The notes below the pieces were generated by a model that was not told the DNA's origin, did no database searches, and saw only the letters and a list, made by a program, of their open reading frames with translations. A stretch of 64,000 bases of DNA. Source: an uncultured Candidatus Saccharibacteria bacterium. Lineage in GTDB: Bacteria; Patescibacteriota; Minisyncoccia; Minisyncoccales; RBG-13-42-11. The translations under genes and the position numbers were made by a program. The stretch covers positions 34,468 through 98,467 of the forward strand of contig CAYZSL010000001.1 in the NCBI GenBank assembly GCA_964481125.1, given 5' to 3'. How positions within the stretch are numbered: position 1 is the stretch's first letter; each line of letters starts with the position of its first letter. Of this stretch, positions 1-64,000 are shown one piece after another.

Positions 1-698
1 ACCTTTTGAAATTTAGCTTTAAAATATTAAAGACTTTCGGATTCAAAAATTATGACATTTATCTTTCCACCAGGCCGGAAAAATATGCGGGAAACTTGAA
101 AGACTGGGAAAAAGCAACCAATGTTTTAAAATATGCTCTTCAGAAATTAAAGCTGAAATGGCAGGTAGACCAAGGAGGAGGAGTGTTTTACGGACCGAAA
201 ATAGATATAAAAATTAAAGATTCTCTGGGCAGGCCTTGGCAATGCACGACAGTCCAGATTGACTTCAATTTGACCGAACGTTTCGATATAGCGTATATCA
301 ACGAAAAAGGAAAGAAGCAAAAACCTTTCATGATTCATCGGGCTATCCTGGGTTCGCTTGAAAGGTTTATCGGAGTTTTGCTTGAACATTATGCTGGCTC
401 TATGCCTTTATGGCTATCCCCTGAACAAATCTGGGTTATTCCTTTGGGAGCAAAACATGAAAAATACGCAAAAATAATTACCGAAACCTTGCGAGCTGCC
501 GGTTTCAGAACACAACTCAAAAACGAAAATGAAACCGTTTCAAAGAAAATCCGCGGAGGAGAAATGCAAAAAATCCCCTATCTTTTGGTAGTCGGCGATA
601 AAGAAATGAAAGCTAAATCAATCAGGGTAAGAGAAAGACAAAAAGGAGATATCGGTGAAATAAAAGTCAATAAATTTATTGAAAAAATTAAAAAATAA
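1..698 (+). CDS. thrS: threonyl-tRNA synthetase, C-terminal portion (5' end outside window)
   Basis: Frame open to window edge; end of class II catalytic core (MIHRAILGSLERFIGVLLEHYAG) followed by anticodon-binding domain (IPYLLVVGDKE), as in ThrRS. Confidence 0.9.
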   Translation, partial: LLKFSFKILKTFGFKNYDIYLSTRPEKYAGNLKDWEKATNVLKYALQKLKLKWQVDQGGGVFYGPKIDIKIKDSLGRPWQCTTVQIDFNLTERFDIAYINEKGKKQKPFMIHRAILGSLERFIGVLLEHYAGSMPLWLSPEQIWVIPLGAKHEKYAKIITETLRAAGFRTQLKNENETVSKKIRGGEMQKIPYLLVVGDKEMKAKSIRVRERQKGDIGEIKVNKFIEKIKK

Positions 699-705
699 TA
701 ACCTT

Positions 706-2298
706 ATGTCGGAATTATCCCAACAAACGCAAAAGCTAATTCAAAAATACCAGACCTGGCAAGATTCTTTACAGCCTAAGCCGGAAATACCAACCATCCA
801 CGTTGACGAAGTTGCTTCAGCTGTCGCTGCTTTCTATGAAAAAATAAGAGGCGTCGTAGACTGGCGGGAAGAACATTTAATGAGAAGAGCAGCCATTGAA
901 AGAATGTTAAAAAGAAGATTGCTTTTGACTAAAGACAGCCAGGAGGTTGCTGAACCTTTAACACTGGAACTGATTAGAAGCGGACATTTCCCCAATGACA
1001 GAATACCGGAAACAGTGATCAGCCAAGTAAAGAAAATAATAGAAAAGTACGTCTTTATCCTGGAAAACGCTCCTCCGGCTCCAGCTGAAAAAATGAAAGC
1101 CCAGCTTTACGACTGGCTTTTATCGATTGCCGCCTGCGAAATAGAAGAAGAGCTTATTCCGCCTCACCGGGAAAGGGCGCTGATTAATTATATGACAGAA
1201 GCAATGACAGAAAAGATACAATTGAACAACGGTATTTCTGAGGAACAAAAAAACATCTATATCCATATCGCCGTCCAAAGAGCTCTTTTCAAGCTGGATA
1301 ATCCGATAATCATCTACAATCTTTTAAAAAGACAGTATCCCCAGTGGCACGATCTGAAAAACGGAGACTCCCCGCTTCCGGAAATATCCCAAAACATTTA
1401 TTCAAACTGGAAAACTTTTGAAAAATATCTAAAACAACGCCTTTCGGAAAAATTCTATAAAGTTTGCGAAAGATACGATACTGCTTATTTGGTTTTGGGA
1501 GACGTAATTTCCGAAGAGCCGATGACCGCCCAGGAAAAGCTGTCTATGCCAGAAGAGATGGAAAACAAAATATCAGCTGCTTACGAAAAAAGGTTAAAAA
1601 CCCTGAAAAAGAGAATCAACCGGGCAGCTATTTACGCCACTATTTCCATATTCGTCACCAAAATACTTTTGGCCTTGGCGATCGAGGTGCCTTTTGACAG
1701 ATATGTAACCGGACAATTCAGCTACCAGGCATTGGCTTTCAATATTCTGATCCCCGCCCTTTTAATGCTATTTCTAATCTCGACCATCAGGCCTCCTAAA
1801 AAGGAAAATCTGCAGCAGGTTATTATGGAAGTGATAAAAATAGCCTATGTCACAGAGAGCAAAGATGTATACACGATAAAAATCCTAAGAAAAAGAGGCT
1901 GGTTGATGAATGCCTTTATCACCAGTTTTTATTCTTTCGGTTTTCTGGCCTCTTTCGGATTAATAATCTTGGGCTTGTACAAATTGGACTTTGGCATACT
2001 TTCCATGATAATCTTCCTTGTCTTCATTTCCTTGATTTCTTTTGCCGGAACAAAACTCAGGGAAAGGTCACGCGAACTGGAAATAATGGAAAGAAAAGAA
2101 TCATTCCTAATGTTTATCATTGATCTTTTCTCTCTGCCGATCATCCGCATGGGCAAATGGCTTTCAGGCCAATGGGCAAAATACAACGTAATTGTCGTCT
2201 TTTTCAACTTTCTCATCGACATGCCACTGCAAACCTTTATTGAATTCCTGGAAAAATGGCGCGAATTCCTTAAAGAAAAGAAGGAAGAAATACACTAA
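706..2298 (+). CDS. hypothetical membrane protein (soluble ~330-aa N-terminal part, 4-6 C-terminal TM helices)
   Basis: ATG at 706 just after thrS stop (track ORF 679..2298); hydrophobic helices from AIYATISIFVTKILLALAI onward; no family recognised. Confidence 0.7.
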   Translation: MSELSQQTQKLIQKYQTWQDSLQPKPEIPTIHVDEVASAVAAFYEKIRGVVDWREEHLMRRAAIERMLKRRLLLTKDSQEVAEPLTLELIRSGHFPNDRIPETVISQVKKIIEKYVFILENAPPAPAEKMKAQLYDWLLSIAACEIEEELIPPHRERALINYMTEAMTEKIQLNNGISEEQKNIYIHIAVQRALFKLDNPIIIYNLLKRQYPQWHDLKNGDSPLPEISQNIYSNWKTFEKYLKQRLSEKFYKVCERYDTAYLVLGDVISEEPMTAQEKLSMPEEMENKISAAYEKRLKTLKKRINRAAIYATISIFVTKILLALAIEVPFDRYVTGQFSYQALAFNILIPALLMLFLISTIRPPKKENLQQVIMEVIKIAYVTESKDVYTIKILRKRGWLMNAFITSFYSFGFLASFGLIILGLYKLDFGILSMIIFLVFISLISFAGTKLRERSRELEIMERKESFLMFIIDLFSLPIIRMGKWLSGQWAKYNVIVVFFNFLIDMPLQTFIEFLEKWREFLKEKKEEIH

Positions 2299-2321
2299 TT
2301 AAGAATTACAAATATGGAAAG

Positions 2322-2343
2322 CGGCCTTGAGAAGGCCGTTTTG
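2322..2343 (+). terminator. intrinsic terminator after the membrane-protein gene
   Basis: cggcctt-gag-aaggccg hairpin (2322-2338) followed by tttt. Confidence 0.6.
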
Positions 2344-2362
2344 CTATTATAGAATAAAAGAT

Positions 2363-3382
2363 ATGCTAAAGTACCAAATCATCACTTTCGGCTGCCAGAT
2401 GAATAAAGCGGATTCAGAAAGAATTGCCACGACATTAGAAAAGAAGGGCTATAAACCGACAAAAGACTTTAAAAAAGCCAATCTGGTTTTGATTAACATG
2501 TGCTCTGTCAGACAGTCGGCAGTCGATAGGGTCTACGGTAAAATCAACAATTTAAAAAAGATTAAAGCAAAAAATCCAAAACTTAAAACTATTCTTACTG
2601 GCTGTATTCTTAAAAAAGACAGAAGAAAGTTTGAAAAGTTTTTCGATGAAATTTGGAGCAACAAAAACCATTTCAAAGAAAAAGCCAAATGCCAAAACAA
2701 GTCCTTGGCTTTCGTGCCGATTTCCAACGGCTGCAATAATGCCTGTACTTACTGCGTTGTCCCATATACCAGAGGCGCTTTAAACTGCCGAAGCCATAAA
2801 GAAATACTGAAAGAAGTTAAAAGTTTTATTAAAAAAGGATTTAAAGAAATCTGGCTTTTGGGGCAGAACGTCAACGATTATCATTCGCCGATAAATAAAT
2901 CAATCAACTTTGCCAAACTTTTAAAGTTAATTAACGACATCCCAGAAAAATTCAGGATTCTCTTCACATCTCCCCATCCCAAGAACTTTTCCGACGAATT
3001 GATTGAGTCTTTAGATAACTGCCAGAAATTCGGCAATTACCTTAACATACCCATCCAATCGGGAAATGACCAGATATTAAAAAAAATGAACCGTAATTAC
3101 ACGGCCAAAGAATATAGAAAGCTAATAGAAAAAATAAAGAAAAAGATACCGGAAATAAAGTTATCTACCGATATTATCGTCGGCTTCCCCGGAGAAACCA
3201 AAAAACAGTTCCAAGACACGGTAAAACTGTTTAAAAAGATTAAATTTAATTGGGCCTATATTTCAAAATACTCTCCCCGTCCAGGCACCGCTGCCTTTAA
3301 ATTAAAAGATGGCATTCCTCTGCCAGAAAGAAAGAAAAGAGAAAATATTTTAAGAGAAATTTTAAAAAAGCATGGAAAATAA
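2363..3382 (+). CDS. miaB: MiaB-family radical-SAM methylthiotransferase, apparently without C-terminal TRAM domain
   Basis: N-terminal MTTase domain (YQIITFGCQMNKADSE, INMCSVRQSA), radical SAM CNNACTYC; ends ~340 aa; stop overlaps miaA start. Confidence 0.85.
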   Translation: MLKYQIITFGCQMNKADSERIATTLEKKGYKPTKDFKKANLVLINMCSVRQSAVDRVYGKINNLKKIKAKNPKLKTILTGCILKKDRRKFEKFFDEIWSNKNHFKEKAKCQNKSLAFVPISNGCNNACTYCVVPYTRGALNCRSHKEILKEVKSFIKKGFKEIWLLGQNVNDYHSPINKSINFAKLLKLINDIPEKFRILFTSPHPKNFSDELIESLDNCQKFGNYLNIPIQSGNDQILKKMNRNYTAKEYRKLIEKIKKKIPEIKLSTDIIVGFPGETKKQFQDTVKLFKKIKFNWAYISKYSPRPGTAAFKLKDGIPLPERKKRENILREILKKHGK

Positions 3383-4256
3383 ACTAATCGTCATATTAGG
3401 ACCGACAGCTACCGGCAAATCGGATTTGGCCGTTAAAATAGCTAAAAAAATTAAAGCTGAGGTCATATCTGCTGACTCCAGACAGGTCTACAAAGGAATG
3501 GATATTGGCAGCGGCAAGATAACTAAAAAAGAAATGAAAGGTATTTCTCACCACCTGCTAAACGTTGCTTCACCCAAAAAAAGATTCACGGTCAGCCAAT
3601 ATCAAATATTAGCAAAAAAAGCAATAAACAAAGTTTTGAAGAAGGGAAAAATCCCAATTTTATGCGGTGGAAGCGGCTTTTACATCCAAACGGTAATTGA
3701 TGGCATAGCTATCCCAGAAGTAAAACCAGATTATACTTTGAGAATGAAACTTGAAAAGTTTATAACCGAAAAACTATTCTCAAAATTAAAAAAACTGGAT
3801 ATAGAAAGAGCGAAAAACATCGATAAAAACAACAGAAGAAGGCTGATTAGAGCTTTGGAAATAGCCATTAAAACAAAAAAGCCAATTCCCTCTTTAAAGA
3901 AAAATCCTCTATCCTATCCCATTTTGATTATCGGCATTCAAAAAGAAAAAGAAGAATTAAAGAAACTAATAAAGAAAAGGCTTTTAAAAAGATTAAAACA
4001 AGGAATGCTTAAAGAAGTAAAAAAACTCCATAAATCAGGAATTTCTTGGCAAAGACTGGAAGAATTCGGTCTGGAATACCGTTTTATCTCGCGATACCTT
4101 CAAAAAAAGATAAGCTACAAAGAAATGAAAGAGCTTATCCAAAAAGAAAGCGAACAATTCGTTAAACGACAAATGACCTGGTTTAAAAAAGACGAGCGCA
4201 TCAACTGGATAAAAAACTATTCGGAAACTGAGAAATTGATTAAAAGATTCTTATAA
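3372..4256 (+). CDS. miaA: tRNA dimethylallyltransferase
   Basis: P-loop ILGPTATGKSDLA, ISADSRQVYKGMDIGSGK, RQMTWFKK typical of MiaA. Confidence 0.92.
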   Translation: MENKLIVILGPTATGKSDLAVKIAKKIKAEVISADSRQVYKGMDIGSGKITKKEMKGISHHLLNVASPKKRFTVSQYQILAKKAINKVLKKGKIPILCGGSGFYIQTVIDGIAIPEVKPDYTLRMKLEKFITEKLFSKLKKLDIERAKNIDKNNRRRLIRALEIAIKTKKPIPSLKKNPLSYPILIIGIQKEKEELKKLIKKRLLKRLKQGMLKEVKKLHKSGISWQRLEEFGLEYRFISRYLQKKISYKEMKELIQKESEQFVKRQMTWFKKDERINWIKNYSETEKLIKRFL

Positions 4257-4319
4257 AAAAACAGAGGGGAGAAAAACGTTGTCTAAAAAAGACCCTGTCT
4301 TCTTCCCTCTTATTTTGCC

Positions 4320-4502
4320 TTACCACTTAAGGCATTCTTCTATCGGCTTAAAAGGAACTGTTTTACCGGAAGGAAGTCGTATCGTGCCAGCCAGCACAGG
4401 TTTCTCCTTTTTTGCAAAGTGAGGCCCATCTTCATTAAAAACAACTCCTAATTTTTCAAGGAGCCGTTGTTCTTCCGGATTCAGGCTCTTATTGATACGC
4501 AT
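4320..4502 (-). CDS. small hypothetical protein (60 aa) with very strong RBS
   Basis: ATG at 4502 preceded by AAGGAGGTGAT (4517-4507), a full anti-SD complement, 8 nt spacing; sequence MRINKSLNPEEQRLLEKLG...; no family recognised. Confidence 0.6.
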   Translation of the reverse strand: MRINKSLNPEEQRLLEKLGVVFNEDGPHFAKKEKPVLAGTIRLPSGKTVPFKPIEECLKW

Positions 4503-4527
4503 TTGTATCACCTCCTTAATAAAGATA

Positions 4528-6069
4528 TTATACTACTTTTCTTGTTTTTGTCAATATCTCTTTCAGAAGCTTATTCGCTGTTTGAGGGCTGACTTCTCCT
4601 TTTGATTTTGTCATCACTTGACCGACTAAAAACTGAAAACCTCCTTCTTTTCCTTTTTGATAATCATCAACTACTTTTTGGTTTTCAGCAATCACTTCTT
4701 GAATAATCTTTTTAATTTCATCTTCATTGCTAATTTGAGTTAACCCTTTTTCTTTCATAATACTTGAGGAAGCAGCGCCAGTTTCGTACATTGCTTTTAA
4801 AATCACTTTCCCTTGTGGGCCGGTAGGTCCAGTAGGTCCAGAAGAATATTGAGAATCGATGGTCCTAGATTCTTGAATCTTGGTAAGATAAGGATAGATT
4901 AGAATAATATATTCGGCATAATCTTCGGGGGTAATTAAAAAATTATTTGTCGTGATAGAAGTACCTTTTAATAATCCCTTTAAATCAGTAATTATACTAT
5001 CTGCTGTATGTTTAATTAATTTTAAAATATTTTCTTTAGGTAGATTTAAAGGTAATTTAGAAATAAGATTAGTAATAACTTTCTCAAAATATTCTCCTAA
5101 ATTTTTATTATAAACAAAAAATTCAATTTTCTCTTTATCTAAATTATATTCTTTAACTAACCTCTCCCTTCTTTGCTGAGGAAGTTCGGAAACTTCAGAA
5201 CGAATATTCTCTATTTCTTTCTTAGTAAAATGCAAGGGCGGTAAATCAGGCTCTGGAAAATATCGATAATCATGAGCTTCCTCTTTCTGCCTTTGGCTAA
5301 AGGTTACTTCTTTAATATCGTCCCATCCCCTAGTTTCTTGGATGATCTTTTCTCCTTTATCCAATAAATCAATCTGCCTCTTAATTTCATAATCAATTGA
5401 GTGTTCTACTGACCTGAAAGAATTGAGGTTTTTAATCTCAACCTTAGTACCCATTTCTTTACCCTTAGCAACAGAAATATTCACTTCCACCCTCATCTGT
5501 CCCTTTTCCATATCAGCATCAGAAATATCCAAATAATGCTTCATGATCAAATAAAGCTCTTGGGCAAATTCCTTTGCTTCTTTAGCTGAAGAAATATCAG
5601 GTTCTGTCACTAATTCCATTAAAGGAATGCCGGCTCTATTAAAATCAACTAAAGAATAATCAGCTCCTTCAGGATGTAAAAGCTTGCCCGTATCTTCTTC
5701 CAAATGAACCCTAGTAATTCTTATCTTTTTTCGTTTTCCGTCTTCGGCTATTTCAAGATAACCGCCAACACACAAGGGCTTATCATACTGCGATATCTGA
5801 TAACCCTTGGGCAAATCAGGATAAAAATAGCTTTTCCTATCAAACTTGGAGTATTCCGGAATTGAAGCATTCAAAGCTAATCCTGTTTTAATCACCTTTT
5901 TTATAGCTTCCTCGTTAATGACCGGCAAAGTACCAGGATGACCCATACAAACAGGACAAACATTAACATTGGGCTGTTTTTCATCTGGGTCATTTAAACA
6001 ACCACAAAACATCTTAGTTTTGGTTTTTAATTCAATGTGTATTTCAAGACCGATTGTCGGCTTATACAT
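4528..6069 (-). CDS. gatB: Asp/Glu-tRNA amidotransferase subunit B
   Basis: MYKPTIGLEIHIEL, CGC...CPVCMGHPGTLP, C-terminal YqeY-like tail FLVGQVMTKSKG; start set to ATG 6069 so it abuts upstream stop at 6074. Confidence 0.92.
   Translation of the reverse strand: MYKPTIGLEIHIELKTKTKMFCGCLNDPDEKQPNVNVCPVCMGHPGTLPVINEEAIKKVIKTGLALNASIPEYSKFDRKSYFYPDLPKGYQISQYDKPLCVGGYLEIAEDGKRKKIRITRVHLEEDTGKLLHPEGADYSLVDFNRAGIPLMELVTEPDISSAKEAKEFAQELYLIMKHYLDISDADMEKGQMRVEVNISVAKGKEMGTKVEIKNLNSFRSVEHSIDYEIKRQIDLLDKGEKIIQETRGWDDIKEVTFSQRQKEEAHDYRYFPEPDLPPLHFTKKEIENIRSEVSELPQQRRERLVKEYNLDKEKIEFFVYNKNLGEYFEKVITNLISKLPLNLPKENILKLIKHTADSIITDLKGLLKGTSITTNNFLITPEDYAEYIILIYPYLTKIQESRTIDSQYSSGPTGPTGPQGKVILKAMYETGAASSSIMKEKGLTQISNEDEIKKIIQEVIAENQKVVDDYQKGKEGGFQFLVGQVMTKSKGEVSPQTANKLLKEILTKTRKVV
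4823..4840 (-). repeat. perfect 9-bp tandem duplication inside gatB (encodes GPT-GPT)
   Basis: gtaggtcca gtaggtcca read directly at 4823-4831 and 4832-4840. Confidence 0.9.
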
Positions 6070-6073
6070 AGAT

Positions 6074-6772
6074 TTACTCAGTTTTTCTCCAATCTTCTTT
6101 AGCTGAAATATCTTTTCCTTTTTCTTCATTAACTATTTCCACTCCGGAACTAGTGCCGATAATATCAGCTCCAGCTTTAATCATCATTTCCAAATCAGCA
6201 AGAGTCCTAATAGAGCCTGCTGCTTTAACCAGTATGCCGGGAGCTGACTTCCTCATTATCCTGACGTGTTTTGCTTTTTCAGCTAGTTCTGAATGATCTA
6301 AAGGATCTTCAACCGTGGCTGTCTTAACACAAATTGCCCTAGCTTCCTTAACAATCTCTGAAGCTTTTTTAATTTCCTCGTCAGTCAAATAGCCAGAGCC
6401 GATTATCACTTTTGTCGGCAAAACAGCACAAATCTCTTTCAGATCAGACAGAACCTCGTCATATTTACCGTTCTTAAAATCATCTATCTTCATTACCACG
6501 TCAACCTCATCTGACCAATCTTCTTTAGCTCTCAAAGCCTTTTTCATCCTAATTTCATGAGAGCTGGCTCCTGTTGGCTCATCAATCAAAGTGGTAACCT
6601 TAACATCGCTGTTTAACAATGATTCTTTGGCTAATTTAGTATGTTCTGGATAAACACAAAATCCCCGGAAACCGTATTCCTTTGTTTCCTGGCAAACTTT
6701 CTTAATCTCTTGTTCTAAAGCTCCTTTTTTAAGAAATGTCTGGTCTATTAATTTAGCTGTGTTTGGCTGCAT
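6074..6772 (-). CDS. class I aldolase, deoxyribose-phosphate aldolase (DeoC)-like
   Basis: DeoC-like pattern: IDQTFLK, EYGFRGFCV, DVVMKI, lysines in CVKTATV and VKAAGSIRT, IIGTSSG. Confidence 0.7.
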   Translation of the reverse strand: MQPNTAKLIDQTFLKKGALEQEIKKVCQETKEYGFRGFCVYPEHTKLAKESLLNSDVKVTTLIDEPTGASSHEIRMKKALRAKEDWSDEVDVVMKIDDFKNGKYDEVLSDLKEICAVLPTKVIIGSGYLTDEEIKKASEIVKEARAICVKTATVEDPLDHSELAEKAKHVRIMRKSAPGILVKAAGSIRTLADLEMMIKAGADIIGTSSGVEIVNEEKGKDISAKEDWRKTE

Positions 6773-7547
6773 AATAAACGTTTTTTAATAATAAAGCGAC
6801 TGTTAATGGGCCCAAGCCTCCTGGCACTGGCGTTAAAAAACTAGCTTTGCCAGCTACGCTTTTTCTGTCCACATCCCCTACTACTTTTTTATTCTTTAAA
6901 ACAACAATGCCCCCGTCAATCAAAACAGCACCTTTTTTAATCATATCCCCTTTTATATAATTAGGAAATCCACAAGCTGAAATAACAATATCAGCTGATT
7001 TAATCTCAAGGCTTTTCCTGTCTTTAAGATAACTAATTTTAATTCTCTCTTTTATAAGAGAAGATTTTAGAACATTGCCGAAAAAATCAGAATTAACCAA
7101 AGCAATAATCTTTTTACCTTTAAGGTTTTTGGATGAATCTTTTAAAGCGACAAAAATGGCTGAAATCAAAGGAGAAGAAAAATGTGTTTTCTTCTGGAAA
7201 CCGTCAACGTCTTTGTGAAAATCTATCTTTTCTGTAATTTTCCTTGCTTTTAATTTAGAGGGTAAAGGCAATTGGACAATGATTCCTGCAACGTTTTCGT
7301 CTTTATTCAATACTTCAATCTGCCGCACAATCTCTTTTTCCTTAACTTTGCTGTTAAATTTAGAATAGAGAATTCCAATGCCCACTTCTTCTGCCGCCCT
7401 TTTTTTGTTCCTAATAAAAAGCTCTGAAGCAGGATCTTTTCCGACTGAAATTACCGCCAGCTTTAATTTCATTCTTTCTTTCCTGATTCTTTTTTTCAAA
7501 TCCGACAAGATTTTATCCGCTTTCTTTTTACCATCGAAAATCTTCAT
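6753..7547 (-). CDS. folD: bifunctional methylenetetrahydrofolate dehydrogenase/cyclohydrolase
   Basis: MKIFDGKKKA start, GIIVQLPLP, TPVPGGLGPLTVALLLKN. Confidence 0.9.
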   Translation of the reverse strand: MKIFDGKKKADKILSDLKKRIRKERMKLKLAVISVGKDPASELFIRNKKRAAEEVGIGILYSKFNSKVKEKEIVRQIEVLNKDENVAGIIVQLPLPSKLKARKITEKIDFHKDVDGFQKKTHFSSPLISAIFVALKDSSKNLKGKKIIALVNSDFFGNVLKSSLIKERIKISYLKDRKSLEIKSADIVISACGFPNYIKGDMIKKGAVLIDGGIVVLKNKKVVGDVDRKSVAGKASFLTPVPGGLGPLTVALLLKNVYYAAKHS

Positions 7548-8802
7548 AAATGGGAAACTTTTTGATTATTCTTTCCACCTCGCTCTTAATCAAATTTTTA
7601 ATTTTCCGGCTATCAATATTTTTAATAAGCTTGACGATAAGGCGAGCAATCTCCCTTGATTCTTTCTCTGTTAGTCCCCTGGTGGTGATTGCCGGTGTTC
7701 CCAACCTAATACCCGAAGGAAAATAAGGAGGTTTTTTATCAAAAGGAATGGCGCTTCTGTTAACGTAAATGCCAACCTTATCTAATTCGTCCTGAATTTC
7801 CTTCGAGCCAACGCTAAAAGGAGAAACGTCTATTACCATCAAATGATTATCTGTTCCCCCGCTGATTACCCTAATTCCCTGCTTCTGGAATTCATCAGCC
7901 ATGGCTTTGGCATTCAGAATAATCTGTTTTTGGTACTTCTTAAAAGAAGGCTTCATTGCCTCCAAAAAGCAAACAGCTTTAGCAGCAATAACATGTTCCA
8001 TCGGCCCACCCTGGATACCAGGAAAAACAGCTTTATCGATTTTTTGCGCTAAATTTAATTTGCTCTTAAGATTAAATCTGTCTTTAATTTTGCAAAGAAT
8101 CAGTCCTCCGCGAGGGCCCCTAAGAGTTTTATGAGTAGTCGTTGTCACGATATCGCACCAAGGGAAAGGATCAGGATGAAAACCGGCAATAACCAAGCCA
8201 GCAATATGAGCAATATCAGCCATTAAGTATGCTTTGACCTTGTCAGCAATCTTCCTGAATGCCTTAAAATCAAGAGTTCTTGAATATGAGGTTGTGCTGA
8301 CAATGATTAATTTCGGCTTGAACTTTAAAGCTATTTTTTCCACTTCTTTCAAATCAATCTTTTCCGTTTCCCGATTAACCCCGTAATGGGAAAAATTATA
8401 CAATTTTCCAGAAAAATTAACCGGCGAGCCGTGCGTCAAGTGGCCTCCGGCCGATAAATCAATACCCAATATTCTGTCTCCATGATTCAACAGAGCTAGA
8501 TAAACAGCTGAGTTTGCTTGAGAACCGGAATGAGGCTGGACATTGGCATGTTCTGCCCCAAACAACTTCTTAGCCCTTTCTATGGCTGTCTGTTCAACCT
8601 CATCAATGAATTCATTGCCGCTGTAATACCTTTTATATGGATAACCCTCAGAATATTTATTGCTCAAAGGCGTACCCATGACAGACAAGACCTCAGGACT
8701 GGCGTAATTTTCCGAGGGAATCAAAACAAGACCCTGTTTCTGGCGCAAAATCTCCTTTTCAACCAAGTTATATATTTTAGAATCTGATTTTGAGAGTTTC
8801 AT
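7528..8802 (-). CDS. glyA: serine hydroxymethyltransferase
   Basis: LIPSENYASPEV, SEGYPYKRYY, PLP-lysine motif TTTTHKTLRGPRGG. Confidence 0.95.
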   Translation of the reverse strand: MKLSKSDSKIYNLVEKEILRQKQGLVLIPSENYASPEVLSVMGTPLSNKYSEGYPYKRYYSGNEFIDEVEQTAIERAKKLFGAEHANVQPHSGSQANSAVYLALLNHGDRILGIDLSAGGHLTHGSPVNFSGKLYNFSHYGVNRETEKIDLKEVEKIALKFKPKLIIVSTTSYSRTLDFKAFRKIADKVKAYLMADIAHIAGLVIAGFHPDPFPWCDIVTTTTHKTLRGPRGGLILCKIKDRFNLKSKLNLAQKIDKAVFPGIQGGPMEHVIAAKAVCFLEAMKPSFKKYQKQIILNAKAMADEFQKQGIRVISGGTDNHLMVIDVSPFSVGSKEIQDELDKVGIYVNRSAIPFDKKPPYFPSGIRLGTPAITTRGLTEKESREIARLIVKLIKNIDSRKIKNLIKSEVERIIKKFPIYEDFRW

Positions 8803-8806
8803 ATTT

Positions 8807-9442
8807 CTATTTTCTAAAATTCCATTCCTGAAAAAACCTTTTGATAAACGACTTCATGTATTCTTTTCTTTCTTCCGCCATCTTTTTACCCTTTTTGGTG
8901 AAAAATTTCTTTTTTATGTCCCAATCTAAAATAGTATGCATAGCGCTGTAGTTTCCGCCATGAGATAGCCCAGGTTTCCGAGGGATATTGGGATTCCAGA
9001 TTTTTTTACCGACACCTCCAGAATATGTAAACTGTCTTGCTAGGCCTAATGCTCCTACACCCTCTATTTTGTCAGCATCATGGAAAATAAGGACTTCTGT
9101 CGGCAACTTCTTCGAAGAAAGATTCCTCTTTTCATGTAATTCAATAATTTTTTTTATTAAGTTAAACTTTTCCTTTGGAACCCTTGCTTTCTTTAATAAT
9201 GAATTTGCTAGACCCGCAGACAAATGACCATGAAGACCTTTCCTGTTTTTTAATTTTAGTTGTCCTATATCATGAAGCCAGCTGGCGGCAAAAAGTGCTT
9301 CCAAATCGACTTCTCGGTAGTTCTTGGTAAATATCAAACAATATTTAAAAACTCTCTCAGAGTGATCCGAGCCATGGGCTGGATCAAGGTTTTTCAATAA
9401 TGGACTGACGATTTTAATTAATTTTTTCTGCCAGGCTTTCAT
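8807..9442 (-). CDS. HD-domain phosphohydrolase
   Basis: HGSDHSERV ... WLHDIG ... FHDADK metal-binding H/HD pattern. Confidence 0.75.
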   Translation of the reverse strand: MKAWQKKLIKIVSPLLKNLDPAHGSDHSERVFKYCLIFTKNYREVDLEALFAASWLHDIGQLKLKNRKGLHGHLSAGLANSLLKKARVPKEKFNLIKKIIELHEKRNLSSKKLPTEVLIFHDADKIEGVGALGLARQFTYSGGVGKKIWNPNIPRKPGLSHGGNYSAMHTILDWDIKKKFFTKKGKKMAEERKEYMKSFIKRFFQEWNFRK

Positions 9443-11049
9443 TTCCTCAATTTTTTAAGATTTTTCTCGAATTCCCTGGTTAACTCTTTTTTCATATTCT
9501 GATGGAATTTCTCGTTATATCCCTTAACAAGAGATAAAATCATAGGGCAACTTTTTTCTTCCGGACAAAAACCAACCAAACCACATTTGGGAACTATAAG
9601 TTTATTTAACCAGGCTAAACCTTTTCTCTCTAAAGCTTTTTTAATTATAGCTACTTCTTTAATAGTGTTTCTCCTCATCTCCTCTTCTGCTGTCTGGCAA
9701 AGCCTCAAAGGATAATAACCGGTAAGCAGATTATATAAATCGTATTCTTGCAAAATATCAATTTTTACTGCACGCGAAACGACAAAAATAGCGTCTTTTG
9801 GCTTAATTCCCAGTTTGACCATCTTTCGATAGGCTTCAAATGAATTCAAACCAACCGACAAATACTCTAAAAGCAGTTCTTTTTGTTTTTTTATTGAAGG
9901 CGGGATAGAAAACACCTCTTCTATTTGTCTAACGATGGCGTCATCAACCTTGCCTTCCCTAATCCGTTTTCTAAATTTTAGAAATAATTTTTCTGCCCTT
10001 TCTATACAATAATATATTGATTCTATAATCTGATGACAGGTTCTATGCCTCTTTTTTTCGCCCCAAATCCGCCAAGGAATCGAGGACAAAATCTTTAACC
10101 TCAATGATAGATTGTAGTCTCTAAAAATTTCTTGGTATTTTTCCAGCAGTTTAAACCAATTTTGTTTAATTTTGGTTAATGAGGAAAAAGTGGCTTTTTT
10201 CTCTTTCTCTAATCCTGAGATTATTTTTTCCAATTCTGAAACAGTTAAAATATCCATTGAGACAAGTTCAGAATCATTCTTTAAGTTTTTTCTTTTTCTC
10301 AATTCCCTGACTAAGTTCGTTTTGTTGGGATTTTTAAAAATATTTGGATAAGGATAAAAGTTTCGAGGAGCAGCGGCCCTCATGTGATAAAGCAAATCAA
10401 TACCCAATTTTTTAGCTTCTTTCTCTATATGCTTTAAAAGCAATCCCACCTCTTCGGGCATCCATTCTTTTTCCTTTTGATATTCCCTTTTCAGCCCCAC
10501 TATTGTTTCAATCGGCAACTGGATGATACCAGTGCCATAAATACCGTACTGCAATATCTTACTGGCCTCATCTTTCTGAATTTTTTTGTCTAAAAGAGAA
10601 TTAGAAAAACTAATTATTCTTTCTGAGGCTTCTTGGTAAATTTTCCTTGATTTTTTGTTTGCATATATTTTCTTCGGAAAAACAATATCTTTCTCGGTGG
10701 TTCCTGTTCTTCTTCCGGAAGAAACCAAGGATGAAGAAAAATAGATTCCGGTTAACGTAGAATCTAAAAATTTGCTTCCTTCATAGGTTAAACAAATAGA
10801 AGGCGTAGTGGCGATTGAAGCATGTCCCCTTAGGGAAGATTTCTGTAAAATCATTTTAATTCTCTCTGAAACACTGTTCCCCCCTTTTTCTATCTCTTCA
10901 AATAATTTCTTGATTGACCTGCCTTTAAATGTCAATAAAGCAGAAAGGGCAACAATTTCCTGCGTATTTAAAACCCCGCTTCTATCTTTTAGGAACGGGG
11001 TGATGCCTAAAAATTTTATTTTCAAATCACTGGTTAAAATGGGTTTCAT
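9439..11049 (-). CDS. double-length ThyX-like (flavin-dependent thymidylate synthase family) protein, divergent
   Basis: N-half resembles ThyX start (SSLRGHASIATTPSICLTYEGSKF vs GH-S-EH...F-EG-SR); C-half has RHRTCHQIIESIYY in place of RHRxxSxxxxSxRY, then PLRLCQTAEEEMRR like the LRxxxxAQxEIR helix; sits between dcd and glyA/folD. Confidence 0.55.
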   Translation of the reverse strand: MKPILTSDLKIKFLGITPFLKDRSGVLNTQEIVALSALLTFKGRSIKKLFEEIEKGGNSVSERIKMILQKSSLRGHASIATTPSICLTYEGSKFLDSTLTGIYFSSSLVSSGRRTGTTEKDIVFPKKIYANKKSRKIYQEASERIISFSNSLLDKKIQKDEASKILQYGIYGTGIIQLPIETIVGLKREYQKEKEWMPEEVGLLLKHIEKEAKKLGIDLLYHMRAAAPRNFYPYPNIFKNPNKTNLVRELRKRKNLKNDSELVSMDILTVSELEKIISGLEKEKKATFSSLTKIKQNWFKLLEKYQEIFRDYNLSLRLKILSSIPWRIWGEKKRHRTCHQIIESIYYCIERAEKLFLKFRKRIREGKVDDAIVRQIEEVFSIPPSIKKQKELLLEYLSVGLNSFEAYRKMVKLGIKPKDAIFVVSRAVKIDILQEYDLYNLLTGYYPLRLCQTAEEEMRRNTIKEVAIIKKALERKGLAWLNKLIVPKCGLVGFCPEEKSCPMILSLVKGYNEKFHQNMKKELTREFEKNLKKLRK

Positions 11050-11618
11050 TTTGAGTTTTCCTCATTTATTTTGCTAGCAGCAGTATCTTGATTAGCGTAC
11101 TTGTGATCTTTTTGTTTCAAATAAGAAATTTCAGCTGGAGAAGAAAGAGTTTCAAAAGTCATCGCACAAATCCTCATTCCGGCATAAAGGATAATCGGCA
11201 TAATCCCCAAATTTCCTAATTCCATCACTGCTTTGCCCTTCCAGCCCGGATCAAATCTGGCAGCAGTTGAATGAACCACCAGTCCCAATCTTCCTAAAGA
11301 GCTCCTGCCGTCTAATCTGCCCATGATATCTTCTGGCAGAATAATTTCTTCCTTGGTTGTAGCAATAATGAACTGTTTCGGCTGGACAATAAAAGGACTA
11401 TCATCTTCAATAATAATTTCTTCCATAATTTCTTCAAAGTTCATTTTTCTTTTTAAATCTAAATAAGGATATTGGGTCGGCCTGAAGGTTTTGAAATGAT
11501 TTCCAAGATGTAAATCTAAAGAACAGGGGCCAAGTTGTTCAGAGAAATCAGGTTCAGGAATAATCAAAATCTTCCTTTCTTCAATATATTTTTTGATGTC
11601 GCGATCAGAAAGAATCAT
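11046..11618 (-). CDS. dcd: dCTP deaminase (dUTPase superfamily)
   Basis: MILSDRDI start, CSLDLHLG, GRLDGRSSLGRLGL. Confidence 0.9.
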   Translation of the reverse strand: MILSDRDIKKYIEERKILIIPEPDFSEQLGPCSLDLHLGNHFKTFRPTQYPYLDLKRKMNFEEIMEEIIIEDDSPFIVQPKQFIIATTKEEIILPEDIMGRLDGRSSLGRLGLVVHSTAARFDPGWKGKAVMELGNLGIMPIILYAGMRICAMTFETLSSPAEISYLKQKDHKYANQDTAASKINEENSK

Positions 11619-11631
11619 AGTTTATTATACT

Positions 11632-12054
11632 CTATACTATATCAATACCCATATTCTTAGCCGTACCTTCGATTATTTTCATTGCCTGTTCAATGTCATC
11701 TGCGTTCAAATCAGGCATCTTTTTCAAAGCTATTTCTTTCAATTGTGCCCTTGAAATCTTGGCCACTTTAGTTTTATTGGGAGTGCCAGAGCCCTTTTCA
11801 ATGCCAGCTGCTTTTTTTAATAATTCGGAAGCTGGCGGCTGCTTTAAGATAAAAGTATAGGTTCTGTCCTCAAAAACCGTAATTTCAACCGGAATAACGA
11901 AACCCTGGTTGTTTTTGGTCGCATCGTTGAACCTCTGGCAGAACTCGGATATGTTCACTCCGTACTGAGCCAAAACAGGACCAACCGGAGGAGCCGGAGT
12001 CGCCAGAGCTGCTTTGATTTGAAGTTTTACGATTGCTTTTACTTTTTTTGCCAT
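11632..12054 (-). CDS. rplK: 50S ribosomal protein L11
   Basis: [25 protein letters not shown], conserved L11 N-terminus. Confidence 0.95.
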
Positions 12055-12065
12055 ATATTTTTAAA

Positions 12066-12611
12066 TTAAAGTTTCTTTATCTGTAAAGAATCCAGTTCAA
12101 CGGGAGTATCTCTGCCGAACATATTAACCAATACCTTTACCTTCCCCCTCTCTTCGTCAACCTCTGAAACCTTTCCGTCAAAATCCTTGAATGGGCCGTC
12201 AATAATTTTAACCAAATCCCCTGGCTTAGCTTCTATCTTGAAATGCGGCTCATCTCCGGCAATACGCTTCTTTAAAGTTTCAATCTCTTCTACGGAAACC
12301 GGCACTGGTGTTGTGCCTGCTCCGACAAAACCAGTAACATTAGGCGTGTTTCTAACCACGTACCAGGAATCATCGGTCACGATCATTTCCACCAAAACGT
12401 AGCCAGGATAAATCTTTTCTTCTATGGTCTTTCTTTTGCCGTTCTTAATCTTAATCTTTTTCTCTTTAGGAACGATGACGTTGAATATCTTGTCTTCCAT
12501 GCCCAAAGATTCAACCCTTTGCTTTAAAGCTTTGGCCACAGCGTCCTCATACCCTGAATAAGTATGGAGAACATACCAATTTTTCTCTGTGCTGATTTGC
12601 TGTTTTGGCAT
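12066..12611 (-). CDS. nusG: transcription termination/antitermination factor NusG
   Basis: WYVLHTYSGYE NGN domain, KOW GDLVKIIDGPFKDFDGKV. Confidence 0.95.
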   Translation of the reverse strand: MPKQQISTEKNWYVLHTYSGYEDAVAKALKQRVESLGMEDKIFNVIVPKEKKIKIKNGKRKTIEEKIYPGYVLVEMIVTDDSWYVVRNTPNVTGFVGAGTTPVPVSVEEIETLKKRIAGDEPHFKIEAKPGDLVKIIDGPFKDFDGKVSEVDEERGKVKVLVNMFGRDTPVELDSLQIKKL

Positions 12612-12616
12612 ATAAT

Positions 12617-12811
12617 TTAAAAAACAAACTTCTCCAGCAAAGTGGTAAACAAAACGTCAAGCCCTCCCAAATAGGCGGCGACAACCGCTGAAACACCGAC
12701 CACGATCAAAGTGTATCTTATGGTCGTTTCTCTGGTCGGCCAATTAACCTTCCTCATCTCCAATCTTACTTCTTTTAAAAAAGTAATAAGTTTATTAATA
12801 ATTTTTCCCAT
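12617..12811 (-). CDS. secE: preprotein translocase subunit SecE
   Basis: FLKEVRLEMRKVNWPTRETT followed by a single TM; canonical position upstream of nusG; start set to ATG 12811. Confidence 0.85.
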   Translation of the reverse strand: MGKIINKLITFLKEVRLEMRKVNWPTRETTIRYTLIVVGVSAVVAAYLGGLDVLFTTLLEKFVF

Positions 12812-12868
12812 GTTTTTGAGTCTAAAAAACGGCCTAACGGCCACAAGTTAAACTTAGCCGAAAACAAA

Positions 12869-16829
<3,961 letters not shown>

Positions 16830-16831
16830 AA

Positions 16832-17851
16832 TTAAAATTGATTTAAAAACCTTAAATCTCCTGAACGAAACAATCTAATATCGTTAATCTTGTATTTAAG
16901 CATGGCCAGTCTTTCCAATCCAAACCCGAACGCCCAACCCTGCCAGTTTTTAGGAACGAGTTTGGAATTCTTGAAAACATTAGGATGAACCATTCCAGCG
17001 CCAGCCACTTCCAGCCAACCTGTACCTTTACAAACAGAACATCCCTTGCCCTGGCAAACAAAACAGCTTATGGCGATATCAAAAGACGGTTCAGTAAAAG
17101 GAAAATAATCCGGCCTCAAACGGAACTTAACGTCTTTCTCAAAAAATCTGCGGAAGAATTCTCCGACAATGGCTTTCAAATTGGCCACTGATATATTCCT
17201 ATCAACCATCAATCCTTCAACCTGGAACAATTGGAATTCATGGGAAGAATCTGTTGCCTCGTGCCTGAAAACATTTCCCGGAACAATTATCCTCAAAGGA
17301 GGATTATTCTTTTCCATATAGCGGACCTGGACAGGACTAGTATGAGTTCTAAGCAAACGTTTGTTTTTAAGATAGAAAGTATCCCAGACATCTCTGGCAG
17401 GATGGTCTTTGGGGATATTCAAAGCATCGAAATTATACCATTCTGTTTCCATATCAGGCCCCTTAACAATTAAAAATCCCATTGATTGAAAAATCTCTTC
17501 CACCTTTCTTTTGGTTAAGGTCAAGGGATGCAAGTGGCCGGAAAAAGGCTTTTTGCCAGGAATAGTTATATCAATCCATTCTGATTCTTTGAGAGAAGTT
17601 CCGGTAAAACGCACTTCTTCCATTTTTGTTTGTATCTTCTCCTTTAAAAAATCCTTTAGTTTATTTGCTTCGCCGCCGATTTTTCTTCTTTCGTCTTTTG
17701 AAAGTTTAACCAAAGAACGCAAAACCAAAATTAACTCTCCTTTCTTGCCCAAATACTTCTTTGAAACATCATTCAAAAGCTCAACATTTTCCGCGCTGTC
17801 TATTTCTTTTTCTGCCTGTTTTTTAAGCGATTTTAAGTCAGTTTTTACCAT
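16832..17851 (-). CDS. pheS: phenylalanyl-tRNA synthetase alpha subunit
   Basis: HPLTLT, FRHEATDSSHEFQLFQVEG, GAGMVHP, GFGLERL class II motifs. Confidence 0.95.
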   Translation of the reverse strand: MVKTDLKSLKKQAEKEIDSAENVELLNDVSKKYLGKKGELILVLRSLVKLSKDERRKIGGEANKLKDFLKEKIQTKMEEVRFTGTSLKESEWIDITIPGKKPFSGHLHPLTLTKRKVEEIFQSMGFLIVKGPDMETEWYNFDALNIPKDHPARDVWDTFYLKNKRLLRTHTSPVQVRYMEKNNPPLRIIVPGNVFRHEATDSSHEFQLFQVEGLMVDRNISVANLKAIVGEFFRRFFEKDVKFRLRPDYFPFTEPSFDIAISCFVCQGKGCSVCKGTGWLEVAGAGMVHPNVFKNSKLVPKNWQGWAFGFGLERLAMLKYKINDIRLFRSGDLRFLNQF

Positions 17852-17863
17852 ACCTGTTCTTTA

Positions 17864-17892
17864 ATTTTACCTTAAATTTGCCCTAAAATCAA
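17864..17892 (-). promoter_or_regulatory. candidate sigma-70 promoter for pheST
   Basis: Minus strand reads TTGATT (17892-17887) - 17 nt - TAAAAT (17869-17864), 12 nt upstream of the pheS ATG. Confidence 0.45.
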
Positions 17893-17927
17893 CTCTTTTT
17901 ATCCACAAGAAGGGTAAAAATTAGCTT

Positions 17928-17959
17928 AAAAAACCAAAACCCGCCGTAATATAGGCGGG
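17928..17959 (-). terminator. intrinsic terminator after the tRNA cluster
   Basis: cccgcc-8nt-ggcggg hairpin (17940-17959); on the minus strand it is followed by ttttggtttttt. Confidence 0.65.
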
Positions 17960-17966
17960 AATTTTA

Positions 17967-18044
17967 TGGCGGACCCGACCGGATTTGAACCGGCGATCTC
18001 CTCCGTGACAGGGAGGCGTGTTAACCAAGCTACACTACAGGTCC
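17967..18044 (-). tRNA. tRNA-Asp (anticodon GTC), CCA encoded
   Basis: Hand-folded cloverleaf: acceptor GGACCTG/CGGGTCC, D stem GTGT/ACAC, anticodon stem CCTCC/GGAGG with loop CTGTCAC, T arm GCCGG-TTCAAAT-CCGGT. Confidence 0.9.
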
Positions 18045-18058
18045 ATAACGCTGTCTTA

Positions 18059-18131
18059 TGCCGAGGGTGAGACTCGAACTCACGACCCCTGCCTTATGAA
18101 GGCATTGCTCTAACCACTGAGCTACCCCGGC
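18059..18131 (-). tRNA. tRNA with CAT anticodon, elongator type (Met, or Ile2 if lysidinylated)
   Basis: Acceptor GCCGGGG/CCTCGGC, D stem GCTC/GAGC, loop TTCATAA, T arm GTGAG-TTCGAGT-CTCAC; no CCA encoded. Confidence 0.85.
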
Positions 18132-18139
18132 TAATGTTG

Positions 18140-18210
18140 TTGCGGGGGCCGGAATTGCACCGGCGTCTCGAGGTTATGGGCCTCGCAAGGTACTACTCCT
18201 CCACCCCGCG
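18140..18210 (-). tRNA. initiator-like tRNA-fMet (CAT) with atypical loops
   Basis: CGCGGGG...CCCCGCA-A acceptor with C1:A72 mismatch as in bacterial initiators; anticodon stem CGAGG/CCTCG, loop CCCATAA; T arm GCCGG-TGCAATT-CCGGC; 71 nt, no CCA. Confidence 0.75.
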
Positions 18211-18223
18211 GCAAAACATTTTA

Positions 18224-18251
18224 ATTATACTTTCTTTTTCAAAAAAATCAA
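18224..18251 (-). promoter_or_regulatory. candidate promoter of the three-tRNA operon
   Basis: Minus strand TTGATT (18251-18246) - 16 nt - TATAAT (18229-18224), ~13 nt before the first tRNA. Confidence 0.55.
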
Positions 18252-18253
18252 GG

Positions 18254-18784
18254 CTAAAAAGCATCCAAATCCCTAAGCGCTTTCTCATAAATGCCCAGTG
18301 CCTTTTTGGTCTCGTCCAAAGTTAACTTATAATCAGGGTCACGAACAATATTGTTTCGAATCTGATGTGCCTCTTTTAACTCTTCAATATTGGAAAGAGT
18401 GGCGACAGTTAGTTTTTCCAAGCTCTCTTCCAAAGAAGCGCCTCCGTACCCCATCTTTTTCAAAATATCATTCATCGTATTATCCGCTTCAATAACCGTT
18501 AACTTGTATTCCGATTCCAAACCGGTATCTAATCTAGCAAGAATCTTCCGCCAATCCTTTTCCATTCTTTTTACGCCAAAAGGCTTGTATCTAAAGAATT
18601 CAGCTGCGTCATAAAGAACATACATTCTCAACCAAGAAGATTTAAAAAGCGCGAAAATTATGAAACCTACCGCAAATACGCCAAAAACTATAAAAAGTAT
18701 CTTCAAATAGAAAAGCAAATCGTCAAAAGCGGCAGAAGAAAAAAACGGCATAAAACTATTTGTGAATCCTTCAATTGTTTCCAT
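18254..18784 (-). CDS. hypothetical membrane-anchored protein
   Basis: One N-terminal TM (ILFIVFGVFAVGFIIFALF) then a helical soluble domain; alternative start ATG 18751; no family recognised. Confidence 0.65.
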   Translation of the reverse strand: METIEGFTNSFMPFFSSAAFDDLLFYLKILFIVFGVFAVGFIIFALFKSSWLRMYVLYDAAEFFRYKPFGVKRMEKDWRKILARLDTGLESEYKLTVIEADNTMNDILKKMGYGGASLEESLEKLTVATLSNIEELKEAHQIRNNIVRDPDYKLTLDETKKALGIYEKALRDLDAF

Positions 18785-20186
18785 ATAATTTTGATATTTC
18801 TAAAATTTTATCTTCTTCGAACGGCTTGCCGATTATCTGCAATCCCACAGGAAGATTGTCTACCTTGCCGACAGGAAGAGAAACAGCCGGCAATCCAGCC
18901 AAACTGACAGGACCGGTAAAAACATCGCAAAGATACATTTGAAGCAAATCTTTAATCTTTTCTCCAAGCTTGAAAGCCGGAGTCGGCGCAACAGGAGTCA
19001 TTAAAACGTCTACCTTTTTAAACACCTTTTCAAAATCCTGTCTTATCAAAGTCCTTACTTTCTGGGCTTTCAAATAATAAGCGTCGTAATAGCCGCTGGA
19101 CAAAGCATATGTCCCTAAAATAATCCTGCGGCGCACCTCGTCTCCCAGCCCCCTGCCTCTTGAACGTAAATAAACTTCCATTAAATCATTACCGCTTTTG
19201 TCCTGGTATCCGTATTTTATGCCATCGTATCTTGCCAAATTAGCAGAAATCTCACAAGGCATAATTATGTAATAGGTAGCTATGGCGTAATCAGTATGAG
19301 GCAAGCTGACTTCCATTGTCTTTGCACCCATTGCCTCGTATTTCTTTATCGCTTCTTTCACTATCTTTTCCACCTCCTTATCAACTCCTTTGACAAAATA
19401 TTCTTTGGGAACGCCTATTTTTAAGCCTTTGATTTTCAATCCATTGTTTTCTACTCTCATATCAACCGAAGTTGAATCCATCTGATCTTTGCCCCTTATT
19501 GCGTCAAAAACAATCTTACAGTCATCTATATTCTTGGCTAAAGGACCTATCTGGTCAAGGGAAGAAGCCATGGCAATTAGTCCGAAACGGGAAACTGCGC
19601 CGTAAGTCGGCTTTAACCCGACCACTCCGCAAAAGGAAGCAGGATAGCGTATTGAACCAGCTGTATCAGATCCTAAAGCGTAAACTGCCATATCTGCGGC
19701 AACAGCAGCTGCTGAACCAGATGAAGAGCCGCCTGTTACCCTGGTTAAATCGCAAGAATTCTTTGTCGGACCGAAGGCTGAATTCTCTCCGGAAGCTCCC
19801 ATGGCAAACTCATCCAAATTAGTTTTTCCCAAAATAACCGCCTTTTCCTTTTTCAATTTTCTGACAACCGTAGCCTCGTAAGGAGCAACGTAGTTTTCTA
19901 AAATCTTTGAGGCGGCCGTACACTTCAACCCTTCAACCATAATATTGTCTTTTACAGCACAGGGAATGCCTGCCAGAACCGGTATGTTCTCGCCCCTCTT
20001 GATTATATCATCAACTTCTTCTGCTTGCTCTAAAGCTGTTTCCTCGGTAACGGATAAAAAAGCAAAAATGTCTTTGTCTTTTTCCCTTATCTTTTCCAGA
20101 TAAGCTTTGCATAGTTCAACAGATGAGAACTCTTTATTGACTAATCCTTGATGCGCCTGAGCAATGGTTAGGTCCTGTATCTTCAT
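18771..20186 (-). CDS. gatA: Asp/Glu-tRNA amidotransferase subunit A
   Basis: Amidase signature GGSSSGSAAAVAADMA, KDNI, follows gatC with a 4-nt overlap. Confidence 0.95.
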   Translation of the reverse strand: MKIQDLTIAQAHQGLVNKEFSSVELCKAYLEKIREKDKDIFAFLSVTEETALEQAEEVDDIIKRGENIPVLAGIPCAVKDNIMVEGLKCTAASKILENYVAPYEATVVRKLKKEKAVILGKTNLDEFAMGASGENSAFGPTKNSCDLTRVTGGSSSGSAAAVAADMAVYALGSDTAGSIRYPASFCGVVGLKPTYGAVSRFGLIAMASSLDQIGPLAKNIDDCKIVFDAIRGKDQMDSTSVDMRVENNGLKIKGLKIGVPKEYFVKGVDKEVEKIVKEAIKKYEAMGAKTMEVSLPHTDYAIATYYIIMPCEISANLARYDGIKYGYQDKSGNDLMEVYLRSRGRGLGDEVRRRIILGTYALSSGYYDAYYLKAQKVRTLIRQDFEKVFKKVDVLMTPVAPTPAFKLGEKIKDLLQMYLCDVFTGPVSLAGLPAVSLPVGKVDNLPVGLQIIGKPFEEDKILEISKLYGNN

Positions 20187-20467
20187 TTCAAAATTGATTT
20201 TACTTTTAAATAATCTTCTTTTCTGTCGGGAAACGATTCTATCAATTTCTTGCCGCTCCCCTTTCCTTTTGATTCATCTTTCCTTAATACGTTTTCAACT
20301 TTGATTGAATGGCTGGTTGGCTCAATGCCGGAAATATTCACTTCTTTCAGTTTTTCAAAATAATCCAAAATCGAAGAAAGCTCTTTCTGATATTTTTCAA
20401 TTTCTTGATCAGTTAATCCCAATCTGGCAAGTTTAGCTATATGTTGTACTTCTTCTTTAGAAATCAT
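20183..20467 (-). CDS. gatC: Asp/Glu-tRNA amidotransferase subunit C
   Basis: 94 aa, VQHIAKLARLGLTDQE start typical of GatC, immediately upstream of gatA. Confidence 0.9.
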   Translation of the reverse strand: MISKEEVQHIAKLARLGLTDQEIEKYQKELSSILDYFEKLKEVNISGIEPTSHSIKVENVLRKDESKGKGSGKKLIESFPDRKEDYLKVKSILK

Positions 20468-21516
20468 CTTGGCGGTTCCAAATATTCTGTTTCAACTAAT
20501 ACCTCGTGGAGCTGATCAAGGTTTTCCAACACCATGCCTGCTCCCCTAACCACGGCTGTTGTCGGGTCTTCAATAATCTTGGTCGGAATCTTGGTTTCTT
20601 TTTGAATTAGAGTAGCCAACCCCCTCAAAAGAGAGCCGCCCCCTGCCATCTGAATCCCTGAAACCATAATATCAGCCAGTAATTCTGGCGGAGTTTCCTC
20701 GACAGCTGTTTTCGTTTCGGCAATTATCTGTTTTATTGATTTTTCCAAAGCTTTTCTGATATCTTCGTCAGAAACTAAAATTTCTTCGGGCAATCCCGTT
20801 ACCAAATTCCTTCCCCTCATTGGCAACTGCTTTTTCTCTTTTAAAGGATAGGCTGAACCTATTATTATTTTAAGCATTTCTGCTGTTCTTTCGCCAATCA
20901 GCAGCTTGTATTCATCTTGGGCGAATTGAATAATGTCCTGGTTTAATCTGTCTCCGGCAATCCGGAGAGTTTTTGACAAAACTATTCCTCCTAGAGAAAT
21001 GACGGCAATATCCGTTGTTCCTCCGCCGATATCAACTATAAAGTTTCCTCCTGCTTCCTGAATAGGTAAACGAGCGCCCAAAGCTGCAGCCATGGGTTCC
21101 TCAATAATGAAAACTTCCCTGGCGCCTGCGTTTTTAGCTGCGTCAGAAACAGCTTTTTTCTCAACTTCTGTTACTCCGCAAGGAATGCCGATAATCACCC
21201 TGGGCCTCGGATTCAAAAGAAACTTTTTCTGGTGCGCCTTGTCAATAAAATACTTCAGCATCTGCTCTGTCACTTCAAAATTAGAAACAACCCCGGAAAC
21301 CAAGGGCCTGGTAGCTACAATGTGGGCTGGCGTACGGCCTACCATTTTCTTTGCCTCATCTCCAATAGCCAAAACCTGGCCTGTTTTCTGATTTATGGCA
21401 ACAACCGAAGGCTCAGTAATAATGATTCCCCTGCCCCGAACGTAAACCCGGGAATTAGCTGTTCCTAAATCAATAGCAATATCTTCTGAAAGTATTCTCC
21501 AAAGCTTATTAAACAT
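20464..21516 (-). CDS. mreB: actin-like rod-shape protein MreB (paralog 1)
   Basis: IAIDLGTANSRVYV, PSVVAI, GRTPAHIVATRPL, DIGGGTTDIAVISLGG. Confidence 0.92.
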   Translation of the reverse strand: MFNKLWRILSEDIAIDLGTANSRVYVRGRGIIITEPSVVAINQKTGQVLAIGDEAKKMVGRTPAHIVATRPLVSGVVSNFEVTEQMLKYFIDKAHQKKFLLNPRPRVIIGIPCGVTEVEKKAVSDAAKNAGAREVFIIEEPMAAALGARLPIQEAGGNFIVDIGGGTTDIAVISLGGIVLSKTLRIAGDRLNQDIIQFAQDEYKLLIGERTAEMLKIIIGSAYPLKEKKQLPMRGRNLVTGLPEEILVSDEDIRKALEKSIKQIIAETKTAVEETPPELLADIMVSGIQMAGGGSLLRGLATLIQKETKIPTKIIEDPTTAVVRGAGMVLENLDQLHEVLVETEYLEPPR

Positions 21517-22759
21517 AATTATTTAAAAATTTATCTAAGTCTTTGATTTTCATCAGCTTTGTTTCTTTTTTGTCCCTCAATTTTAATTCAACGGAATTCA
21601 CCTTCAATGTCCTTTCGCTGACAACGATTCTTAAAGGCAAACCGATCAAATCAGCATCAACAAACTTTTCGCCAGCGCTCTTGTCCTGCCTGTCGTCATA
21701 TAATACTTCAATCCCCTGTTTTTGGAAATCCTCATATAAACCAAAAGCTACTTTGTTAATTTTCTGGTTGTTTTCTACCTGAATCAGATGAACCAAGAAA
21801 GGAGCAACTTCTTTCGGCCAAATAATGCCTTTATCGTCATGATTAATTTCAACAATAGCTCCCATTAATCTGCTCAAACCTATTCCGTAGCAACCCATGA
21901 AAACAAGCTTTTCTTTTTTATCCTTTCCAACAAAATTAAGATTAAAAACCTTAGAAAATTTGTTTTTTAATTGAAAAATATTCCCTATCTCAATCGCTTT
22001 TTCAATTGATAAAGACTTATTGCCGCATTTCGGACATTTATTCTTTTCCTGCTTGATTATTTCCTTATTTACGGCCAATTTGCACTTTTTACAAAGATAA
22101 ATCTCGTCTTCACCAGAAGTAGTCAACGTTTGGAACTCATGGGAATATTTGGAGAAGGTACCGCCAGCAGCCAAGGTCAAAAATGTCTTGGTACTTAAAC
22201 CGCATTTATCAAATATATTAAAGTAAGCTTTTTTCATTTTCTCGTAATAACTATCGAGATCTTTTTCATCGGCGTGGAAAGAATATAAATCTTTCATTAA
22301 AAACTCCACTCCCCTTAAAAGACCTGATTTCACCCGCAATTCGTCACGGAACTTATCCTGAATCTGATAAGCATAAAAAGGCAGATCTTTGTACGAGTTA
22401 ATAAATTCTTTAACTAAGGGAGTAATGATTTCCTCGTGGGTCCAACCAAGCGAAAAGTCTTTATCTGAACGGTTTTTCAATTTAAACATTTCAGGATATT
22501 TCCATCTGCCTGTCGTTTCCCAATTCTTCTTAGAATGCAAAGCTGGCATTAGAATCTCCTGGCCTGCAACTGAATTCATTTCATTACGGATAATCTCTTC
22601 AATCTTTTTCTGAACCTTAAACCCCAAAGGTAAAAATGTATATACCCCCGCCATTAATTTACGAACAAAGCCACCTCTTGTCAAAAGCTTGGCATTAATG
22701 CTTTGTTCCTCTTTTGGCGCTTCCCTAATTGTTTTTGTGAAAAGTTGAGATTGTTTCAT
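21509..22759 (-). CDS. proS: prolyl-tRNA synthetase, bacterial type without INS editing domain
   Basis: MKQSQLFTKTIREAP start, FRDELRVKSGLLRGVEFLMKD, GCYGIGLSRL; CKKC...CPKC segment where INS normally sits; 416 aa. Confidence 0.88.
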   Translation of the reverse strand: MKQSQLFTKTIREAPKEEQSINAKLLTRGGFVRKLMAGVYTFLPLGFKVQKKIEEIIRNEMNSVAGQEILMPALHSKKNWETTGRWKYPEMFKLKNRSDKDFSLGWTHEEIITPLVKEFINSYKDLPFYAYQIQDKFRDELRVKSGLLRGVEFLMKDLYSFHADEKDLDSYYEKMKKAYFNIFDKCGLSTKTFLTLAAGGTFSKYSHEFQTLTTSGEDEIYLCKKCKLAVNKEIIKQEKNKCPKCGNKSLSIEKAIEIGNIFQLKNKFSKVFNLNFVGKDKKEKLVFMGCYGIGLSRLMGAIVEINHDDKGIIWPKEVAPFLVHLIQVENNQKINKVAFGLYEDFQKQGIEVLYDDRQDKSAGEKFVDADLIGLPLRIVVSERTLKVNSVELKLRDKKETKLMKIKDLDKFLNNYV

Positions 22760-22761
22760 AA

Positions 22762-23790
22762 TTAAAATAATCTAATAACATCTTTTATCGTTACGAAAAC
22801 CATTAATAAAAGCAATAAGCTGAAAAATACTGCGGTAATATTCTGTTCTATTTTTTGACTGACGGGTTTTTTTCTGACAGCCTCAATTACTAGAAATAAA
22901 AGTTTTCCTCCGTCAAGAGCGGGTATCGGCAGAATATTAAACACGGCCATATAAAGAGAAATCAGTGCTAAAAAAAGAAAAAAATAATGTCCACCTTCTT
23001 TCAAAGCATTAAAAAATAATTTAAAAATTCCGACCGGACCCATTACCTCAACCCCAGTTGGCTGTCGTTTAATTGCAGTGGAAATGGCATTTCCCCATCC
23101 GACAGGTATTTCGACAGTAAACTCACAAGTCCTTAAAAATCCTTTTAATGGAGCCTGATATAAGGGATAATTTCTTTCGATTGGCCCATAACCCAAACCG
23201 ACGCCTAACGCACCCTCGTTTTGAGGCGGAGAAACTCTTGGTATAACAGAAATATTTAATGTTTCTTTTCCCCTCTTAATATCTAGAATAATTTCATTGC
23301 CTTTATTGTTATTGATAATTTTTTGTGCATCGCTTATCCAAAAAATAGGATAATTTATATTACCAACGGTAATTTTTTCAATAACATCGGCTGTTTTTAG
23401 TCCGACGGCTTCCGCCGGAGAAGAAGTAGTAACACCAGAAACAGCTACCCCCATGGGAATGAAAGAAAAAATTATAAAAGAAACTATCCAAAATGAAACG
23501 ACTCCTCCAATAACAATAGCTATCCTTTGCAAAATTGGTTTTCTAAAAAAACTCCGGGGATCGTCCGAGTGCTCTATTTCTCCCGGCATTTTTACGAAAG
23601 CACCTAGGGGCAGAAGATTTAAAGAATAAATAGTATCGCCAATTTTTTTTCCGAATATCCTGGGAGGGAAACCTATGCCAAATTCTTCAACTTTTACTCC
23701 GAATTTTTTTGCCACGAAAAAATGGCCTAGTTCGTGAAGAACAATCAGTCCGATTAAGCTAAAGAAAACGATAAGAATTGTTAAAAACAT
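22762..23790 (-). CDS. rseP: RseP-type site-2 metalloprotease (M50) with PDZ
   Basis: HELGHFFVAKKFGV, NILPIPALDGG, multiple TM helices. Confidence 0.88.
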   Translation of the reverse strand: MFLTILIVFFSLIGLIVLHELGHFFVAKKFGVKVEEFGIGFPPRIFGKKIGDTIYSLNLLPLGAFVKMPGEIEHSDDPRSFFRKPILQRIAIVIGGVVSFWIVSFIIFSFIPMGVAVSGVTTSSPAEAVGLKTADVIEKITVGNINYPIFWISDAQKIINNNKGNEIILDIKRGKETLNISVIPRVSPPQNEGALGVGLGYGPIERNYPLYQAPLKGFLRTCEFTVEIPVGWGNAISTAIKRQPTGVEVMGPVGIFKLFFNALKEGGHYFFLFLALISLYMAVFNILPIPALDGGKLLFLVIEAVRKKPVSQKIEQNITAVFFSLLLLLMVFVTIKDVIRLF

Positions 23791-23791
23791 A

Positions 23792-24352
23792 TTATTCTGA
23801 TATTTCTTTTTTCTTATTCTCTCCCATCTCTTCTATCTTTTTATTGTAATCGTCAACCAGCTCCTGAAGTTCGTCTTTAGCCCGGAATTTGTCGTCTTCC
23901 CTGATTTCTCCCTGTTTTGTTTTGTCCTGGATTTCGCTCCAAACCTCTTCTCTCCATTTTCTAATAGTCCTTCTCGACTGTTCTTCTTTTTCCGCTATGG
24001 TCCTGGTCAAATTCTTCCTGTATTCTTCGTTTAAAGGCGGCAAATTAATCCTGACTGTGTCCTTATCAACAATTGGATTAGCGCCGATTCCCGTCTTTTC
24101 CAAAGCTGAAACAATACCTTCGATATAAGACTTATCCCAAGGCTGAATTAAAATCTGCTTTGCCTCAGGTGTAGAAATGGCAGCCAATTGTTTTAAAGGA
24201 AACTTCTGGCCGAAACAGTCAACAACAACATCCTCCACCAAAGAAGGCGTTGCCCTGCTAGTACGAATCTTATTCATTTCCTTTTCTAAAAAGCCGATTA
24301 CCTTATCCAGTTCCGGTTTAATATTTTGAATGATTGTTTTGTAGCTATCCAT
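23792..24352 (-). CDS. frr: ribosome recycling factor
   Basis: 186 aa, IRTSRATPSLVEDVVVDCFG, PPLNEEYRKNL typical RRF. Confidence 0.93.
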   Translation of the reverse strand: MDSYKTIIQNIKPELDKVIGFLEKEMNKIRTSRATPSLVEDVVVDCFGQKFPLKQLAAISTPEAKQILIQPWDKSYIEGIVSALEKTGIGANPIVDKDTVRINLPPLNEEYRKNLTRTIAEKEEQSRRTIRKWREEVWSEIQDKTKQGEIREDDKFRAKDELQELVDDYNKKIEEMGENKKKEISE

Positions 24353-24357
24353 AAAAA

Positions 24358-25248
24358 TTACATTTCCATTACCAGTCTTTCCAGAGCCAATCTGGCATTA
24401 ACATTGGTCTGGGCAAGCAGTAATTTTGTCGTTTGAATTAGATTAATAATATTTTTTAATTTATCAGTTGAATAGCTTTTAAAGCTAATATCGCAATTGC
24501 CAGAAGAAAAACGGGCAAGCAAAATATCCCTGAAATAATTAAGCCAGACATCCAGGGTTTTTTGCGTTTCTATCGGCTCTTCGCTCAAATCTTTGACATA
24601 CTGGAAGCGGGAATAAAGCATTGATTTTGAAAGATTTTTAACTTCTTCTATCTTTTTCTTGAACGCTCCAACCGCTTTTTTATCGGAAATGAAATCCATA
24701 ACTAGTCCCGGTTTTCCAGAAGAAATGGAAGAAAGCTCTTCTGCCTCTTTTTTCAAAAAACCCTTACCTAACAGATAGCGATTGATTTCTTCCTCTTTGA
24801 CCAGATTAAACTTTACAAGCTGAACGCGGGAAAGAATAGTCGGTAAAAGATAATGTATTTTGTCGCTGATTAAGATTAAAACGCTGTCGCCCCTCGGTTC
24901 TTCCAAGGTTTTCAAAAGCGCTGTCTGAGCTTCCTGATTCATTAAATGGGCATTGTCTATAACCGCTGCTTTCACCGAATTAAAAGAGCTTTTAAGCGAA
25001 AACCTGCGAATCAAATCCCTTATCTGAGAAATCTTTATCTCTTTTTCCTCGGGCGTAATAAAAACAAAGTCTGAATGATTACTGAAATCCTTACTGATTT
25101 TATCGCCAAAAAGCAGCGAAACCCATTGTAAAGCCAAAGTCCTTTTCCCTAATTTTTCAGAACCGGCAAATAAATAAGCGTGGGAAAAAGTCTTATTCTT
25201 AGCTATTTTTTTCAAAAGATTCCATTGTTTTTGGTGTCCGACCAGCAT
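24358..25248 (-). CDS. holB: DNA polymerase III delta-prime subunit
   Basis: HAYLFAGSEKLGKRT degenerate P-loop, ALLKTLEEP, SRVQLVKF clamp-loader motifs. Confidence 0.8.
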   Translation of the reverse strand: MLVGHQKQWNLLKKIAKNKTFSHAYLFAGSEKLGKRTLALQWVSLLFGDKISKDFSNHSDFVFITPEEKEIKISQIRDLIRRFSLKSSFNSVKAAVIDNAHLMNQEAQTALLKTLEEPRGDSVLILISDKIHYLLPTILSRVQLVKFNLVKEEEINRYLLGKGFLKKEAEELSSISSGKPGLVMDFISDKKAVGAFKKKIEEVKNLSKSMLYSRFQYVKDLSEEPIETQKTLDVWLNYFRDILLARFSSGNCDISFKSYSTDKLKNIINLIQTTKLLLAQTNVNARLALERLVMEM

Positions 25249-25251
25249 AGT

Positions 25252-26253
25252 TTATCTTTTATTCATTATGCTCTTTTTGTAAACATCAAGGTTTTCCAAA
25301 ACTACGCCCGTTCCTTTGGCCACGCAAAGCAAAGGGTCTTCAGCCAGGAAGCAAGGAACGCCTGTCTCCCGGGAAATCATTTCTGTAATGTTTCTTAATA
25401 ATGCGCCGCCACCAGAAACAATCATGCCCTTGTCAATTATGTCAGCCGATAATTCAGGCGGCGTATCCCTTAATACAGTTTTAATAACATGGATAATATC
25501 TCCCAAAATTTCAGAGATCGCTTCGGCAATTTCGTTGGAAGAAATTTTAACTGTTCGAGGCAAACCGGAAACCAAATCCCTGCCGCGAATTTCTATAAAT
25601 CTTGGCTCTTTTTCCGGTATGGCTGTACCTATTTTCATTTTAACCTCCTCTGCTGTCTGTTCTCCGATAGCTAAATTGTATTTTTTCTTTATATAATCTG
25701 AAATGGCAAAATCCATTTTGTCTCCGCCAATCCTGACAGAATTACAAGTAACTATTCCCCCCAAAGATATAACAGCTATTTCAGAAGTCCCGCCCCCAAT
25801 ATCAACAATCATATTACCAGAACAGGAATTAATCGGAATGCCAGCGCCAATGGCTGCTAAAATCGGCTCTTTTGCCAAATATGCCTGTTTGGCACCCGCA
25901 TTCAAAGCAGCCTCAATCACTGCTCTTTTCTCGGTTGAGGTAATGCCAGCTGGTACGCCTATCATTAATTCAGGTTTTAAGAAACGCCAAAAACCGCATA
26001 CTTTGTCAATAAAATGCCTTAGCATTGCCTGAGTCACCCTGAAATCAGCAATCACTCCGTCTTTTAAAGGACGATAAACCCTAATTGTGTCTGGAGTACG
26101 ACCGATCATTTCTTTTGCTTCTTCCCCGATTGCCAGAATTCTGTTCTCTTCTAAGGCGACAGCAACAACTGAAGGCTCTTGCAAAACCACTCCTTTGCCG
26201 GGAAGAAAAACCAAAGAATTGGCAGTACCCAAATCTATACCTATTTTTCTCAT
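25252..26253 (-). CDS. mreB: actin-like MreB (paralog 2)
   Basis: IGIDLGTANSLVFL, GRTPDTIRVYRPL, DIGGGTSEIAVISLGG. Confidence 0.9.
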   Translation of the reverse strand: MRKIGIDLGTANSLVFLPGKGVVLQEPSVVAVALEENRILAIGEEAKEMIGRTPDTIRVYRPLKDGVIADFRVTQAMLRHFIDKVCGFWRFLKPELMIGVPAGITSTEKRAVIEAALNAGAKQAYLAKEPILAAIGAGIPINSCSGNMIVDIGGGTSEIAVISLGGIVTCNSVRIGGDKMDFAISDYIKKKYNLAIGEQTAEEVKMKIGTAIPEKEPRFIEIRGRDLVSGLPRTVKISSNEIAEAISEILGDIIHVIKTVLRDTPPELSADIIDKGMIVSGGGALLRNITEMISRETGVPCFLAEDPLLCVAKGTGVVLENLDVYKKSIMNKR

Positions 26254-26283
26254 AAATATATTAACAATTAATTCAAATCTATC

Positions 26284-27480
26284 TTATCTTAATTCCCGTC
26301 TTTTGACAAATATACCAACTATCAAAACTACAATAACTACGAAAATCCCGCCGAAAATAAACACTAAATCATATCCGAAAAAACCAATAAGCAAGCCGGA
26401 AACCAAAGCTCCTAAAGCAACGCCTAGGGGAGCAAAAACAGTATCAATGGCACTGGCTTCTTCCGGCTCTGTCTTAAAGCTTCTGGAAACCAATCCTGAA
26501 CGGCCAGAATTGCAAATTAAAGCGCCGGCAGAACGCAAAACATTAATTAGCAAAACGCTGAAAAAATTCAAAAAACCACTAGCTAGACCAAAGATAATCG
26601 ACAATAGTCCAGCAATCAACCCGCCCCGAAAAATACTTGCTCTACTATTACTCTTTTCTAAATATTTAATAAGTAAGAAAGATAAAGGAAGAAATAAAAC
26701 TGAAAAAACTGAAATAAAAATCAGAATTAAATTCTGCGACCAGACCAATTGCTCTTTTAAAAATAAAACGAAGAAAGCATGGTAAAAACCGGCTAAAAGC
26801 AAAACGGAAAAAGAAATCAAAAGAAAAGGCAGAATACTTCTCTTTTTTAAAAGCTGAAAAATCTTTTGGTAGTTATTTTGGGAATCCCCAACCTTAAAAC
26901 CTGCATCCGTTAAAGTTCTTGCTGGCTTCCTTAGTTTAAAAAAACAAAAAAAGGCGGTAAAAAGATGAAGAACTATGCTTAAAATAAACACTCCGACAAA
27001 ATTAAACTGCCAGACAAAAAAAGCGCCGACAGCCGGAGCAATGGCATCAGCATAAAAAGGAGCAGAATAAAACCAACCGAAAGACCTGTCAGTATTCTCT
27101 AAAGGAAAACCCATCAAAATAGACCTAATTGAAACAAAAAACAAGGCAGCAGAAACCCCGAGTAAAACCTGCCAGAAATAAAACAAGGTATGATTTTGAA
27201 TTAAAATCATACCCAAAGCGTAAAGCGCATAACCTAAAATGCCAATGGCTGAAAGTATTGCCGGATTGATCTTGTGATTCAAAAAACCGGCAATCGGAGC
27301 GAATAAAGCAAGAGGCAAATAAATAAGCAAAAAAGCATAACCAACCTCAGGTAAAGACAAGCCACGAGCAACCAAAAACAAAGGGAAATACAAAGAAAAT
27401 GTTTTGTAGCCAAACAATAAAAAGAAATGGACTATGGTTGCATCCATGGTTATCTTTTCTATCTTGGGAATGAAAAACAT
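26284..27480 (-). CDS. MFS-type transporter
   Basis: ~12 predicted TM helices in two halves, loop RKPARTL; alternative start ATG 27447 (MDATIVHFF). Confidence 0.65.
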   Translation of the reverse strand: MFFIPKIEKITMDATIVHFFLLFGYKTFSLYFPLFLVARGLSLPEVGYAFLLIYLPLALFAPIAGFLNHKINPAILSAIGILGYALYALGMILIQNHTLFYFWQVLLGVSAALFFVSIRSILMGFPLENTDRSFGWFYSAPFYADAIAPAVGAFFVWQFNFVGVFILSIVLHLFTAFFCFFKLRKPARTLTDAGFKVGDSQNNYQKIFQLLKKRSILPFLLISFSVLLLAGFYHAFFVLFLKEQLVWSQNLILIFISVFSVLFLPLSFLLIKYLEKSNSRASIFRGGLIAGLLSIIFGLASGFLNFFSVLLINVLRSAGALICNSGRSGLVSRSFKTEPEEASAIDTVFAPLGVALGALVSGLLIGFFGYDLVFIFGGIFVVIVVLIVGIFVKRRELR

Positions 27481-27569
27481 ATTCAGTTATTCTAGCAACT
27501 TTAAAATAAAAATAAAATGCGCCAAACCATGCTCTTTTCAAAATGTCAAGATTGATATAGAATAATCAT

Positions 27570-28874
27570 ATGACCAAAAAGACAAAAACAATACTGTTTT
27601 TAACCTGTTTGCTTACGTTCATTCTATTGGCGCCCTCAATAGTCCTGTACTCCCAAGGATACAGAATTGATTTTAATCCTCCGGCTGGCGGAAAAATGAT
27701 CACCCAAACCGGAGGCCTTTTTTTCAAAGTCACGCCCAAACAAACAGATATTTATATTGACGGCAAACTTAAAAAAAGAACTGATTTTCTATTCGGTTCT
27801 GTTTTAATTGAAAACCTCGTTCCCGGAAAGTACAAAGTAGAAATCAAGAAAGCAACCAGCCAGGAAGAATACTATTCCTGGGAGAAAAACCTGGAAATAC
27901 GGGAAAAACAGGTAACTGAAGCTAAAAACGTTGTCCTTTTCCCCAAAAACGTTAATTTCAGCGTTTTATCAACCAATGTAGAACAGCTTTGGCTTTCTCC
28001 AGACCAAAAGAAACTGATATTAAAAGAAAACGAAAAAGCCAGCTGGTCCTTAAAGCTTTACGACCCGGAAAAGAATATAAAGAGCCATTTAATAAGCGAC
28101 GAGGATTTCTTCACGAAAGAACCCCAATTAATCAATCTGGAATTCTCGGGAGACTCAAGAAGTATTAATCTGAAAGTCAGCATAAAAGAAGCAATACAAT
28201 CTTTCTCTCTGCAACTTGACCAAGCAAAACCGACTTTAAATAAAAAAACAGCAGCCACAACGACAACTGGAAACGCTGCTATTTCGCAACAAGCAGGTAA
28301 TGACCTCTATTATTTGGACAGTTTCGGCTATCTTTTCAGGAATAAAGAAAAGCTGGCAGAAACTCCCTTTCAAACAAAACAAGAAACAGAATATGCTTTA
28401 GATATTTTCAACGGCAACATATTCTTAAAAGAAAACGACAAACTGTATAAATTCAATTATAATCTGAAAACATTTGAACATTTCTTTGACGGAATCAATG
28501 TCTTAAAGCTTTCTCCAGACAACAAGAAACTGCTTTACGCTTCAAACAATGAAATGTGGATTCTTTTCCTGGAAGACAAAATCGACCAGCCACAGAAAAA
28601 ATCAGGAGAGAAAGTCTTTTTAATCCGCTTATCAGACAAAATCACAAGCATCTCCTGGATAAACGACAATTACCTGGCTTTTCTTGCCGGGAATACCGTT
28701 AAAATCACTGAAATAGACGACAGGGACAAAATCAATATTATAGACATATTTGAAACAAAAAATCTCCCCCAAGAAGGAAGCATTAATGAAATGTTCTGGA
28801 ACAGGTTTAATAATAAAATCTATCTCTTGGACGAAAACGGCTATTTATACAGCTCTAACGTCCTGCTCCCGTAA
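27570..28874 (+). CDS. membrane-anchored protein with PEGA-like beta domain and repeat-rich C-terminal part
   Basis: N-terminal TM (ILFLTCLLTFILLAPSIVL), DIYIDGK...LVPGKYKVEIKK resembles a PEGA domain; rest unassigned. Confidence 0.7.
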   Translation: MTKKTKTILFLTCLLTFILLAPSIVLYSQGYRIDFNPPAGGKMITQTGGLFFKVTPKQTDIYIDGKLKKRTDFLFGSVLIENLVPGKYKVEIKKATSQEEYYSWEKNLEIREKQVTEAKNVVLFPKNVNFSVLSTNVEQLWLSPDQKKLILKENEKASWSLKLYDPEKNIKSHLISDEDFFTKEPQLINLEFSGDSRSINLKVSIKEAIQSFSLQLDQAKPTLNKKTAATTTTGNAAISQQAGNDLYYLDSFGYLFRNKEKLAETPFQTKQETEYALDIFNGNIFLKENDKLYKFNYNLKTFEHFFDGINVLKLSPDNKKLLYASNNEMWILFLEDKIDQPQKKSGEKVFLIRLSDKITSISWINDNYLAFLAGNTVKITEIDDRDKINIIDIFETKNLPQEGSINEMFWNRFNNKIYLLDENGYLYSSNVLLP

Positions 28875-29552
28875 TTTGATTTTCTTTTTAAAAGCTTCCC
28901 AGCCCATCTCTCCAGTATTGGCTATAACGCAAACTTCCTTGAACTGGCAATAGCGGCACTGCCAATTATCGGGGTAATCTAATAATCTGTCGGGAATAAC
29001 GTTTTTATCAATCTTCTTTCTGATACCAGCCAAAAAGTCCAAAAGAGAAAGGGCGCATTTTTTATCGTATTTCACCACAAAATCCTTTAGCTGCTGATTA
29101 TCTTTGTTAACGTAAAGCAGTATACCTTTAGGAATCTTAAAATAATGCAGATAAAGCTGAAGCTGAGCAATATTTTCCTCCTTTGGCTCAGTTAACTTAC
29201 CAAAAATCATACTGTTCATGCTTTTAATATCCAAAACATACAGATCCTTGCCATCGCTGATTATGGCATCAGCCCTACCTGAAATCAGTTCCTGAGGAGG
29301 AATATTCACTTCAGCAGCCACCACGTGTATTTCCCTGGTACTCAAAAGCGGCTTCATGATAAGCTGATGAATATGATCGCCGTGGTCAAACAACCTTAGA
29401 ATATTAGCCTCCATTTCTTTTCTGGGAACGTTTTTAAACTTAAAAAACAAAGCTCTGCCGCATTTGCCTGCGTCAGTAATGTAAAAGTGATGCTGCTCTT
29501 TATCTCTCTGTCTGTCCAGATAGAATTTATCGATAATATCTTTAAGGGACAT
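28845..29552 (-). CDS. Cas4/RecB-like PD-(D/E)XK nuclease with Fe-S cysteine set (solitary)
   Basis: N-terminal Cys (DAGKCGRAL), GRADAI...YVLDIKS (D...D-x-K), QLQLYL (QxxxY), C-terminal CRYCQFKEVC (CxxCx5C). Confidence 0.7.
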   Translation of the reverse strand: MSLKDIIDKFYLDRQRDKEQHHFYITDAGKCGRALFFKFKNVPRKEMEANILRLFDHGDHIHQLIMKPLLSTREIHVVAAEVNIPPQELISGRADAIISDGKDLYVLDIKSMNSMIFGKLTEPKEENIAQLQLYLHYFKIPKGILLYVNKDNQQLKDFVVKYDKKCALSLLDFLAGIRKKIDKNVIPDRLLDYPDNWQCRYCQFKEVCVIANTGEMGWEAFKKKIKLREQDVRAV

Positions 29553-29591
29553 AAATGTTTTATTATTTTCGACGCTGAGAAGCTTAACCCA

Positions 29592-29619
29592 TTGACAATA
29601 TTTATGGATATGCTATAAT
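29592..29619 (+). promoter_or_regulatory. strong consensus sigma-70 promoter with extended -10
   Basis: TTGACA (29592-29597) - 16 nt - TGc TATAAT (29611-29619) read directly. Confidence 0.65.
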
Positions 29620-29625
29620 CAAAAT

Positions 29626-29708
29626 AGAGGTCAGCGAGACTCTACTTTAGAGCAAACGGAAGGGACGAGTATTTTAATCAGGGCCCTTTCTACCTTTCTC
29701 GCTTTTTT
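29626..29708 (+). ncRNA. candidate small structured RNA (~83 nt), family unknown
   Basis: Begins ~7 nt after the -10; GCGAGA (29634-39) pairs with UCUCGC (29697-702) followed by U6 (29703-08); inner hairpins CUCUA-CUU-UAGAG and GGAAGGG/CCCUUUC; no plus-strand ORF downstream. Confidence 0.4.
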
Positions 29709-29715
29709 ATTTCCG

Positions 29716-30201
29716 TTATCTCTTCTGCCACTGAGGAGCACGACGAGCGCGTTTTAATCCAAACTTCTTTCTTTCCCTCATCCTCGGATCTCTTTTCAAA
29801 AAACCAGCTTTTTTCAACTGTTTCCTCAATTCTGGATCGAATAAAACTAAAGCGCGAGTTAAACCGTGTCTGACAGCTTCAGCCTGGGAAGTCGTCCCTC
29901 CCCCTTTAACCCTTACTGAAACCTGAAATTTGTCAGAATAATCAGTCAAACTCAAAGGAGACAGAATAATACGCTGAAGATATTTTGTCGGAAAATAATT
30001 TTCAGAAGTCCTTGTATTTATTAAAAAAGTCTTTTCTTTTTGAATAGAAATTCTTACTCTGGCTACAGCTGTCTTTCTCCTGCCTATACCCTCAAAGTAC
30101 TTAGCTATTTTAGGTTTAACTGTTACTTTAACAGTTTTTTTAACCGGAGCTTTTTTAACTTTCTTTACTGTTTCTTTTTTTGTTTTTTTAACCTTTGGCA
30201 T
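29716..30201 (-). CDS. rpsI: 30S ribosomal protein S9 with Lys-rich N-terminal extension
   Basis: GRRKTAVARVRI, C-terminal KKFGLKRARRAPQWQKR. Confidence 0.95.
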   Translation of the reverse strand: MPKVKKTKKETVKKVKKAPVKKTVKVTVKPKIAKYFEGIGRRKTAVARVRISIQKEKTFLINTRTSENYFPTKYLQRIILSPLSLTDYSDKFQVSVRVKGGGTTSQAEAVRHGLTRALVLFDPELRKQLKKAGFLKRDPRMRERKKFGLKRARRAPQWQKR

Positions 30202-30541
30202 ATTTTAATCTTTTAATCATTTTTGCTCTTAATTTGTTCTTGGGCAGCATGCCGAAAACCGCTTTCCTCAAAACTTCTTCCGGATTCTTCTCAAATAACT
30301 TCTCCAAAGTTATCTCCTTCAAGCTTCCCAGATATCCGGAATGGCGGTAGTATTTCTTCTGTTTGGCTTTTTTGCCGGTGAACTTCAACTTATCAACGTT
30401 TTGGACAATGACAACATCGCCAATATCTTTGTACGGCGCAAAGTCTACTTTCTGTTTCCCCCTCAAAAGCAAAGCTATTTCAACAGCCAGTCTGCCTAAA
30501 ACCTTATCAGTAGCATCTATTGTGTGGATTTTGCGTTCCAT
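30188..30541 (-). CDS. rplM: 50S ribosomal protein L13 (short form, 117 aa)
   Basis: IDATDKVLGRLAVEIALLLRGK, YYRHSGYLGSLKE, GMLPKNKL. Confidence 0.93.
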   Translation of the reverse strand: MERKIHTIDATDKVLGRLAVEIALLLRGKQKVDFAPYKDIGDVVIVQNVDKLKFTGKKAKQKKYYRHSGYLGSLKEITLEKLFEKNPEEVLRKAVFGMLPKNKLRAKMIKRLKYAKG

Positions 30542-30543
30542 AG

Positions 30544-30894
30544 TTATTTAACCAATTCTATTATGGCTATTTTGGCAGCATCTACTTTTCTTTGGCCAAG
30601 CTTAATAATTCTGGTATATCCCCCTTTTCTTTCTTTGAACCTCGGGGCAATCTCATCAACCAATTTCTTAACCACTTTCCCGGTAAAAAACTTTGCCAAT
30701 AATCTGCGCGAAGCCAAAGTGCCGACTTTCGCTTTGGTAATCTTTTTTTCGACGAAAGAGGAAACCTCTTTTGCCTTAGCTTCTGTTGTTTTAACTTTTT
30801 CTTTCAATATCAAAGCAGCAGCTAAAGATTTTAAAAGAGCGTTTCTTTGGTCTTTTTCCCTATTTAGTTTTTTCCCCTTTTTTCTTTTTCTCAT
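30544..30894 (-). CDS. rplQ: 50S ribosomal protein L17
   Basis: MRKRKKGKKLNREKDQRNALLKSL, GGYTRIIKLGQRKVD. Confidence 0.93.
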   Translation of the reverse strand: MRKRKKGKKLNREKDQRNALLKSLAAALILKEKVKTTEAKAKEVSSFVEKKITKAKVGTLASRRLLAKFFTGKVVKKLVDEIAPRFKERKGGYTRIIKLGQRKVDAAKIAIIELVK

Positions 30895-31690
30895 TTTTTA
30901 CTTTTTTGCTTACTGCTTTCTTTTCTTTTTTTGGTTTCTTGGCCGCTTTTTTCTTTTCTTTGACTTCCGGTTCTACAGATACAGCTTTCGGCTGGAAAGC
31001 TGTAGCCAACAACGAAAAGTGGTTAATTAAAATTTCCGAAGCCTGATAAAATGCCTGTTCCGGATCGATAATGCCGTCTGTTTCAATTTCCAGAAACAAT
31101 CTGTCAAAGTCAGTTCTTTCTCCGACACGCATATTCTCAACCCTGGAACTTACCCTTTTTACAGGAGTAAAGCTGGCATCCAGCAGAATAGCTCCTATCT
31201 CTAATTTTTCAGGCATGGAGCCTGCTGTTTTTTTCCTTGTTTCGCGGCTGGAATAGCCGATTCCCTTTTCAATCTGGATTTCCATTTCCAGTTCAGCTGA
31301 TTTTGAATTCAAAGTGGCAATATGGCAGTTTTTATTTACCAATTCCACTTGACTGGACAGCTTGAAATCAGAGCCCTTGACTATTTTTTCTCCTTTTACT
31401 TTTAAGGTCGCTTTCTGTGGCTCGTCGCTGAAAAGCTTAAATCTCAATTGCTTCAAATTAAGCATTATGGTGATAACGTCTTCTAAAACTCCTGAAATCG
31501 TTGAGAACTCATGGGAAACTCCCTTGATTTTGACCTGGGTAACGGCAGCTCCCTCAAGCGAAGAAAGCAAAACCCTTCTCAAAGAATTGCCGACGGTTAC
31601 TCCGTAGCCGGGATGCAAAGCTTCTATTTCAAAAACAGCTTTGTTCCCTTCTTTTTTAACGATTTTTGGAACGTGAGGTAAATTAATCAT
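30860..31690 (-). CDS. rpoA: DNA-directed RNA polymerase alpha subunit, NTD only plus Lys-rich tail
   Basis: GYGVTVGNSLRRVLLSSLEGAAVT, HEFSTISGVLEDV; start set to ATG 31690 (MINLPH); last ~44 aa are K/E-rich, no alpha-CTD recognisable. Confidence 0.9.
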   Translation of the reverse strand: MINLPHVPKIVKKEGNKAVFEIEALHPGYGVTVGNSLRRVLLSSLEGAAVTQVKIKGVSHEFSTISGVLEDVITIMLNLKQLRFKLFSDEPQKATLKVKGEKIVKGSDFKLSSQVELVNKNCHIATLNSKSAELEMEIQIEKGIGYSSRETRKKTAGSMPEKLEIGAILLDASFTPVKRVSSRVENMRVGERTDFDRLFLEIETDGIIDPEQAFYQASEILINHFSLLATAFQPKAVSVEPEVKEKKKAAKKPKKEKKAVSKKVKNEKKKKGEKTK

Positions 31691-31691
31691 A

Positions 31692-32321
31692 TTATTTTGA
31701 ATAAAACTCGAAAATTGCGGAGAGTTCTGCCGGTGGGACAGCCTCTTCCAAATTTGGTGAATCGATGACCTTTGCCTCCAGCTTCTCGGCATCTAATTTG
31801 AGCCAAGACGGAGGATTATATTTTTTTAAAGTAGATGATAACTTTTGGAAAATTGTTTTTTTTAAAGAATTGGGGTTAACGCTTATTTTGTCCCCTTTCT
31901 TAACTAGATAGCTGGAAATATTAATCGGCCTGTCGTTAATCATAAGATGGCGGTGAGAAACCATTTGTCTGGCAGCAAATTTGGAAGGAGCGAAACCTAA
32001 TCTGAAAACTACATTGTCCAAACGGCTCTCCAAAGTCTTAATCAAAGCAGCGCCGGCATCTGCCACCTTTCCCCTGGCCTTCAAAATATCTTTAACGTAG
32101 TTCCTAAATTGCTTCTCTTCCAAATTGTACCAGTTCTTTAATTTTTGTTTTTCCCTTAATTCTTTGCCGTATTCAGAAAGCGATTTCACTCTTTTTTTAG
32201 CTTTTGGCCCTGGCGGATAAGGTTTTTTGATCATTGGACATTTCTGCGATGAACACCTTTCGCCTCTCAAAAAAAGCTTAATTCCTGCACGACGGCAAAT
32301 TTTACATTTAGAAACATTCAT
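31692..32321 (-). CDS. rpsD: 30S ribosomal protein S4
   Basis: CKICRRAGIKLFLRGERC zinc-type N-terminus, S4 RNA-binding domain VSHRHLMINDRPINISSYLVKKGD. Confidence 0.95.
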   Translation of the reverse strand: MNVSKCKICRRAGIKLFLRGERCSSQKCPMIKKPYPPGPKAKKRVKSLSEYGKELREKQKLKNWYNLEEKQFRNYVKDILKARGKVADAGAALIKTLESRLDNVVFRLGFAPSKFAARQMVSHRHLMINDRPINISSYLVKKGDKISVNPNSLKKTIFQKLSSTLKKYNPPSWLKLDAEKLEAKVIDSPNLEEAVPPAELSAIFEFYSK

Positions 32322-32325
32322 AAGT

Positions 32326-32775
32326 TTATACCCTTCTTACTTTTGGCTTACGACAGCCGTTATGCGGAATCGGAGTCATATCCTTAATTGAAACTATTTC
32401 CAAGCCCCTGGCAGCCAATGACCTGATGGCTGAATCTCTGCCAGAACCTATCCCCTTTACGAAAATCTCTATCTTTTCAATCCCTATTTTCTCGGCAATC
32501 TGGACAATTGCTTCAGCTACTTTAGAAGCAGCAAAAGGCGTTGCTTTTTTTGCTCCTTTGAAACCGATATTGCCAGCGCTAGTCCAACCCAAAACATTAC
32601 CCTTTGGATCTGTCAAAGTAAGGATGGTGTTGTTATAAGAAGAAGCAATATAAATTCTGCCCTCTTGTATCCTTTTAAGGGTTTCTTTGGCCTGCTCTTT
32701 CACTTTCGTTTCCATGGCTTCACCTTCTTTCAAAATCTCTTCTTCAGTTTGTCGTATAACACGTTTTTTGCCCAT
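32326..32775 (-). CDS. rpsK: 30S ribosomal protein S11
   Basis: GRIYIASSYNNTILTLTDPKGN, TPIPHNGCRKPKVRR; start set to ATG 32775. Confidence 0.95.
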   Translation of the reverse strand: MGKKRVIRQTEEEILKEGEAMETKVKEQAKETLKRIQEGRIYIASSYNNTILTLTDPKGNVLGWTSAGNIGFKGAKKATPFAASKVAEAIVQIAEKIGIEKIEIFVKGIGSGRDSAIRSLAARGLEIVSIKDMTPIPHNGCRKPKVRRV

Positions 32776-32779
32776 AGTA

Positions 32780-33169
32780 TTATGTAGGTCCCGGAGGTGG
32801 CTTTCTGCCAGAACCAACTGTCTTTCTTGTGTTTCCCCTGACAGTTCTCGTATTGGTTTTGGTTCTCTGCCCCCGCACAGGCAGGCCTTTAATGTGCCTG
32901 ATGCCTATCCAGGTTCCTGCGTCCTTCAACCTTTTAATATTCATCATAATTTCTCTTTTCAAATCGCCCTCTGTCTTGTAATTCTTCTCAATAATGTCTT
33001 TTAAGGTAGACACTTCCTGAGTGGTCAATTCTGAAGCTTTTTTTGTCTCTCCAATACCAGCTTCCTCTAAAATTTTCTTGCTCAAAGAACGGCCTATTCC
33101 GAAGATATAGGTTAAAGCTATTTGTATTTGTTTTTTTTCAGGGATGTTAGTCCCGGCGATACGTGGCAT
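32780..33169 (-). CDS. rpsM: 30S ribosomal protein S13
   Basis: MPRIAGTNIPEKKQIQIALTYIFGIG, GLPVRGQRTKTN. Confidence 0.95.
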   Translation of the reverse strand: MPRIAGTNIPEKKQIQIALTYIFGIGRSLSKKILEEAGIGETKKASELTTQEVSTLKDIIEKNYKTEGDLKREIMMNIKRLKDAGTWIGIRHIKGLPVRGQRTKTNTRTVRGNTRKTVGSGRKPPPGPT

Positions 33170-33174
33170 AAGTT

Positions 33175-33291
33175 TTATCCTTGACGCTGTTTATGTTTGG
33201 GATTTTTTTTGCAAATAACATAAATTCGTCCTGATCTTCGGACGATTTTACAATCTTTGCAAATTTTCTTGACCGATGGACGTACTTTCAT
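33175..33291 (-). CDS. rpmJ: 50S ribosomal protein L36 (38 aa; below the ORF-track cutoff)
   Basis: Hand translation of the minus strand gives [38 protein letters not shown]; canonical position between infA and rpsM. Confidence 0.93.
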
Positions 33292-33324
33292 AATAAAAAA
33301 ACAATAATGACTTATTGCGCGAAA

Positions 33325-33540
33325 CTATTTTCCGCGGTATGTTATTCTTCCTTTTTTCAGATCATAGGGGCTTAATTCAACCGTCACCCTGTCGCCCGGC
33401 AAAACCTTTATCCTGAACATTCTTAATTTACCTGCCAAATGACACGAAACCTCCTCCCCGTCATCCAGTTTAACCTTAAAATGCGTGCTGGGAAGAGCTT
33501 CTGTGATTATTCCGGTTTTTATTAAGTCATTCTTATCCAT
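33325..33540 (-). CDS. infA: translation initiation factor IF-1
   Basis: 71 aa S1-like fold, [32 protein letters not shown]. Confidence 0.95.
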
Positions 33541-33588
33541 TAAATAGGCAATTTTTTAGTTTATCAGAAATTAGTTATTTGGTCAATG

Positions 33589-34914
33589 CTAATCAATGAC
33601 CAGATTAAATTTAATCTTACTTAGGTCTTCTGGCACCTTATTGACCCAGAACGGCCAAAACTTGACGCTGGCCCTAGTGATCTTGGGATAGTTTTCCAAG
33701 AAGAGCTTAGCCTCAAGCAAAGACTTTCCTTTTAAGGCGTTTTTAAAGCTGAAAATGTCAACATCAGCATAGATTTTAGCTGAAATTGTCAGAGAAACAG
33801 CAATTTTGCCGGTTTCTAAATCAACATCGTCAATAGAATAATTTATTTTCAAACTTTCCTCATAAAGCTTTTTATCCTGGGGAATCTGAAAAATAATCGC
33901 CTCTTTAACGTAATTCCTGATATCTTCTTTCTTAAATACTATGACTTGGCATTGCGCTTTCGCCTGGTAATTAAAATCTTTTGCTTCTGCTTCAGCAGAA
34001 GTCAAAGAAAAGTTCTCAATAATTTCTGTCTGGATGCTGTCTGGCAAATAATCGAATTTGGAAGAAATCGCTTCTGACTGCAGTTCATTCTGCAGCAGTT
34101 CATTACATTCTTTTCCCGCTTGTTTTGTCAAAGTTTCCTCAGCTTGAGATAAATCTTTTTCTGTCACTTTGGCAACCTCTTCCTGAAAGCCGCCTGTCAT
34201 AACTTCAAAAGATTCGCCGTAGAATTTAGTGTATTTGTCTGTGCCGGCAAATCCCGGTATGGAGAACTTGGTTGAAACGATATTATATTCTTCGCCCGGC
34301 TGATCTGCTACCACCTTTACGTCTATTTCTCCGGGAACAAGCTTCCCCTTCTCATAAGTGCCTCCGGGAATGGTAACTTTAATTGGCGTACGGAATACCT
34401 TTCCGTCAGATGAAACGAAACGGGTGGTGGCTATCAAAGCTTGAGCAGAAGTCGAATAAGCGTTGTATACTTTTATCGTGCCTTGTGCCTTCTCCTCTTT
34501 CATAATTTTACCGGAAACCGGAAAAGTCTGAACAATGGTTTTTTCTTTCTGAAGCGTTTCCGCCGGAATAATCTTTAAAAGAGAATCAATAGCTGTTGCG
34601 TTTTTGTCGATATTCGTTTCTTCTATAAGATTAAAAACTTCTATCTCCGGCCAAATGCTTATTTCAGCCTTAGACAAAGCAATGTAGCAGAACGCTCCTA
34701 ATAAAACCAAAAAAAGCAAAGAAAAAGTCAAACCCTTTTTAAAAGGCGGATTAGGAGCTTTTTTAGAAAAACCCCATAAAGGAGCTCTGGGCTTTTTCTC
34801 TGGTTCTATCTTTACTTCCTGTATTTCCTGCTCTTTGTGCTCCTCCTTTTTTTTCTCTTTTTTTGAAGGAGGAAAAACGTCTATTACTTTTTTGCTCATA
34901 ATAACATTATACAC
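33589..34914 (-). CDS. hypothetical membrane-anchored protein (441 aa)
   Basis: Lys/Glu-rich N-terminus, one TM (LTFSLLFLVLLGAFCYIAL), large beta-rich exterior domain; no family recognised; alternative start ATG 34899. Confidence 0.7.
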   Translation of the reverse strand: MYNVIMSKKVIDVFPPSKKEKKKEEHKEQEIQEVKIEPEKKPRAPLWGFSKKAPNPPFKKGLTFSLLFLVLLGAFCYIALSKAEISIWPEIEVFNLIEETNIDKNATAIDSLLKIIPAETLQKEKTIVQTFPVSGKIMKEEKAQGTIKVYNAYSTSAQALIATTRFVSSDGKVFRTPIKVTIPGGTYEKGKLVPGEIDVKVVADQPGEEYNIVSTKFSIPGFAGTDKYTKFYGESFEVMTGGFQEEVAKVTEKDLSQAEETLTKQAGKECNELLQNELQSEAISSKFDYLPDSIQTEIIENFSLTSAEAEAKDFNYQAKAQCQVIVFKKEDIRNYVKEAIIFQIPQDKKLYEESLKINYSIDDVDLETGKIAVSLTISAKIYADVDIFSFKNALKGKSLLEAKLFLENYPKITRASVKFWPFWVNKVPEDLSKIKFNLVID

Positions 34915-34923
34915 TATTTATGC

Positions 34924-36582
34924 TCATTCCAAAACAGCTCTGATCCTCCTGATGCCAGCGCTGGAAGACTCTTCCTTAACAACCTTGAAATGACCGAGCT
35001 CGCCAGTACGGCTAACGTGGGGTCCACCGCATATCTCTTTTGAAAAATCGCCGATACTGTAAACTTTTACTTTCTCTTCATATTTATCTTCGAAAACTCC
35101 GGTCGCTCCCTTCTTCTTTGCTTCATCTAAACTCATTTCTTCACAAACCACAGGCAAGTCTTCTTTGATTTTCTGATTAACAATCTCTTCAACTTCTTTA
35201 ATTTCTTTTTCTGTCATCTTTTCTGGATGGGAAAAATCAAACCTCAGTCTCTCAATTGTGATATTGCTTCCTTTTTGAGAAACCTGACCACCCAAAACCT
35301 TTCTTAAAGCAGCTAACAACAAATGATTGACAGTGTGATATTTAACTACTTGCTCAGAATTGTCGGCTAGGCCTCCTTTGAACATGCCAGAAGAAGAAGT
35401 TCTTGAAAGTTCTTGGTGTTCTTTGAATTTTTTATTAAATTCTTCCACGTTAATATCCCGCCCTCTTTCTTTAGCCAACTCTAAAGTCAATTCTAAAGGA
35501 AACCCGTAACTGGTATATAATTCAAAAGCGTCTATGCCTTTTTCAAACTGTTTCAATCCCTCCTCCAATGTCTTCTCAAACTTTTCCTCTTCGTTTTGAA
35601 TTGCCGTTAAAATATCAGCTTCTTTTGATTTCAGTTCTGGATAAATATCTTTATACATTTCAATCGCTTTTTGCGCCAAAGGTATTAAGAAGTTCTCTGG
35701 TAAATTAAGTATTTTTCCGTATCTTATCGCCCTCCTTAAAACCCTTCTCAAAACGTATCCCCTTTCAACGTTGGAAGGCAATATTCCATCAACAATTAGA
35801 AAAACAGAACTTTTAACATGGTCAGAGATAATTCTTTTTGCTTTTTCATTATCACCCGGAATCTCATTTATAATCGGTAAAAACAAATCAGTCTCAAAAA
35901 CTGATTTTTTACCCTGAACAACCGTTGCTAATCTTTCTAATCCCATGCCAGTATCAACACCTTTCTGTTTTAAAGAAATAAGTTTACCTGATTTATCCTG
36001 GTAATATTCGTTAAATACCAAATTCCAAACCTCAATACCGTTAAAATGAATTTCAGTTGTCGGACCGCAAGGCCCTTCTTCGCCTGTCGGTCCCCAGAAA
36101 TTATCCTCTCTGCCGCACTTTTTAATCCTATCTTCTGAAATTCCTAATTTTTTCCAAATTTGGATTGAATCTTTATCTTCAGGAACCTTCCCACCTCCTT
36201 TAAAAACAGTAAAAATAGCCTTATTTAAGGGTAATTTCAACTCTTTAAAAAGAAATTCATAAGTCAGCTTTATCGCTTCTTCTTTAAAATAGCCGCCGAA
36301 AGAAAAATTCCCCAGCATTTCCAAAAAAGTCAGATGACTATCATCTCCCACCTCTTCAATATCTGACGTCCTAAAACACTTCTGGCAGGAACAGACATTC
36401 TGGCCAAAGGGAGATTTTTCACCAAGATAATACGGCTTGAACTGCTGCATGCCAGCCGTAGTAAACAAAACACTTGTGTCAGTCGGTATAAGAGAAGACG
36501 AGGGCACTATTTTGTGTCCATTTTTTTCAAAAAATTCTAAAAACTTTCTCCTCAGGTCTTTTGAGTTCATTAAAATTTCCAT
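34924..36582 (-). CDS. alaS: alanyl-tRNA synthetase, shortened (no C-Ala domain)
   Basis: FLEFFEKNGHKIVPSSSLIP, FTTAGMQQFKP, GMGLERLA; editing-site HTVNHLL...CGGPHV; ends right after IRRIRAVLE; 552 aa. Confidence 0.9.
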   Translation of the reverse strand: MEILMNSKDLRRKFLEFFEKNGHKIVPSSSLIPTDTSVLFTTAGMQQFKPYYLGEKSPFGQNVCSCQKCFRTSDIEEVGDDSHLTFLEMLGNFSFGGYFKEEAIKLTYEFLFKELKLPLNKAIFTVFKGGGKVPEDKDSIQIWKKLGISEDRIKKCGREDNFWGPTGEEGPCGPTTEIHFNGIEVWNLVFNEYYQDKSGKLISLKQKGVDTGMGLERLATVVQGKKSVFETDLFLPIINEIPGDNEKAKRIISDHVKSSVFLIVDGILPSNVERGYVLRRVLRRAIRYGKILNLPENFLIPLAQKAIEMYKDIYPELKSKEADILTAIQNEEEKFEKTLEEGLKQFEKGIDAFELYTSYGFPLELTLELAKERGRDINVEEFNKKFKEHQELSRTSSSGMFKGGLADNSEQVVKYHTVNHLLLAALRKVLGGQVSQKGSNITIERLRFDFSHPEKMTEKEIKEVEEIVNQKIKEDLPVVCEEMSLDEAKKKGATGVFEDKYEEKVKVYSIGDFSKEICGGPHVSRTGELGHFKVVKEESSSAGIRRIRAVLE

Positions 36583-37094
36583 TAGCTGTATCTATCAGCT
36601 ACTGATGAAGCAGCGAAAGATTCCGGCTTGATTTTCGGCTCAAAACCGTTCCCTTTTATCAAACCGGTAACCTCTTTAATCATGTCCCTAGTTTTTCCGT
36701 TCTCGCCAACATCGGCATGAATGTAGCGAAACTGATAGTTAAGATTTGCTTTTCCGAGCCTTTCAATCACCTTTTCAAAATTTTCCCTCAGATATAAAGC
36801 GAACTGACAGGAAAGATAAACTTCCTCTAAAATCCTCTGCTTCCAGTTATAGAAAATCCTTCCTTTATAATCTATCTTCTTAAGAAAAAACCTGCCTCCC
36901 TCGCCCACTCTTAAAACAACTACAGCCAAAGGAAAATGCGGCTCTGTGCCGGAAGAGGAATCGCAGCCAACGATAACATCGTAAAACTTTTCAGGCTTTT
37001 CAGAAATATAATTAATTATCTCCTCAACCACCTTTTCAATCTTAAGATCGCCCTTGGTCGGATTAAAAAAATAGCCGTTTAGAATCTTATCCAT
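36582..37094 (-). CDS. YkuK/DUF458-like RNase H-fold protein
   Basis: VIVGCDSS ... LAVVVLRVGEGGRFF ... IHADVGENGKTRD pattern recalled from the YkuK family. Confidence 0.55.
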   Translation of the reverse strand: MDKILNGYFFNPTKGDLKIEKVVEEIINYISEKPEKFYDVIVGCDSSSGTEPHFPLAVVVLRVGEGGRFFLKKIDYKGRIFYNWKQRILEEVYLSCQFALYLRENFEKVIERLGKANLNYQFRYIHADVGENGKTRDMIKEVTGLIKGNGFEPKIKPESFAASSVADRYS

Positions 37095-37132
37095 AATTTA
37101 ATGCTTAAAAATAACAAAAATACCCAATAAGG

Positions 37133-37864
37133 TCAACTTTTCCTCACGCTTTTAATAAAGTCTTTGGCGTTCAGAGAGGCTGCGCCGATTAAAGCGCCGT
37201 TTATACCATCAACAGCAACAAACTCTTTAATATTCCTGCTGTTTACGCTCCCGCCGTACAATATCCTCAATTTCTGAGCAATATTTTTACCAAATAATTT
37301 AAACAAATTATTCCTGATAAAAGCTGCTCCTTGTTCAGCTTGTTTTGGAGTAGCTACTTTTCCGCCTTTTGTCGTGCTTATCGCCCAAACAGGCTCGTAA
37401 ACAACAACTAAATTCTTAACCTCATTTTTATTAATTTCAGATAAAGCTCTTTCTAGCTGTTTCTTAATTTCTTTGAATTCCTGCTTCTGGTTTTTGCTTT
37501 TACTACCGACACAAAGAATCGGCTTCAAACCAGTCCCTAAAACTGCCTTTAATTTCCTGCTGACTATTTCATCTGTTTCCTTCAGAATTTCTCTTCTCTC
37601 AGAATGGCCAATCATGACATATTTCACACCGATGCTTTTCAGCATCAAGGGAGAAATTTCTCCGGTAAAAGGCCCGCCGCAACAAAAACAATCCTGGGCT
37701 CCCAGTTTCAAACCAGGACCGAGAGAAGCAATATATAAAAAAGGAGGGCAAATAACCACCTCCGCTTTTTTAATATTTTTTACCCCTTTAGCAACAGAAT
37801 CAAAAAGCTTTTTAGCTTCTGTTAAACTTTTAGGGTTGCATTTCCAGTTTGCGACAATCAACAT
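37133..37864 (-). CDS. tpiA: triosephosphate isomerase
   Basis: MLIVANWKCN, MIGHSERR, YEPVWAISTTKG, LYGGSV. Confidence 0.93.
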   Translation of the reverse strand: MLIVANWKCNPKSLTEAKKLFDSVAKGVKNIKKAEVVICPPFLYIASLGPGLKLGAQDCFCCGGPFTGEISPLMLKSIGVKYVMIGHSERREILKETDEIVSRKLKAVLGTGLKPILCVGSKSKNQKQEFKEIKKQLERALSEINKNEVKNLVVVYEPVWAISTTKGGKVATPKQAEQGAAFIRNNLFKLFGKNIAQKLRILYGGSVNSRNIKEFVAVDGINGALIGAASLNAKDFIKSVRKS

Positions 37865-37890
37865 AATCGTTGTTTTATTATAGAACTTTT

Positions 37891-38637
37891 TTAAGCTTCT
37901 GTTAATATTTTGCAGCCTTTTTCAGTTACAACAATAGTATGTTCAAAATGGCAGGATAAAGAGTTGTCAGCAGTTTTATAAGCGTGCCCGTCAGAAGCTA
38001 ATTTGATTTTCCAGTCGCCCACAGCCAGCATCGGCTCAATGCAGAAGACCATTCCTTCTTTTATTTCAGGACCGCTCCTTCTTTTTCCGTAATTCAATAT
38101 TTGCGGCTCTTCGTGAACTTCTCTGCCAATTCCATGGCCGCACAAGTCCTGAATAACGCTGAATCCCTGCGACTCAGCAAATCTCTGGATAGTATTGCCA
38201 ATGTCGCCAAAAGTATTGCCCGGCCTGACTTTTTTCAACCCTCTCTTCAAAGCTTTCTTAGTTGTGCGGATAAGCCTAGAAACCTCAGAACTGACCTTAC
38301 CAACTGGCAAAGTCACTGCCATATCAGTATGAAAGCCCTTGTAAAGCATTCCCAAATCAAGGGAAATTATCTCTCCTTCTTCCAAGACACGATTTGAAGG
38401 AATAGCATGGACTATTTCCTCGTTTATCGAAGTGCAAAGACAACTAGGGTAACCATCGTATCCCTTAAAGGAACATTTTCCTCCGAATTTTAAAATCAGG
38501 CTCTCGCTGAGCCTGTCTAATTCTTTAGTGGTAATTCCCGGCTTCACTTTCTTTTCAAGCTCCTGCATAATCTTTGCCAGAATCTTACCGCCTTCTGCCA
38601 TTACTTTGATTTCCTCTTTTGTTTTTATCGAAATCAT
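37891..38637 (-). CDS. map: methionine aminopeptidase type I
   Basis: ISIKTKEEI, HAIPS, SLDLG, CGHGIG, FCIEP, EHTIVVT metal ligands. Confidence 0.95.
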   Translation of the reverse strand: MISIKTKEEIKVMAEGGKILAKIMQELEKKVKPGITTKELDRLSESLILKFGGKCSFKGYDGYPSCLCTSINEEIVHAIPSNRVLEEGEIISLDLGMLYKGFHTDMAVTLPVGKVSSEVSRLIRTTKKALKRGLKKVRPGNTFGDIGNTIQRFAESQGFSVIQDLCGHGIGREVHEEPQILNYGKRRSGPEIKEGMVFCIEPMLAVGDWKIKLASDGHAYKTADNSLSCHFEHTIVVTEKGCKILTEA

Positions 38638-39308
38638 TTGAGAGCCTTTAAAATATCTTTAAAAACATTCTCAATACTTTGAGCGCCGTTAATCCTAATT
38701 AATTTTCTTTGTTTTTTGTAATAATTTATGACCGGTATAGTATGTTTTTTAAATTCTGATAATCGTTTTTTAATAGCCTCCAGTCTGTCATCAATTCTAA
38801 CAAAAAGTTTGCCGCCACATTTATCGCACTCTTTTAGCTTTTTAAATTCTCCTATCCAGGGAATTAACCTGCCGCATTTTTTACACTGCCTTCTCTTTGT
38901 TAAGCGATTAATGGATTCTTTTTCTGTAATGTGCAGAAAAATAACTTTTACGTCTTTTTGCCATTCATACCAAAGTAAAGCATCGTTAAAAAATATAGCT
39001 TCAAGCAATTTCCTCGGGCTGCCATCGGAAAGTAATCCCTTAAAGTTTCTTTTTTGTTTAAATTCTTCGAATTTATCCATCCACAATTTAGAAATAACAA
39101 ATTCGGGAACCCATTCTCCCCTTCTCATAACTTTTACTAATTTTTCTCCAGTAAAATCACCTTTCTTTTGACGTTTCCGAAGAGCAACACCACTTCCAAA
39201 ATAATCTAATCTGAACTTCTTGAGAAGTAAGTTGGCCTGAGTTCCTTTGCCTGATCCGGGGGGACCAAGAATAATTATTACTTTTGTTTTTTTCTTAGAA
39301 AGTTTCAT
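38634..39308 (-). CDS. adk: adenylate kinase (zinc-lid type)
   Basis: ILGPPGSGKGTQA P-loop, lid CKKCGR...CDKCGG; canonical position after secY. Confidence 0.9.
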   Translation of the reverse strand: MKLSKKKTKVIIILGPPGSGKGTQANLLLKKFRLDYFGSGVALRKRQKKGDFTGEKLVKVMRRGEWVPEFVISKLWMDKFEEFKQKRNFKGLLSDGSPRKLLEAIFFNDALLWYEWQKDVKVIFLHITEKESINRLTKRRQCKKCGRLIPWIGEFKKLKECDKCGGKLFVRIDDRLEAIKKRLSEFKKHTIPVINYYKKQRKLIRINGAQSIENVFKDILKALK

Positions 39309-40572
39309 ATTCCCTCATCTGCAGTTGAGCTTTAATTTGGCGCATGGAATCCAAAGCAACGGAAACAACGATCAATAAAGCTGTACCTCCGATTAAGAAG
39401 TTGAAAACCTGAATTCCGGTAATACCGCCGATAACAGAAGGCAAAACAGCGATAAGCCCCAAAAACAAAGCACCAACTAACAATACTCTGTTTAAGATAA
39501 AATACATGAAATTAGCCGTGTTTTCGCCAGGCCTGATGCCAGGGACAAATCCTCCCATTTTCTGCAGATTGGCAGAAATGGCTTTCGGATCAAAAGTAAC
39601 GGCTGTGTAGAAAAAAGTGAAGAGAACCACCAGAACAAAGTAAGCAATGCCGTAAAACCACTGATTGGCGAACAAATTCCCAATGGTTTGGGCGATAGAA
39701 CCGACCGTTCCGCCAACGCCTCCCAAAAAATTGGCAATCATTCCAGGAAAAAGCATGATTGATAAAGCAAAAATGATAGGGATAACGCCAGCTGGATTAA
39801 TATTTAAAGGCAGATAAGTGGAAACTCCGCCGTACATCTTCGTTCCCCTTACCCTTTTGGCATAGGAAACAGGAATATTACGACGGCCTTCGTTAATTAA
39901 AACAACTCCAGCAATAATAACCAAAGCCATGCCAAAGAAAAACAAATAAGCAGGAATATTGGCCGGGTCCCAGGTAACGATCATCTGCCTGATATTGTTT
40001 GGCACGTCAGCAATAATGCCGGCGAAAATCAAAAGAGAAACGCCATTGCCAACCCCCTTCTCTGAAATCAATTCTCCCAGCCACATTAAAAAGACAGTGC
40101 CTGCGGTAATGGTCAATATGGAAGTGAGAGTTAATTCCAAAGAAAGCTGGCCGATTATCTGCTGCCTCTGAAACAAAGTGAGCATGGCATAACCCTGCAA
40201 AAGGCCTAAAGGAATAGTCAAAAGTCTTCCGTATTGGTTGAACTTTTTCTTGCCTTGTTCCCCTTCTTCCTTATACATTCTTTCCAAAGCCGGAAATATC
40301 ATTGTTAAAAGCTGCATGATAATGACAGCCGTGATGTAGGGGCCCAAACCAAGCATAACAATGGAAAGCTTATCTAGGGCGCCTCCGGTAAACAGATTCA
40401 AAAGGCCGAAAATTTGGTTAGCGCCGAAAAATTCCTGTATTTTTTCAGCAGTAATGCCGGGAATCGGAATATTGGCCATTAATCTGAAAACAGCAAAAAC
40501 CCCGAGAATAAAAAGAATATTATTGCGTAAATCCTTGATCTTAAAAATTTGAATAATCTTCTGATACCACAT
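39295..40572 (-). CDS. secY: preprotein translocase subunit SecY
   Basis: 10-TM protein, start set to ATG 40572 (MWYQKIIQIF...), LGLGPYITAVIIMQLL, GGTALLIVV. Confidence 0.95.
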   Translation of the reverse strand: MWYQKIIQIFKIKDLRNNILFILGVFAVFRLMANIPIPGITAEKIQEFFGANQIFGLLNLFTGGALDKLSIVMLGLGPYITAVIIMQLLTMIFPALERMYKEEGEQGKKKFNQYGRLLTIPLGLLQGYAMLTLFQRQQIIGQLSLELTLTSILTITAGTVFLMWLGELISEKGVGNGVSLLIFAGIIADVPNNIRQMIVTWDPANIPAYLFFFGMALVIIAGVVLINEGRRNIPVSYAKRVRGTKMYGGVSTYLPLNINPAGVIPIIFALSIMLFPGMIANFLGGVGGTVGSIAQTIGNLFANQWFYGIAYFVLVVLFTFFYTAVTFDPKAISANLQKMGGFVPGIRPGENTANFMYFILNRVLLVGALFLGLIAVLPSVIGGITGIQVFNFLIGGTALLIVVSVALDSMRQIKAQLQMREYETF

Positions 40573-40574
40573 AG

Positions 40575-41021
40575 TTAAGTATTTATCTTGCCTCCCGCCT
40601 TTTCTATCTTTTCCTTGGCGGTTTTTGAAACAAGGCAATTCTCAAATTCTAACGCATGAGATATCTCTCCTTTGGCTAAAATTTTAACATTTATCCCTCT
40701 TTTTGATATTTTATGAAGAATACCCTTTTCAATCAATGTCTGGGGACTGACCTTTTCTCCGGTTTTAAACTTTTTTTCTATATCAGTTAAATTCAAAATC
40801 TCGGGTTTCGGCTTCTTGAATTTCGGCTTTAAACCCAAATGATGGCCTCTTAATTTAGGATATCTTTTAATCAGCTCTCGGATTGCCGGCTGGAATCTCC
40901 TGCCTGCCCTGGATCTCTGTCCCTTCATGCCTTTTCCAGAATAAGTGCCTCTTTTGCCTCCGCGTCCGACTCTTTTTGATTTTTTTGATTTGCCAATCGG
41001 CTTTAATTCGTGCAATTGCAT
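40575..41021 (-). CDS. rplO: 50S ribosomal protein L15
   Basis: MQLHELKP..RVGRGGKRGTYSGKGMKGQ. Confidence 0.95.
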   Translation of the reverse strand: MQLHELKPIGKSKKSKRVGRGGKRGTYSGKGMKGQRSRAGRRFQPAIRELIKRYPKLRGHHLGLKPKFKKPKPEILNLTDIEKKFKTGEKVSPQTLIEKGILHKISKRGINVKILAKGEISHALEFENCLVSKTAKEKIEKAGGKINT

Positions 41022-41025
41022 AATT

Positions 41026-41517
41026 TTATTTTGTTTTCGGACTTTTAACTTTCAGCTTTCTCAATGCAAGAATAGCTGCCTGGGCGTTGTTCAGCTTGTT
41101 TCCGGTCCTGCCCAGAATCTTGGAAGAAATGTTCTTTATACCGGCCAAAGTACAGATAACCCTGACCACTCCTCCGGCTACCAAACCCCTGCCTTTTCTC
41201 TGGGGTTTTAACATAACCTGGGCTGCTCCGAATTTGGCATAGCTTTCGTGAGGAATTGTATCTTCAACTATCGGAACTTGAATCAGATTTTTTTTGGCAA
41301 GCCTTGTCGCTTTTTCAACTGCTTGGGCCACGTCCAATCCCTTTGATACGCCGACTCCTATCTTGCCCTGCTTATTCCCGACAACAACCACTGCCCTGAA
41401 TCTGAGACGCTTGCCGCCAGCCGTTACCCTAGTTACCCTGGCCAAATCCAAAAGCTTAGAGTCAAACTCGTCCTTTATTCTTTCTACTCTGTTTCTTCTA
41501 AATTTATCTCTCATCAT
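41026..41517 (-). CDS. rpsE: 30S ribosomal protein S5
   Basis: VTRVTAGGKRLRFRAVVVVGNKQGKIGVGVSK. Confidence 0.95.
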   Translation of the reverse strand: MMRDKFRRNRVERIKDEFDSKLLDLARVTRVTAGGKRLRFRAVVVVGNKQGKIGVGVSKGLDVAQAVEKATRLAKKNLIQVPIVEDTIPHESYAKFGAAQVMLKPQRKGRGLVAGGVVRVICTLAGIKNISSKILGRTGNKLNNAQAAILALRKLKVKSPKTK

Positions 41518-41521
41518 AATT

Positions 41522-41860
41522 TTAAAAAATTAAACCTCCTTCTCTGGCGCCTTCAGCCAATTCTTTTACCTGGCCGTGATATTTGTAGCCTCCCCTGTCA
41601 AAAACAATCTTTTCAATTTTCAAATCTTTGGCTTTTTTGGCGATTGATTTGCCTATTTCTTTGGCCTTGCCTTCTTTAATTTTTTTAAAATCTGCATCGC
41701 TGGCAGAAGCCACTGTCTTGCCTTTTTCATCGTCAATCAATTGAGCATAGATATGCTTACCAGATTTAAAAACGCAAAGTCTGGGTTTTTCTTTTGTTCC
41801 AAAAACCCTGGATCTTATCTTTTTGTGGCGTCTTTGTCTTTTTTGCTGCTTAATTAACAT
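41522..41860 (-). CDS. rplR: 50S ribosomal protein L18
   Basis: [58 protein letters not shown]. Confidence 0.95.
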
Positions 41861-41862
41861 AA

Positions 41863-42444
41863 TTATTTAGTGCCGGCCGTCACTACTTTTTTGCCGACTT
41901 TTCTCCTGATTATTTCTCCCTGATACTTTAACCCTTTTCCCTTATATGGTTCGGCCGGCTTAACTTTCCTTAAAATTGAAGCGAATTGACCGACTAAATC
42001 CTTTTTAATTCCGGAAATAGCGATAACGTTCTTTTGTATTGAAACATTAAGACCTTCCGGAATCTTTGTCTTTACCGGCTCGCTGAAACCGACAGATAAA
42101 GATACCTCCTGGCCAACCACTTCTGCTTTAAAACCGACTCCTTCAATCTCCAATTTTTTCTCAAAGTCAGAAACAACTCCCTTAACCATATTCTCTATCA
42201 TCATTCTTGTCATCCCCCACAAAGATTTTACCTGCTTTGCCTTTCTGCCGGAAATCTTTTTTTTCTCTAATATTTCCTTTTGCGGCAAAACAAATATTTT
42301 ATCTTCTTTCATTTCAATGCTAATTTCCGGTCGAAAATCTTTTGAAATTTCGCCTTTCGGGCCCTTAACCGTTACCTTGTTGCCCTGTATTTTTATCTCA
42401 ACTCCCTGCGGTATTAAAATTGGTTTTTTGCCGACTCGCGACAT
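41863..42444 (-). CDS. rplF: 50S ribosomal protein L6
   Basis: [29 protein letters not shown]; start set to ATG 42444. Confidence 0.94.
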
Positions 42445-42449
42445 TAGTT

Positions 42450-42839
42450 CTACCATATTTCACATAAAATTTCTCCTCCCCTTTTTTGTTTTCTGGCTTC
42501 CCTATCTGTCATTAAGCCTTTTGACGTGGAAATAATTGCCATGCCGTGGCCGTCTTTCACTCTTTTTATCCGGGTTGAATTAACGTAAATCCTCTGACCG
42601 GGTTTGGAAACCTTTTTCAATCCGGAAATTGCCGGAATCTTATCTTCATACTTTAAAGTGATTTCCATGGTTTTCCTGTTTTTCCTGCCCTTTTTTTCAA
42701 TCCCGCTGATAAAGCCTTGCCTCTCCAATAATTTAGCTATCTCGTATTTTAAATTAGAAAAAACAACCTCGACTGTCGGATGATTGACAGCTTGAGCGTT
42801 TTTTATTGTATTTAACATGTCTGCTACTGGATCTGTCAT
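42450..42839 (-). CDS. rpsH: 30S ribosomal protein S8
   Basis: MTDPVADMLNTIKNA, GGEILCEIW. Confidence 0.95.
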   Translation of the reverse strand: MTDPVADMLNTIKNAQAVNHPTVEVVFSNLKYEIAKLLERQGFISGIEKKGRKNRKTMEITLKYEDKIPAISGLKKVSKPGQRIYVNSTRIKRVKDGHGMAIISTSKGLMTDREARKQKRGGEILCEIW

Positions 42840-42845
42840 ATATTT

Positions 42846-43031
42846 TTACCAACTGCTTTTTTTAACTCCTGGTATTAATCCTTGATTGGCCATTTCCCTG
42901 AAGCAAATCCTGCATAATCCGAATTTCCTCATATATGCCCTTTTCCTGCCGCACCTGAAACAGCGCCTGACTACCCGGCTTTTGTATTTTGGCTTTTTCT
43001 TTGATTTTTCTATTTGTGATTTTGTCGCCAT
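42846..43031 (-). CDS. rpsN: 30S ribosomal protein S14, zinc-binding type Z (61 aa)
   Basis: [23 protein letters not shown]. Confidence 0.95.
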
Positions 43032-43036
43032 ATTTC

Positions 43037-43594
43037 CTATTTTTTAATGGGAAATCCCAATAATTTAAATAATTCCAATCCTTCTTCTTTAGTTTTGGCA
43101 TTAGTGGCCACGGTGATTTCCAGGCCGAAAATGTTCCTGGCTTTTTCCGGCAGAATTTCAGGAAAAGCAATATGCTCTTTTATGGCAATAGTTAAATTTC
43201 CCTGCCCGTCAACCGAATCCTGGGGAATCCCCCTGAAATCCCTTGTCCTGGGAAGAACAATATTAATAAATCTTTCTAAAAAATCCTGCATTCTTTTTCC
43301 CCTTAAAGTAACTTTTGCGCCCAGAGCCATGCCTTCGCGAATTTTGAAGCTTGAAATGGCTTTTTTCGCGTAGGTTTTTACAGCTTTCTGGCCGCAAATC
43401 AAAGTAAGATCTCCTGCAATAAAATCAGCTGTCTTTTTCTGCTCATCGTTCGTCTTACCGACCACCTGCCTGCCGAAACCAGTGTTAACCACCACCTTCT
43501 CCAACCTTGGTACGGCCATAATGCTCTTGTAACCGAACTTCTCCATCATCTGGGGAATTGCTTCTTTTTTGTATTTTTCGACTATCTTCATCAT
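43037..43594 (-). CDS. rplE: 50S ribosomal protein L5
   Basis: [13 protein letters not shown], start set to ATG 43594 just after rplX stop. Confidence 0.94.
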
Positions 43595-43598
43595 AAAT

Positions 43599-43919
43599 TT
43601 AAGTTTCCTGGCTGCATTTCTTGCAGACTCTGACTTTTGATTTCTCACCCTTGGTGTTTGTCGTTAATTTGTATCCTGTTCTTGTCGGCTTGCCGCACTT
43701 TGAACAAATCAATTTTACACTAGAAACGGAAACAGCGCCAGGCAAAGTAATAATCTGGCCCTTTTCTCCGGATTTTTTCGGTCTTTTGTGCTTTTTCCTC
43801 AAATTAACGCCCTCTACCATCAATCTATTTTCTTTGGGAAAAACCTGAAGAATTTTTCCTCTTTTTCCCCGATCTTTTCCGGAAACTACTAAAATTGTAT
43901 CGCCCTTTTTAATCTTCAT
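43599..43919 (-). CDS. rplX: 50S ribosomal protein L24
   Basis: [27 protein letters not shown] motif. Confidence 0.95.
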
Positions 43920-44287
43920 ATAATTTCAGTTGCCAAAGAGGCTATTTTTTCAAAACCTTTTTCCCTAATTTCCCTTGGAATCGGACCGAGAATCCTTCCG
44001 CCTTTGGGCTCTTTGGTTTTGGCTTCCAAAATAACAGCCGCGTTTTCATCAAACCTGATATATGTGCCGTCAGCCCTGCGGAAATTCTTTTTCTGGCGGA
44101 CTATCACTGCCCTGACAACCTCGTGCTTTTTGACTATTCTCCTAGGTTCAGCTTCCTTAACCGCGGCCACAATCACGTCGCCTATCTGGGCATAACGCCT
44201 TTTCGTTCCTCCTAAAACATGAAAGCACTGGATTATCTTTGCTCCGGTATTGTCAATGATTTTCAATTTTGTTCTTGGTTGAATCAT
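43916..44287 (-). CDS. rplN: 50S ribosomal protein L14
   Basis: [17 protein letters not shown]. Confidence 0.96.
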
Positions 44288-44289
44288 AT

Positions 44290-44529
44290 TTATTTAGCCA
44301 ATTTTTTAACAACTTTCCATTTTTTGTCTTTGGAAAGCGGCCTGCATTCTTCAATAACAACCTTATCTCCCGGTAAAAAATCCCCTTCCTCAACATGGGC
44401 TTTGTAGTTCTTGTGGACCCTGAACCTTCTTTTGTATTTGGGATGCTCTTTCAATCTTTCAATTCTAACGACAACCGTCTTTTGCATCTTATTTGAAATG
44501 ATATTTCCGATTAATTGTTTCTTTGGCAT
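44290..44529 (-). CDS. rpsQ: 30S ribosomal protein S17
   Basis: [27 protein letters not shown]. Confidence 0.95.
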
Positions 44530-44531
44530 AG

Positions 44532-44714
44532 TTATTTGGCTAATATGGTTAATATCTGGGAAATTTCTTTTTTAATTCTGCGGATTTCCCTGACGTTTTT
44601 TACTTTTCCAGCAGCTAAATCAAACCTAAGCTGCCTTGTTTTTTCCCTATTGTCTCTCAAAATCTTTTGCAGCTCTTCTTTCGGTTTTTTTATCAATTCA
44701 TCAATCTTTTTCAT
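44532..44714 (-). CDS. rpmC: 50S ribosomal protein L29
   Basis: 60 aa, ELQKILRDNREKTRQLRFDLAAGKVKN; operon position. Confidence 0.92.
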   Translation of the reverse strand: MKKIDELIKKPKEELQKILRDNREKTRQLRFDLAAGKVKNVREIRRIKKEISQILTILAK

Positions 44715-44717
44715 AGT

Positions 44718-45128
44718 TTATCTTTGAATTATCTTTGTTTTAATCGGCAGTTTATCTGCTGCTTTTCCGAAAGCTTCTTTGACAACTTCTTCTTTCAAAC
44801 CGTCCAATTCAAAAATTATCCTGCCGGGTTTAACTGGAAAAACGTAATGATCAACGCTTCCCTTGCCTCCGCCCATGGGAACCTCTGTTCCTTTTTGGGT
44901 TACTGGTTTATCCGGAAAAATCCTGATCCAAAGCTTTCCTCCTTTTTTAAGGTATCTGAGAATGGCTCGTCTGGATGCTTCTAGCTGTCTGGCTGTAACC
45001 CAGAGAGTCTGTAAAGAAACCAATCCGAAAGAACCGAAAGACAATTTGTTTCCCCGGGTTTCTATACCTTTGGATCGTCCCCTGCGCCACTTCCTGTGTT
45101 TAACTTTTTTGGGCATTAATATGGACAT
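44718..45128 (-). CDS. rplP: 50S ribosomal protein L16
   Basis: MPKKVKHRKWRRGR, ARQLEASRRA, MGGGKGS. Confidence 0.95.
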   Translation of the reverse strand: MSILMPKKVKHRKWRRGRSKGIETRGNKLSFGSFGLVSLQTLWVTARQLEASRRAILRYLKKGGKLWIRIFPDKPVTQKGTEVPMGGGKGSVDHYVFPVKPGRIIFELDGLKEEVVKEAFGKAADKLPIKTKIIQR

Positions 45129-45133
45129 AGTTT

Positions 45134-45781
45134 TTAATCAAATTTATCCCCTTTATATATCCAAACCTTTATACCTATTGTTCCGTAAGTGCAGAAAGCT
45201 TGGTCTTGGATAAAATCAATGTCAGCTCTTATCGTCTGGCGAGGCAGCCTGCCTTTTTGCAGCCATTCTCTCCTGGCAATTTCTGCGCCATTCAATCTTC
45301 CTTTCATCTCAATCCTGGCTCCCTTGACCTGTTTTGACAAAGAAATCTTTTCCAGAGTTTGCTTCAAAACCTTTCTGAAAGGAACTCTCTTTTCAATTTG
45401 CTGGGCAATGTATTGGGCAGACAAAGCAGCTGAAGACCAGACATCCTTGATTTCCCTTATCTCAATCCTAACTTCCTTCTTGGCCTTACTGTCCTCTAAA
45501 ACTTTCATTTCCAGCCCCTTTTTCATTTCTTCAATACCTGAACCTCCCCGGCCGATAATCAATCCTGGCCTGGCACTAAAAATAATAATATTCAGCTTAC
45601 CGGCAAATCTTTCAATTTCAACCTTTTCCACTCCCAACTTGCCGATTTTCTTTTTAAGGTATTCCCTAATTTTAAAATCCTCCTCCAAGTATTTGGGGAA
45701 ATTCTTTTGATCAAACCATCGCGAATTCCAATTTGCAAGATCTCTCAGCCTGTATGATTTTGGGTGAACTTTGTGTGCCAT
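45134..45781 (-). CDS. rpsC: 30S ribosomal protein S3
   Basis: MAHKVHPKSYRL, KH domain, GRLNGAEIARRE. Confidence 0.95.
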   Translation of the reverse strand: MAHKVHPKSYRLRDLANWNSRWFDQKNFPKYLEEDFKIREYLKKKIGKLGVEKVEIERFAGKLNIIIFSARPGLIIGRGGSGIEEMKKGLEMKVLEDSKAKKEVRIEIREIKDVWSSAALSAQYIAQQIEKRVPFRKVLKQTLEKISLSKQVKGARIEMKGRLNGAEIARREWLQKGRLPRQTIRADIDFIQDQAFCTYGTIGIKVWIYKGDKFD

Positions 45782-45787
45782 ATGGTT

Positions 45788-46312
45788 TTAAAATGCTTTT
45801 CTTCTGAAAATACGGTCTATTCCCTTTTGGCTCCTTGGCTTTTTCTCTTCGAGCTTCGGCCTGAATTTTTCCCTGTCTGGCAGAGTTTTCTCGGTTTTCA
45901 AGGGCTTTTTCTCTTCTTTTGCCACTTCTGCGGCCTTTTCAACCAAGGGTTTTTTAACTTTCGCTTTTTTCTTGGTTTTGGTTTTTTCGTCAAGAACAAG
46001 AATGATATGGGAAGTTTTTTTCTGAATCTCGTAAGCCTGGCCCTTAGAACGGGCTCTCCACCTCTTGAATTTCGGACCTTCGTCAACCATGATTTTTGAA
46101 ATATATAAATTGTCAGGTTCTAACTGGAAAAGATTCTGGGCACTGGTCACAGCCTGTTTTAAAAGTTTTGCCAAAGGCAAGGAAGATTTCTTCACAGCAA
46201 AATTAAGCAAGTTTTCTGCCTCTTTCACTGATTTTCCCCTTATCAAATCCGCTGTCAAACGAACCTTTCTGGGAGCTATTCTTAAATAATTTAATTTAGC
46301 TGTAACCGGCAT
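45788..46312 (-). CDS. rplV: 50S ribosomal protein L22 with ~60-aa Lys-rich C-terminal extension
   Basis: NYLRIAPRKVRLTADLIRGKSV core; tail KTKTKKKAKVKKPLVEKAAEVAKEEKKP... Confidence 0.93.
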   Translation of the reverse strand: MPVTAKLNYLRIAPRKVRLTADLIRGKSVKEAENLLNFAVKKSSLPLAKLLKQAVTSAQNLFQLEPDNLYISKIMVDEGPKFKRWRARSKGQAYEIQKKTSHIILVLDEKTKTKKKAKVKKPLVEKAAEVAKEEKKPLKTEKTLPDREKFRPKLEEKKPRSQKGIDRIFRRKAF

Positions 46313-46316
46313 ATTT

Positions 46317-46631
46317 TTATTTTTCAGGTGTTTCGGCTGCTTTTTCTGAAGCTTTTGATTCTAATTCTCTCTGCATCCTTCCGCCGTGCCTACCGAATTT
46401 AGTGGTCGGAGAAAATTCGCCCAGCTTATGGCCGACCATATTTTCTGCCGCTTTAACTGTAATGAATTCCCTGCCGTTATGGACGCCGAAAGTAAAACCA
46501 ATCATTTCAGGAGTAATTGTTGACCTTCTTGACCAGGTTTTAATAATTTCCTTGCCCTCAGGTTTCAAATTCTTTATCTTTTTTAATAATTTTTCGTCCA
46601 CAAAAGGACCTTTCTTAATTGATCTTGACAT
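46317..46631 (-). CDS. rpsS: 30S ribosomal protein S19
   Basis: [28 protein letters not shown]. Confidence 0.95.
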
Positions 46632-46632
46632 A

Positions 46633-47412
46633 TTATTTCTTCTTGTGTTTTCTCCTTTGAATGATTAATTTGCTTGTCCACTTCTTTTTTCTTGTCCTGA
46701 CTCCCATTGCTATCTTGCCCCAAGGAGTTTTCGCATGCTTCATACCGATTGAAGATCTTCCCTCTCCTCCGCCGTGAGGATGATCGCAAGGATTCATGGT
46801 CGTGCCCCTGACTGTCGGCCTTATGCCCTTATGTCTCGTTCTTCCTGCCTTTCCCACCTTGATAAACTTGTGTTCGGGAAAAGAAACCTGTCCGATTGAA
46901 GCGCAACATTCAGCTAATATTTTTCTTGTCTCAGTGGAAGGAAAAATTAAATGGGTATACTTTCCTTCCTGAGCAACAACCCTGGCAGAAGTGCCCGCTC
47001 CCTTTACCAATTTTCCGCCCCTGCCAGGCTCCATTTCAATATTATATACCTGAGTTCCGACAGGAATGTTCTTTAATTTCATTCTGTTTCCTGTTTTTAT
47101 CTCTGCTTTTTCGGAACAAATCACGCTGTCTCCGACTTTCAACCCATGAGGGCAAATTCTATATCTTTTTTCTCCATTGTCATACTGCAAAAGACAGATA
47201 AAAGAAGTTCTGTAAGGATCATATTCAATGGCTAAAACTTTGGCCGGAGAATCCAACCTCTCCTGGCCGAAATCAACGATTCTGTAAAGCCGCTTTGCTC
47301 CGCCGCCCTTGTGCCTGACAGTAATCCTGCCCCGAGAATCGCGGCCCGCCCTTCTTTTCAAAGACAAAAGCAGGTTTTTCTCCGGTTGCTTTTTTGATAA
47401 TATCTTTTTCAT
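46633..47412 (-). CDS. rplB: 50S ribosomal protein L2
   Basis: [30 protein letters not shown]. Confidence 0.95.
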
Positions 47413-47414
47413 AA

Positions 47415-47834
47415 TTAACGTGGCAATAATTCAATTTTCTGGCCTTTTTTTACCTTGGCTATCGCTTTTTTATAACCTGGTTTCATTCCTTTAGTCTTGC
47501 CTATCCTTCTTTCTTTGGCAGAAACGTTGATAATCTTGACTGAAACAATTTCGACTCCGTAAGCATTCTCTATCGCTTTTTTCACTTCTGTTTTATTGGC
47601 TCTTCCAAAAACCCTGAAAGTATACTGGTTTTTTTCCGCCAAATCAGAAGCTTTTTCAGCAACGTGGGGATTTCTTAAAATCTTATAGCCCTCCCCTATC
47701 TTTATCGCTTTCTTGATCTTTAAACCCTCTTCTTTAACTGTTTTCTTTTCAGGCTTTATTTCTTTAACTTTTTTCGGTTTTTCTTTCTTAACCGGAACAG
47801 CAGTCTTCTTTTTAAAAATATCTAAAATAGCCAT
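47415..47834 (-). CDS. rplW: 50S ribosomal protein L23 with Lys-rich N-terminal extension
   Basis: ILRNPHVAEKASDLAEKNQYTFRV core preceded by ~45 aa of K/E-rich sequence. Confidence 0.92.
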   Translation of the reverse strand: MAILDIFKKKTAVPVKKEKPKKVKEIKPEKKTVKEEGLKIKKAIKIGEGYKILRNPHVAEKASDLAEKNQYTFRVFGRANKTEVKKAIENAYGVEIVSVKIINVSAKERRIGKTKGMKPGYKKAIAKVKKGQKIELLPR

Positions 47835-47838
47835 ACAA

Positions 47839-48468
47839 TTATTTCAAAAAAGTTTCTTTTATCAATTTGATCGCTTCTTTGGGCATGATTAAGTATTTAA
47901 AAGAAAGTATGTCCAAAGCGTTCAAGTCTTTAGCCTGAATTGTCTCAATAGTAGCGATATTCTTGCTGGAAATTATAAGGTTTTTATCCATTTTGGGTAG
48001 AACAAGCAAAGCACTCTGTTTTTTGACGGGAAGCTTTTCCAAAACAGCTACCATTAATTTTGTTTTTGCCTTTTCCAGCTTCAAATCTTCCAAGACAACC
48101 ATCATATTGTTTTTTACCTTGCCAGATAAAACCATCAGCAAAGCGCTTCTCTTAACTTTCTTATCTATCTTCTTTTTAAAAACTCTTTCTTTTCTCGGAC
48201 CGAAGGTTATGCCTCCCCCGCGCCATATCGGAGAACGACGGGAACCGTGTCTGGCACGGCCTGTTCCTTTCTGCCTCCAGGGTTTTCTTCCTCCTCCCCT
48301 GACCTCTCCTCTGGTCTTGGCGTTGGCTAAAACCTGCCTGCGGTTTGCCATCTGTGAAACAACAACCTGCTGAACCAGTGGCGGATTTATCTTTACGTCA
48401 AAAATCTCCTTTGGCAGCAAAGTATTTCCGATTTCTTTTCCTTCTTGATTGTAAACATTAATTTTCAT
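47839..48468 (-). CDS. rplD: 50S ribosomal protein L4
   Basis: TRGEVRGGGRKPWRQKGTGRARHGSRRSPIWRGGG. Confidence 0.95.
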   Translation of the reverse strand: MKINVYNQEGKEIGNTLLPKEIFDVKINPPLVQQVVVSQMANRRQVLANAKTRGEVRGGGRKPWRQKGTGRARHGSRRSPIWRGGGITFGPRKERVFKKKIDKKVKRSALLMVLSGKVKNNMMVVLEDLKLEKAKTKLMVAVLEKLPVKKQSALLVLPKMDKNLIISSKNIATIETIQAKDLNALDILSFKYLIMPKEAIKLIKETFLK

Positions 48469-48470
48469 AA

Positions 48471-49058
48471 TTATCCTTTAATTTCCAATAATCCTCCTAT
48501 TGATCCGGCAATCGCTCCTTTTACCGCCAATAAATTGTTCTCTTTATCAATTTTAACAATTTTCAAATTCTTGATGGTTTTCCTTTCTCCGCCCATTCGG
48601 CCAGGCATCTTTCTGCCTTTGATCACCCTTTCCGGGAAAGAGGTTCCTGTAGAGCCCAAACTTCTCTGTTCATGCTTTGTGCCGTGGGTAGCCGGACGCC
48701 CGGAAAATCCCCACCTTTTCACTCCTCCCTGAAAGCCCTTTCCTTTTGAAGTGCTGGAAATCTTAACTTTGTCCCCTTCTTCAAAAACAGAAACATTTAT
48801 CTCGTCTCCTTGTTTCATCTCGCTTTTTTCATCGATCCTAAATTCTTTTAAATATCTGAATTCTTTTCCTTTTTCTGTTTTCTTAGGTTTCTTTTTTTTG
48901 ACAAAACCAACCTGAACAGCCCGATATCTGTCTTTTTCATTCGTCTTTATTTGGGTAATATAGCAGGGGCCGGCCTCAATCAGGGTGACCGGAATAACTT
49001 TTCCTTCTTCATCGAAAATCTGCGACATTCCCAGTTTTTTTCCTAAAATGAATTTCAT
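48471..49058 (-). CDS. rplC: 50S ribosomal protein L3
   Basis: MKFILGKKLGMSQIFDEEGKVIPVT, GKGFQGGVKRWGF; ATG 49058 preferred over TTG 49073. Confidence 0.94.
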   Translation of the reverse strand: MKFILGKKLGMSQIFDEEGKVIPVTLIEAGPCYITQIKTNEKDRYRAVQVGFVKKKKPKKTEKGKEFRYLKEFRIDEKSEMKQGDEINVSVFEEGDKVKISSTSKGKGFQGGVKRWGFSGRPATHGTKHEQRSLGSTGTSFPERVIKGRKMPGRMGGERKTIKNLKIVKIDKENNLLAVKGAIAGSIGGLLEIKG

Positions 49059-49068
49059 AAAAACTTTT

Positions 49069-49098
49069 CTCAAATAAAATACGGGGATTCTAACCCCG
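49069..49098 (-). terminator. terminator-like hairpin directly upstream of rplC (possible attenuator)
   Basis: Minus strand CGGGG-UUAGAAU-CCCCG (49098-49082) followed by U-rich UAUUUUAUUU. Confidence 0.5.
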
Positions 49099-49165
49099 CA
49101 TTCATTCTCATAAGGTTAGCTTGACTGATTACTTCATGAAGTTTTCTGCATAATTGTTTCTAATC

Positions 49166-49194
49166 ATAATATCACTAAAATGAGAATTTGTAAA
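49166..49194 (-). promoter_or_regulatory. candidate internal promoter between rpsJ and rplC
   Basis: Minus strand TTTACA (49194-49189) - 17 nt - TATTAT (49171-49166). Confidence 0.35.
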
Positions 49195-49208
49195 TTCCTT
49201 TTGGCCGA

Positions 49209-49550
49209 TTACATTTTGATCTCAATGTCAACGCCAGCAGGCAGATTCAAATTCATCAAAGCATCAATCACTTTCTGGCCCGGATTCAATATGTCAATCA
49301 ATCTCTTGTGAACTCTCAGTTCAAACTGTTCTCTCGCATCCTTATGGACGAAAGAAGAACGATTGACTGTTTGTTTTTGGATTTCCGTAGGCAAAGGCAC
49401 AGGACCCAACGTTTGGACACCGTAACGCAAAGCCACCTCGATAATCTGGCGGGCAGAACTATCAATCACTTTATGATCGAAAGCCCTCAGTTTTATCCTT
49501 ATCTTGGATTTAGCTTCTTCTTCAACTTCAGTTATTTTCTTTTTTGGCAT
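49209..49550 (-). CDS. rpsJ: 30S ribosomal protein S10
   Basis: [36 protein letters not shown]. Confidence 0.95.
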
Positions 49551-49584
49551 CTTGAAAGAACCTTTGCTTTAAATCTCTTTTGCT

Positions 49585-50784
49585 TTATTTAATTACTTTT
49601 GTTACCACGCCTGCTCCCACGGTTCTGCCACCTTCTCTGATGGCGAATCTCTGCTTTTCTTCCATGGCAATAGGAGTCAATAACTTTGCTTTAAAATTGA
49701 CTGTGTCTCCCGGCATAACCATTTCAGTGCCCTCTGGCAATGTCACTTCTCCTGTCACGTCAGTGGTTTTAAAGTAAAGCTGGGGCTTGTAGCCGGTAAA
49801 GAAAGGAGTGTGTCTTCCGCCTTCTTCCTTTGTCAAAACGTAAACTTCCCCTTCAAATTCAGTATGGGGAGTTATTGAACCCGGCTTGGCTAAAACCTGT
49901 CCTCTTTCAACGTCTTCTTTCTTTGATCCTCTGAGCAATATACCGACATTGTCTCCAGCTCTTCCTTCGTCCAGAATCTTGTTAAACATTTCCACGCTAA
50001 CAGCAATTGTTTTGCTGGTCGGTTTGATACCAACCAATTCCACTTCATCGTTGGAGTGGACAATTCCTCTTTCAATACGGCCGGTAGCCACTGTGCCTCT
50101 TCCGGCAATTGAAAAAACGTCTTCAATAGCCATTAAGAAAGGCTTATCTATCTCTCTGACTGGTTCTGGAATATGTTCGTCTATTGCTTTAACCAGCTCT
50201 AAAATGGGCTTGGCTGCTTCATCGTCAATAGAATTGGCTGCCAAAGCTTTTAAAGCTGAACCTTTGATTATTGGAGTGGTATCTCCCGGATAACCGTATT
50301 TCTTCAAAAGCTCTCTTAATTCCGATTCAACCAAACTAATCATTTCCGGATCGTCAACTGCATCGCACTTGTTCAAAAATACGACCATTGCCGGCAATCC
50401 TACTTGCCTAGCCAAAAGAATATGCTCTCTTGTCTGGGGCATAGGGCCGTCAGGAGCGGAAACAACCAAAACTGCTCCGTCCATCTGGGCAGCTCCAGTA
50501 ATCATGTTCTTAATGTAATCAGCATGTCCCGGACAATCAATCCAGGCATAATGCCTTTTTTCAGATTCAAACTCAACGTGAGTGACGTTGATCGTCAAGC
50601 CACGGGCCTTTTCCTCTGGTGCTGAGTCAATCTGGTCTATGGATTTTTCGGTAGCTTTAAAACCGGCCAACTTCTGAATCTTCAAAATAGCGGCGGTTAA
50701 AGTGGTTTTACCATGGTCAACGTGACCGATGGAACCGATGTTTAGATGGGGTTTTCCCCTTGCGAATTTTTCTTTTTCTGCCAT
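49585..50784 (-). CDS. tuf: elongation factor Tu
   Basis: [25 protein letters not shown], full-length 399 aa. Confidence 0.97.
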
Positions 50785-50833
50785 ATTTTTTTGTATTAAT
50801 TATTATTTATTTATATACTGACCGATATATAAT

Positions 50834-50861
50834 ATTTTATTAAACTTCTAATATTTGTCAA
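50834..50861 (-). promoter_or_regulatory. candidate promoter upstream of tuf
   Basis: Minus strand TTGACA (50861-50856) - 16 nt - TAAAAT (50839-50834) in the fusA-tuf spacer. Confidence 0.5.
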
Positions 50862-50868
50862 TTGTGGA

Positions 50869-52971
50869 TTATCTTCTTTTGCCCTCAATGATCTCCTGGG
50901 CAATGTTACCCGGAACCTCATCGTAATGGTCAAATTCCATAGTAAAGGTTCCTCTGCCTTCAGTCAAGCTGCGAATAGCGGTCGCATAGCCGAACATTTC
51001 AGACAAAGGTACTTTAGCATCAATTACTTTCATTTGCAATCTGTCTTGCGTTTCTTCGATTTTTCCCCTTCTGGCTGATAAATCTCCGATAACATCGCCG
51101 AAAAAATCAGCAGGAATAACCACTTCCAATTTCATAATTGGCTCCAGTAATATTGGTTTAGCTCTTTTGGTTGCTGACTGAAAAGCCATGGAACCGGCAA
51201 TTTTAAAAGCCATTTCCGAAGAATCAACCTCGTGGAAAGAACCGTCAAAAAGCGTAGCAGACAAATCAACGATCGGGTAGCCGGCAACCACTCCTTTATC
51301 AGCTGCTTCTATCACTCCTTTTTCAACGGCCGGAATGAATTCACGGGGAATAATTCCGCCTTTTATCTCGTTGATAAATTCAAATCCCGTACCTCTTTCT
51401 TTCGGCTCCACTCTCAGAAAAACATGGCCGTACTGACCCCGTCCTCCTGATTGCCTGACATATTTTCCTTCTGCCTCAGCTTCCATTTTAATGGTTTCCT
51501 TGTAAGCGACTTGCGGCCTGCCAATATTTGCCTCTACCTTGAATTCTCTTTTTAATCTGTCAGTAATAATTTCCAAGTGCAATTCTCCCATGCCGGAGAT
51601 AATCGTTTCGCTGGTTTCCAAGTCTCCCTTAACCCTGAAAGTCGGGTCTTCATCCATTAATCTTTTTAAAGCAGTACCCATTTTTTCCTGGTCAGCTTTT
51701 GTCTTCGGCTCAATTCTAATTGAAATAACAGGTTCCGGGAAAACGATCTTTTCAAGAACAATGGGACTGCTTTCGTCGCAAAGAGTGTGACCAGTAGAAG
51801 TGTTTTTTAAACCGACGGTAGCTGCTATATCTCCGGTAAAAACTTCCTCCACCTCTTCCCTTTCATTGGCATGCATTCTTAAAATCCTGCCGATTCTTTC
51901 TTTTTCGCCGGTAGTCGTATTTAAAACGTAAGAACCACGCTTTAAGGAACCGGAATAAACTCTGAAAAATGTCAAAGTGCCGACATAAGGATCAGTGGCC
52001 ACTTTAAAAGCTAAAGCGCAAAAAAGCTTGTCATCCGAAGCTTCTCTTTCAATAAACTCACCGTTTTTTGGGTCCGTACCAATAACAGCTGGAAGCTCAG
52101 TGGGATTCGGCAGATACTCAACTACCCCGTCAAGCATTGGCTGCACTCCTTTGTTTTTTAAAGCTGAACCGCAAAAAACAGGAATGAGCTTGTAATCAAT
52201 AGTTGCTTTTCTTAAAGTTTTTTTCAGCTCTCCAACGGAAATTTCCTGTTTAGCCAAGTATTTTTCCAAGAGAGATTCGTCTTCTGCCGCGATCTTTTCC
52301 AATAATTTCTCCCTCCATTCTTTAGCTTTTTCCATCAAGTCTGCCGGAATTTCCTCTTTTTTAATAGTCTGACCGAAGTCCCCCTCAAACCTCAAAACTT
52401 TCATTTCCAGCAAATCAATTATTCCTTCAAACTTCGCTTCCTCGCCTATGGGCAATTGAAGCGCGACTGCTGAGGGTGAAAGCTTTTGCAGAATGGAATT
52501 AAAACTTCCTTCAAAAGAAGCTCCCATCCTGTCCAGTTTATTTATAAAGCAAATCCTGGGAACATGGAACTTGTCTGCCTGTCGCCAGACAGTTTCAGAC
52601 TGCGGCTCCACTCCTGCCACGCCGTCAAAAACAACGACTGCTCCGTCCAGAACTCTCAAAGCTCTCTGGACTTCAACAGTAAAATCAATATGGCCTGGAG
52701 TATCGATAATATTAATCCTGTATTCGTTTTCCTTTTTTTTCTCTGAATTGAGAGGCGTCCAAAAACAAGTGGTAGCAGCAGAAGTAATGGTGATTCCCCT
52801 TTCCCTTTCCTGAACCATCCAGTCCATGATAGCTTTGCCGTCGTGCACCTCTCCTATTTTATGAGAGATGCCGGTGTAAAATAAAACTCGCTCGGTAACA
52901 GTTGTTTTACCGGCGTCAATATGCGCGATAATCCCTATGTCTCTGTATCTTTCTATCGGATATTGCCTCAT
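50869..52971 (-). CDS. fusA: elongation factor G
   Basis: [26 protein letters not shown], domains IV-V present; 700 aa. Confidence 0.97.
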
Positions 52972-52975
52972 AACT

Positions 52976-53443
52976 TTACCAAGAAAAATGAGCGAAAGCC
53001 CTGTTGGCCTCTGCCATTCGGTGAGTGTCTTCTTTCTTTTTAACGGCTGTTCCTTCGTTTTTTGAAGCTAGAATCAATTCTTCAGCCAGTTTTTCTCTCA
53101 TCGGCTTGCCCTTTTTTGATTTAGCTGCCTTAATTATCCATCTCATCGCCAAAGTAACCATTCTGTCCCCCCTTACTTCGCGGGGCACCTGATAGGTAGC
53201 GCCACCGACTCTTTTTGGTTTTATTTCTAACAAAGGAGAAGCGTTTTTTATAGCTGTTTCAAAAACCTCCAAAGGCTCTTTCTTTGTTTTCTCTTTAATA
53301 ATATCAAAAGTGCCGTAAATGATTTTTTCGGCTATTGTTTTTTTACCGTTCCTCATCACCTGATTGATAAATTTGGCTACAGTCACATTCTCGTAAACGG
53401 AATCAGGAACAACAGGTATTCTCTTTTTTTTCTTTCTAGCCAT
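52976..53443 (-). CDS. rpsG: 30S ribosomal protein S7
   Basis: [32 protein letters not shown]. Confidence 0.96.
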
Positions 53444-53446
53444 ATA

Positions 53447-53860
53447 TTATTTTTCTCTTTTTTTGCCGTATTTACTTCTTTGCTTTTTTCTTCCTTCGAC
53501 TCCGGCTGTATCCAAAACACCTCTGACTATATGATATCTGACGCCTGGCAAATCTTTAACTCTGCCTCCTCTCAAAACAACCACTGAGTGTTCCTGCAAA
53601 TTGTGGCCTTCGCCCGGAATGTAAGCCGTTACTTCCATGCCATTGGTCAGCCTGACCCTGGCCACTTTTCTCAAAGCAGAATTTGGTTTCTTGGGGGTGG
53701 AAGTAAAAACCTTCAGACAGACCCCCCTTTTAAAAGGAGAATAAAAGTTTTTGGGCCGATTCTTCAAAACATTAAAACTAAAAGACAAAGCCGGCGACTT
53801 TGTTCGCTTTTTGATTTTTTTCCTTCCTTTTTTAATTAATTGATGAATTGTCGGACACAT
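53447..53860 (-). CDS. rpsL: 30S ribosomal protein S12
   Basis: [41 protein letters not shown]. Confidence 0.96.
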
Positions 53861-53885
53861 AAATTACAATTTATCATAAAGCCAA

Positions 53886-54503
53886 TTAAATTACAATAGG
53901 CTGGCCGGTTATAAGAAAAAAAAGAAAATAGGCTGATTTGAAAATTAAGCTCAATCCGCCGAAAAAAATGAAAAACAGAAAAACGAAAAGCCCGTATCTT
54001 TCAAGAAACATTCTGATTTCAAGAAATTTTCCCGGAAAAAAAGAAAACAAAATATGGGAACCGTCAAAAGGCGGAATGGGAATAAGATTGAAAACTGCCC
54101 AGGCAAAATTATATATAACGATTATGCTAAAAAGCATCAAAAGAGGTTCAGGTAAAGATAAAAACCTTATAGCCAATCCGAAAATTACCGCCAGAAGAAA
54201 ATTGGTTGCTGGGCCAGCAATGGCTACTTTCAAATTACCCCATCTCTGGTCGCGGAAATTCAAAGGATTAACCGGTACTGGCTTTGCCCAGCCGATAATC
54301 GGCCCCTTGCCGAAAGTGGCAAAAAGCAAAAGCAAAGGAACAAGAATCGTACCCAAAGGATCAATATGCTTTATGGGGTTCAACGTCAAACGGCCGGCTC
54401 TCTTGGCTGTCTCGTCTCCCAAATGCAAAGCAACGCTTCCGTGCGCTACTTCATGGATGACAATGGAAAAAAATAAAATCAATAAGATAAAAACGATTTC
54501 CAT
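53886..54503 (-). CDS. small M50-family (site-2 protease-like) membrane metalloprotease
   Basis: HEVAHG zinc motif in the first TM, NLIPIPPFDGSH, 5-6 TM helices. Confidence 0.8.
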   Translation of the reverse strand: MEIVFILLILFFSIVIHEVAHGSVALHLGDETAKRAGRLTLNPIKHIDPLGTILVPLLLLFATFGKGPIIGWAKPVPVNPLNFRDQRWGNLKVAIAGPATNFLLAVIFGLAIRFLSLPEPLLMLFSIIVIYNFAWAVFNLIPIPPFDGSHILFSFFPGKFLEIRMFLERYGLFVFLFFIFFGGLSLIFKSAYFLFFLITGQPIVI

Positions 54504-54594
54504 GTTTTTAATGATAACACAACTTGAAGGAAATAAAAATTTCTGCTAGGATAAAAAAGTCGTAGTTTATCATTTCTAAAAAATCATCAAGAAT

Positions 54595-54783
54595 ATGGCA
54601 AACGAATGCCCAATCTGCGGTAAAAAAACTCTAATGGTTTGGAGAAGAGTGAAACTCCGAGGAAGATATAATCCAACAACGAAAACAAGAAAAAAACCAA
54701 ATCTGCAATGGGTTAAATTGCCTTCGGGTAAAAGAATAAAAGCCTGCACGAAATGCATCAAGGCAATGGCGAAAAAGAAATAA
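54595..54783 (+). CDS. rpmB: 50S ribosomal protein L28
   Basis: MANECPICGKK...KKPNLQWVKL...KACTKCIK matches the L28 pattern (C-x-x-G-K, PNLQ). Confidence 0.7.
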   Translation: MANECPICGKKTLMVWRRVKLRGRYNPTTKTRKKPNLQWVKLPSGKRIKACTKCIKAMAKKK

Positions 54784-54791
54784 TCTATTGA

Positions 54792-54862
54792 CGGGGTGTA
54801 GTATAACGGCAGTATTTGCCCTTGGGGTGGGTAAGACCCGGGTTCAATTCCCGGCACCCCGA
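54792..54862 (+). tRNA. tRNA-Pro (anticodon GGG)
   Basis: Acceptor CGGGGTG/CACCCCG + A73, anticodon stem TGCCC/GGGTA with loop TTGGGGT, T arm CCGGG-TTCAATT-CCCGG; no CCA. Confidence 0.85.
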
Positions 54863-54872
54863 AAACCAAACC

Positions 54873-54899
54873 AAAAATCCGCTGGAATAGCGGATTTTT
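54873..54899. terminator. bidirectional intrinsic terminator (tRNA-Pro / trmB-like gene)
   Basis: aaaaatccgct-ggaat-agcggattttt: A-tract, 7-bp GC stem, T-tract. Confidence 0.7.
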
Positions 54900-54912
54900 G
54901 GTTTATTACCAT

Positions 54913-55701
54913 TTAAAGTATATCTTGTATTGACAATCTTTCACCCTGTTCAAAAAGCGCTTTATACAATGTGAGCAGTGATTTGTATATATTTTCATCT
55001 TCAATTATCAAGACAAAGTTTTGCTGAGGAACAACAATAAAGGCGTTTCTTGGATAAATCAAATAAAGGTTTATCGAAAAAAAGAAGTCATTCTGGTCAA
55101 TTACTCTAACAGTAGCTGGCCTTTGATATAAGATTTTCTTAATCTTTTCCGGAGCTGATTTAATAAGAGGAATAACATCCTTTGTAATGATTCCTTGGGT
55201 AGCTACCTTTTTGTCTAAGAATTTCTTTTCCCATTTATACCAAAATTCCCATCCTAACTTATCTAAATTTTGTTTTGTGGCTTCGCCCGATTCTATAATA
55301 CAGGGAATGTGTTTGTAATTAAACCTTAGCATCGCTTCGTAAATTTTAAGTAATCCCTGCTTGGTATCAAAATATTCAATTTTCGGTTTTTTACCCGAAA
55401 AACCCAAAATCTTTTCTAATTGAGGTAAGGTCTCGGAAAAATTCTTTATCTTCTCTTTTTTATCTTCAAGGATAAATTTCGGTTCAAGAGGAATAAAGTA
55501 TTCAATCCCCTGTTTTTTGCTTTTTTTAAGATACCCTTTTTCAAGCAAGTCTCCTAGATAAACATAAATTGAAGTTCTGGGTATATCAACCTCTTTAGCT
55601 AATTCGGAAACCTTAGCCATGCCCAACTTCAAACAAGCCAGATACACCTCTGCTTCTTGTTTTTTTAGTCCTATATCTTGTAATTTCGTTGCGTAATTCA
55701 T
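54913..55701 (-). CDS. TrmB-family winged-helix transcriptional regulator
   Basis: LQDIGLKKQEAEVYLACLKLGMAKVSELAKEVDIPRTSIYVYLGDLLEKGYL is the TrmB N-terminal HTH pattern. Confidence 0.8.
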   Translation of the reverse strand: MNYATKLQDIGLKKQEAEVYLACLKLGMAKVSELAKEVDIPRTSIYVYLGDLLEKGYLKKSKKQGIEYFIPLEPKFILEDKKEKIKNFSETLPQLEKILGFSGKKPKIEYFDTKQGLLKIYEAMLRFNYKHIPCIIESGEATKQNLDKLGWEFWYKWEKKFLDKKVATQGIITKDVIPLIKSAPEKIKKILYQRPATVRVIDQNDFFFSINLYLIYPRNAFIVVPQQNFVLIIEDENIYKSLLTLYKALFEQGERLSIQDIL

Positions 55702-55707
55702 ACCTCT

Positions 55708-55735
55708 ATTATACTCTTGTTGATAATTTTGTCAA
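55708..55735 (-). promoter_or_regulatory. consensus promoter placed for a leaderless trmB-like transcript
   Basis: Minus strand TTGACA (55735-55730) - 16 nt - TATAAT (55713-55708) - AGAGGT - ATG (55701). Confidence 0.6.
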
Positions 55736-55737
55736 CA
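55718..55737. promoter_or_regulatory. 6-8-6 inverted repeat, candidate operator
   Basis: TGTTGA-taattttg-TCAACA read directly; overlaps the -35 and spacer of the trmB-like promoter. Confidence 0.45.
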
Positions 55738-55814
55738 CCTGAGTCGTTTTTTATTCATTTTTATTCGGGAAATTGTCTTAAATATCCAATTTAAAGAAAT
55801 TTTTGTTTAATTTC

Positions 55815-55843
55815 TTGACAAAGAATACATCTTATTTTATAAT
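55815..55843 (+). promoter_or_regulatory. perfect consensus sigma-70 promoter for the orphan two-gene cassette
   Basis: TTGACA (55815-55820) - 17 nt - TATAAT (55838-55843). Confidence 0.65.
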
Positions 55844-55902
55844 AAAAGAAGCAAATTGGTCGGTTAAGTTCTTTGGCAAATGAAAATAAAAAGGAAGGTA
55901 AA

Positions 55903-56220
55903 GTGATTACTATATCAGGAAACACAGTCAAGATTTTTTTCGTAGAAAAAGAAATAAGGCCAGAGGAAACTATGTGTATTGAGATGAGTATCCCTGAAAA
56001 AATAGATGGGGAAACAGGTGAGGTAAAAAAATGGAAAACGCTAGATGCGTCAGATGGTGTGTATGCTTCCCGTGTAACGATATTTCCCCATCACTACGAA
56101 GGAGCATTTGGCGCTTCTCTCTTTACCAAGTTTGGAATATTTTTGAATGCAGAAGCGGCAAGAAAAATGAGCAAGGCCCTTTTACTGTTGGCGAAGCATC
56201 AAGAGAAAGAAAAGAAATAA
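55903..56220 (+). CDS. orphan hypothetical protein A (~105 aa)
   Basis: GTG 55903 preceded by AAGGAAGG (55891-98); track ORF starts at TTG 55873 without an SD; no family recognised. Confidence 0.55.
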   Translation: MITISGNTVKIFFVEKEIRPEETMCIEMSIPEKIDGETGEVKKWKTLDASDGVYASRVTIFPHHYEGAFGASLFTKFGIFLNAEAARKMSKALLLLAKHQEKEKK

Positions 56221-56234
56221 AAAGGAGGACAAAA

Positions 56235-56882
56235 ATGTTTGAAGTAGAAGATAAAGTAATATACCGAGAAAGTGAAAAAATAGGAACAGTGGTGGGGTTT
56301 TCTGAAACTTACCAGAGTCGCAGTTGTAATTTTGGTCGTAGACCTGGGATCTATAAGAATAGATGTTGGGTATGGGTAAGGTTTGGAAATAGATCAAGCA
56401 ACAAACCAGAACTAATTTCTAGTACATTGTTAGACCCGGTAAATAAACGGGAGTATAACCAGCGTTTTAAAAAACCCAAACTCCCTAGTTGGAAAGAATG
56501 GGAAGAAAAAGAGAACTTCATTTGTGACCCTCCAGACACAAAATTCTGGGAGGGCGATATAGTACGACTGGCCAAAGGTGAAGATAAGAATAAAGTATTA
56601 ACAGTCTTAACAATCAAAAATATCACATCCGAAGATAAAGGAAATGATGAGCCATTAACTTATGTACTTGATAAGGTTTTTAAAGCCAACGTTGGTCACG
56701 GCTCATATGAAAGATTAGAAGACAAAATGGTTCTTGTTGAAAGGGGGAATATATGGAAATATTACCATTATAGACCTCTACGGTTTGTAGATTCTAAAGA
56801 AGCAGCAGAATTCTTTGAAATGACAAATCTTACAGGTAACAATAAGTCTATCATGATAATTCCAATAATCCCAATTGCCTAG
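56235..56882 (+). CDS. orphan hypothetical protein B (215 aa)
   Basis: ATG 56235 with AAGGAGG 6 nt upstream; two short beta-like modules (EVEDKVIYRESEKIGTVVGF, FWEGDIVRLAKGEDKNKVLTVLTI); hydrophobic tail IMIIPIIPIA; no family recognised. Confidence 0.65.
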   Translation: MFEVEDKVIYRESEKIGTVVGFSETYQSRSCNFGRRPGIYKNRCWVWVRFGNRSSNKPELISSTLLDPVNKREYNQRFKKPKLPSWKEWEEKENFICDPPDTKFWEGDIVRLAKGEDKNKVLTVLTIKNITSEDKGNDEPLTYVLDKVFKANVGHGSYERLEDKMVLVERGNIWKYYHYRPLRFVDSKEAAEFFEMTNLTGNNKSIMIIPIIPIA

Positions 56883-56907
56883 ATAGCTAAATCTCTATAT
56901 TTAATAA

Positions 56908-56950
56908 AGGGTGGTGAAGCAATACAATCTCTTCAGCCACCCTTTTTATT
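56908..56950 (+). terminator. strong intrinsic terminator of the orphan cassette
   Basis: agggtgg-tgaag ... cttcagccaccct (12-bp stem, one bulge) followed by ttttatttc. Confidence 0.75.
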
Positions 56951-57014
56951 TCTCAAAGAACTTGTTTTTGGCTCGGAGCTTTGTAACCTGTTGAAGTTTT
57001 GTCTCAACAGAACT

Positions 57015-57041
57015 AAAAAACCGCTGAAATGGCGGTTTTTT
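57015..57041. terminator. bidirectional intrinsic terminator (ends the candidate RNA on the minus strand)
   Basis: aaaaaaccgc-tgaaatg-gcggtttttt: A6, GC stem, T6. Confidence 0.75.
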
Positions 57042-57173
57042 AGTGGCTCTGTTTTCTAGGAAGTTTTCTCGGAAAAAGTTACAAGTGGGAATCCTAGTCT
57101 TGGCCCAAGGGCCAAGAATCATTTCAGACTCCCTTAAAAAACTTTTGTACCAGAACTAACTAGATTCAGAGCC
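57015..57173 (-). ncRNA. candidate ~159-nt rod-shaped structured RNA, family unknown (6S-like layout)
   Basis: Own promoter and terminator; 5' GGCUCUG (57173-67) pairs with CAGAGCC (57051-45); nested helices and the terminal palindrome UCUUGGCCC-UU-GGGCCAAGA (57117-57098) drawn by eye. Confidence 0.5.
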
Positions 57174-57179
57174 AATTTA

Positions 57180-57209
57180 ATTATACCTTTTTGCAAAAAA
57201 CATTGTCAA
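57180..57209 (-). promoter_or_regulatory. consensus-hexamer promoter of the candidate RNA
   Basis: Minus strand TTGACA (57209-57204) - 18 nt - TATAAT (57185-57180), starting 2 nt after the kinase-like gene stop. Confidence 0.6.
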
Positions 57210-57210
57210 A

Positions 57211-58314
57211 TTAAAGACCCAAAACATCGCTGATTTGCTTTATTAAAGAAACGACAACCGGCGGAGGAAGCAAGCTGTAAGAGGGTTCTTTGTTATCGTC
57301 TGGAACAAGCCAGGGCCTTTCTTTAACGATTGCTTTATCCCCTTTCCATTCGTAATAATATTCCGGGGTAATCTCGTAATCGTCAACAGAGCTTTCAGCG
57401 GATTTCTTAGGGACAGAATTCCTCAAAAGAATCTTGGGAATACCATAAAGAGAAAAAGCTTGGTTAATCAGTTCCCCGTCTCTTTTTAATCTGTCTTTGA
57501 TCGGCTTTATGCCGAAATCATCACCTTCTTTGCGAACCATTCTCGTTCCACTGCACTTTGGGTTATCGCAAAGCAGATAGAATTCTTTTTTCTTTGCCTC
57601 ATAGCCTATCTTGGAAGTGGGCAATAATTTAAAATTTCTTGAGGTCTGGCAATGAGGACAAACCATCCTGTATTTTATCCTTTCGTCAATCACCTTTTCC
57701 GGTACATCAAGCAAGACAAAAAAGTCGGGGTCCTCACGATAGCCGATCAAATCCCTAAAAAATAAAGCAAAGTTTATCTGATCTAAATCCCTGGGAAAGC
57801 CGTCAAGAAAAATAGTTTTTCTCTGTCTTTTTCCGATTTCTCTTTTTACCAAAGCTAATATCAATTCTGTCGGCAAAAGGGTTTTTGTACTTCTTTTTTC
57901 CAAAAAAGACATCAAATCTTTAGCTGACTGCCAGCCGCGGTAATTCTTTTCCAAAAAAGAAAAAAGCTCCTTTTTCTTTTTCGGGTCTTTCAGTTCGTTG
58001 TCGACTCCCCGGATCATATCACCTATTGAAAAATGCTCGATTCTTTCCGGATCAACAATCTCAGCGAACATTTTGGAATATGTTCCTTTGCCTGAATTTT
58101 TTTTGCCGACAAGATAAGCGACGAAAGTATTCCCCTTTCTAAAATATTCCCTTAATTTTTTTATCTCTTTTCCCGCTTTCGATTGGAAATACTTTTCTCT
58201 TTCTTTCGGATTATTCAAATCAAAAGTTGCTTTTACTTTCGGATTTTTAGTTTTAAAAATTGGAAACTGCATAATTTTTGCTGTTGGAAATAATTTTGAT
58301 ATCGCCTTGCTCAT
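57211..58314 (-). CDS. adenylate-kinase-family NMP kinase paralog with N- and C-terminal extensions
   Basis: P-loop LVGKKNSGKGTYSK, LDGFPRDLDQ, zinc-lid-like CPHC...CDNPKC; ~150 extra residues; alternative start ATG 58272. Confidence 0.7.
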   Translation of the reverse strand: MSKAISKLFPTAKIMQFPIFKTKNPKVKATFDLNNPKEREKYFQSKAGKEIKKLREYFRKGNTFVAYLVGKKNSGKGTYSKMFAEIVDPERIEHFSIGDMIRGVDNELKDPKKKKELFSFLEKNYRGWQSAKDLMSFLEKRSTKTLLPTELILALVKREIGKRQRKTIFLDGFPRDLDQINFALFFRDLIGYREDPDFFVLLDVPEKVIDERIKYRMVCPHCQTSRNFKLLPTSKIGYEAKKKEFYLLCDNPKCSGTRMVRKEGDDFGIKPIKDRLKRDGELINQAFSLYGIPKILLRNSVPKKSAESSVDDYEITPEYYYEWKGDKAIVKERPWLVPDDNKEPSYSLLPPPVVVSLIKQISDVLGL

Positions 58315-59131
58315 CCGTCCTGAATATTCTTATACCATATTTTGCCAAAGTATCCAAAGTTTCTTGATTGGGATGGCCGTATTTATTATCCTTACCAACG
58401 GAAATTACGGCAACCTCCGGAGAAACTTCTTCAACGAATTCCCGGCTGCTTGATGTTTTGCTGCCGTGATGCCCGACTTTCAAAATGTCGGATTCAATAA
58501 AAATACCTTTTTCAACCAGCTGCTTTTCAACCGATTGGAAGGCGTCGCCAGTAAACAAAAAAGAGTCATTGCCGAAAATCAATCTGGCGACAATCGAAGT
58601 GTCGTCAACTTCTTTGATTTTTTGGTCTTCCAGATTTTCAAAAGGATAAAGAATTTCTAAAACCGCTTTGCCAGCAATTACCTTTTGCCCAGACTGTGCA
58701 GTATATACTTTAGCTTCCTTAATCGCTTCCTGCCATTTTTCAAAAATAGATGTTTCCATTAAAACACCTGTCCATAAAACATTTTCCACTTCATAATTCT
58801 CCAAAACCTTAATAAGGCCAGACAAGTGGTCCTCGTGCGGATGAGTTAAGATAAGCAGATCAATCGTTCTATCCCAGAAAGGCATCTCTTCTCCCAGTTT
58901 TTCCAAAACAGCTGAGCCCGGCCCTCCGTCAATCAGAATCTGCTGATTGCCTGGCATTTCAATGAATATGGCATCTCCCTGGCCAACATCAAAGAAATTC
59001 ACTTCCAAAGAACCTTGTCTATTCAAATCAAAAACAGTCAGCCAAGCCAAAATATTAAAACAAAATAAAACCATTAGAACCACCAATATTCTGTTTTCTT
59101 TGTTCTCGCGCATTTTTCTATAGTATCTCAA
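58253..59131 (-). CDS. ComEC/Rec2-type metallo-beta-lactamase domain protein with N-terminal membrane anchor
   Basis: FFDVGQGDAIFIE, ILTHPHEDHLSG, LKVGHHGSKTSS; only the MBL module, no competence channel domain. Confidence 0.75.
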   Translation of the reverse strand: MRYYRKMRENKENRILVVLMVLFCFNILAWLTVFDLNRQGSLEVNFFDVGQGDAIFIEMPGNQQILIDGGPGSAVLEKLGEEMPFWDRTIDLLILTHPHEDHLSGLIKVLENYEVENVLWTGVLMETSIFEKWQEAIKEAKVYTAQSGQKVIAGKAVLEILYPFENLEDQKIKEVDDTSIVARLIFGNDSFLFTGDAFQSVEKQLVEKGIFIESDILKVGHHGSKTSSSREFVEEVSPEVAVISVGKDNKYGHPNQETLDTLAKYGIRIFRTDEQGDIKIISNSKNYAVSNF

Positions 59132-59206
59132 TAAAACGATAAAACAAAATCCCGTTAATCAAAACAGGATTCTGTTCAAGAAATAACGTTATCTCTCGGG
59201 AAAAAA

Positions 59207-59362
59207 TTAGGCGTTTCCCATGATTCTGAACATCTTGGTCCCGCATTTCGGGCAAGTGCCAGTCATGGCTCTTCTTTTTACTCCGCCCTTTCCTTTCATT
59301 GCTACTTCTTTTTCGTCAGATATTTCTTGTTTCTTTTTGCACTTTACACAATAACCTTCCAT
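59207..59362 (-). CDS. small zinc-ribbon protein (~51 aa)
   Basis: CVKCKKK ... CPKCGTK two CxxC pairs; ATG 59362 preferred over upstream TTG 59389. Confidence 0.55.
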   Translation of the reverse strand: MEGYCVKCKKKQEISDEKEVAMKGKGGVKRRAMTGTCPKCGTKMFRIMGNA

Positions 59363-59458
59363 AATGTTGTAAAAATGTAAATTTTTCAAAACCGACCTTT
59401 ATCCACAACTTTATTTAGCTTAATTTAAGCACAATTTTAAGTCAAGCCCCTTAAAAAA

Positions 59459-60160
59459 TTATCCCCTTACCTGACAAACTCCAAAAAAACCAGAAATTTC
59501 CTCTTTTATCGCCAAAAGAAAGTCTTGAGAATAAGGTTTTATCTTTTCAAAGTCAGGATCAATGTTTTTTTCGGGAAGAAAACTCTGTAAGAAGAACTTT
59601 TTTGCCGGACCAATCTCCTCAGCAACCTGAATAACGTCTTCTTTTTCATGGAGCGAGGGAACAACCGTCATTCTAAACTCGTAATCAAGGCCCGAGTTCT
59701 TTATTATTCCAATGCTTTCTTTAATATCCTGTAAATTTACATTAATACCGGCTGCTTTATCATATTTTCCAAAAGATGATTTAATATCCATGGCAATATA
59801 ATCAAGCAGATTGTCGTCAATCAGCTTTTTTATCATTCCAGGATTAGAACCGTTAGTATCAAGTTTAATAAGATAGCCCAGCTTTTTAATTTTTCCGATG
59901 AAGTCTATCAGCTCAATATGAATTGTCGGCTCTCCCCCGCAAATTACCACTCCTTCCAAAAGCCCTTTTCTTTTTTCCAAGAAATCAAAAAAATCTTTTT
60001 CTGAAATTCTCGGTTGCAGTTTTATTTTCTCCGGCAAAACCAATTCTGCAGAATAACAAAAAGGACAACGGAAATTGCAACCCAAAAGAAAAACAGTGGC
60101 CGCAACGCGACCAGGAAAATCAATGAGAGTAGTTTTTTGCAATCCGCCTATCTCAATCAT
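59459..60160 (-). CDS. nrdG: anaerobic ribonucleotide reductase activating protein (radical SAM)
   Basis: CNFRCPFCY cluster motif, GGEPT, 4-nt overlap with nrdD. Confidence 0.88.
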   Translation of the reverse strand: MIEIGGLQKTTLIDFPGRVAATVFLLGCNFRCPFCYSAELVLPEKIKLQPRISEKDFFDFLEKRKGLLEGVVICGGEPTIHIELIDFIGKIKKLGYLIKLDTNGSNPGMIKKLIDDNLLDYIAMDIKSSFGKYDKAAGINVNLQDIKESIGIIKNSGLDYEFRMTVVPSLHEKEDVIQVAEEIGPAKKFFLQSFLPEKNIDPDFEKIKPYSQDFLLAIKEEISGFFGVCQVRG

Positions 60161-62274
60161 TTTACTGCCACCGAATTAGGAACGCTGAATTCTTTTCTTT
60201 CTTTGAATTCTTCCTTTTTACTGGCATGCCATTGCTGAACCGGACGAATATACCCGACTATCCTTGAATAAACCTCGCACGGCTGTTTTATCGTGCATTG
60301 GGGACATTCAAAATGTTCTCCGGACAAATAACCGTGCGTAGGGCAAATTGAAAAAGTCGGAGTAAGAGTAATATAAGGCAAATGGAAATTCTTAAATATT
60401 TTCTTAATTAAGCTTTTAACGTTTTCAATGTCGTTTATTTTTTCACCGATAAACATATGGAGTACTGTCCCTCCAGTATATTTGCATTGAAGTTCATCTT
60501 GAAGTTTCAAAGCCTCAAAGAAATCTGAAGTGTAATTAACCGGTAACTGGCTACTGTTTGTATAATAGGGCTCATCTTTGCCCGCTGTAATGATATCCGG
60601 ATATTTCTCTCTGTCTATATGAGGCAAACGATAGCTGACTCCTTCGGCCGGCGTAGCTTCCAAGTTGTAAAGATTGTCAGTTTCCTTTTGATAATCCACC
60701 AGCCTGTCTCTCATAAAATCCAGAACTTCCAGAGCAAAAGTCCTGCCCTTTTGAGAGCCCATATTCTCACCGATAAAGTTCAAAAGGGATTCGTTCATAC
60801 CCACCAAACCTATGGTTGAGAAGTGATTGCCGTAATACTGATTTCTCATTTTTTTAATTCCCGCCAAATAAAACTTAGAGTAAGGATACAGTCCCTTTTC
60901 CATGAAATTCTCCAGAATCTTTCTTTTTATTTCCAGACTTTCTTTGGCTAAATCCATTACCTTGCCCAATCTTTCAAAAAACTCTTTCTTTGTCTTGGAA
61001 AGATAACCGATTTGCGGAAGGTTGATCGTCACCACTCCAATGCTTCCAGTAAGCGGATTTGAACCGAAAAGTCCCCCTCCCCTTTTTAAAAGCTCTTTAT
61101 TATCCAGTCTAAGACGGCAACACATGGCTCTAACGTCTTCCGGTTTCATGTCTGACTGGATGAAATTTGAAAAATAATTCACTCCGTATTTTGCGGTCGC
61201 TTCCCACATCGGAATCAGATTAGCATTGTCCCAGTCAAAATCCTTGGTAATGCTGATTGTCGGAATCGGGAAAGTAAAAGGCCTTCCCTTTGCGTCTCCT
61301 TCCATTAGGACTTCGTAAAATGCTTTATTAAGCATATCCATTTCCAGCTGGAATTCTCCATAAGTTTCTTTTTGGGGCATTCCTCCGATAATTACCGGCT
61401 GCTTTGCCAGGTTGGCCGGCGGCTTGATGTCCAAAGTGACATTTGTGAAAGGAGTTTGAAAACCGACCCTTGTCGGAATGGCACAGTTAAAAATAAATTC
61501 CTGCATTGACTGCTTTACCTGCTGATAACTCAGATTGTCATACTTAATGAAAGGAGCGAGCAACGTATCAAAAGAAGAAAAAGCTTGCGCGCCAGCTGAT
61601 TCTCCTTGAAGAGTGTAAAAGAAATTTACAACCTGTCCTAAAGCGGTTCTTAAATGCTTTGGTGGTTTTGATTCAACTTTTCCGAAAACTCCTCTGAAGC
61701 CCTTTTGGAGTAAATCATATAAATCCCAACCGCAGCAATAAGTTGCCAGAGAATCAAGATTATGAATATGCATTTCTCCGTTTTTGTAAGACTCTCTGAT
61801 TTCCTGCGGATAAACTTTATTCAGCCAATATTTTTTTGTCACTGCTGATTTTACATATTCATTCAAACCTTGCAGAGAATAAGCCATATTGGCGTTTTCC
61901 TTGATCTGCCAATCAAGCTCCTTTATGTATTTATCGATCATTTCAACAGATTCATCAACGATCTTTACGGCGTCCCTGATTTGCCTTCTCTGTTCTCTGT
62001 AAAGAATATAAGCTTTGGCAGTGTCTACCAAATTTTCCAAAATCAAAACCTCTTCAACAATGTCCTGGATCTGCTCAACTGCCGGAATATCCCCCTCTTT
62101 GAACCTGCGATTCAAAAAAACAAGCACCTTATCCGAAACTTTCTTTGAGATATCGCCATCGCCCTGGCTGGTGGCTGTTAACGCCTTAAAAATTGCCTTG
62201 GCAATTTTGGATTGGTCAAAATCAACAATCGTACCGTCCCTTTTTTGAATTTTTGTAATCTTATTCTGGTCCAT
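60157..62274 (-). CDS. nrdD: anaerobic ribonucleoside-triphosphate reductase (class III) with ATP-cone
   Basis: ATP-cone ITKIQKRDGTIVDFDQSKI, C-terminal CPTHGY...CPQC zinc site and glycyl-radical loop SRIVGYIRP. Confidence 0.93.
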   Translation of the reverse strand: MDQNKITKIQKRDGTIVDFDQSKIAKAIFKALTATSQGDGDISKKVSDKVLVFLNRRFKEGDIPAVEQIQDIVEEVLILENLVDTAKAYILYREQRRQIRDAVKIVDESVEMIDKYIKELDWQIKENANMAYSLQGLNEYVKSAVTKKYWLNKVYPQEIRESYKNGEMHIHNLDSLATYCCGWDLYDLLQKGFRGVFGKVESKPPKHLRTALGQVVNFFYTLQGESAGAQAFSSFDTLLAPFIKYDNLSYQQVKQSMQEFIFNCAIPTRVGFQTPFTNVTLDIKPPANLAKQPVIIGGMPQKETYGEFQLEMDMLNKAFYEVLMEGDAKGRPFTFPIPTISITKDFDWDNANLIPMWEATAKYGVNYFSNFIQSDMKPEDVRAMCCRLRLDNKELLKRGGGLFGSNPLTGSIGVVTINLPQIGYLSKTKKEFFERLGKVMDLAKESLEIKRKILENFMEKGLYPYSKFYLAGIKKMRNQYYGNHFSTIGLVGMNESLLNFIGENMGSQKGRTFALEVLDFMRDRLVDYQKETDNLYNLEATPAEGVSYRLPHIDREKYPDIITAGKDEPYYTNSSQLPVNYTSDFFEALKLQDELQCKYTGGTVLHMFIGEKINDIENVKSLIKKIFKNFHLPYITLTPTFSICPTHGYLSGEHFECPQCTIKQPCEVYSRIVGYIRPVQQWHASKKEEFKERKEFSVPNSVAVK

Positions 62275-62374
62275 TTTTAGAGAAAAAATTAGAGATTAAT
62301 ATATCTTAGCCAAAATTTAAAGAGGGGTCAAATCTTGTCAACTCCTCTTAAAAGCTCGGCTTTTCCACACCCGA

Positions 62375-62551
62375 TTATTCCTCTTTTTTTTCAATGGCTC
62401 CGTAAGGACAAATGCTTTCTCCGCCGCATTCTGCCAGCTTTTGGTTATCGATAACCTCGGCTTTGCCTTCGTCATTCATTTCTGTGCCACCCGGGCACTG
62501 GGTAACGCATAATCCGCAGCCAATGCACTTATTTTTTTCTATTGTATACAT
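62375..62551 (-). CDS. small 4Fe-4S ferredoxin (~58 aa)
   Basis: CIGCGLCVTQCP plus CGGESICPYGAI; start set to ATG 62551 to clear the upstream stop at 62583. Confidence 0.7.
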   Translation of the reverse strand: MYTIEKNKCIGCGLCVTQCPGGTEMNDEGKAEVIDNQKLAECGGESICPYGAIEKKEE

Positions 62552-62582
62552 ATATATATTAAAAAATAATGAAAAGTGACCT

Positions 62583-63026
62583 TTATTCTCCAATAATTTG
62601 TATTTGGAATTTCCTTTGTCTTGACTGGTCAAGTTCGACAAAAAAAATTCTCTGCCATTGACCCAGCTGCAGTTTTCCGTTTATCAGATTTAAAACAGCT
62701 GATACCGGCAAATGAATCGCCCGACAATGAGCATGTCCATTAACGCACTCCTCGGCACACATATTGACCGTCCTAATAGTAAAATCATTATGTCTATAAT
62801 CTCTATCCTTGCTGGCTGCCTCTCTTAGATCTCTTTTAAGGTCTTCTACAAGCAAAGGTTCGTTTTCATTAACGATAACTGTCGCTGTCGTGTGCATGCT
62901 TTGAATATTTACCAAGCCGTTTTTAATTTTGCTTTCACTGACAAAAGCTGTTACTTGGTCTGTAACGTCGATAAAATCCAGTTCCTCTTTTGTCTGAAAC
63001 TCAATTGTTTTGTTCAACGACTTCAT
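62583..63026 (-). CDS. YjbQ/UPF0047 family protein
   Basis: FIDVTDQV, IQSMHTTATVIVNENEP, GHAHCRAI, QLGQWQRIFFVELD match the YjbQ pattern. Confidence 0.8.
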   Translation of the reverse strand: MKSLNKTIEFQTKEELDFIDVTDQVTAFVSESKIKNGLVNIQSMHTTATVIVNENEPLLVEDLKRDLREAASKDRDYRHNDFTIRTVNMCAEECVNGHAHCRAIHLPVSAVLNLINGKLQLGQWQRIFFVELDQSRQRKFQIQIIGE

Positions 63027-63031
63027 TCTAA

Positions 63032-63316
63032 CTATTTGCTTGTTTTTTCTTCAATTTCTTTTTTCCCCTCTTCCAATTCCTGTAACTGCTCTGCGTCTTC
63101 CCTTAAAAGTAATGTTTCAAACTCTCCGACATGAGTTTTTTCTTCTTTAGCAATATCCAAAAGAATTTTTTTAATATCTTCTTTCTCGGTCATTGCCGCC
63201 AGCTGCTCATAAAGAGAAACAGCGTCAAGTTCGGCAATCATGCCTATTCTTAAAATCTCCTTGTCTAAATCTTCTTTTTTTACTTTTTCAAGTGAAATTG
63301 GTAATTGCGATAACAT
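63032..63316 (-). CDS. small ferritin-like (rubrerythrin/EncFtn-like) di-iron helical protein
   Basis: AELDAVSLYEQ ... DIAKEEKTHVGEFETLL: E-x-x-Y and E-E-x-x-H ligand spacing. Confidence 0.5.
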   Translation of the reverse strand: MLSQLPISLEKVKKEDLDKEILRIGMIAELDAVSLYEQLAAMTEKEDIKKILLDIAKEEKTHVGEFETLLLREDAEQLQELEEGKKEIEEKTSK

Positions 63317-63396
63317 ATTTTTAAAAAATTAATTGTTGGCGACCTTTCAAATTAATAATTCCAATTCTGCTCTAAAATAACTTAATCCAATATATT

Positions 63397-63828
63397 TTAT
63401 TCTTTCTTTGCTTTTATCAATAGGATAACACTGCCCAGTAAACCAATCAAGAAAGCTATCGGGCAGATAACAATTGCCAAAAGAAAAAAGAAAGGTTCGT
63501 CCCCCAAGCCGATTCTTTCCCAAAAGTTTGCTCCGAAAAATAAAATTAAAAGACCATAAACTAGATTATGCAAAATTACACTGACAACCATTACTAATGG
63601 AGAAATGCCTGTCAGCAGCAAAAACTTTTTAAGCTTTCCACCAACTTTCTTTTTGAAGGTAAAAACTATCAAAATAATGCTCAGTAGAAAAAATATCAGA
63701 AAAGAAATCAAAAAAAGAATAGGTTTCAAATAACTGTTGAACGATTGCCCAAAAAACTGAAAACCGGCCACAACGTACAGGAAAACGACCATTAATGCTC
63801 CGAGTATTACGGCAAAAGTCTTTTTCAT
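63397..63828 (-). CDS. hypothetical 4-TM membrane protein
   Basis: Four hydrophobic helices; no family recognised. Confidence 0.55.
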   Translation of the reverse strand: MKKTFAVILGALMVVFLYVVAGFQFFGQSFNSYLKPILFLISFLIFFLLSIILIVFTFKKKVGGKLKKFLLLTGISPLVMVVSVILHNLVYGLLILFFGANFWERIGLGDEPFFFLLAIVICPIAFLIGLLGSVILLIKAKKE

Positions 63829-63829
63829 A

Positions 63830-64000
63830 TTAATTGTCTGAAAGTTTTCTTGTCTTCTTAAGCAAAACAGAACTCAAAACGAAGGCAATGGTGAAAAATA
63901 TCGCTCCGTAAAAACAGGCAGAAAGAAACGGATTCGCGCCGAGAATAGCGCAGCCCGTAGTACAAGAACGGCTGTTTAACCAATCAATTAGCTCCCTTGT
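63830..64000 (-). CDS. C-terminal fragment of a membrane protein (5' end outside window)
   Basis: Hand translation ...SCTTGCAILGANPFLSACFYGAIFFTIAFVLSSVLLKKTRKLSDN, stop at 63830-63832, frame open to window edge. Confidence 0.35.
   Translation of the reverse strand, partial: TRELIDWLNSRSCTTGCAILGANPFLSACFYGAIFFTIAFVLSSVLLKKTRKLSDN

What the first reader, a model, noticed from the sequence alone, without database searches (positions are those of the whole stretch)
9439..11049. Double-length, motif-divergent ThyX-like protein
This 536-aa protein sits exactly where a thymidylate synthase is expected, between dcd and glyA/folD.
- The C-terminal half carries RHRTCHQIIESIYY, where ThyX has RHRxxSxxxxSxRY. 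The first Ser is replaced by His and RY by YY.
- That half also has a PLRLCQTAEEEMRR helix resembling the ThyX LRxxxxAQxEIR segment.
- The N-terminal half resembles a degenerate second ThyX repeat (SSLRGHASIATTPSICLTYEGSKF).
- An extra C-terminal Cys cluster is present (PKCGLVGFCPEEKSCP).

Tandem-duplicated ThyX proteins exist in some bacteria, with a functional and a degenerate half fused. The substitution of the nucleotide-binding Ser and the added Cys motif raise the question of whether this protein is still a dUMP methylase.
Basis: partly seen in the sequence, partly recalled or inferred. Interest (0 to 1): 0.55.

Follow-up and report, generated by a model that had tools for sequence, protein, structure and literature searches.

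The report
Fused two-domain ThyX thymidylate synthase
This gene most likely encodes the cell's flavin-dependent thymidylate synthase, built as two fused ThyX domains that each keep a different part of the catalytic site; it is a widespread but uncharacterised form in tiny-genome bacteria and archaea, not a broken or exotic enzyme.

Summary
The 536-aa ORF (9439-11049, minus strand) and all quoted motifs are real. It is a tandem ThyX: the Pfam Thy1 match is significant, a canonical-ThyX HMM hits two separate domains, each half matches a canonical ThyX profile (HHalign 99.2% and 99.75%), and an AlphaFold model (pTM 0.81) matches only solved ThyX structures.

The motif divergence follows a pattern. 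In 63 diverse two-domain relatives (CPR bacteria, DPANN and Nitrososphaerota archaea), the C-half keeps RHR and the Arg199-type arginine, which are the subunit A roles in published structures. The N-half keeps GH.S and Lys/Arg93, Ser111 and Arg113, which are the subunit B and C roles. Each half has lost most of what the other keeps. The N-half is as conserved as the C-half, so it is not a decayed remnant. I infer a dimer of fused chains with two composite active sites instead of four.

The Cys cluster is not an addition: 119 of 120 canonical-length relatives carry it.

Gene order supports thymidylate synthesis: dcd lies upstream in 37 of 44 loci and glyA downstream in 25 of 44.

Duplicated ThyX was noted in 2009 as uncharacterised. 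Verdict: a new member of a known kind, of moderate interest.

The parts
9439..11049 (-). Whole gene: 536-aa two-domain ThyX-family protein
   Evidence: ORF listing. Pfam Thy1 PF02511 68.2 bits against a cutoff of 24.8, in 2 stretches. The AlphaFold model (pTM 0.81) matches only solved ThyX chains, Foldseek probability 1.00.
10360..11034 (-). N-terminal ThyX domain (aa 6-230). It has lost RHR and keeps the dUMP-loop and GH.S elements.
   Evidence: HHalign against a canonical ThyX profile: probability 99.2%, E 3e-19, aa 9-189 aligned to profile positions 1-169. HMMER domain 1 has i-E 4e-8. Mean pairwise identity is 73.6% in the close family.
10816..10827 (-). GHAS (aa 75-78), equivalent to the canonical GH.S motif. 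Ser78 corresponds to Mtb Ser71, the subunit-B FAD contact.
   Evidence: Alignment. His76 is conserved in 57/63 and Ser78 in 52/63. The role of Ser71(B) comes from PMC6514825.
10771..10773 (-). Lys93, equivalent to Mtb Arg87, a subunit-C dUMP contact
   Evidence: Lys or Arg in 62/63. Role from PMC6514825.
10708..10737 (-). SSSLVSSGRR (aa 105-114): the substrate loop of the N-half. Ser111 and Arg113 correspond to Mtb Ser105 and Arg107 (Tm Ser88 and Arg90). Arg114 sits at the position of the Tyr lid.
   Evidence: HHalign places LTGIYFSSSLVSSGRR over the canonical LVRHRLMSPSQQSQRY. Ser111 and Arg113 are both 63/63 invariant.
10276..10359 (-). Inter-domain linker (aa 231-258), which includes the conserved YPYPNIFK.P segment
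   Evidence: This is the least conserved segment, with 59% identity over aa 231-315. The model shows no regular secondary structure over aa 227-245.
9520..10275 (-). C-terminal ThyX domain (aa 259-510). It keeps RHR, the Arg199-type arginine and the four-Cys site.
   Evidence: The best Pfam stretch is aa 324-471, matching profile positions 66-187. HHalign probability 99.75%, E 3e-27. HMMER domain 2 has i-E 5e-25.
10009..10050 (-). RHRTCHQIIESIYY (aa 334-347): the ThyX motif RHRx7S, with Tyr346 where canonical enzymes have Arg
   Evidence: Arg334 63/63, His335 61/63, Arg336 51/63, Ser344 54/63, Tyr346 59/63; position 347 is variable. RHR binds the FAD phosphates and ribityl and the flavin, and Arg95 also contacts dUMP.
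9670..9711 (-). PLRLCQTAEEEMRR (aa 447-460). Arg449 corresponds to Mtb Arg199 (Tm Arg174), a subunit-A dUMP contact. Cys451 is the first of the four conserved Cys.
   Evidence: Aligned to the canonical RLC..AQWEIR segment. Arg449 and Cys451 are present in 61/63, the other two being gaps.
9544..9591 (-). PKCGLVGFCPEEKSCP (aa 487-502): Cys489, Cys495 and Cys501 of the four-Cys site
   Evidence: Each is present in 60-61 of 63. The same pattern occurs in 119 of 120 canonical-length relatives. No solved chain aligns over this segment.
11046..11618 (-). dcd (dCTP deaminase), immediately upstream with an ATGA stop/start overlap
   Evidence: TIGR02274 187.8 bits against a cutoff of 92.8. Junction sequence. 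Upstream of the long thyX in 37 of 44 related loci.
8807..9442 (-). HD-domain phosphohydrolase, immediately downstream with an ATGA overlap
   Evidence: PF01966 34.6 bits. Junction sequence. Found in this position in only 1 of 44 related loci.
7528..8802 (-). glyA (serine hydroxymethyltransferase), which makes the CH2-THF that ThyX consumes
   Evidence: PF00464 526 bits. Downstream in 25 of 44 loci.
6753..7547 (-). folD (methylene-THF dehydrogenase/cyclohydrolase)
   Evidence: PF00763 and PF02882. Present in 10 of 44 loci.

Best explanation
The gene encodes the organism's flavin-dependent thymidylate synthase (ThyX/FDTS) in a fused form with two ThyX domains on one chain. In canonical ThyX, four identical subunits build four active sites. 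Each site uses RHR and Arg199 from subunit A, Ser71 and Arg190 from subunit B, and Arg87, Ser105, Arg107 and Tyr108 from subunit C (M. tuberculosis numbering). Here these roles are split. The C-terminal domain keeps only the A-role residues: Arg334-His335-Arg336 and Arg449. The N-terminal domain keeps the B-role and C-role residues: Ser78 of GHAS, and Lys93, Ser111 and Arg113. Two fused chains would therefore assemble into a pseudo-tetramer with two complete composite sites for FAD and dUMP, and two vestigial sites. The enzyme would take dUMP derived from the dCTP deaminase encoded just upstream and CH2-THF made by the GlyA encoded just downstream, and would produce dTMP and THF.

Shown: the two ThyX domains, the complementary conservation pattern, and the conserved operon context. 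Inferred: the oligomeric state, which halves pair with each other, the presence of two active sites, and the actual catalytic activity.
For: Two domains: the Pfam Thy1 match has 2 stretches and 68.2 bits. A canonical-ThyX HMM gives two domain hits, i-E 4e-8 and 5e-25. HHalign gives 99.2% for the N-half and 99.75% for the C-half. The fold is ThyX only.

Complementary conservation in 63 diverse members:
- N-half: Ser111 63/63, Arg113 63/63, Lys/Arg93 62/63, His76 57/63, Ser78 52/63. At the three RHR positions the commonest residues are Gly, Ala and Pro; Arg appears in 1/63 at position 101 and 8/63 at position 103, and no member has all three.
- C-half: Arg334 63/63, His335 61/63, Arg336 51/63, Arg449 61/63 with 2 gaps. 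The Arg107-equivalent position is Tyr in 59/63.
- Ser111, Arg113 and Arg334 are the only fully invariant residues in the two domain cores.

The subunit roles of these residues come from PMC6514825. The statement that each site lies at the interface of three monomers comes from PMC11940539.

The N-half is under constraint at least as strong as the C-half.

Context: ATGA overlaps with dcd and with the HD gene. dcd is upstream in 37 of 44 loci and glyA downstream in 25 of 44, and this holds at 42-49% identity where the other neighbours differ. No other ThyX or ThyA was found in the 64-kb window.
Against: Several canonical contacts are missing from both halves of this protein. The Arg172/Tm Arg147-type position is Ser163 in the N-half, with an adjacent invariant-in-family Lys164, and Ile421 in the C-half. 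The Arg190/Tm Arg165-type position is Glu181 and Tyr439. The Tyr-lid position in the N-half is Arg114.

The equivalog model TIGR02170 scores 29 bits against a cutoff of 87.9. The family profile finds no solved ThyX by sequence.

The C-half ES[IV]Y segment is conserved (53-59 of 63) even though, on this model, it faces a dead site. That is unexplained.

I could not obtain model coordinates, so the pairing of the halves is deduced from conservation and not observed. The rest of the genome could not be searched for thyA, thyX or tdk. No biochemistry exists for this clade.
Confidence: 0.68

Rival explanations
1. Only the C-terminal domain is catalytic, and the N-terminal domain is a degenerate structural remnant that merely fills the place of a partner subunit.
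For: RHR is lost from the N-half in all 63 members, and the Arg199-equivalent position there is Glu in most (28/63). The N-half scores lower against ThyX profiles than the C-half.
Against: The C-half by itself lacks the Arg107/Tm Arg90 equivalent (Tyr346 in 59/63), the Arg87 equivalent and the GH.S serine. The N-half supplies exactly these, and they are invariant or nearly so. The N-half is more conserved than the C-half in the close family, 73.6% vs 68.7%. A remnant should drift.
Confidence: 0.1
2. The protein is a neofunctionalised ThyX-like enzyme. It has the same fold and flavin chemistry but a different substrate or reductant. Examples would be another pyrimidine nucleotide, as in the ThyX homologue PolB that methylates UMP, or a flavin reduced through the four-Cys site instead of directly by NAD(P)H.
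For: The score is below the thyX equivalog cutoff. Arg172-type and Arg190-type contacts are lost in both halves and the Tyr lid is replaced in the N-half. ES[IV]Y is conserved in the supposedly dead site. The four invariant Cys begin two residues after the catalytic Arg449. PolB structures (4p5a/4p5b) are among the PDB relatives of the canonical comparison protein. Their function as a UMP methylase is my own recollection.
Against: Tight and widely conserved linkage to dcd and glyA is what is expected for dTMP synthesis. No alternative thymidylate synthase was seen in the window. The Cys site is shared with 113 relatives that have a fully canonical motif, so it does not mark a new function of the long form.
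Confidence: 0.17
3. The fused chains pair differently from the best explanation. In the dimer the C-halves pair with each other and the N-halves pair with each other. The catalytic sites would then be C-half/C-half sites using RHR, Arg449 and ES-x-Tyr346, with Tyr346 acting as the lid, and the N-half sites would serve another role.
For: The conservation of Glu343, Ser344 and Tyr346 in the C-half would be explained. Published structures place FAD of subunit A next to FAD of subunit B.
Against: This leaves the absolute invariance of the N-half Ser111 and Arg113, and of Lys/Arg93, without a rationale, because a site made only of N-halves has no RHR and no Arg199 equivalent.
Confidence: 0.05

Closest known systems
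Canonical homotetrameric ThyX/FDTS (Thermotoga maritima TM0449, M. tuberculosis, H. pylori and PBCV-1 enzymes; Pfam PF02511, TIGR02170)
   Same: The fold is the same: all top Foldseek hits are these enzymes. The RHRx7S motif, the Arg199-type arginine and the Ser-x-Arg substrate loop are all present. The operon logic with dcd and glyA fits. The expected chemistry is FAD-mediated methylene transfer from CH2-THF to dUMP.
   Different: Two domains are fused in one chain. The catalytic residues are split between the halves, so at most two composite sites can form instead of four. Arg172-type and Arg190-type residues are absent in both halves of this protein, and the Tyr lid is replaced in the N-half. 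The protein scores only 29 bits on the thyX equivalog model, and the family profile finds no solved ThyX by sequence.
Domain-duplicated ThyX noted in Chloroflexi and 'a few other species' (Valas & Bourne 2009, PMC3224940). From my memory only, the roughly 529-aa Chlamydia trachomatis ThyX that was assayed biochemically.
   Same: Two ThyX domains in one polypeptide. The 2009 paper states that the duplicated form was uncharacterised. C. trachomatis ThyX is an active enzyme in NADPH-oxidation assays (PMC3498832).
   Different: I could not retrieve a Chloroflexi or Chlamydia sequence. It is therefore untested whether they belong to the same clade or share the complementary half-site pattern. All named members of the clade found here are CPR, DPANN, Nitrososphaerota or Aenigmatarchaeota MAGs.
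Canonical-length four-Cys ThyX subclass of anaerobes (Anaerovibrio, Selenomonadales, Syntrophomonadaceae, Atribacteria, Diapherotrites)
   Same: These are the closest single-domain relatives of the C-half (E 1e-11 to 1e-16 over aa 355-515). They share the RLC cysteine and the PKC-x5-C-x5/6-C cluster.
   Different: They are single-domain, presumably homotetrameric, and have a fully canonical RHRx7SxRY motif (113 of 120).

Membership tests
ThyX / Thy1 (PF02511) flavin-dependent thymidylate synthase | Significant match to the Thy1 domain model above its gathering threshold | tested here: met
   68.2 bits against a cutoff of 24.8, E 1e-18, in 2 stretches.
ThyX / Thy1 (PF02511) flavin-dependent thymidylate synthase | ThyX fold | tested here: met
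   For the AlphaFold model (pTM 0.81), all top 50 Foldseek PDB hits are ThyX chains, probability 1.00, TM-score normalised to the target 0.50-0.65. The N-half modelled alone was too poor to test. Its fold assignment rests on HHalign at 99.2%.
ThyX / Thy1 (PF02511) flavin-dependent thymidylate synthase | ThyX motif RHRx7S | tested here: met
   R334-H335-R336-x7-S344 in the C-half. Arg334 is conserved in 63/63 and Ser344 in 54/63. The motif is absent from the N-half.
ThyX / Thy1 (PF02511) flavin-dependent thymidylate synthase | Full set of dUMP contacts: Mtb Arg87, Arg95, Ser105, Arg107, Tyr108 and Arg199 | tested here: inconclusive
   Neither half has the full set. Across the two halves five of the six are present (Lys93, Arg334, Ser111, Arg113, Arg449). 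The Tyr lid is Arg114 in the N-half.
ThyX / Thy1 (PF02511) flavin-dependent thymidylate synthase | Equivalog-level match to thyX (TIGR02170) | tested here: not met
   29 bits against a cutoff of 87.9. The protein is a divergent member, so I file it at family level and not as an equivalog.
ThyX / Thy1 (PF02511) flavin-dependent thymidylate synthase | Bound FAD and dUMP-to-dTMP activity dependent on NAD(P)H and CH2-THF | not testable with these tools
   This needs protein biochemistry or complementation of a thyA deletion.
ThyX / Thy1 (PF02511) flavin-dependent thymidylate synthase | It is the only thymidylate synthase in the genome (no thyA) | tested here: inconclusive
   There is no thyA or second thyX in the 64-kb window.
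Domain-duplicated (tandem) ThyX | Two ThyX domains in a single polypeptide, conserved as such among homologues | tested here: met
   Searches show the two domains. Hundreds of full-length homologues of 420-600 aa have the same architecture.
Domain-duplicated (tandem) ThyX | Same lineage as the Chloroflexi or Chlamydia duplicated ThyX | not tested
   No sequence from those taxa could be fetched. Literature note only.

The most novel reading that the evidence does not exclude
The CPR/DPANN two-domain ThyX is an obligately asymmetric enzyme. Only two of the four ancestral sites are catalytic. The other two, which retain the conserved C-half Glu-Ser-x-Tyr loop, have been repurposed, for example as a docking site for a reductant, NAD(P)H or a regulator. 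The invariant four-Cys site, which starts two residues after the catalytic Arg449, binds a metal or an Fe-S centre that takes part in flavin reduction in these anaerobes. That would make a mechanistically distinct ThyX subclass for which no structure exists.
Probability: 0.15. Interest if true: 0.65.

Novelty: new member of a known kind. Interest (0 to 1): 0.38.

Why it matters
[quoted passage not shown] Its active site is unusual because three subunits build it. A clade in which those subunit roles are permanently separated onto two fused domains is a natural heterodimer experiment. Each role (FAD and RHR donor, or dUMP-loop donor) could be mutated independently, which is hard to do in a homotetramer. 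It would also address half-of-sites behaviour. For genome annotation, many DPANN and other members of this clade are labelled 'hypothetical protein' and have no precomputed Pfam hit, so metabolic reconstructions for CPR and DPANN organisms may wrongly score thymidylate synthesis as missing. The widespread but structurally uncharacterised four-Cys site in ThyX enzymes of anaerobes is a separate open question.

Tried and rejected
1. One ThyX domain split by a large insertion. Rejected: the two halves hit overlapping parts of the canonical profile (positions 13-149 and 100-221).

2. A fusion or assembly artefact. Rejected: hundreds of homologues have the same length and architecture.

3. Direct self-similarity between the halves by BLASTP. 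Nothing significant. At profile level the N-half and C-half match at only 90.9% over 49 columns. The halves are anciently diverged.

4. Sequence search of the PDB with the protein and with the family profile. No ThyX hit. The link needed Pfam, HHalign and the fold search.

5. AlphaFold model of the N-half alone. pLDDT 43.5, unusable, so not fold-searched. The alignment had only 14 sequences, so this says nothing about whether the N-half can fold on its own.

7. The idea that the subgroup with RH[A/S/G]T (P0156 and relatives) might be the Chlamydia enzyme. Rejected: these are DPANN and assorted MAG proteins.

8. A ThyA-like hit at 46866-47198 (+). Rejected: it is a spurious antisense ORF inside rplB.

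9. Leduc 2004 (PNAS) and Griffin 2005 (JBC) could not be read. None of the papers listed by two searches combining ThyX with CPR and DPANN terms linked the two. A search combining ThyX with Fe-S, zinc and Cys-rich terms listed nothing on a metal-binding ThyX.

10. Model coordinates are not exposed, so distances between residues of the two halves and between the four Cys could not be measured.
Full report
**Observation.** The ORF at 9439-11049 on the minus strand encodes 536 aa. Upstream is a dCTP deaminase gene (TIGR02274, 188 bits). Downstream are an HD-domain phosphohydrolase, glyA and folD. The stop and start codons of dcd/thyX and of thyX/HD overlap as ATGA, and each start is preceded by GAGGA, so the three genes look translationally coupled. 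The window is a housekeeping stretch of a small-genome bacterium, with aminoacyl-tRNA synthetases, ribosomal proteins, gatA/gatB, rpoA and two mreB genes. The closest relatives of the protein come from Candidatus Nealsonbacteria and other Patescibacteria/CPR metagenome bins.

**What it is.** Pfam Thy1 matches at 68.2 bits in two stretches. An HMM that I built from 14 canonical-length ThyX proteins hits only this ORF in the whole window, as two domains. Profile positions 13-149 match aa ~29-170 (i-E 4e-8) and positions 100-221 match aa ~372-506 (i-E 5e-25). Profile-profile comparison gives 99.2% probability (E 3e-19) for the N-half and 99.75% (E 3e-27) for the C-half. An AlphaFold model built on 34 family members (mean pLDDT 78.8, pTM 0.81) shows two similar beta-alpha modules. 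In a Foldseek search of the PDB it retrieves only ThyX structures (T. thermophilus, H. pylori, T. maritima, M. tuberculosis, C. glutamicum, PBCV-1), each covering about half of the query. So the protein is a tandem ThyX. It is not a single domain with an insertion, and it is not an assembly artefact. It is nevertheless divergent. It scores 29 bits on the thyX equivalog model against a cutoff of 87.9. Neither the protein nor its family profile finds any solved ThyX by sequence.

**Distribution.** A profile search of 1.84 billion representative proteins found 478 relatives at E <= 1e-3:
- About 50 clusters are full-length, 500-600 aa.
- A second tier is 420-500 aa with the same architecture.
- Canonical 220-280 aa ThyX proteins match only the C-half.

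Named members are CPR bacteria (Nealson-, Wildermuth-, Portnoy-, Moran- and Wirthbacteria, and Minisyncoccales), DPANN archaea (Nanoarchaeota, Pacearchaeota, Aenigmatarchaeota) and Nitrososphaerota. Many are labelled 'hypothetical protein', and most DPANN members lack even a precomputed Pfam hit.

**The motif divergence is complementary.** Published structures describe each ThyX active site as built by three subunits (PMC11940539; PMC6514825). In M. tuberculosis numbering:
- Subunit A gives the RHR motif (95-97), which binds the FAD phosphates, ribityl and flavin, and it also gives Arg199.
- Subunit B gives Ser71 and Arg190, which contact FAD.
- Subunit C gives Arg87, Ser105, Arg107 and the Tyr108 lid, which contact dUMP.

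I checked this numbering against the HMMER alignment of a canonical relative to 3GWC. I then mapped these positions onto an alignment of 63 diverse two-domain proteins:

| Role (Mtb residue) | N-half | C-half |
|---|---|---|
| A: RHR (95-97) | lost; commonest residues Gly, Ala, Pro | Arg334 63/63, His335 61/63, Arg336 51/63 |
| A: Arg199 | lost (Glu commonest, 28/63) | Arg449 61/63, 2 gaps |
| B: Ser71 (GH.S) | His76 57/63, Ser78 52/63 | no GH.S motif |
| B: Arg190 | lost (Glu181) | lost (Tyr439) |
| C: Arg87 | Lys/Arg93 62/63 | not retained |
| C: Ser105 | Ser111 63/63 | Ser344 54/63 |
| C: Arg107 | Arg113 63/63 | Tyr346 59/63 |
| C: Tyr108 lid | Arg114 50/63 | variable |

Ser111, Arg113 and Arg334 are the only fully invariant residues in the two domain cores. 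The N-half is not decaying. Its mean pairwise identity is 73.6% against 68.7% for the C-half in the close family, and 26.8% against 30.9% in the diverse set.

The simplest reading is that the C-half has specialised as the subunit that donates RHR and holds FAD. The N-half has specialised as the subunit that donates the dUMP loop and the GH.S serine. A dimer of fused chains would then reproduce the ancestral tetramer with two complete composite sites and two vestigial ones. This is an inference from conservation and from published geometry. I could not obtain model coordinates to measure distances.

**The Cys cluster.** Cys451, in the RLC segment two residues after Arg449, together with Cys489, Cys495 and Cys501, are present in 60-61 of the 63 proteins. 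They are not an addition in the long form. The same pattern, R-x-C, then 32-38 residues, then C-x5-C-x5/6-C, occurs in 119 of the 120 closest canonical-length ThyX proteins. Of these, 113 also have a textbook RHRx7SxR[YHF] motif. They include enzymes of Anaerovibrio, Selenomonadales, Syntrophomonadaceae and Atribacteria. No solved ThyX aligns over this segment. Its role, whether structural metal site or redox centre, is open.

**Function.** Gene order supports thymidylate synthesis. Across 44 species-level loci, dcd is immediately upstream in 37 and glyA downstream in 25. These two links survive in the most divergent members (42-49% identity), where the ribosomal-gene neighbours are gone. Dcd supplies the deoxyuridine nucleotide, and GlyA regenerates the CH2-THF that ThyX converts to THF (PMC6514825). 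No thyA or second thyX lies in the window. The one weak ThyA-like hit is an antisense ORF inside rplB.

**Cautions.**
- This protein lacks the Arg172-type residue in both halves. The N-half has Ser163 followed by Lys164, although 28 of 63 relatives keep Arg at position 163. The C-half has Ile421.
- It lacks the Arg190-type residue in both halves.
- The N-half has Arg where the Tyr lid should be.
- The C-half Glu-Ser-x-Tyr segment is conserved although my model places it in a dead site.

These points leave room for an altered substrate, an altered reductant or a different pairing of the halves. I list those as rivals.

**Comparison with what is known.** The existence of domain-duplicated ThyX is not new. 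Valas & Bourne (2009, PMC3224940) noted it in most Chloroflexi and 'a few other species' and called it uncharacterised. From memory, the Chlamydia trachomatis enzyme is also about twice the normal length, and it is active in vitro (activity assays are mentioned in PMC3498832). I could not retrieve those sequences. Whether they share this clade or its complementary pattern is therefore untested. The listed results of my literature searches contained nothing that describes the CPR/DPANN clade or a metal-binding ThyX, and none of the ThyX papers I opened mentions a partition of active-site residues between two halves. No two-domain ThyX appeared among the top 50 Foldseek hits, all of which are single-domain chains.

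**Verdict.** The protein is most likely a working thymidylate synthase. It is a new member of a known but poorly characterised kind. Its value lies in the testable half-site arrangement and in better annotation of CPR and DPANN nucleotide metabolism.

Noticed in passing
window 8807-9442 (-): An HD-domain phosphohydrolase gene lies between the long thyX and glyA, with an ATGA start/stop overlap. It occupies this slot in only 1 of 44 related loci (L009). Five other loci carry a second ORF of the dcd/dut superfamily downstream of the long thyX, directly after it in two of them. It might be a non-orthologous replacement for the dUTP-to-dUMP step.
   Followed up: partly
proteins P0267 and P0428-P0546 (canonical-length ThyX); window 9544-9711 for the homologous residues: A four-Cys pattern (R-x-C, 32-38 residues, C-x5-C-x5/6-C) is nearly universal (119/120) in a large subclass of otherwise canonical ThyX enzymes from anaerobes. 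The first Cys sits two residues after the catalytic Arg. No solved ThyX structure aligns over it, and my one literature search on this listed nothing relevant.
   Followed up: partly
window 10009-10020 (aa 343-346, ESIY): The C-half Glu-Ser-[Ile/Val]-Tyr segment is conserved in 53-59 of 63 diverse members, even though the half-site model places it in a vestigial site. This is unexplained.
   Followed up: no
L045 4001-4711 (ENA contig NODE_18, 287,476 bp): A canonical four-Cys ThyX (P0250) sits among TnpB/OrfB_IS605, RuvC and SMC/AAA-like genes and many small unannotated ORFs on a 287-kb contig. This could be a very large phage or other mobile element carrying its own thyX.
   Followed up: no
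window 6074-6772 (-): A 232-aa ORF with only a sub-threshold DeoC/LacD aldolase match (E 5e-4, 20 bits against a cutoff of 23.8). It is conserved downstream of the thyX-glyA-folD block in 17 of 44 loci and overlaps both neighbouring ORFs.
   Followed up: no
window 20464-21516 (-) and 25252-26253 (-): Two MreB/Mbl paralogues lie within 5 kb of each other in a very small genome.
   Followed up: no
window 679-2298 (+), 27570-28874 (+), 56031-56882 (+): Three sizeable ORFs (539, 434 and 283 aa) have no Pfam match at E <= 1e-3. They lie on the plus strand in a window where nearly all genes are on the minus strand.
   Followed up: no
proteins P0294-P0411: Most DPANN and other MAG members of the two-domain ThyX clade are labelled 'hypothetical protein' and have no precomputed Pfam domain. 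Automated metabolic reconstructions probably miss thymidylate synthase in those genomes.
   Followed up: partly

Follow-up and report, generated by a model that had tools for sequence, protein, structure and literature searches.

An orphan, ORF-less unit with a consensus promoter opposing the rpsI–nuclease operon end of a Patescibacteria genome: a candidate young cis-antisense small RNA

We report the analysis of a 163-nt spacer (positions 29553-29715) that separates the ribosomal protein gene rpsI from the gene of a PD-(D/E)XK/Cas4-family nuclease in a 64,000-nt stretch of a Patescibacteria (CPR) genome with 38% G+C, hereafter the window. The spacer is a lineage-specific insert in a hypervariable junction. 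It carries a sigma-70-type promoter that matches the consensus hexamers at all 12 positions and points against both flanking genes, and no open reading frame (ORF) follows this promoter. Comparison with related loci suggests that the unit is orphan and recently inserted, and that it represents at best a new cis-antisense small RNA whose function finds no comparative support. Taken alone, the candidate antisense RNA is of little consequence: it is young, and no conservation backs a function. What the comparison brings forward is the junction itself: the site behind the last ribosomal-protein gene turns over quickly between CPR genomes that share 95% identity elsewhere, and it has been seen empty, with a protein cassette, with a toxin-antitoxin pair and with an RNA-only unit. 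If the RNA is expressed, the window would provide a clean natural case of a newly inserted convergent promoter set against a ribosomal operon and a co-transcribed nuclease gene.

Both flanking genes lie on the minus strand. The rpsI gene (29716-30201; ribosomal protein S9, identified from its ORF and from the match of an identical protein to PF00380) is the last gene of an operon with the order S13-S11-S4-RpoA-L17-L13-S9, and the nuclease gene (28845-29552; 235 aa) matches the Pfam families PDDEXK_1 (1.1e-6) and Cas_Cas4 (2.1e-6), both above the curated cut-offs. The initial annotation had described the promoter as opposite to every neighbouring gene, a description that is correct for these two genes but not for the gene at 27570-28874, which is encoded on the plus strand. 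In a set of 160 related rpsI loci, drawn from GTDB species genomes and JGI metagenomes, the nuclease gene was found 3′ of rpsI and on the same strand in 129 (132 entries less three same-species copies), most of them accompanied by a convergent gene of 434 aa, and the rpsI-nuclease arrangement is hence described here as a conserved operon end in this clade. Within this clade, the Cas4-family PD-(D/E)XK gene seems to be fixed as the final gene of the ribosomal-protein operon, often overlapping rpsI by 4 nt, and between the window and one related locus (L001) the nuclease is 89% conserved, above rpsI itself (79%).

In 36 of the 129 relatives no more than 10 nt separate the two genes, or they overlap by 4 nt, and for this reason we take them to form one operon. 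On the minus strand of the spacer, promoter and terminator scans yielded no terminator and no promoter with at least 9/12 consensus positions (none better than 8/12), so that an mRNA extending from rpsI to the nuclease gene must cross the spacer. This lack of minus-strand signals, together with the contiguity or overlap of the genes in many relatives, makes read-through from rpsI the most likely mode of transcription of the nuclease gene.

The promoter (29592-29619, plus strand) is composed of TTGACA (29592-97), a 16-nt spacer and TATAAT (29614-19) preceded by an extended -10 TG (29611-12), giving TGcTATAAT; on re-reading the sequence, all the coordinates originally proposed for these elements, and the extended -10, proved correct. 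Across both strands of the window the pattern TTGACA-N16-18-TATAAT occurs five times, against 0.03 occurrences expected from 100 dinucleotide shuffles, and the site at 29592, the only 12/12 match within 22000-38000, is far beyond chance. All five sites are intergenic, all five read TTGACAA, and four are correctly oriented towards a gene or short unit, as exemplified by the site at 4554 on the minus strand, which is followed by AAGGAGG and ATG. Because of this placement and orientation, perfect-consensus sites appear to mark real promoters and transcription units in this genome.

It is very unlikely, in our estimation, that the spacer merely holds a promoter-like sequence generated by chance, with no consequential transcript, and serves as an intercistronic or 3′-UTR part of the rpsI-nuclease mRNA. 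Such an account is in keeping with the need for minus-strand RNA to cross the spacer, and with a 13-nt inverted repeat, 85% complementary, that connects the stop-codon region of rpsI (29711-29723) with the middle of the spacer (29649-29661) and could form on either strand if transcripts pass the T6 run described below. It is hard to reconcile with five perfect sites, all intergenic, where 0.03 are expected; in addition, the minus-strand fold is no better than that of shuffled sequences (z = -0.25), and the covariance model of elemA, a structured element that follows rpsI in relatives (see below), finds no match in the window.

Transcription from this promoter would start about 7 nt after the -10 element and is predicted to end at a T6 run, yielding an RNA of about 83 nt (29626-29708, plus strand). 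The structure put forward in the initial annotation, a closing helix around two inner hairpins followed by U6, was recovered at the same positions and is the minimum-energy fold computed by RNAfold (-20.4 kcal/mol), with pair probabilities of 0.77-1.0 for all 19 pairs. The closing helix AGCGAGA/TCTCGCT spans 7 bp (29633-39/29697-703), made up of the core GCGAGA/TCTCGC (29634-39/29697-702) and a seventh pair, A29633/T29703; it encloses hairpin 1 (CTCTA-CTT-TAGAG, 29640-52) and hairpin 2 (GGAAGGG/CCCTTTC, 29658-64/29684-90). Shuffled sequences reach a mean of -18.1 kcal/mol (sd 3.2), which places the native fold at z = -0.73, with 45 of 200 shuffles equal or better; the fold is thus no more stable than chance for this composition.

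The T6 run (29703-08) abuts the closing helix and lies 8 nt before the rpsI stop codon, so that a tract of at least five U directly after a stem is present, behind TCTCGC. The initial annotation regarded this arrangement as a terminator. The helix and U6 are indeed there, but a compact canonical hairpin is absent: the only helix adjoining T6 has 6-7 bp and encloses 57 nt, and the terminator scan called nothing on either strand of 29553-29715. The scan admits loops of 3-8 nt and passes over this helix because of its 57-nt enclosed loop. We consider the T6 end a possible non-canonical (branched) intrinsic terminator, at best a weak one. Compact hairpins end the cassettes of relatives and the other mini-locus of the window, unlike the unit at 29553-29715, and the next terminator-like site on the plus strand after T6 lies at 30713-30738.

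The statement that no plus-strand ORF follows the promoter was borne out, since no ORF starting with ATG, GTG or TTG was found. It is extremely improbable that the unit instead encodes a cryptic, type I toxin-like peptide, initiated at an AUU (29671) located 6 nt after GGAAGGG and comprising a hydrophobic ORF of 28 codons (MLIRALSTFLAFLFPLSLLPLRSTTSAF). From 29620 onward 45 codons are free of stops, the Shine-Dalgarno-like GGAAGGG is at the right distance and sequestered in a hairpin, and relatives carry other payloads at this junction that encode small hydrophobic proteins (L166, L038, L019, L144) or a toxin-antitoxin pair (HicAB). Nevertheless, the ORF has no ATG, GTG or TTG start and no detected homologue, one open frame of 45 codons among three is not unusual, and the reading frame runs past T6 and 36 nt into rpsI antisense, which is incompatible with termination at T6.

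Known RNA families offer no identity for the transcript. At the gathering threshold, a scan of the whole window with Infernal and Rfam 15 (4227 models, GadY and Bacteria_small_SRP among them) returned only four tRNAs, and no family in the spacer; ARAGORN places the four tRNAs of the window at 17967-18210 and 54792-54862 and detects no tRNA or tmRNA in the spacer. With the cut-off relaxed to E ≤ 10, the sole Rfam match in 29450-29800 is RatA (RF01776) on the minus strand. The unit resembles the RatA/TxpA system in being a small structured RNA in an intergenic spacer with a weak cmscan match, and differs from it in having no toxin ORF with a canonical start; at 19.8 bits against a gathering score of 49, and with E = 4.5, the match amounts to noise and we rejected RatA as an identity. 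A search of the literature in full text returned nothing on small RNAs of this kind in Patescibacteria.

Homology searches were equally restrictive in their outcome. Over the 160 rpsI loci, blastn and nhmmer recovered the spacer from only five contigs, all of the same species and 100% identical, and a covariance model (R1) built from the window sequence and its fold scored no higher than 16.2 bits across about 1.1 Mb from relatives, corresponding to the rpsI neighbourhoods of 180 related loci. The spacer is invariant across the five contigs, which come from five samples, and this zero variation is uninformative about selection. No second copy of the unit is present in the 64-kb window. Exact-word scans of IMG/VR with a 22-mer and a 27-mer of the unit gave no matches, and a phage origin was rejected on this basis.

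These results bear on the possibility, raised in the initial annotation, of a small trans-acting RNA. RsaE and RoxS are trans-acting small RNAs with C/U-rich anti-Shine-Dalgarno motifs, and the unit is comparable to them as an independent promoter-to-terminator arrangement of some 80-100 nt with repeated pyrimidine-rich motifs, namely two direct copies of CCTTTCT (29685-91 and 29693-99, plus strand) that are anti-Shine-Dalgarno-like by sequence alone. An RNA of about 83 nt could by analogy use both CCUUUCU motifs to pair with the Shine-Dalgarno regions of distant mRNAs. A strong promoter without an ORF behind it, a defined fold of three helices closed off by a U-run, the pyrimidine-rich repeats and the GGAGG-like character of Shine-Dalgarno sequences seen both in the window and among relatives are all compatible with such a role. 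We nonetheless judge it unlikely: a conserved family is unsupported, with no sequence or structure homologue in any relative; the unit has neither homology to RsaE/RoxS nor a second copy, and is not conserved even where the flanks are 95% identical; and the first CCCUUUC is buried by base pairing in hairpin 2. The search for targets yielded none. The best complementarity within the window joins the loop and 3′ side of hairpin 2 (29674-29690) to positions 1171-1187 of the plus strand at 16 of 17 positions; it falls in a coding region (ORF 679-2298) and, with E ~0.06 for the window, is probably due to chance.

The comparison of junctions places the unit in an evolutionary context. Among the 129 relatives the spacer has a median length of 54 nt, ranges from -4 to 2463 nt and exceeds 150 nt in 38. 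Through the 90% cluster of the nuclease protein we located loci L166-173, which share the flanks of the window and not its spacer. In L168-173 (GCA_016782605) the rpsI and nuclease flanks are 94.4-94.5% identical to those of the window and the junction measures 5 nt. In L166/L167 (Nealsonbacteria RBG_13_38_11 and a second assembly), with flanks 94-96% identical, the junction holds an unrelated cassette of 396 nt in the same orientation, consisting of TTGACA-17-TATAAT, GGGAGG, an ORF for a 68-aa hydrophobic membrane protein and a compact hairpin terminator; the points at which homology with the window breaks off lie no more than 10 nt from the start codon of the nuclease gene and, on the other side, 7 nt into the 3′ end of rpsI. 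Overall, the 90% protein clusters and a nuclease homologue search gave three lineages with flanks 94-96% identical, none of which contains the unit, and there are no nuclease clusters between 98% and 88% identity.

Other occupants appear at greater distance. A lineage whose nuclease is 88% identical (L175-179, L185/186) carries a HicB (UPF0150)-HicA toxin-antitoxin pair between rpsI and the nuclease gene in sense orientation, and L001 and L180 have spacers of 6 nt. Locus L081 has an orphan ORF of 109-124 aa behind the promoter TTGACA-16-TGaTATAAT, which lies 34 nt from the nuclease start, the same position as that of the window; the L081 cassette is also present in L082, with a damaged -10. 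Further relatives contain orphan small membrane proteins, a PDDEXK_3 gene or ORF-less units behind perfect promoters (L031/L144, L065, L072). Perfect promoters recur at the junction in L081, L144, L031, L038, L065, L072 and L166, all of them pointing to rpsI; their distance from the start codon of the nuclease gene is 19-48 nt in six lineages and 104 nt in L065. In the expanded spacers, every promoter with at least 11/12 matches is antisense to rpsI, and no sense-oriented promoter of that quality exists in any of them.

Since near-identical flanks hold either 5 nt or an unrelated cassette, and distant relatives hold HicAB, orphan ORFs, ORF-less units or nothing, the rpsI/nuclease junction is, as judged from these alignments, an insertion-prone slot, and the unit in the window, seen in this species only, is a young, recently acquired occupant. 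Conservation of the spacer and its hexamers along with the flanking genes had been proposed in the initial annotation as a check on the locus; with flanks 94-96% identical, the spacer and hexamers are not conserved, being absent (L168) or replaced (L166/L167), and a conserved RNA gene is therefore refuted. Variation between near-identical genomes also affects other operon junctions, given that a 125-nt insertion (L168:2385-2509) separates rplM from rpsI in a relative 94-97% identical to the window, in which these two genes overlap.

Several origins were considered for the insert. An imperfect T-rich direct repeat of 13 nt, 11/13 identical, brackets the unit on the plus strand (TTTATTATTTTCG, 29559-29571, and TTTTTTATTTCCG, 29703-29715) and may be an insertion mark or a product of chance; apart from this repeat, no trace of an integrase, recombination site or target-site duplication came to light. 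A MITE or other repeated mobile element was rejected in view of the single copy in 64 kb, the lack of terminal inverted repeats and the imperfection of the direct repeat. The L081/L082 cassette in a decayed state was likewise rejected, as global alignment joins the promoter end only. Upstream of the -35 element, AGAAGYTTAAC matches L081 at 10 of 11 positions, a value equalled by 15 of 1000 shuffles, so that promoter-proximal homology to L081 is suggestive only. In local alignment with the payloads of eight relatives the transcribed part scores no better than dinucleotide shuffles, and its translated comparison returns only the trivial antisense of rpsI.

Rapid turnover of the slot, with unrelated payloads in near-identical genomes, invites a neutral explanation: the unit could be a relic or by-product, left when a cassette with its own promoter, or a piece of one, entered the slot with its payload missing or never functional. 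It would have no selected role, and its promoter would be intact only because the insert is young. Promoters at the same position in L081/L082 and L166 drive a protein gene that ends in a compact hairpin terminator, neither of which the window has, and both the chance-level fold and the absence of homologues from all sequence sets searched agree with a relic. On the other hand, neither the nucleotide sequence of the transcribed part nor its translation detectably resembles the payloads of relatives, which leaves decay from a known cassette unsupported; T6 abuts the closing helix exactly, just before rpsI, in a manner that looks designed rather than random; and the unit is fixed in five contigs from five samples. 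We regard this explanation as a serious alternative, though less probable than the reading that follows.

Our preferred reading is that the unit acts in cis, if it acts at all: pairing of the antisense RNA, or transcriptional interference, would affect how the nuclease gene is coupled to the ribosomal genes. We hold this reading tentatively, at somewhat less than an even chance. The 163-nt insert would have landed at the insertion-prone junction of a Nealsonbacteria-like Patescibacteria genome, where a very strong sigma-70-type promoter would fire against the ribosomal-protein operon and generate an ORF-less RNA of about 80 nt, stopping 8 nt short of the rpsI stop codon at the helix and U6. 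The sense mRNA would read through from rpsI across the spacer into the nuclease gene. Because the nuclease mRNA likely crosses the spacer, the plus-strand RNA would be cis-antisense and fully complementary to the intercistronic part of the rpsI-nuclease mRNA, and its synthesis would collide head-on with transcription of the operon; should U6 fail to stop the transcript, it would continue antisense into rpsI. Cleavage of the duplex or interference could thereby uncouple nuclease expression from that of the ribosomal genes, or dampen it relative to them.

The proposal of an antisense regulator, already contained in the initial annotation, is favored by context, in that the minus strand of the spacer has neither promoter nor terminator, and is weakened by the lack of conservation and the chance-level fold. 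Antisense control does not appear to be generally required at this junction, because close relatives (L168, L001, L180) do without the unit, and an insert younger than about 5% divergence would be expected to retain an intact promoter even if no selection acted on it.

A precedent for a cis effect of this kind is found in Escherichia coli, where GadY (Rfam RF00122) is encoded opposite the spacer between gadX and gadW and brings about processing of the mRNA that carries both genes. Like GadY, the predicted RNA is short, is driven by a promoter of its own and is encoded opposite the spacer between two genes, here probably co-transcribed; it overlaps the region of the 3′ end of the first gene and owes its perfect complementarity to the operon mRNA to position alone. 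The two differ in that the unit shows no sequence or structure similarity to GadY, with no GadY match in Rfam at E ≤ 10, and occurs in one species only, in a CPR host; it belongs neither to that family nor to any other in Rfam, and the likeness would lie in the way of working.

The junction also invites comparison with accessory-gene hot spots, the strain-variable slots that hold toxin-antitoxin and orphan genes. It likewise contains nothing, HicB-HicA, PDDEXK_3, orphans or ORF-less units between flanks that stay collinear, and it departs from such hot spots in that the occupant in the window has no ORF at all. One could extend the comparison and view the junction as a dedicated site at which mini-cassettes with their own promoters land; the unit would then be a minimal, RNA-only payload endowed with a function of its own, such as that of an RNA antitoxin, a decoy or a partner of the adjacent, unusually conserved Cas4-family nuclease; we consider this highly improbable.

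Putative structured RNAs of other kinds occur at the same junction in relatives. In at least 12 related loci a conserved element of 125-135 nt, elemA, begins directly after the stop codon of rpsI, with copies at L072:4403-4539, L130:3400-3524, L038:3358-3483 and L065:4391-4530 and further instances in L093, L035, L019/L142, L029, L101, L146 and L011. It appears to form a three-way junction with the closing helix AAUUUUUAGGA/UCCUAAAAAUU, and 10-11 compensatory pairs are observed among four sequences. Its covariance model (R2) matches 14 related loci, 13 of them directly after rpsI. The element matches no Rfam family. It is missing from the window, where R2 gives no match at E ≤ 1; the idea that the unit is a reduced elemA was accordingly rejected.

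On the minus strand of their loci, L031 (2127-2322, 190 nt) and L144 (3765-4178, 410 nt) encode putative ORF-less RNAs behind 12/12 promoters that adjoin the nuclease start. The two share a covarying 5′ module of 70 nt (GGUAAGGGG...CCCCUCUUGCC in one and GGUACGAAGG...CCUUCUGCC in the other) and a TCTCG..CGAGA-T6/7 terminator, and neither has a match in Rfam or ARAGORN. Within the window, another perfect promoter without an annotated gene, TTGACA-18-TATAAT, reads from 57209 to 57180 on the minus strand (unit 56880-57209), where Rfam returns only terminator-driven noise; as read from the sequence, it is followed by AAGGGAG, ATG and an ORF of 58 codons, which crosses one hairpin terminator and stops before a second.

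Follow-up and report, generated by a model that had tools for sequence, protein, structure and literature searches.

Directly downstream of a gene for an adenylate-kinase-like protein, the minus strand of the DNA analyzed here carries a consensus promoter, a long imperfect inverted repeat and a terminator hairpin. The question raised by this locus is whether it encodes a structured RNA and, if so, to which family that RNA belongs. The DNA is a stretch of 64,000 nucleotides, referred to throughout as the window, and is chromosomal DNA of a bacterium from the Patescibacteria, also known as the Candidate Phyla Radiation (CPR). A first-pass annotation of the window had proposed an independent non-coding RNA gene, equipped with a promoter and a terminator of its own. 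That proposal holds, with the promoter kept in most homologues and all helices but the central one covarying among them. With a probability of roughly 70%, judged from sequence comparison, the locus is an ssrS-type gene encoding a miniaturized, divergent 6S/SsrS RNA. The features of the locus and its neighborhood are collected in Table 1.

Table 1. Features of the RNA locus and neighboring genes, in window coordinates
Feature	Position	Strand	Remarks
rpsL, rpsG, fusA	50.8-53.9 kb		neighboring genes in window
tRNA-Pro	54792-54862		neighbor in window
Intrinsic terminator	57015..57041	minus	10-bp stem (A6CCGC / GCGGU6), 7-nt loop, U6
Rod-shaped RNA, 129 nt	57045..57173	minus	MFE z-score, covariance models, compensatory changes, 6S matches of homologues
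Closing (downstream-duplex-like) arm	5' strand 57150..57173, 3' strand 57045..57072	minus	P1-P4
P1	57173-57167 / 57051-57045	minus	every pair with both-side changes
P2	57164-57160 / 57059-57055	minus	every pair with both-side changes
P3/P4	57157-57150 / 57072-57062	minus	all P3 pairs changed on both sides; P4 84% paired
Central bubble, 5' strand UACAAAAGUUUUUUAA	57134..57149	minus	near-invariant ACAAA (57148-57144)
Central bubble, 3' strand ACUUGUAACUUUUU	57073..57086	minus	no covariation with 5' bubble strand
P5, 5' strand GGGAGUCU	57126..57133	minus	GGG invariant; aligns to RF00013 'GGGag'
P5, 3' strand GGAUUCCC	57087..57094	minus	with A57086-C57085 forms near-invariant CCCAC; aligns to RF00013 'caCCCAC'
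Apical part	57095..57125	minus	asymmetric internal loop and P6 hairpin
Apical asymmetric loop	5' GAAAUGAU 57125-57118, 3' CUA 57097-57095	minus	motif GA-N-AU conserved
P6 hairpin	57117-57098	minus	8 bp and CUUG loop
-10 hexamer TATAAT	57180..57185	minus	18-nt spacer to -35
-35 hexamer TTGACA	57204..57209	minus	own promoter of the RNA; 12/12 match in promoter scan
Adenylate-kinase-like protein, 367 aa	57211-58314	minus	directly upstream of the RNA
ComEC-type MBL-fold protein	58253-59131		neighbor in window
nrdD, nrdG	59.5-62.3 kb		neighbors in window

Homologue collection and covariance models

Homologous loci are collected with the kinase gene as the anchor, which yields 12 genome loci and 80 metagenome loci (92 together). 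The kinase has an NMP-kinase fold that includes a zinc LID and is extended by additional segments at both the N- and the C-terminus, and its relatives in reference genomes belong to Patescibacteria/CPR MAGs labeled Paceibacterota, Staskawiczbacteria and similar. A first covariance model (R1) is built from the window sequence and its two closest relatives, and a second model (R2) is rebuilt from 61 matches; the E-values of these purpose-built models are rough. The window locus scores 160 bits with R1 and 139 bits with R2 on the RNA strand, versus 39 and 35 bits on the complement. Three of the homologous loci, L077, L059 and L007, receive R2 scores of 110, 68 and 25.5 bits, respectively.

The RNA lies downstream of the adenylate-kinase-like gene in 71 of the 92 loci, and 7 of the 21 loci without it end less than 200 nt from the kinase. 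It is always encoded on the kinase strand, begins a median of 58 nt past the kinase gene, occurs as one copy per locus and measures 129-143 nt (median 135). The upstream kinase gene is its sole conserved neighbor, and the gene on the downstream side differs between loci, being an opposite-strand tRNA in many of them and an unrelated gene elsewhere. The first-pass annotation had suggested that the RNA might belong to the same module as a convergent 'orphan cassette'; since the downstream neighbor varies in this way, the cassette is not part of the RNA unit and the suggested link is dropped. A search for a second copy of the element within the 64-kb window found none, and Rfam scans of a 5' insert present in some homologues returned no family. 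Four matches of a family-specific DNA pattern to viral contigs were due to chance, and the covariance model confirmed none of them.

Promoter, transcript ends and terminator

The promoter scan recovers the minus-strand promoter proposed earlier, TTGACA-18-TATAAT, at exactly the positions given for it. One detail is corrected: a single nucleotide (57210), rather than two, separates the stop codon of the kinase gene from the -35 hexamer. Transcription is predicted from the promoter spacing to start at G57173, the seventh nucleotide past the -10 hexamer. Reading the minus strand from this point confirms that the initial GGCUCUG is the exact complement of the CAGAGCC at the far end of the rod. The GC hairpin with a run of six U residues that had been described beyond the rod is found both in the minimum free energy (MFE) fold and by a terminator scan, and the terminator is classed as bidirectional because it is detected on the plus strand as well. 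Including the terminator hairpin, the transcript would measure about 159 nt.

The same layout is seen across the family. A promoter matching at least 10 of the 12 hexamer positions is kept in 47 of 61 distinct homologues, mostly with an 18-nt spacer and a -10 hexamer that ends 6 nt before the rod. In 43 of the 61, a terminator-like hairpin and T-run follow the RNA at a short distance, a count that comes from a crude scan known to have overlooked the window's own terminator. The locus is thus an independent RNA gene, delimited by a consensus sigma-70 promoter on one side and an intrinsic terminator on the other.

Secondary structure

The MFE of positions 57173-57015 is -62.3 kcal/mol, compared with -35.2 +/- 4.1 kcal/mol in 200 dinucleotide shuffles of the sequence (z = -6.58), and none of the 200 shuffles is as stable. 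The fold reproduces the nested helices drawn in the first-pass annotation together with the terminator hairpin. The apical palindrome is revised from 9 bp with a 2-nt loop to 8 bp closed by a CUUG tetraloop.

A MAFFT alignment of seven sequences was of such poor quality that RNAalifold recovered just P1 and P5 from it, and it was replaced by alignments guided by the covariance models. In one of these (A8), which contains 59 distinct homologues and is fitted to the covariance model in a way that favors the structure, standard pairs occupy 93.7% of cells versus 75.5% in shuffled alignments, and compensatory changes on both sides are present at 31 of the 36 base pairs. The covariation score of A8 is 0.573, versus 0.21 for shuffles and 0.05-0.13 when the pairing partners are slid by 1-3 columns. 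A further alignment (A7) gives the same picture. The size of the covariation effect and the behavior of the slid controls leave little doubt about the helices despite the use of a model-guided alignment. G-U pairs are frequent and mark the RNA strand.

Six helices are backed by covariation, and the remaining helix of the first-pass drawing, at the center of the rod, is the exception. P5 has GC pairs at its three GGG/CCC positions in 58-59 of the 59 sequences. P6 shows compensatory changes at all 8 of its pairs, with 98% of cells paired; its stem varies freely, and its apical loop is highly variable among homologues (YUUG, CGUG, UGAG). An all-against-all scan of alignment columns for covariation detected no extra helix or pseudoknot above background. 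Readings of the internal loops as a K-turn, a loop E motif or domain IV of SRP RNA were dropped on inspection by eye, as the G-A pairs or the GNRA loop that they call for are missing.

The central pairing AAAAGUU/AACUUUU can be drawn in the window copy and was rejected as a conserved helix: it is 79% paired versus 75% in shuffles, with 59-66% in the slid controls, and it shows no excess covariation. Among homologues, just three invariant A-U pairs could form there. The region is instead an internal loop of ~16 x 14 nt that is conserved in sequence and bounded on its apical side by the invariant GGG/CCC pairs. The family pattern of its 5' strand is N-ACAAA-(A/C)-N-UU-N-UUU-NN, with ACAAA present in 56 of the 59 homologues, and that of its 3' strand is AC-(U/C)-U-GGA-AUUUUUU-like. 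CCCAC is found in 57 of the 59 and the longer CCCAC(C/U)UGGA in 25. Conservation of sequence without covariation is as expected for the central bubble of a 6S RNA. The rod therefore consists of a closing arm (P1-P4), this conserved loop and a short apical arm formed by P5, the asymmetric loop and P6.

The same alignments bear on a coding interpretation, already raised in the first-pass annotation, in which AAGGGAG would be the ribosome-binding site of a small protein gene. This Shine-Dalgarno-like sequence does lie 6 nt before an ATG, and the reading frame that begins there (57122..56946) remains open for 58 codons in the window, although it has to read through the terminator. The ATG, however, is absent in 14 of the 61 distinct homologues, among which the frame can be as short as 1 codon or as long as 67. 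Relative to the ATG, the CCCAC motif is in frame 0 in 19 cases, in frame 1 in 4 and in frame 2 in 24, and the region between the ATG and the motif changes by paired compensatory substitutions. The open reading frame exists, but neither its start, its length nor its frame is conserved, which refutes the coding reading and makes a small protein gene very improbable.

The element could also be viewed at the level of DNA, as a MITE, a REP-like repeat or a recombination site whose palindromic character has nothing to do with an RNA. Its sequence is indeed a long imperfect inverted repeat, and a truly dispersed palindromic repeat is present in related genomes. The element itself is present once in the 64-kb window and once per locus, at a fixed syntenic position and in a fixed orientation, which is not the pattern of such a repeat. 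Its covariance model score is strongly strand-asymmetric, its G-U pairs turn into A-C mismatches when the opposite strand is read, and its promoter and terminator are conserved, so that a DNA palindrome has a negligible chance of being the correct description.

Similarity to 6S RNA

A search of the whole 64-kb window against Rfam at the gathering score reports four tRNAs only and no family at the RNA. When the window locus and the rod alone are searched at E <= 10, no 6S match appears, and the matches returned are terminator-driven or noise (AgrB, RNAI, SNORA2). Permissive Rfam settings were also applied to a few homologues. Two of the more G+C-rich ones, each scanned alone, have 6S RNA (RF00013) as the top family in a same-strand match to model positions 1-187, with 29.2 bits and an E-value of 1.2e-4 for L077 and 27.1 bits and an E-value of 3.6e-4 for L007. 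The third, L059, has a full-length, same-strand match of 29.3 bits with an E-value of 0.046 in a 64-kb multi-locus search. A scan of 18 loci gave a 6S match in one locus only, and all of the homologue scores (27.1-29.3 bits) are under the RF00013 gathering threshold of 46.4 bits. Some score may also come from the rod shape as such, whichever rod-shaped model is used.

The alignments of L077 and L007 to the 6S model place GGGAG and CACCCAC on RF00013 positions ~58-63 and 127-133, where they flank the central bubble. In these alignments the family's A-GGGAG corresponds to the consensus 'auaGGGag', its CACCCAC(U/C)U-GGA to 'gcaCCCACCUggaA' and its 3' bubble strand to 'ACCUggaAcagCa'. The 16-nt A/U-rich 5' bubble strand corresponds in the Rfam alignment to a 16-nt segment of the model, 'gAaaauuuuuauaaua'. 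An HMM that represents the family by sequence alone, compared with the RF00013 consensus string, aligns in the same register with a weak score of 4.8 bits and shows the canonical apical arm to have ~30 extra nt.

The earlier description of the rod as 6S-like in layout is thus upheld by the central bubble and by the sub-threshold, full-length RF00013 matches of three homologues. The first-pass annotation had added that a confident Rfam hit would make the element a member of a known family; this has come about by half, because the matches of the homologues, though statistically significant, do not reach the curated threshold. L077, L059 and L007 are tied to the window sequence by R2, and the family is therefore read as a divergent, miniaturized 6S RNA.

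Proposed mechanism

6S RNAs of Escherichia coli and Bacillus subtilis act as mimics of an open promoter and occupy the RNA polymerase holoenzyme (PMC8876501, PMC9670815, PMC8414754). By analogy, we infer that the CPR RNA would bind RNA polymerase and serve as a template for a short product RNA (pRNA). The RNA would fill the DNA channel of a sigma-70-type holoenzyme and so sequester the polymerase. In this arrangement, the DNA downstream of the bubble would be represented by the closing arm, the transcription bubble itself by the central loop and the upstream DNA by the apical arm. A rise in NTP levels would allow the polymerase to copy the 5' bubble strand and the closing arm into pRNA.

The start of this pRNA would lie opposite C57147, a position which we take to be the start from its alignment to the E. 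coli 6S pRNA start, U44. The product would be 5'-GUACCAGAAC..., and its predicted 5' end reads 5'-GUACCAGAA. Known pRNAs share an adenine beside the start and GG at positions 4/5 or 5/6 (PMC8414754). At the start site placed here by alignment, A57146 on the 3' side of C57147 fits the conserved adenine, and the predicted pRNA has CC instead of the conserved GG at positions 4/5 because the G and C strands of the helix next to the bubble are swapped.

Synthesis of the pRNA would unzip P4 and P3. In the window copy, the freed 3' strand (57070-57061) is modeled to pair over 9 bp with the distal part of the 5' bubble strand (57144-57136), and this alternative helix, which resembles the one that forms on bubble collapse in B. 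subtilis 6S-1, would release the polymerase. The helix has a predicted energy of -6.5 kcal/mol (z = -4.1) in the window copy. It is strong in the window's clade and not family-wide, with z < -1.5 in 13 of the 59 homologues.

Possible alternative partners of the RNA

A different function is possible for the same fold. The RNA may be a lineage-specific structured RNA that is functionally unrelated to 6S and serves a different protein as its RNA subunit or as a sponge. The adjacent adenylate-kinase-like protein is a possible partner of this kind, in which case the invariant GGG/CCC-AC core and the ACAAA loop would be the protein-binding site. Such a link would account for the kinase gene being the only conserved neighbor, at the frequency and short median distance given above. 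The similarity to 6S is also below threshold, and missing altogether for the window copy; the known 6S RNAs are much longer, and the predicted pRNA departs from the conserved GG (PMC8414754). On the other side, it is normal for 6S genes to keep their synteny without being functionally linked to the neighbor (PMC8414754). The RNA has a promoter of its own, and no RNA-binding domain can be recognized in the kinase, whose zinc LID belongs to an ordinary NMP-kinase fold. Three independent homologues, moreover, have full-length, same-strand 6S matches, with the motifs falling on conserved positions in two of the alignments. An unrelated protein-binding RNA is accordingly considered unlikely. A further version, in which the RNA is not a working 6S but a CPR-specific ribonucleoprotein RNA that descended from or converged on the 6S core and has a partner other than the sigma-70 holoenzyme, for example the extended kinase, is likewise judged to have only a limited chance of being correct. 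In a milder form of this idea, the RNA would be the smallest natural 6S RNA, working without the arm that mimics the -35 region, and would define the minimal natural requirements for the capture of polymerase in reduced genomes.

Since loop sequences of the RNA are conserved without covariation, they could also be seeds. The RNA would then be a trans-acting, base-pairing sRNA that uses the loops ACAAA..UUCUUU and ACUUGGAAUUUUUU against mRNAs, and its own promoter and terminator would suit this role. The 5' and 3' ends, however, are locked into a covarying closing stem, and a closed rod of this kind is typical of protein-bound housekeeping RNAs rather than of sRNAs that pair through a seed. The conserved loops also face each other as a single internal loop, and the similarity to 6S would be left aside, which makes a base-pairing sRNA a distinctly poor prospect. 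The 6S reading remains the preferred one.

Novelty and significance

Full-text literature searches found no report linking 6S RNA to Patescibacteria or the Candidate Phyla Radiation, and those for structured RNAs in CPR brought up nothing of relevance. Because the 6S family is already well known, the CPR RNA does not count as a new kind of system. What is probably new is a 6S variant from the CPR that is about one-third shorter than the known members and falls below the curated Rfam detection threshold.

If the RNA is a true 6S RNA, episymbionts with genomes of ~1 Mb keep a global, RNA-based control of RNA polymerase. A natural 6S RNA about one-third shorter than the textbook molecule would complement the truncations made in vitro and offer a compact model for structural study, and the alignment of 59 sequences and its covariance model could be used to annotate the 6S gene across CPR genomes. 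The family is also a natural test of whether the GG of the pRNA is required.

Comparison with known RNAs

The defining elements of SRP RNA are a GNRA tetraloop and the conserved symmetric and asymmetric loops of domain IV. The bacterial small SRP (4.5S) RNA, at ~110 nt, shares with the CPR RNA a hairpin-like rod with paired ends and a housekeeping role. It differs in its apical loop, which in the CPR RNA is highly variable and lacks the GNRA motif. The SRP RNA models (RF00169 / RF01854) gave no match at E <= 10 in the window copy or in two homologues.

Ms1 RNA is ~300 nt long, is confined to Actinobacteria and binds the polymerase core, not the holoenzyme. It resembles 6S RNA, binds RNA polymerase (PMC9130861) and shares its rod shape with the CPR RNA, for which the Rfam scans gave no Ms1 match. 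6S-Flavo (RF01685; Weinberg et al. 2010, PMC2864571) is a lineage-specific RNA of the 6S type that went undetected by standard 6S homology searches, and it is a precedent for a divergent 6S RNA that escapes such searches. It is restricted to Bacteroidetes, and its model found no match at E <= 10 in the window copy or two homologues.

The closest likeness is to 6S RNA/SsrS (RF00013) itself. Both RNAs are rods in which a large central bubble of conserved sequence lies between a closing and an apical arm, with G-C pairs flanking the bubble and an A/U-rich 5' bubble strand. The core A-GGGAG ... CACCCAC(C/U)UGGA aligns to the 6S consensus. Both are encoded by single-copy genes with a strong housekeeping promoter and lineage-level synteny. 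They differ in size: to our knowledge, the members of the CPR family, with 129-143 nt, are about one-third shorter than every described 6S RNA, compared with a usual length of ~180-200 nt. In the Rfam alignments, the CPR RNA is missing ~25-30 nt of the apical arm and 15-20 nt of the closing arm, and region 4 of sigma may lie beyond the reach of the shortened apical arm. The helix next to the bubble also has its G and C strands swapped, reading UCUGG/CCAGA in the CPR RNA versus CuGAgCC/GGuUCa. 6S RNAs are described as ~200 nt in length (PMC8876501) and as present in nearly all bacteria (PMC8414754).

Engineered minimal forms of B. subtilis 6S-1 (6S78 and 6S82cp; PMC8876501) offer a further comparison. 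They share with the CPR RNA a central bubble held between short helical arms, and differ in being artificial constructs of 78-82 nt, whereas the CPR RNA is natural, conserved and ~130 nt long, with an apical arm of two helices. When cut to 78 nt, 6S-1 still binds the sigma-A holoenzyme of the polymerase with ~10-fold lower affinity, templates pRNA and is released (PMC8876501), and a natural version of 130 nt is therefore mechanistically plausible.

A palindromic insert between the promoter and the 6S-like RNA

About 10 of the homologous loci (L numbers, retrieved through the adenylate-kinase-like gene) carry, after the promoter, a duplicate of the RNA's initial 7 nt (GGCTCGG, for example), then an insert of 75-85 nt and only then the RNA itself. 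The window copy of the RNA is without this insert. The insert ends in the inverted repeats CCCCGTTAGAAAT ... ATTTCTAACGGGG, its predicted fold is a long hairpin in which the RNA's first bases form part of the 3′ arm, and Rfam scans matched it to no family. The arrangement resembles an insertion that hit the exact 5′ end of the 6S-like gene and duplicated a 7-nt target. The same inverted-repeat ends recur at other intergenic sites that are unconnected with the RNA gene, which points to a dispersed REP/MITE-like palindrome of these Patescibacteria.

Other changes around the RNA gene

Three loci (L083, L084 and L085) lack a terminator after the RNA and instead share the sequence TTCAACCCCGCCCTCTAAGCTCKTGAATTAAGGTT.... 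The distance between the kinase-like gene and the RNA is ~1.1 kb in L084, L085 and L087, and this stretch carries promoter-like sites of its own and looks as if it holds the start of a small ORF. With both an A-tract and a T-tract, the window terminator is bidirectional. A 'hairpin + terminator' pair on the + strand gave a sub-threshold Rfam match to AgrB (31.9 bits, E 0.0014), which was put down to generic terminator architecture.

Convergent operon and consensus promoters

The convergent genes that the first-pass annotation called an orphan cassette are better read as a two-gene operon with a perfect 12/12 promoter in front. The 283-aa ORF listed from 56031 (+) runs too far upstream for gene 2. 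For the portions searched, Pfam and NCBIfam gave no match to either product. A promoter scan of the window found three perfect 12/12 sigma-70 consensus promoters inside 1.5 kb, and this genome seems to have many such strict consensus promoters.

Coordinates of features in the window and in homologous loci
Feature	Location	Strand	Remark
12/12 sigma-70 promoter	55708-55735	-	
Two-gene operon	55815-56882	+	
Operon promoter, 12/12	55815-55843	+	
Operon gene 1, small ORF	GTG 55903 to 56220	+	start preceded by AAGGAAGG
Operon gene 2	ATG 56236 to 56882	+	start preceded by AAAGGAGGA
AgrB match	56968-57044	+	
Bidirectional terminator region	56987-57044	both	
Second hairpin CUGUUGA-N8-UCAACAG	57009-56987	-	follows terminator
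12/12 sigma-70 promoter	57180-57209	-	TTGACA/TATAAT of RNA gene
Adenylate-kinase-like gene	57211-58314	-	
5′ insert	L054:4123-4205		
5′ insert	L076:1070-1152		
5′ insert	L031:1376-1458		
5′ insert	L067:1259-1343		
5′ insert	L091:2064-2147		
5′ insert	L084:3820-3913		
5′ insert, further loci	L030, L033, L055, L085, L087		
Repeat ends away from RNA gene	L078:147-205		
Repeat ends away from RNA gene	L088:5545-5573		minimal 29-nt palindrome
Repeat ends away from RNA gene	L068:2095-2107		
TTCAACCCCGCCCTCTAAGCTCKTGAATTAAGGTT... downstream of RNA	L083:1584-1640		
TTCAACCCCGCCCTCTAAGCTCKTGAATTAAGGTT... downstream of RNA	L084:4051-4110		
TTCAACCCCGCCCTCTAAGCTCKTGAATTAAGGTT... downstream of RNA	L085:3529-3590		

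The adenylate-kinase-like protein

The protein encoded directly upstream of the RNA is strongly conserved across CPR loci (50-87% identity) and scores far under the NCBIfam adenylate-kinase cut-offs (64 bits versus 168). At 367 aa, it is longer than canonical Adk (~215 aa), with ~65 more N-terminal and ~110 more C-terminal residues.
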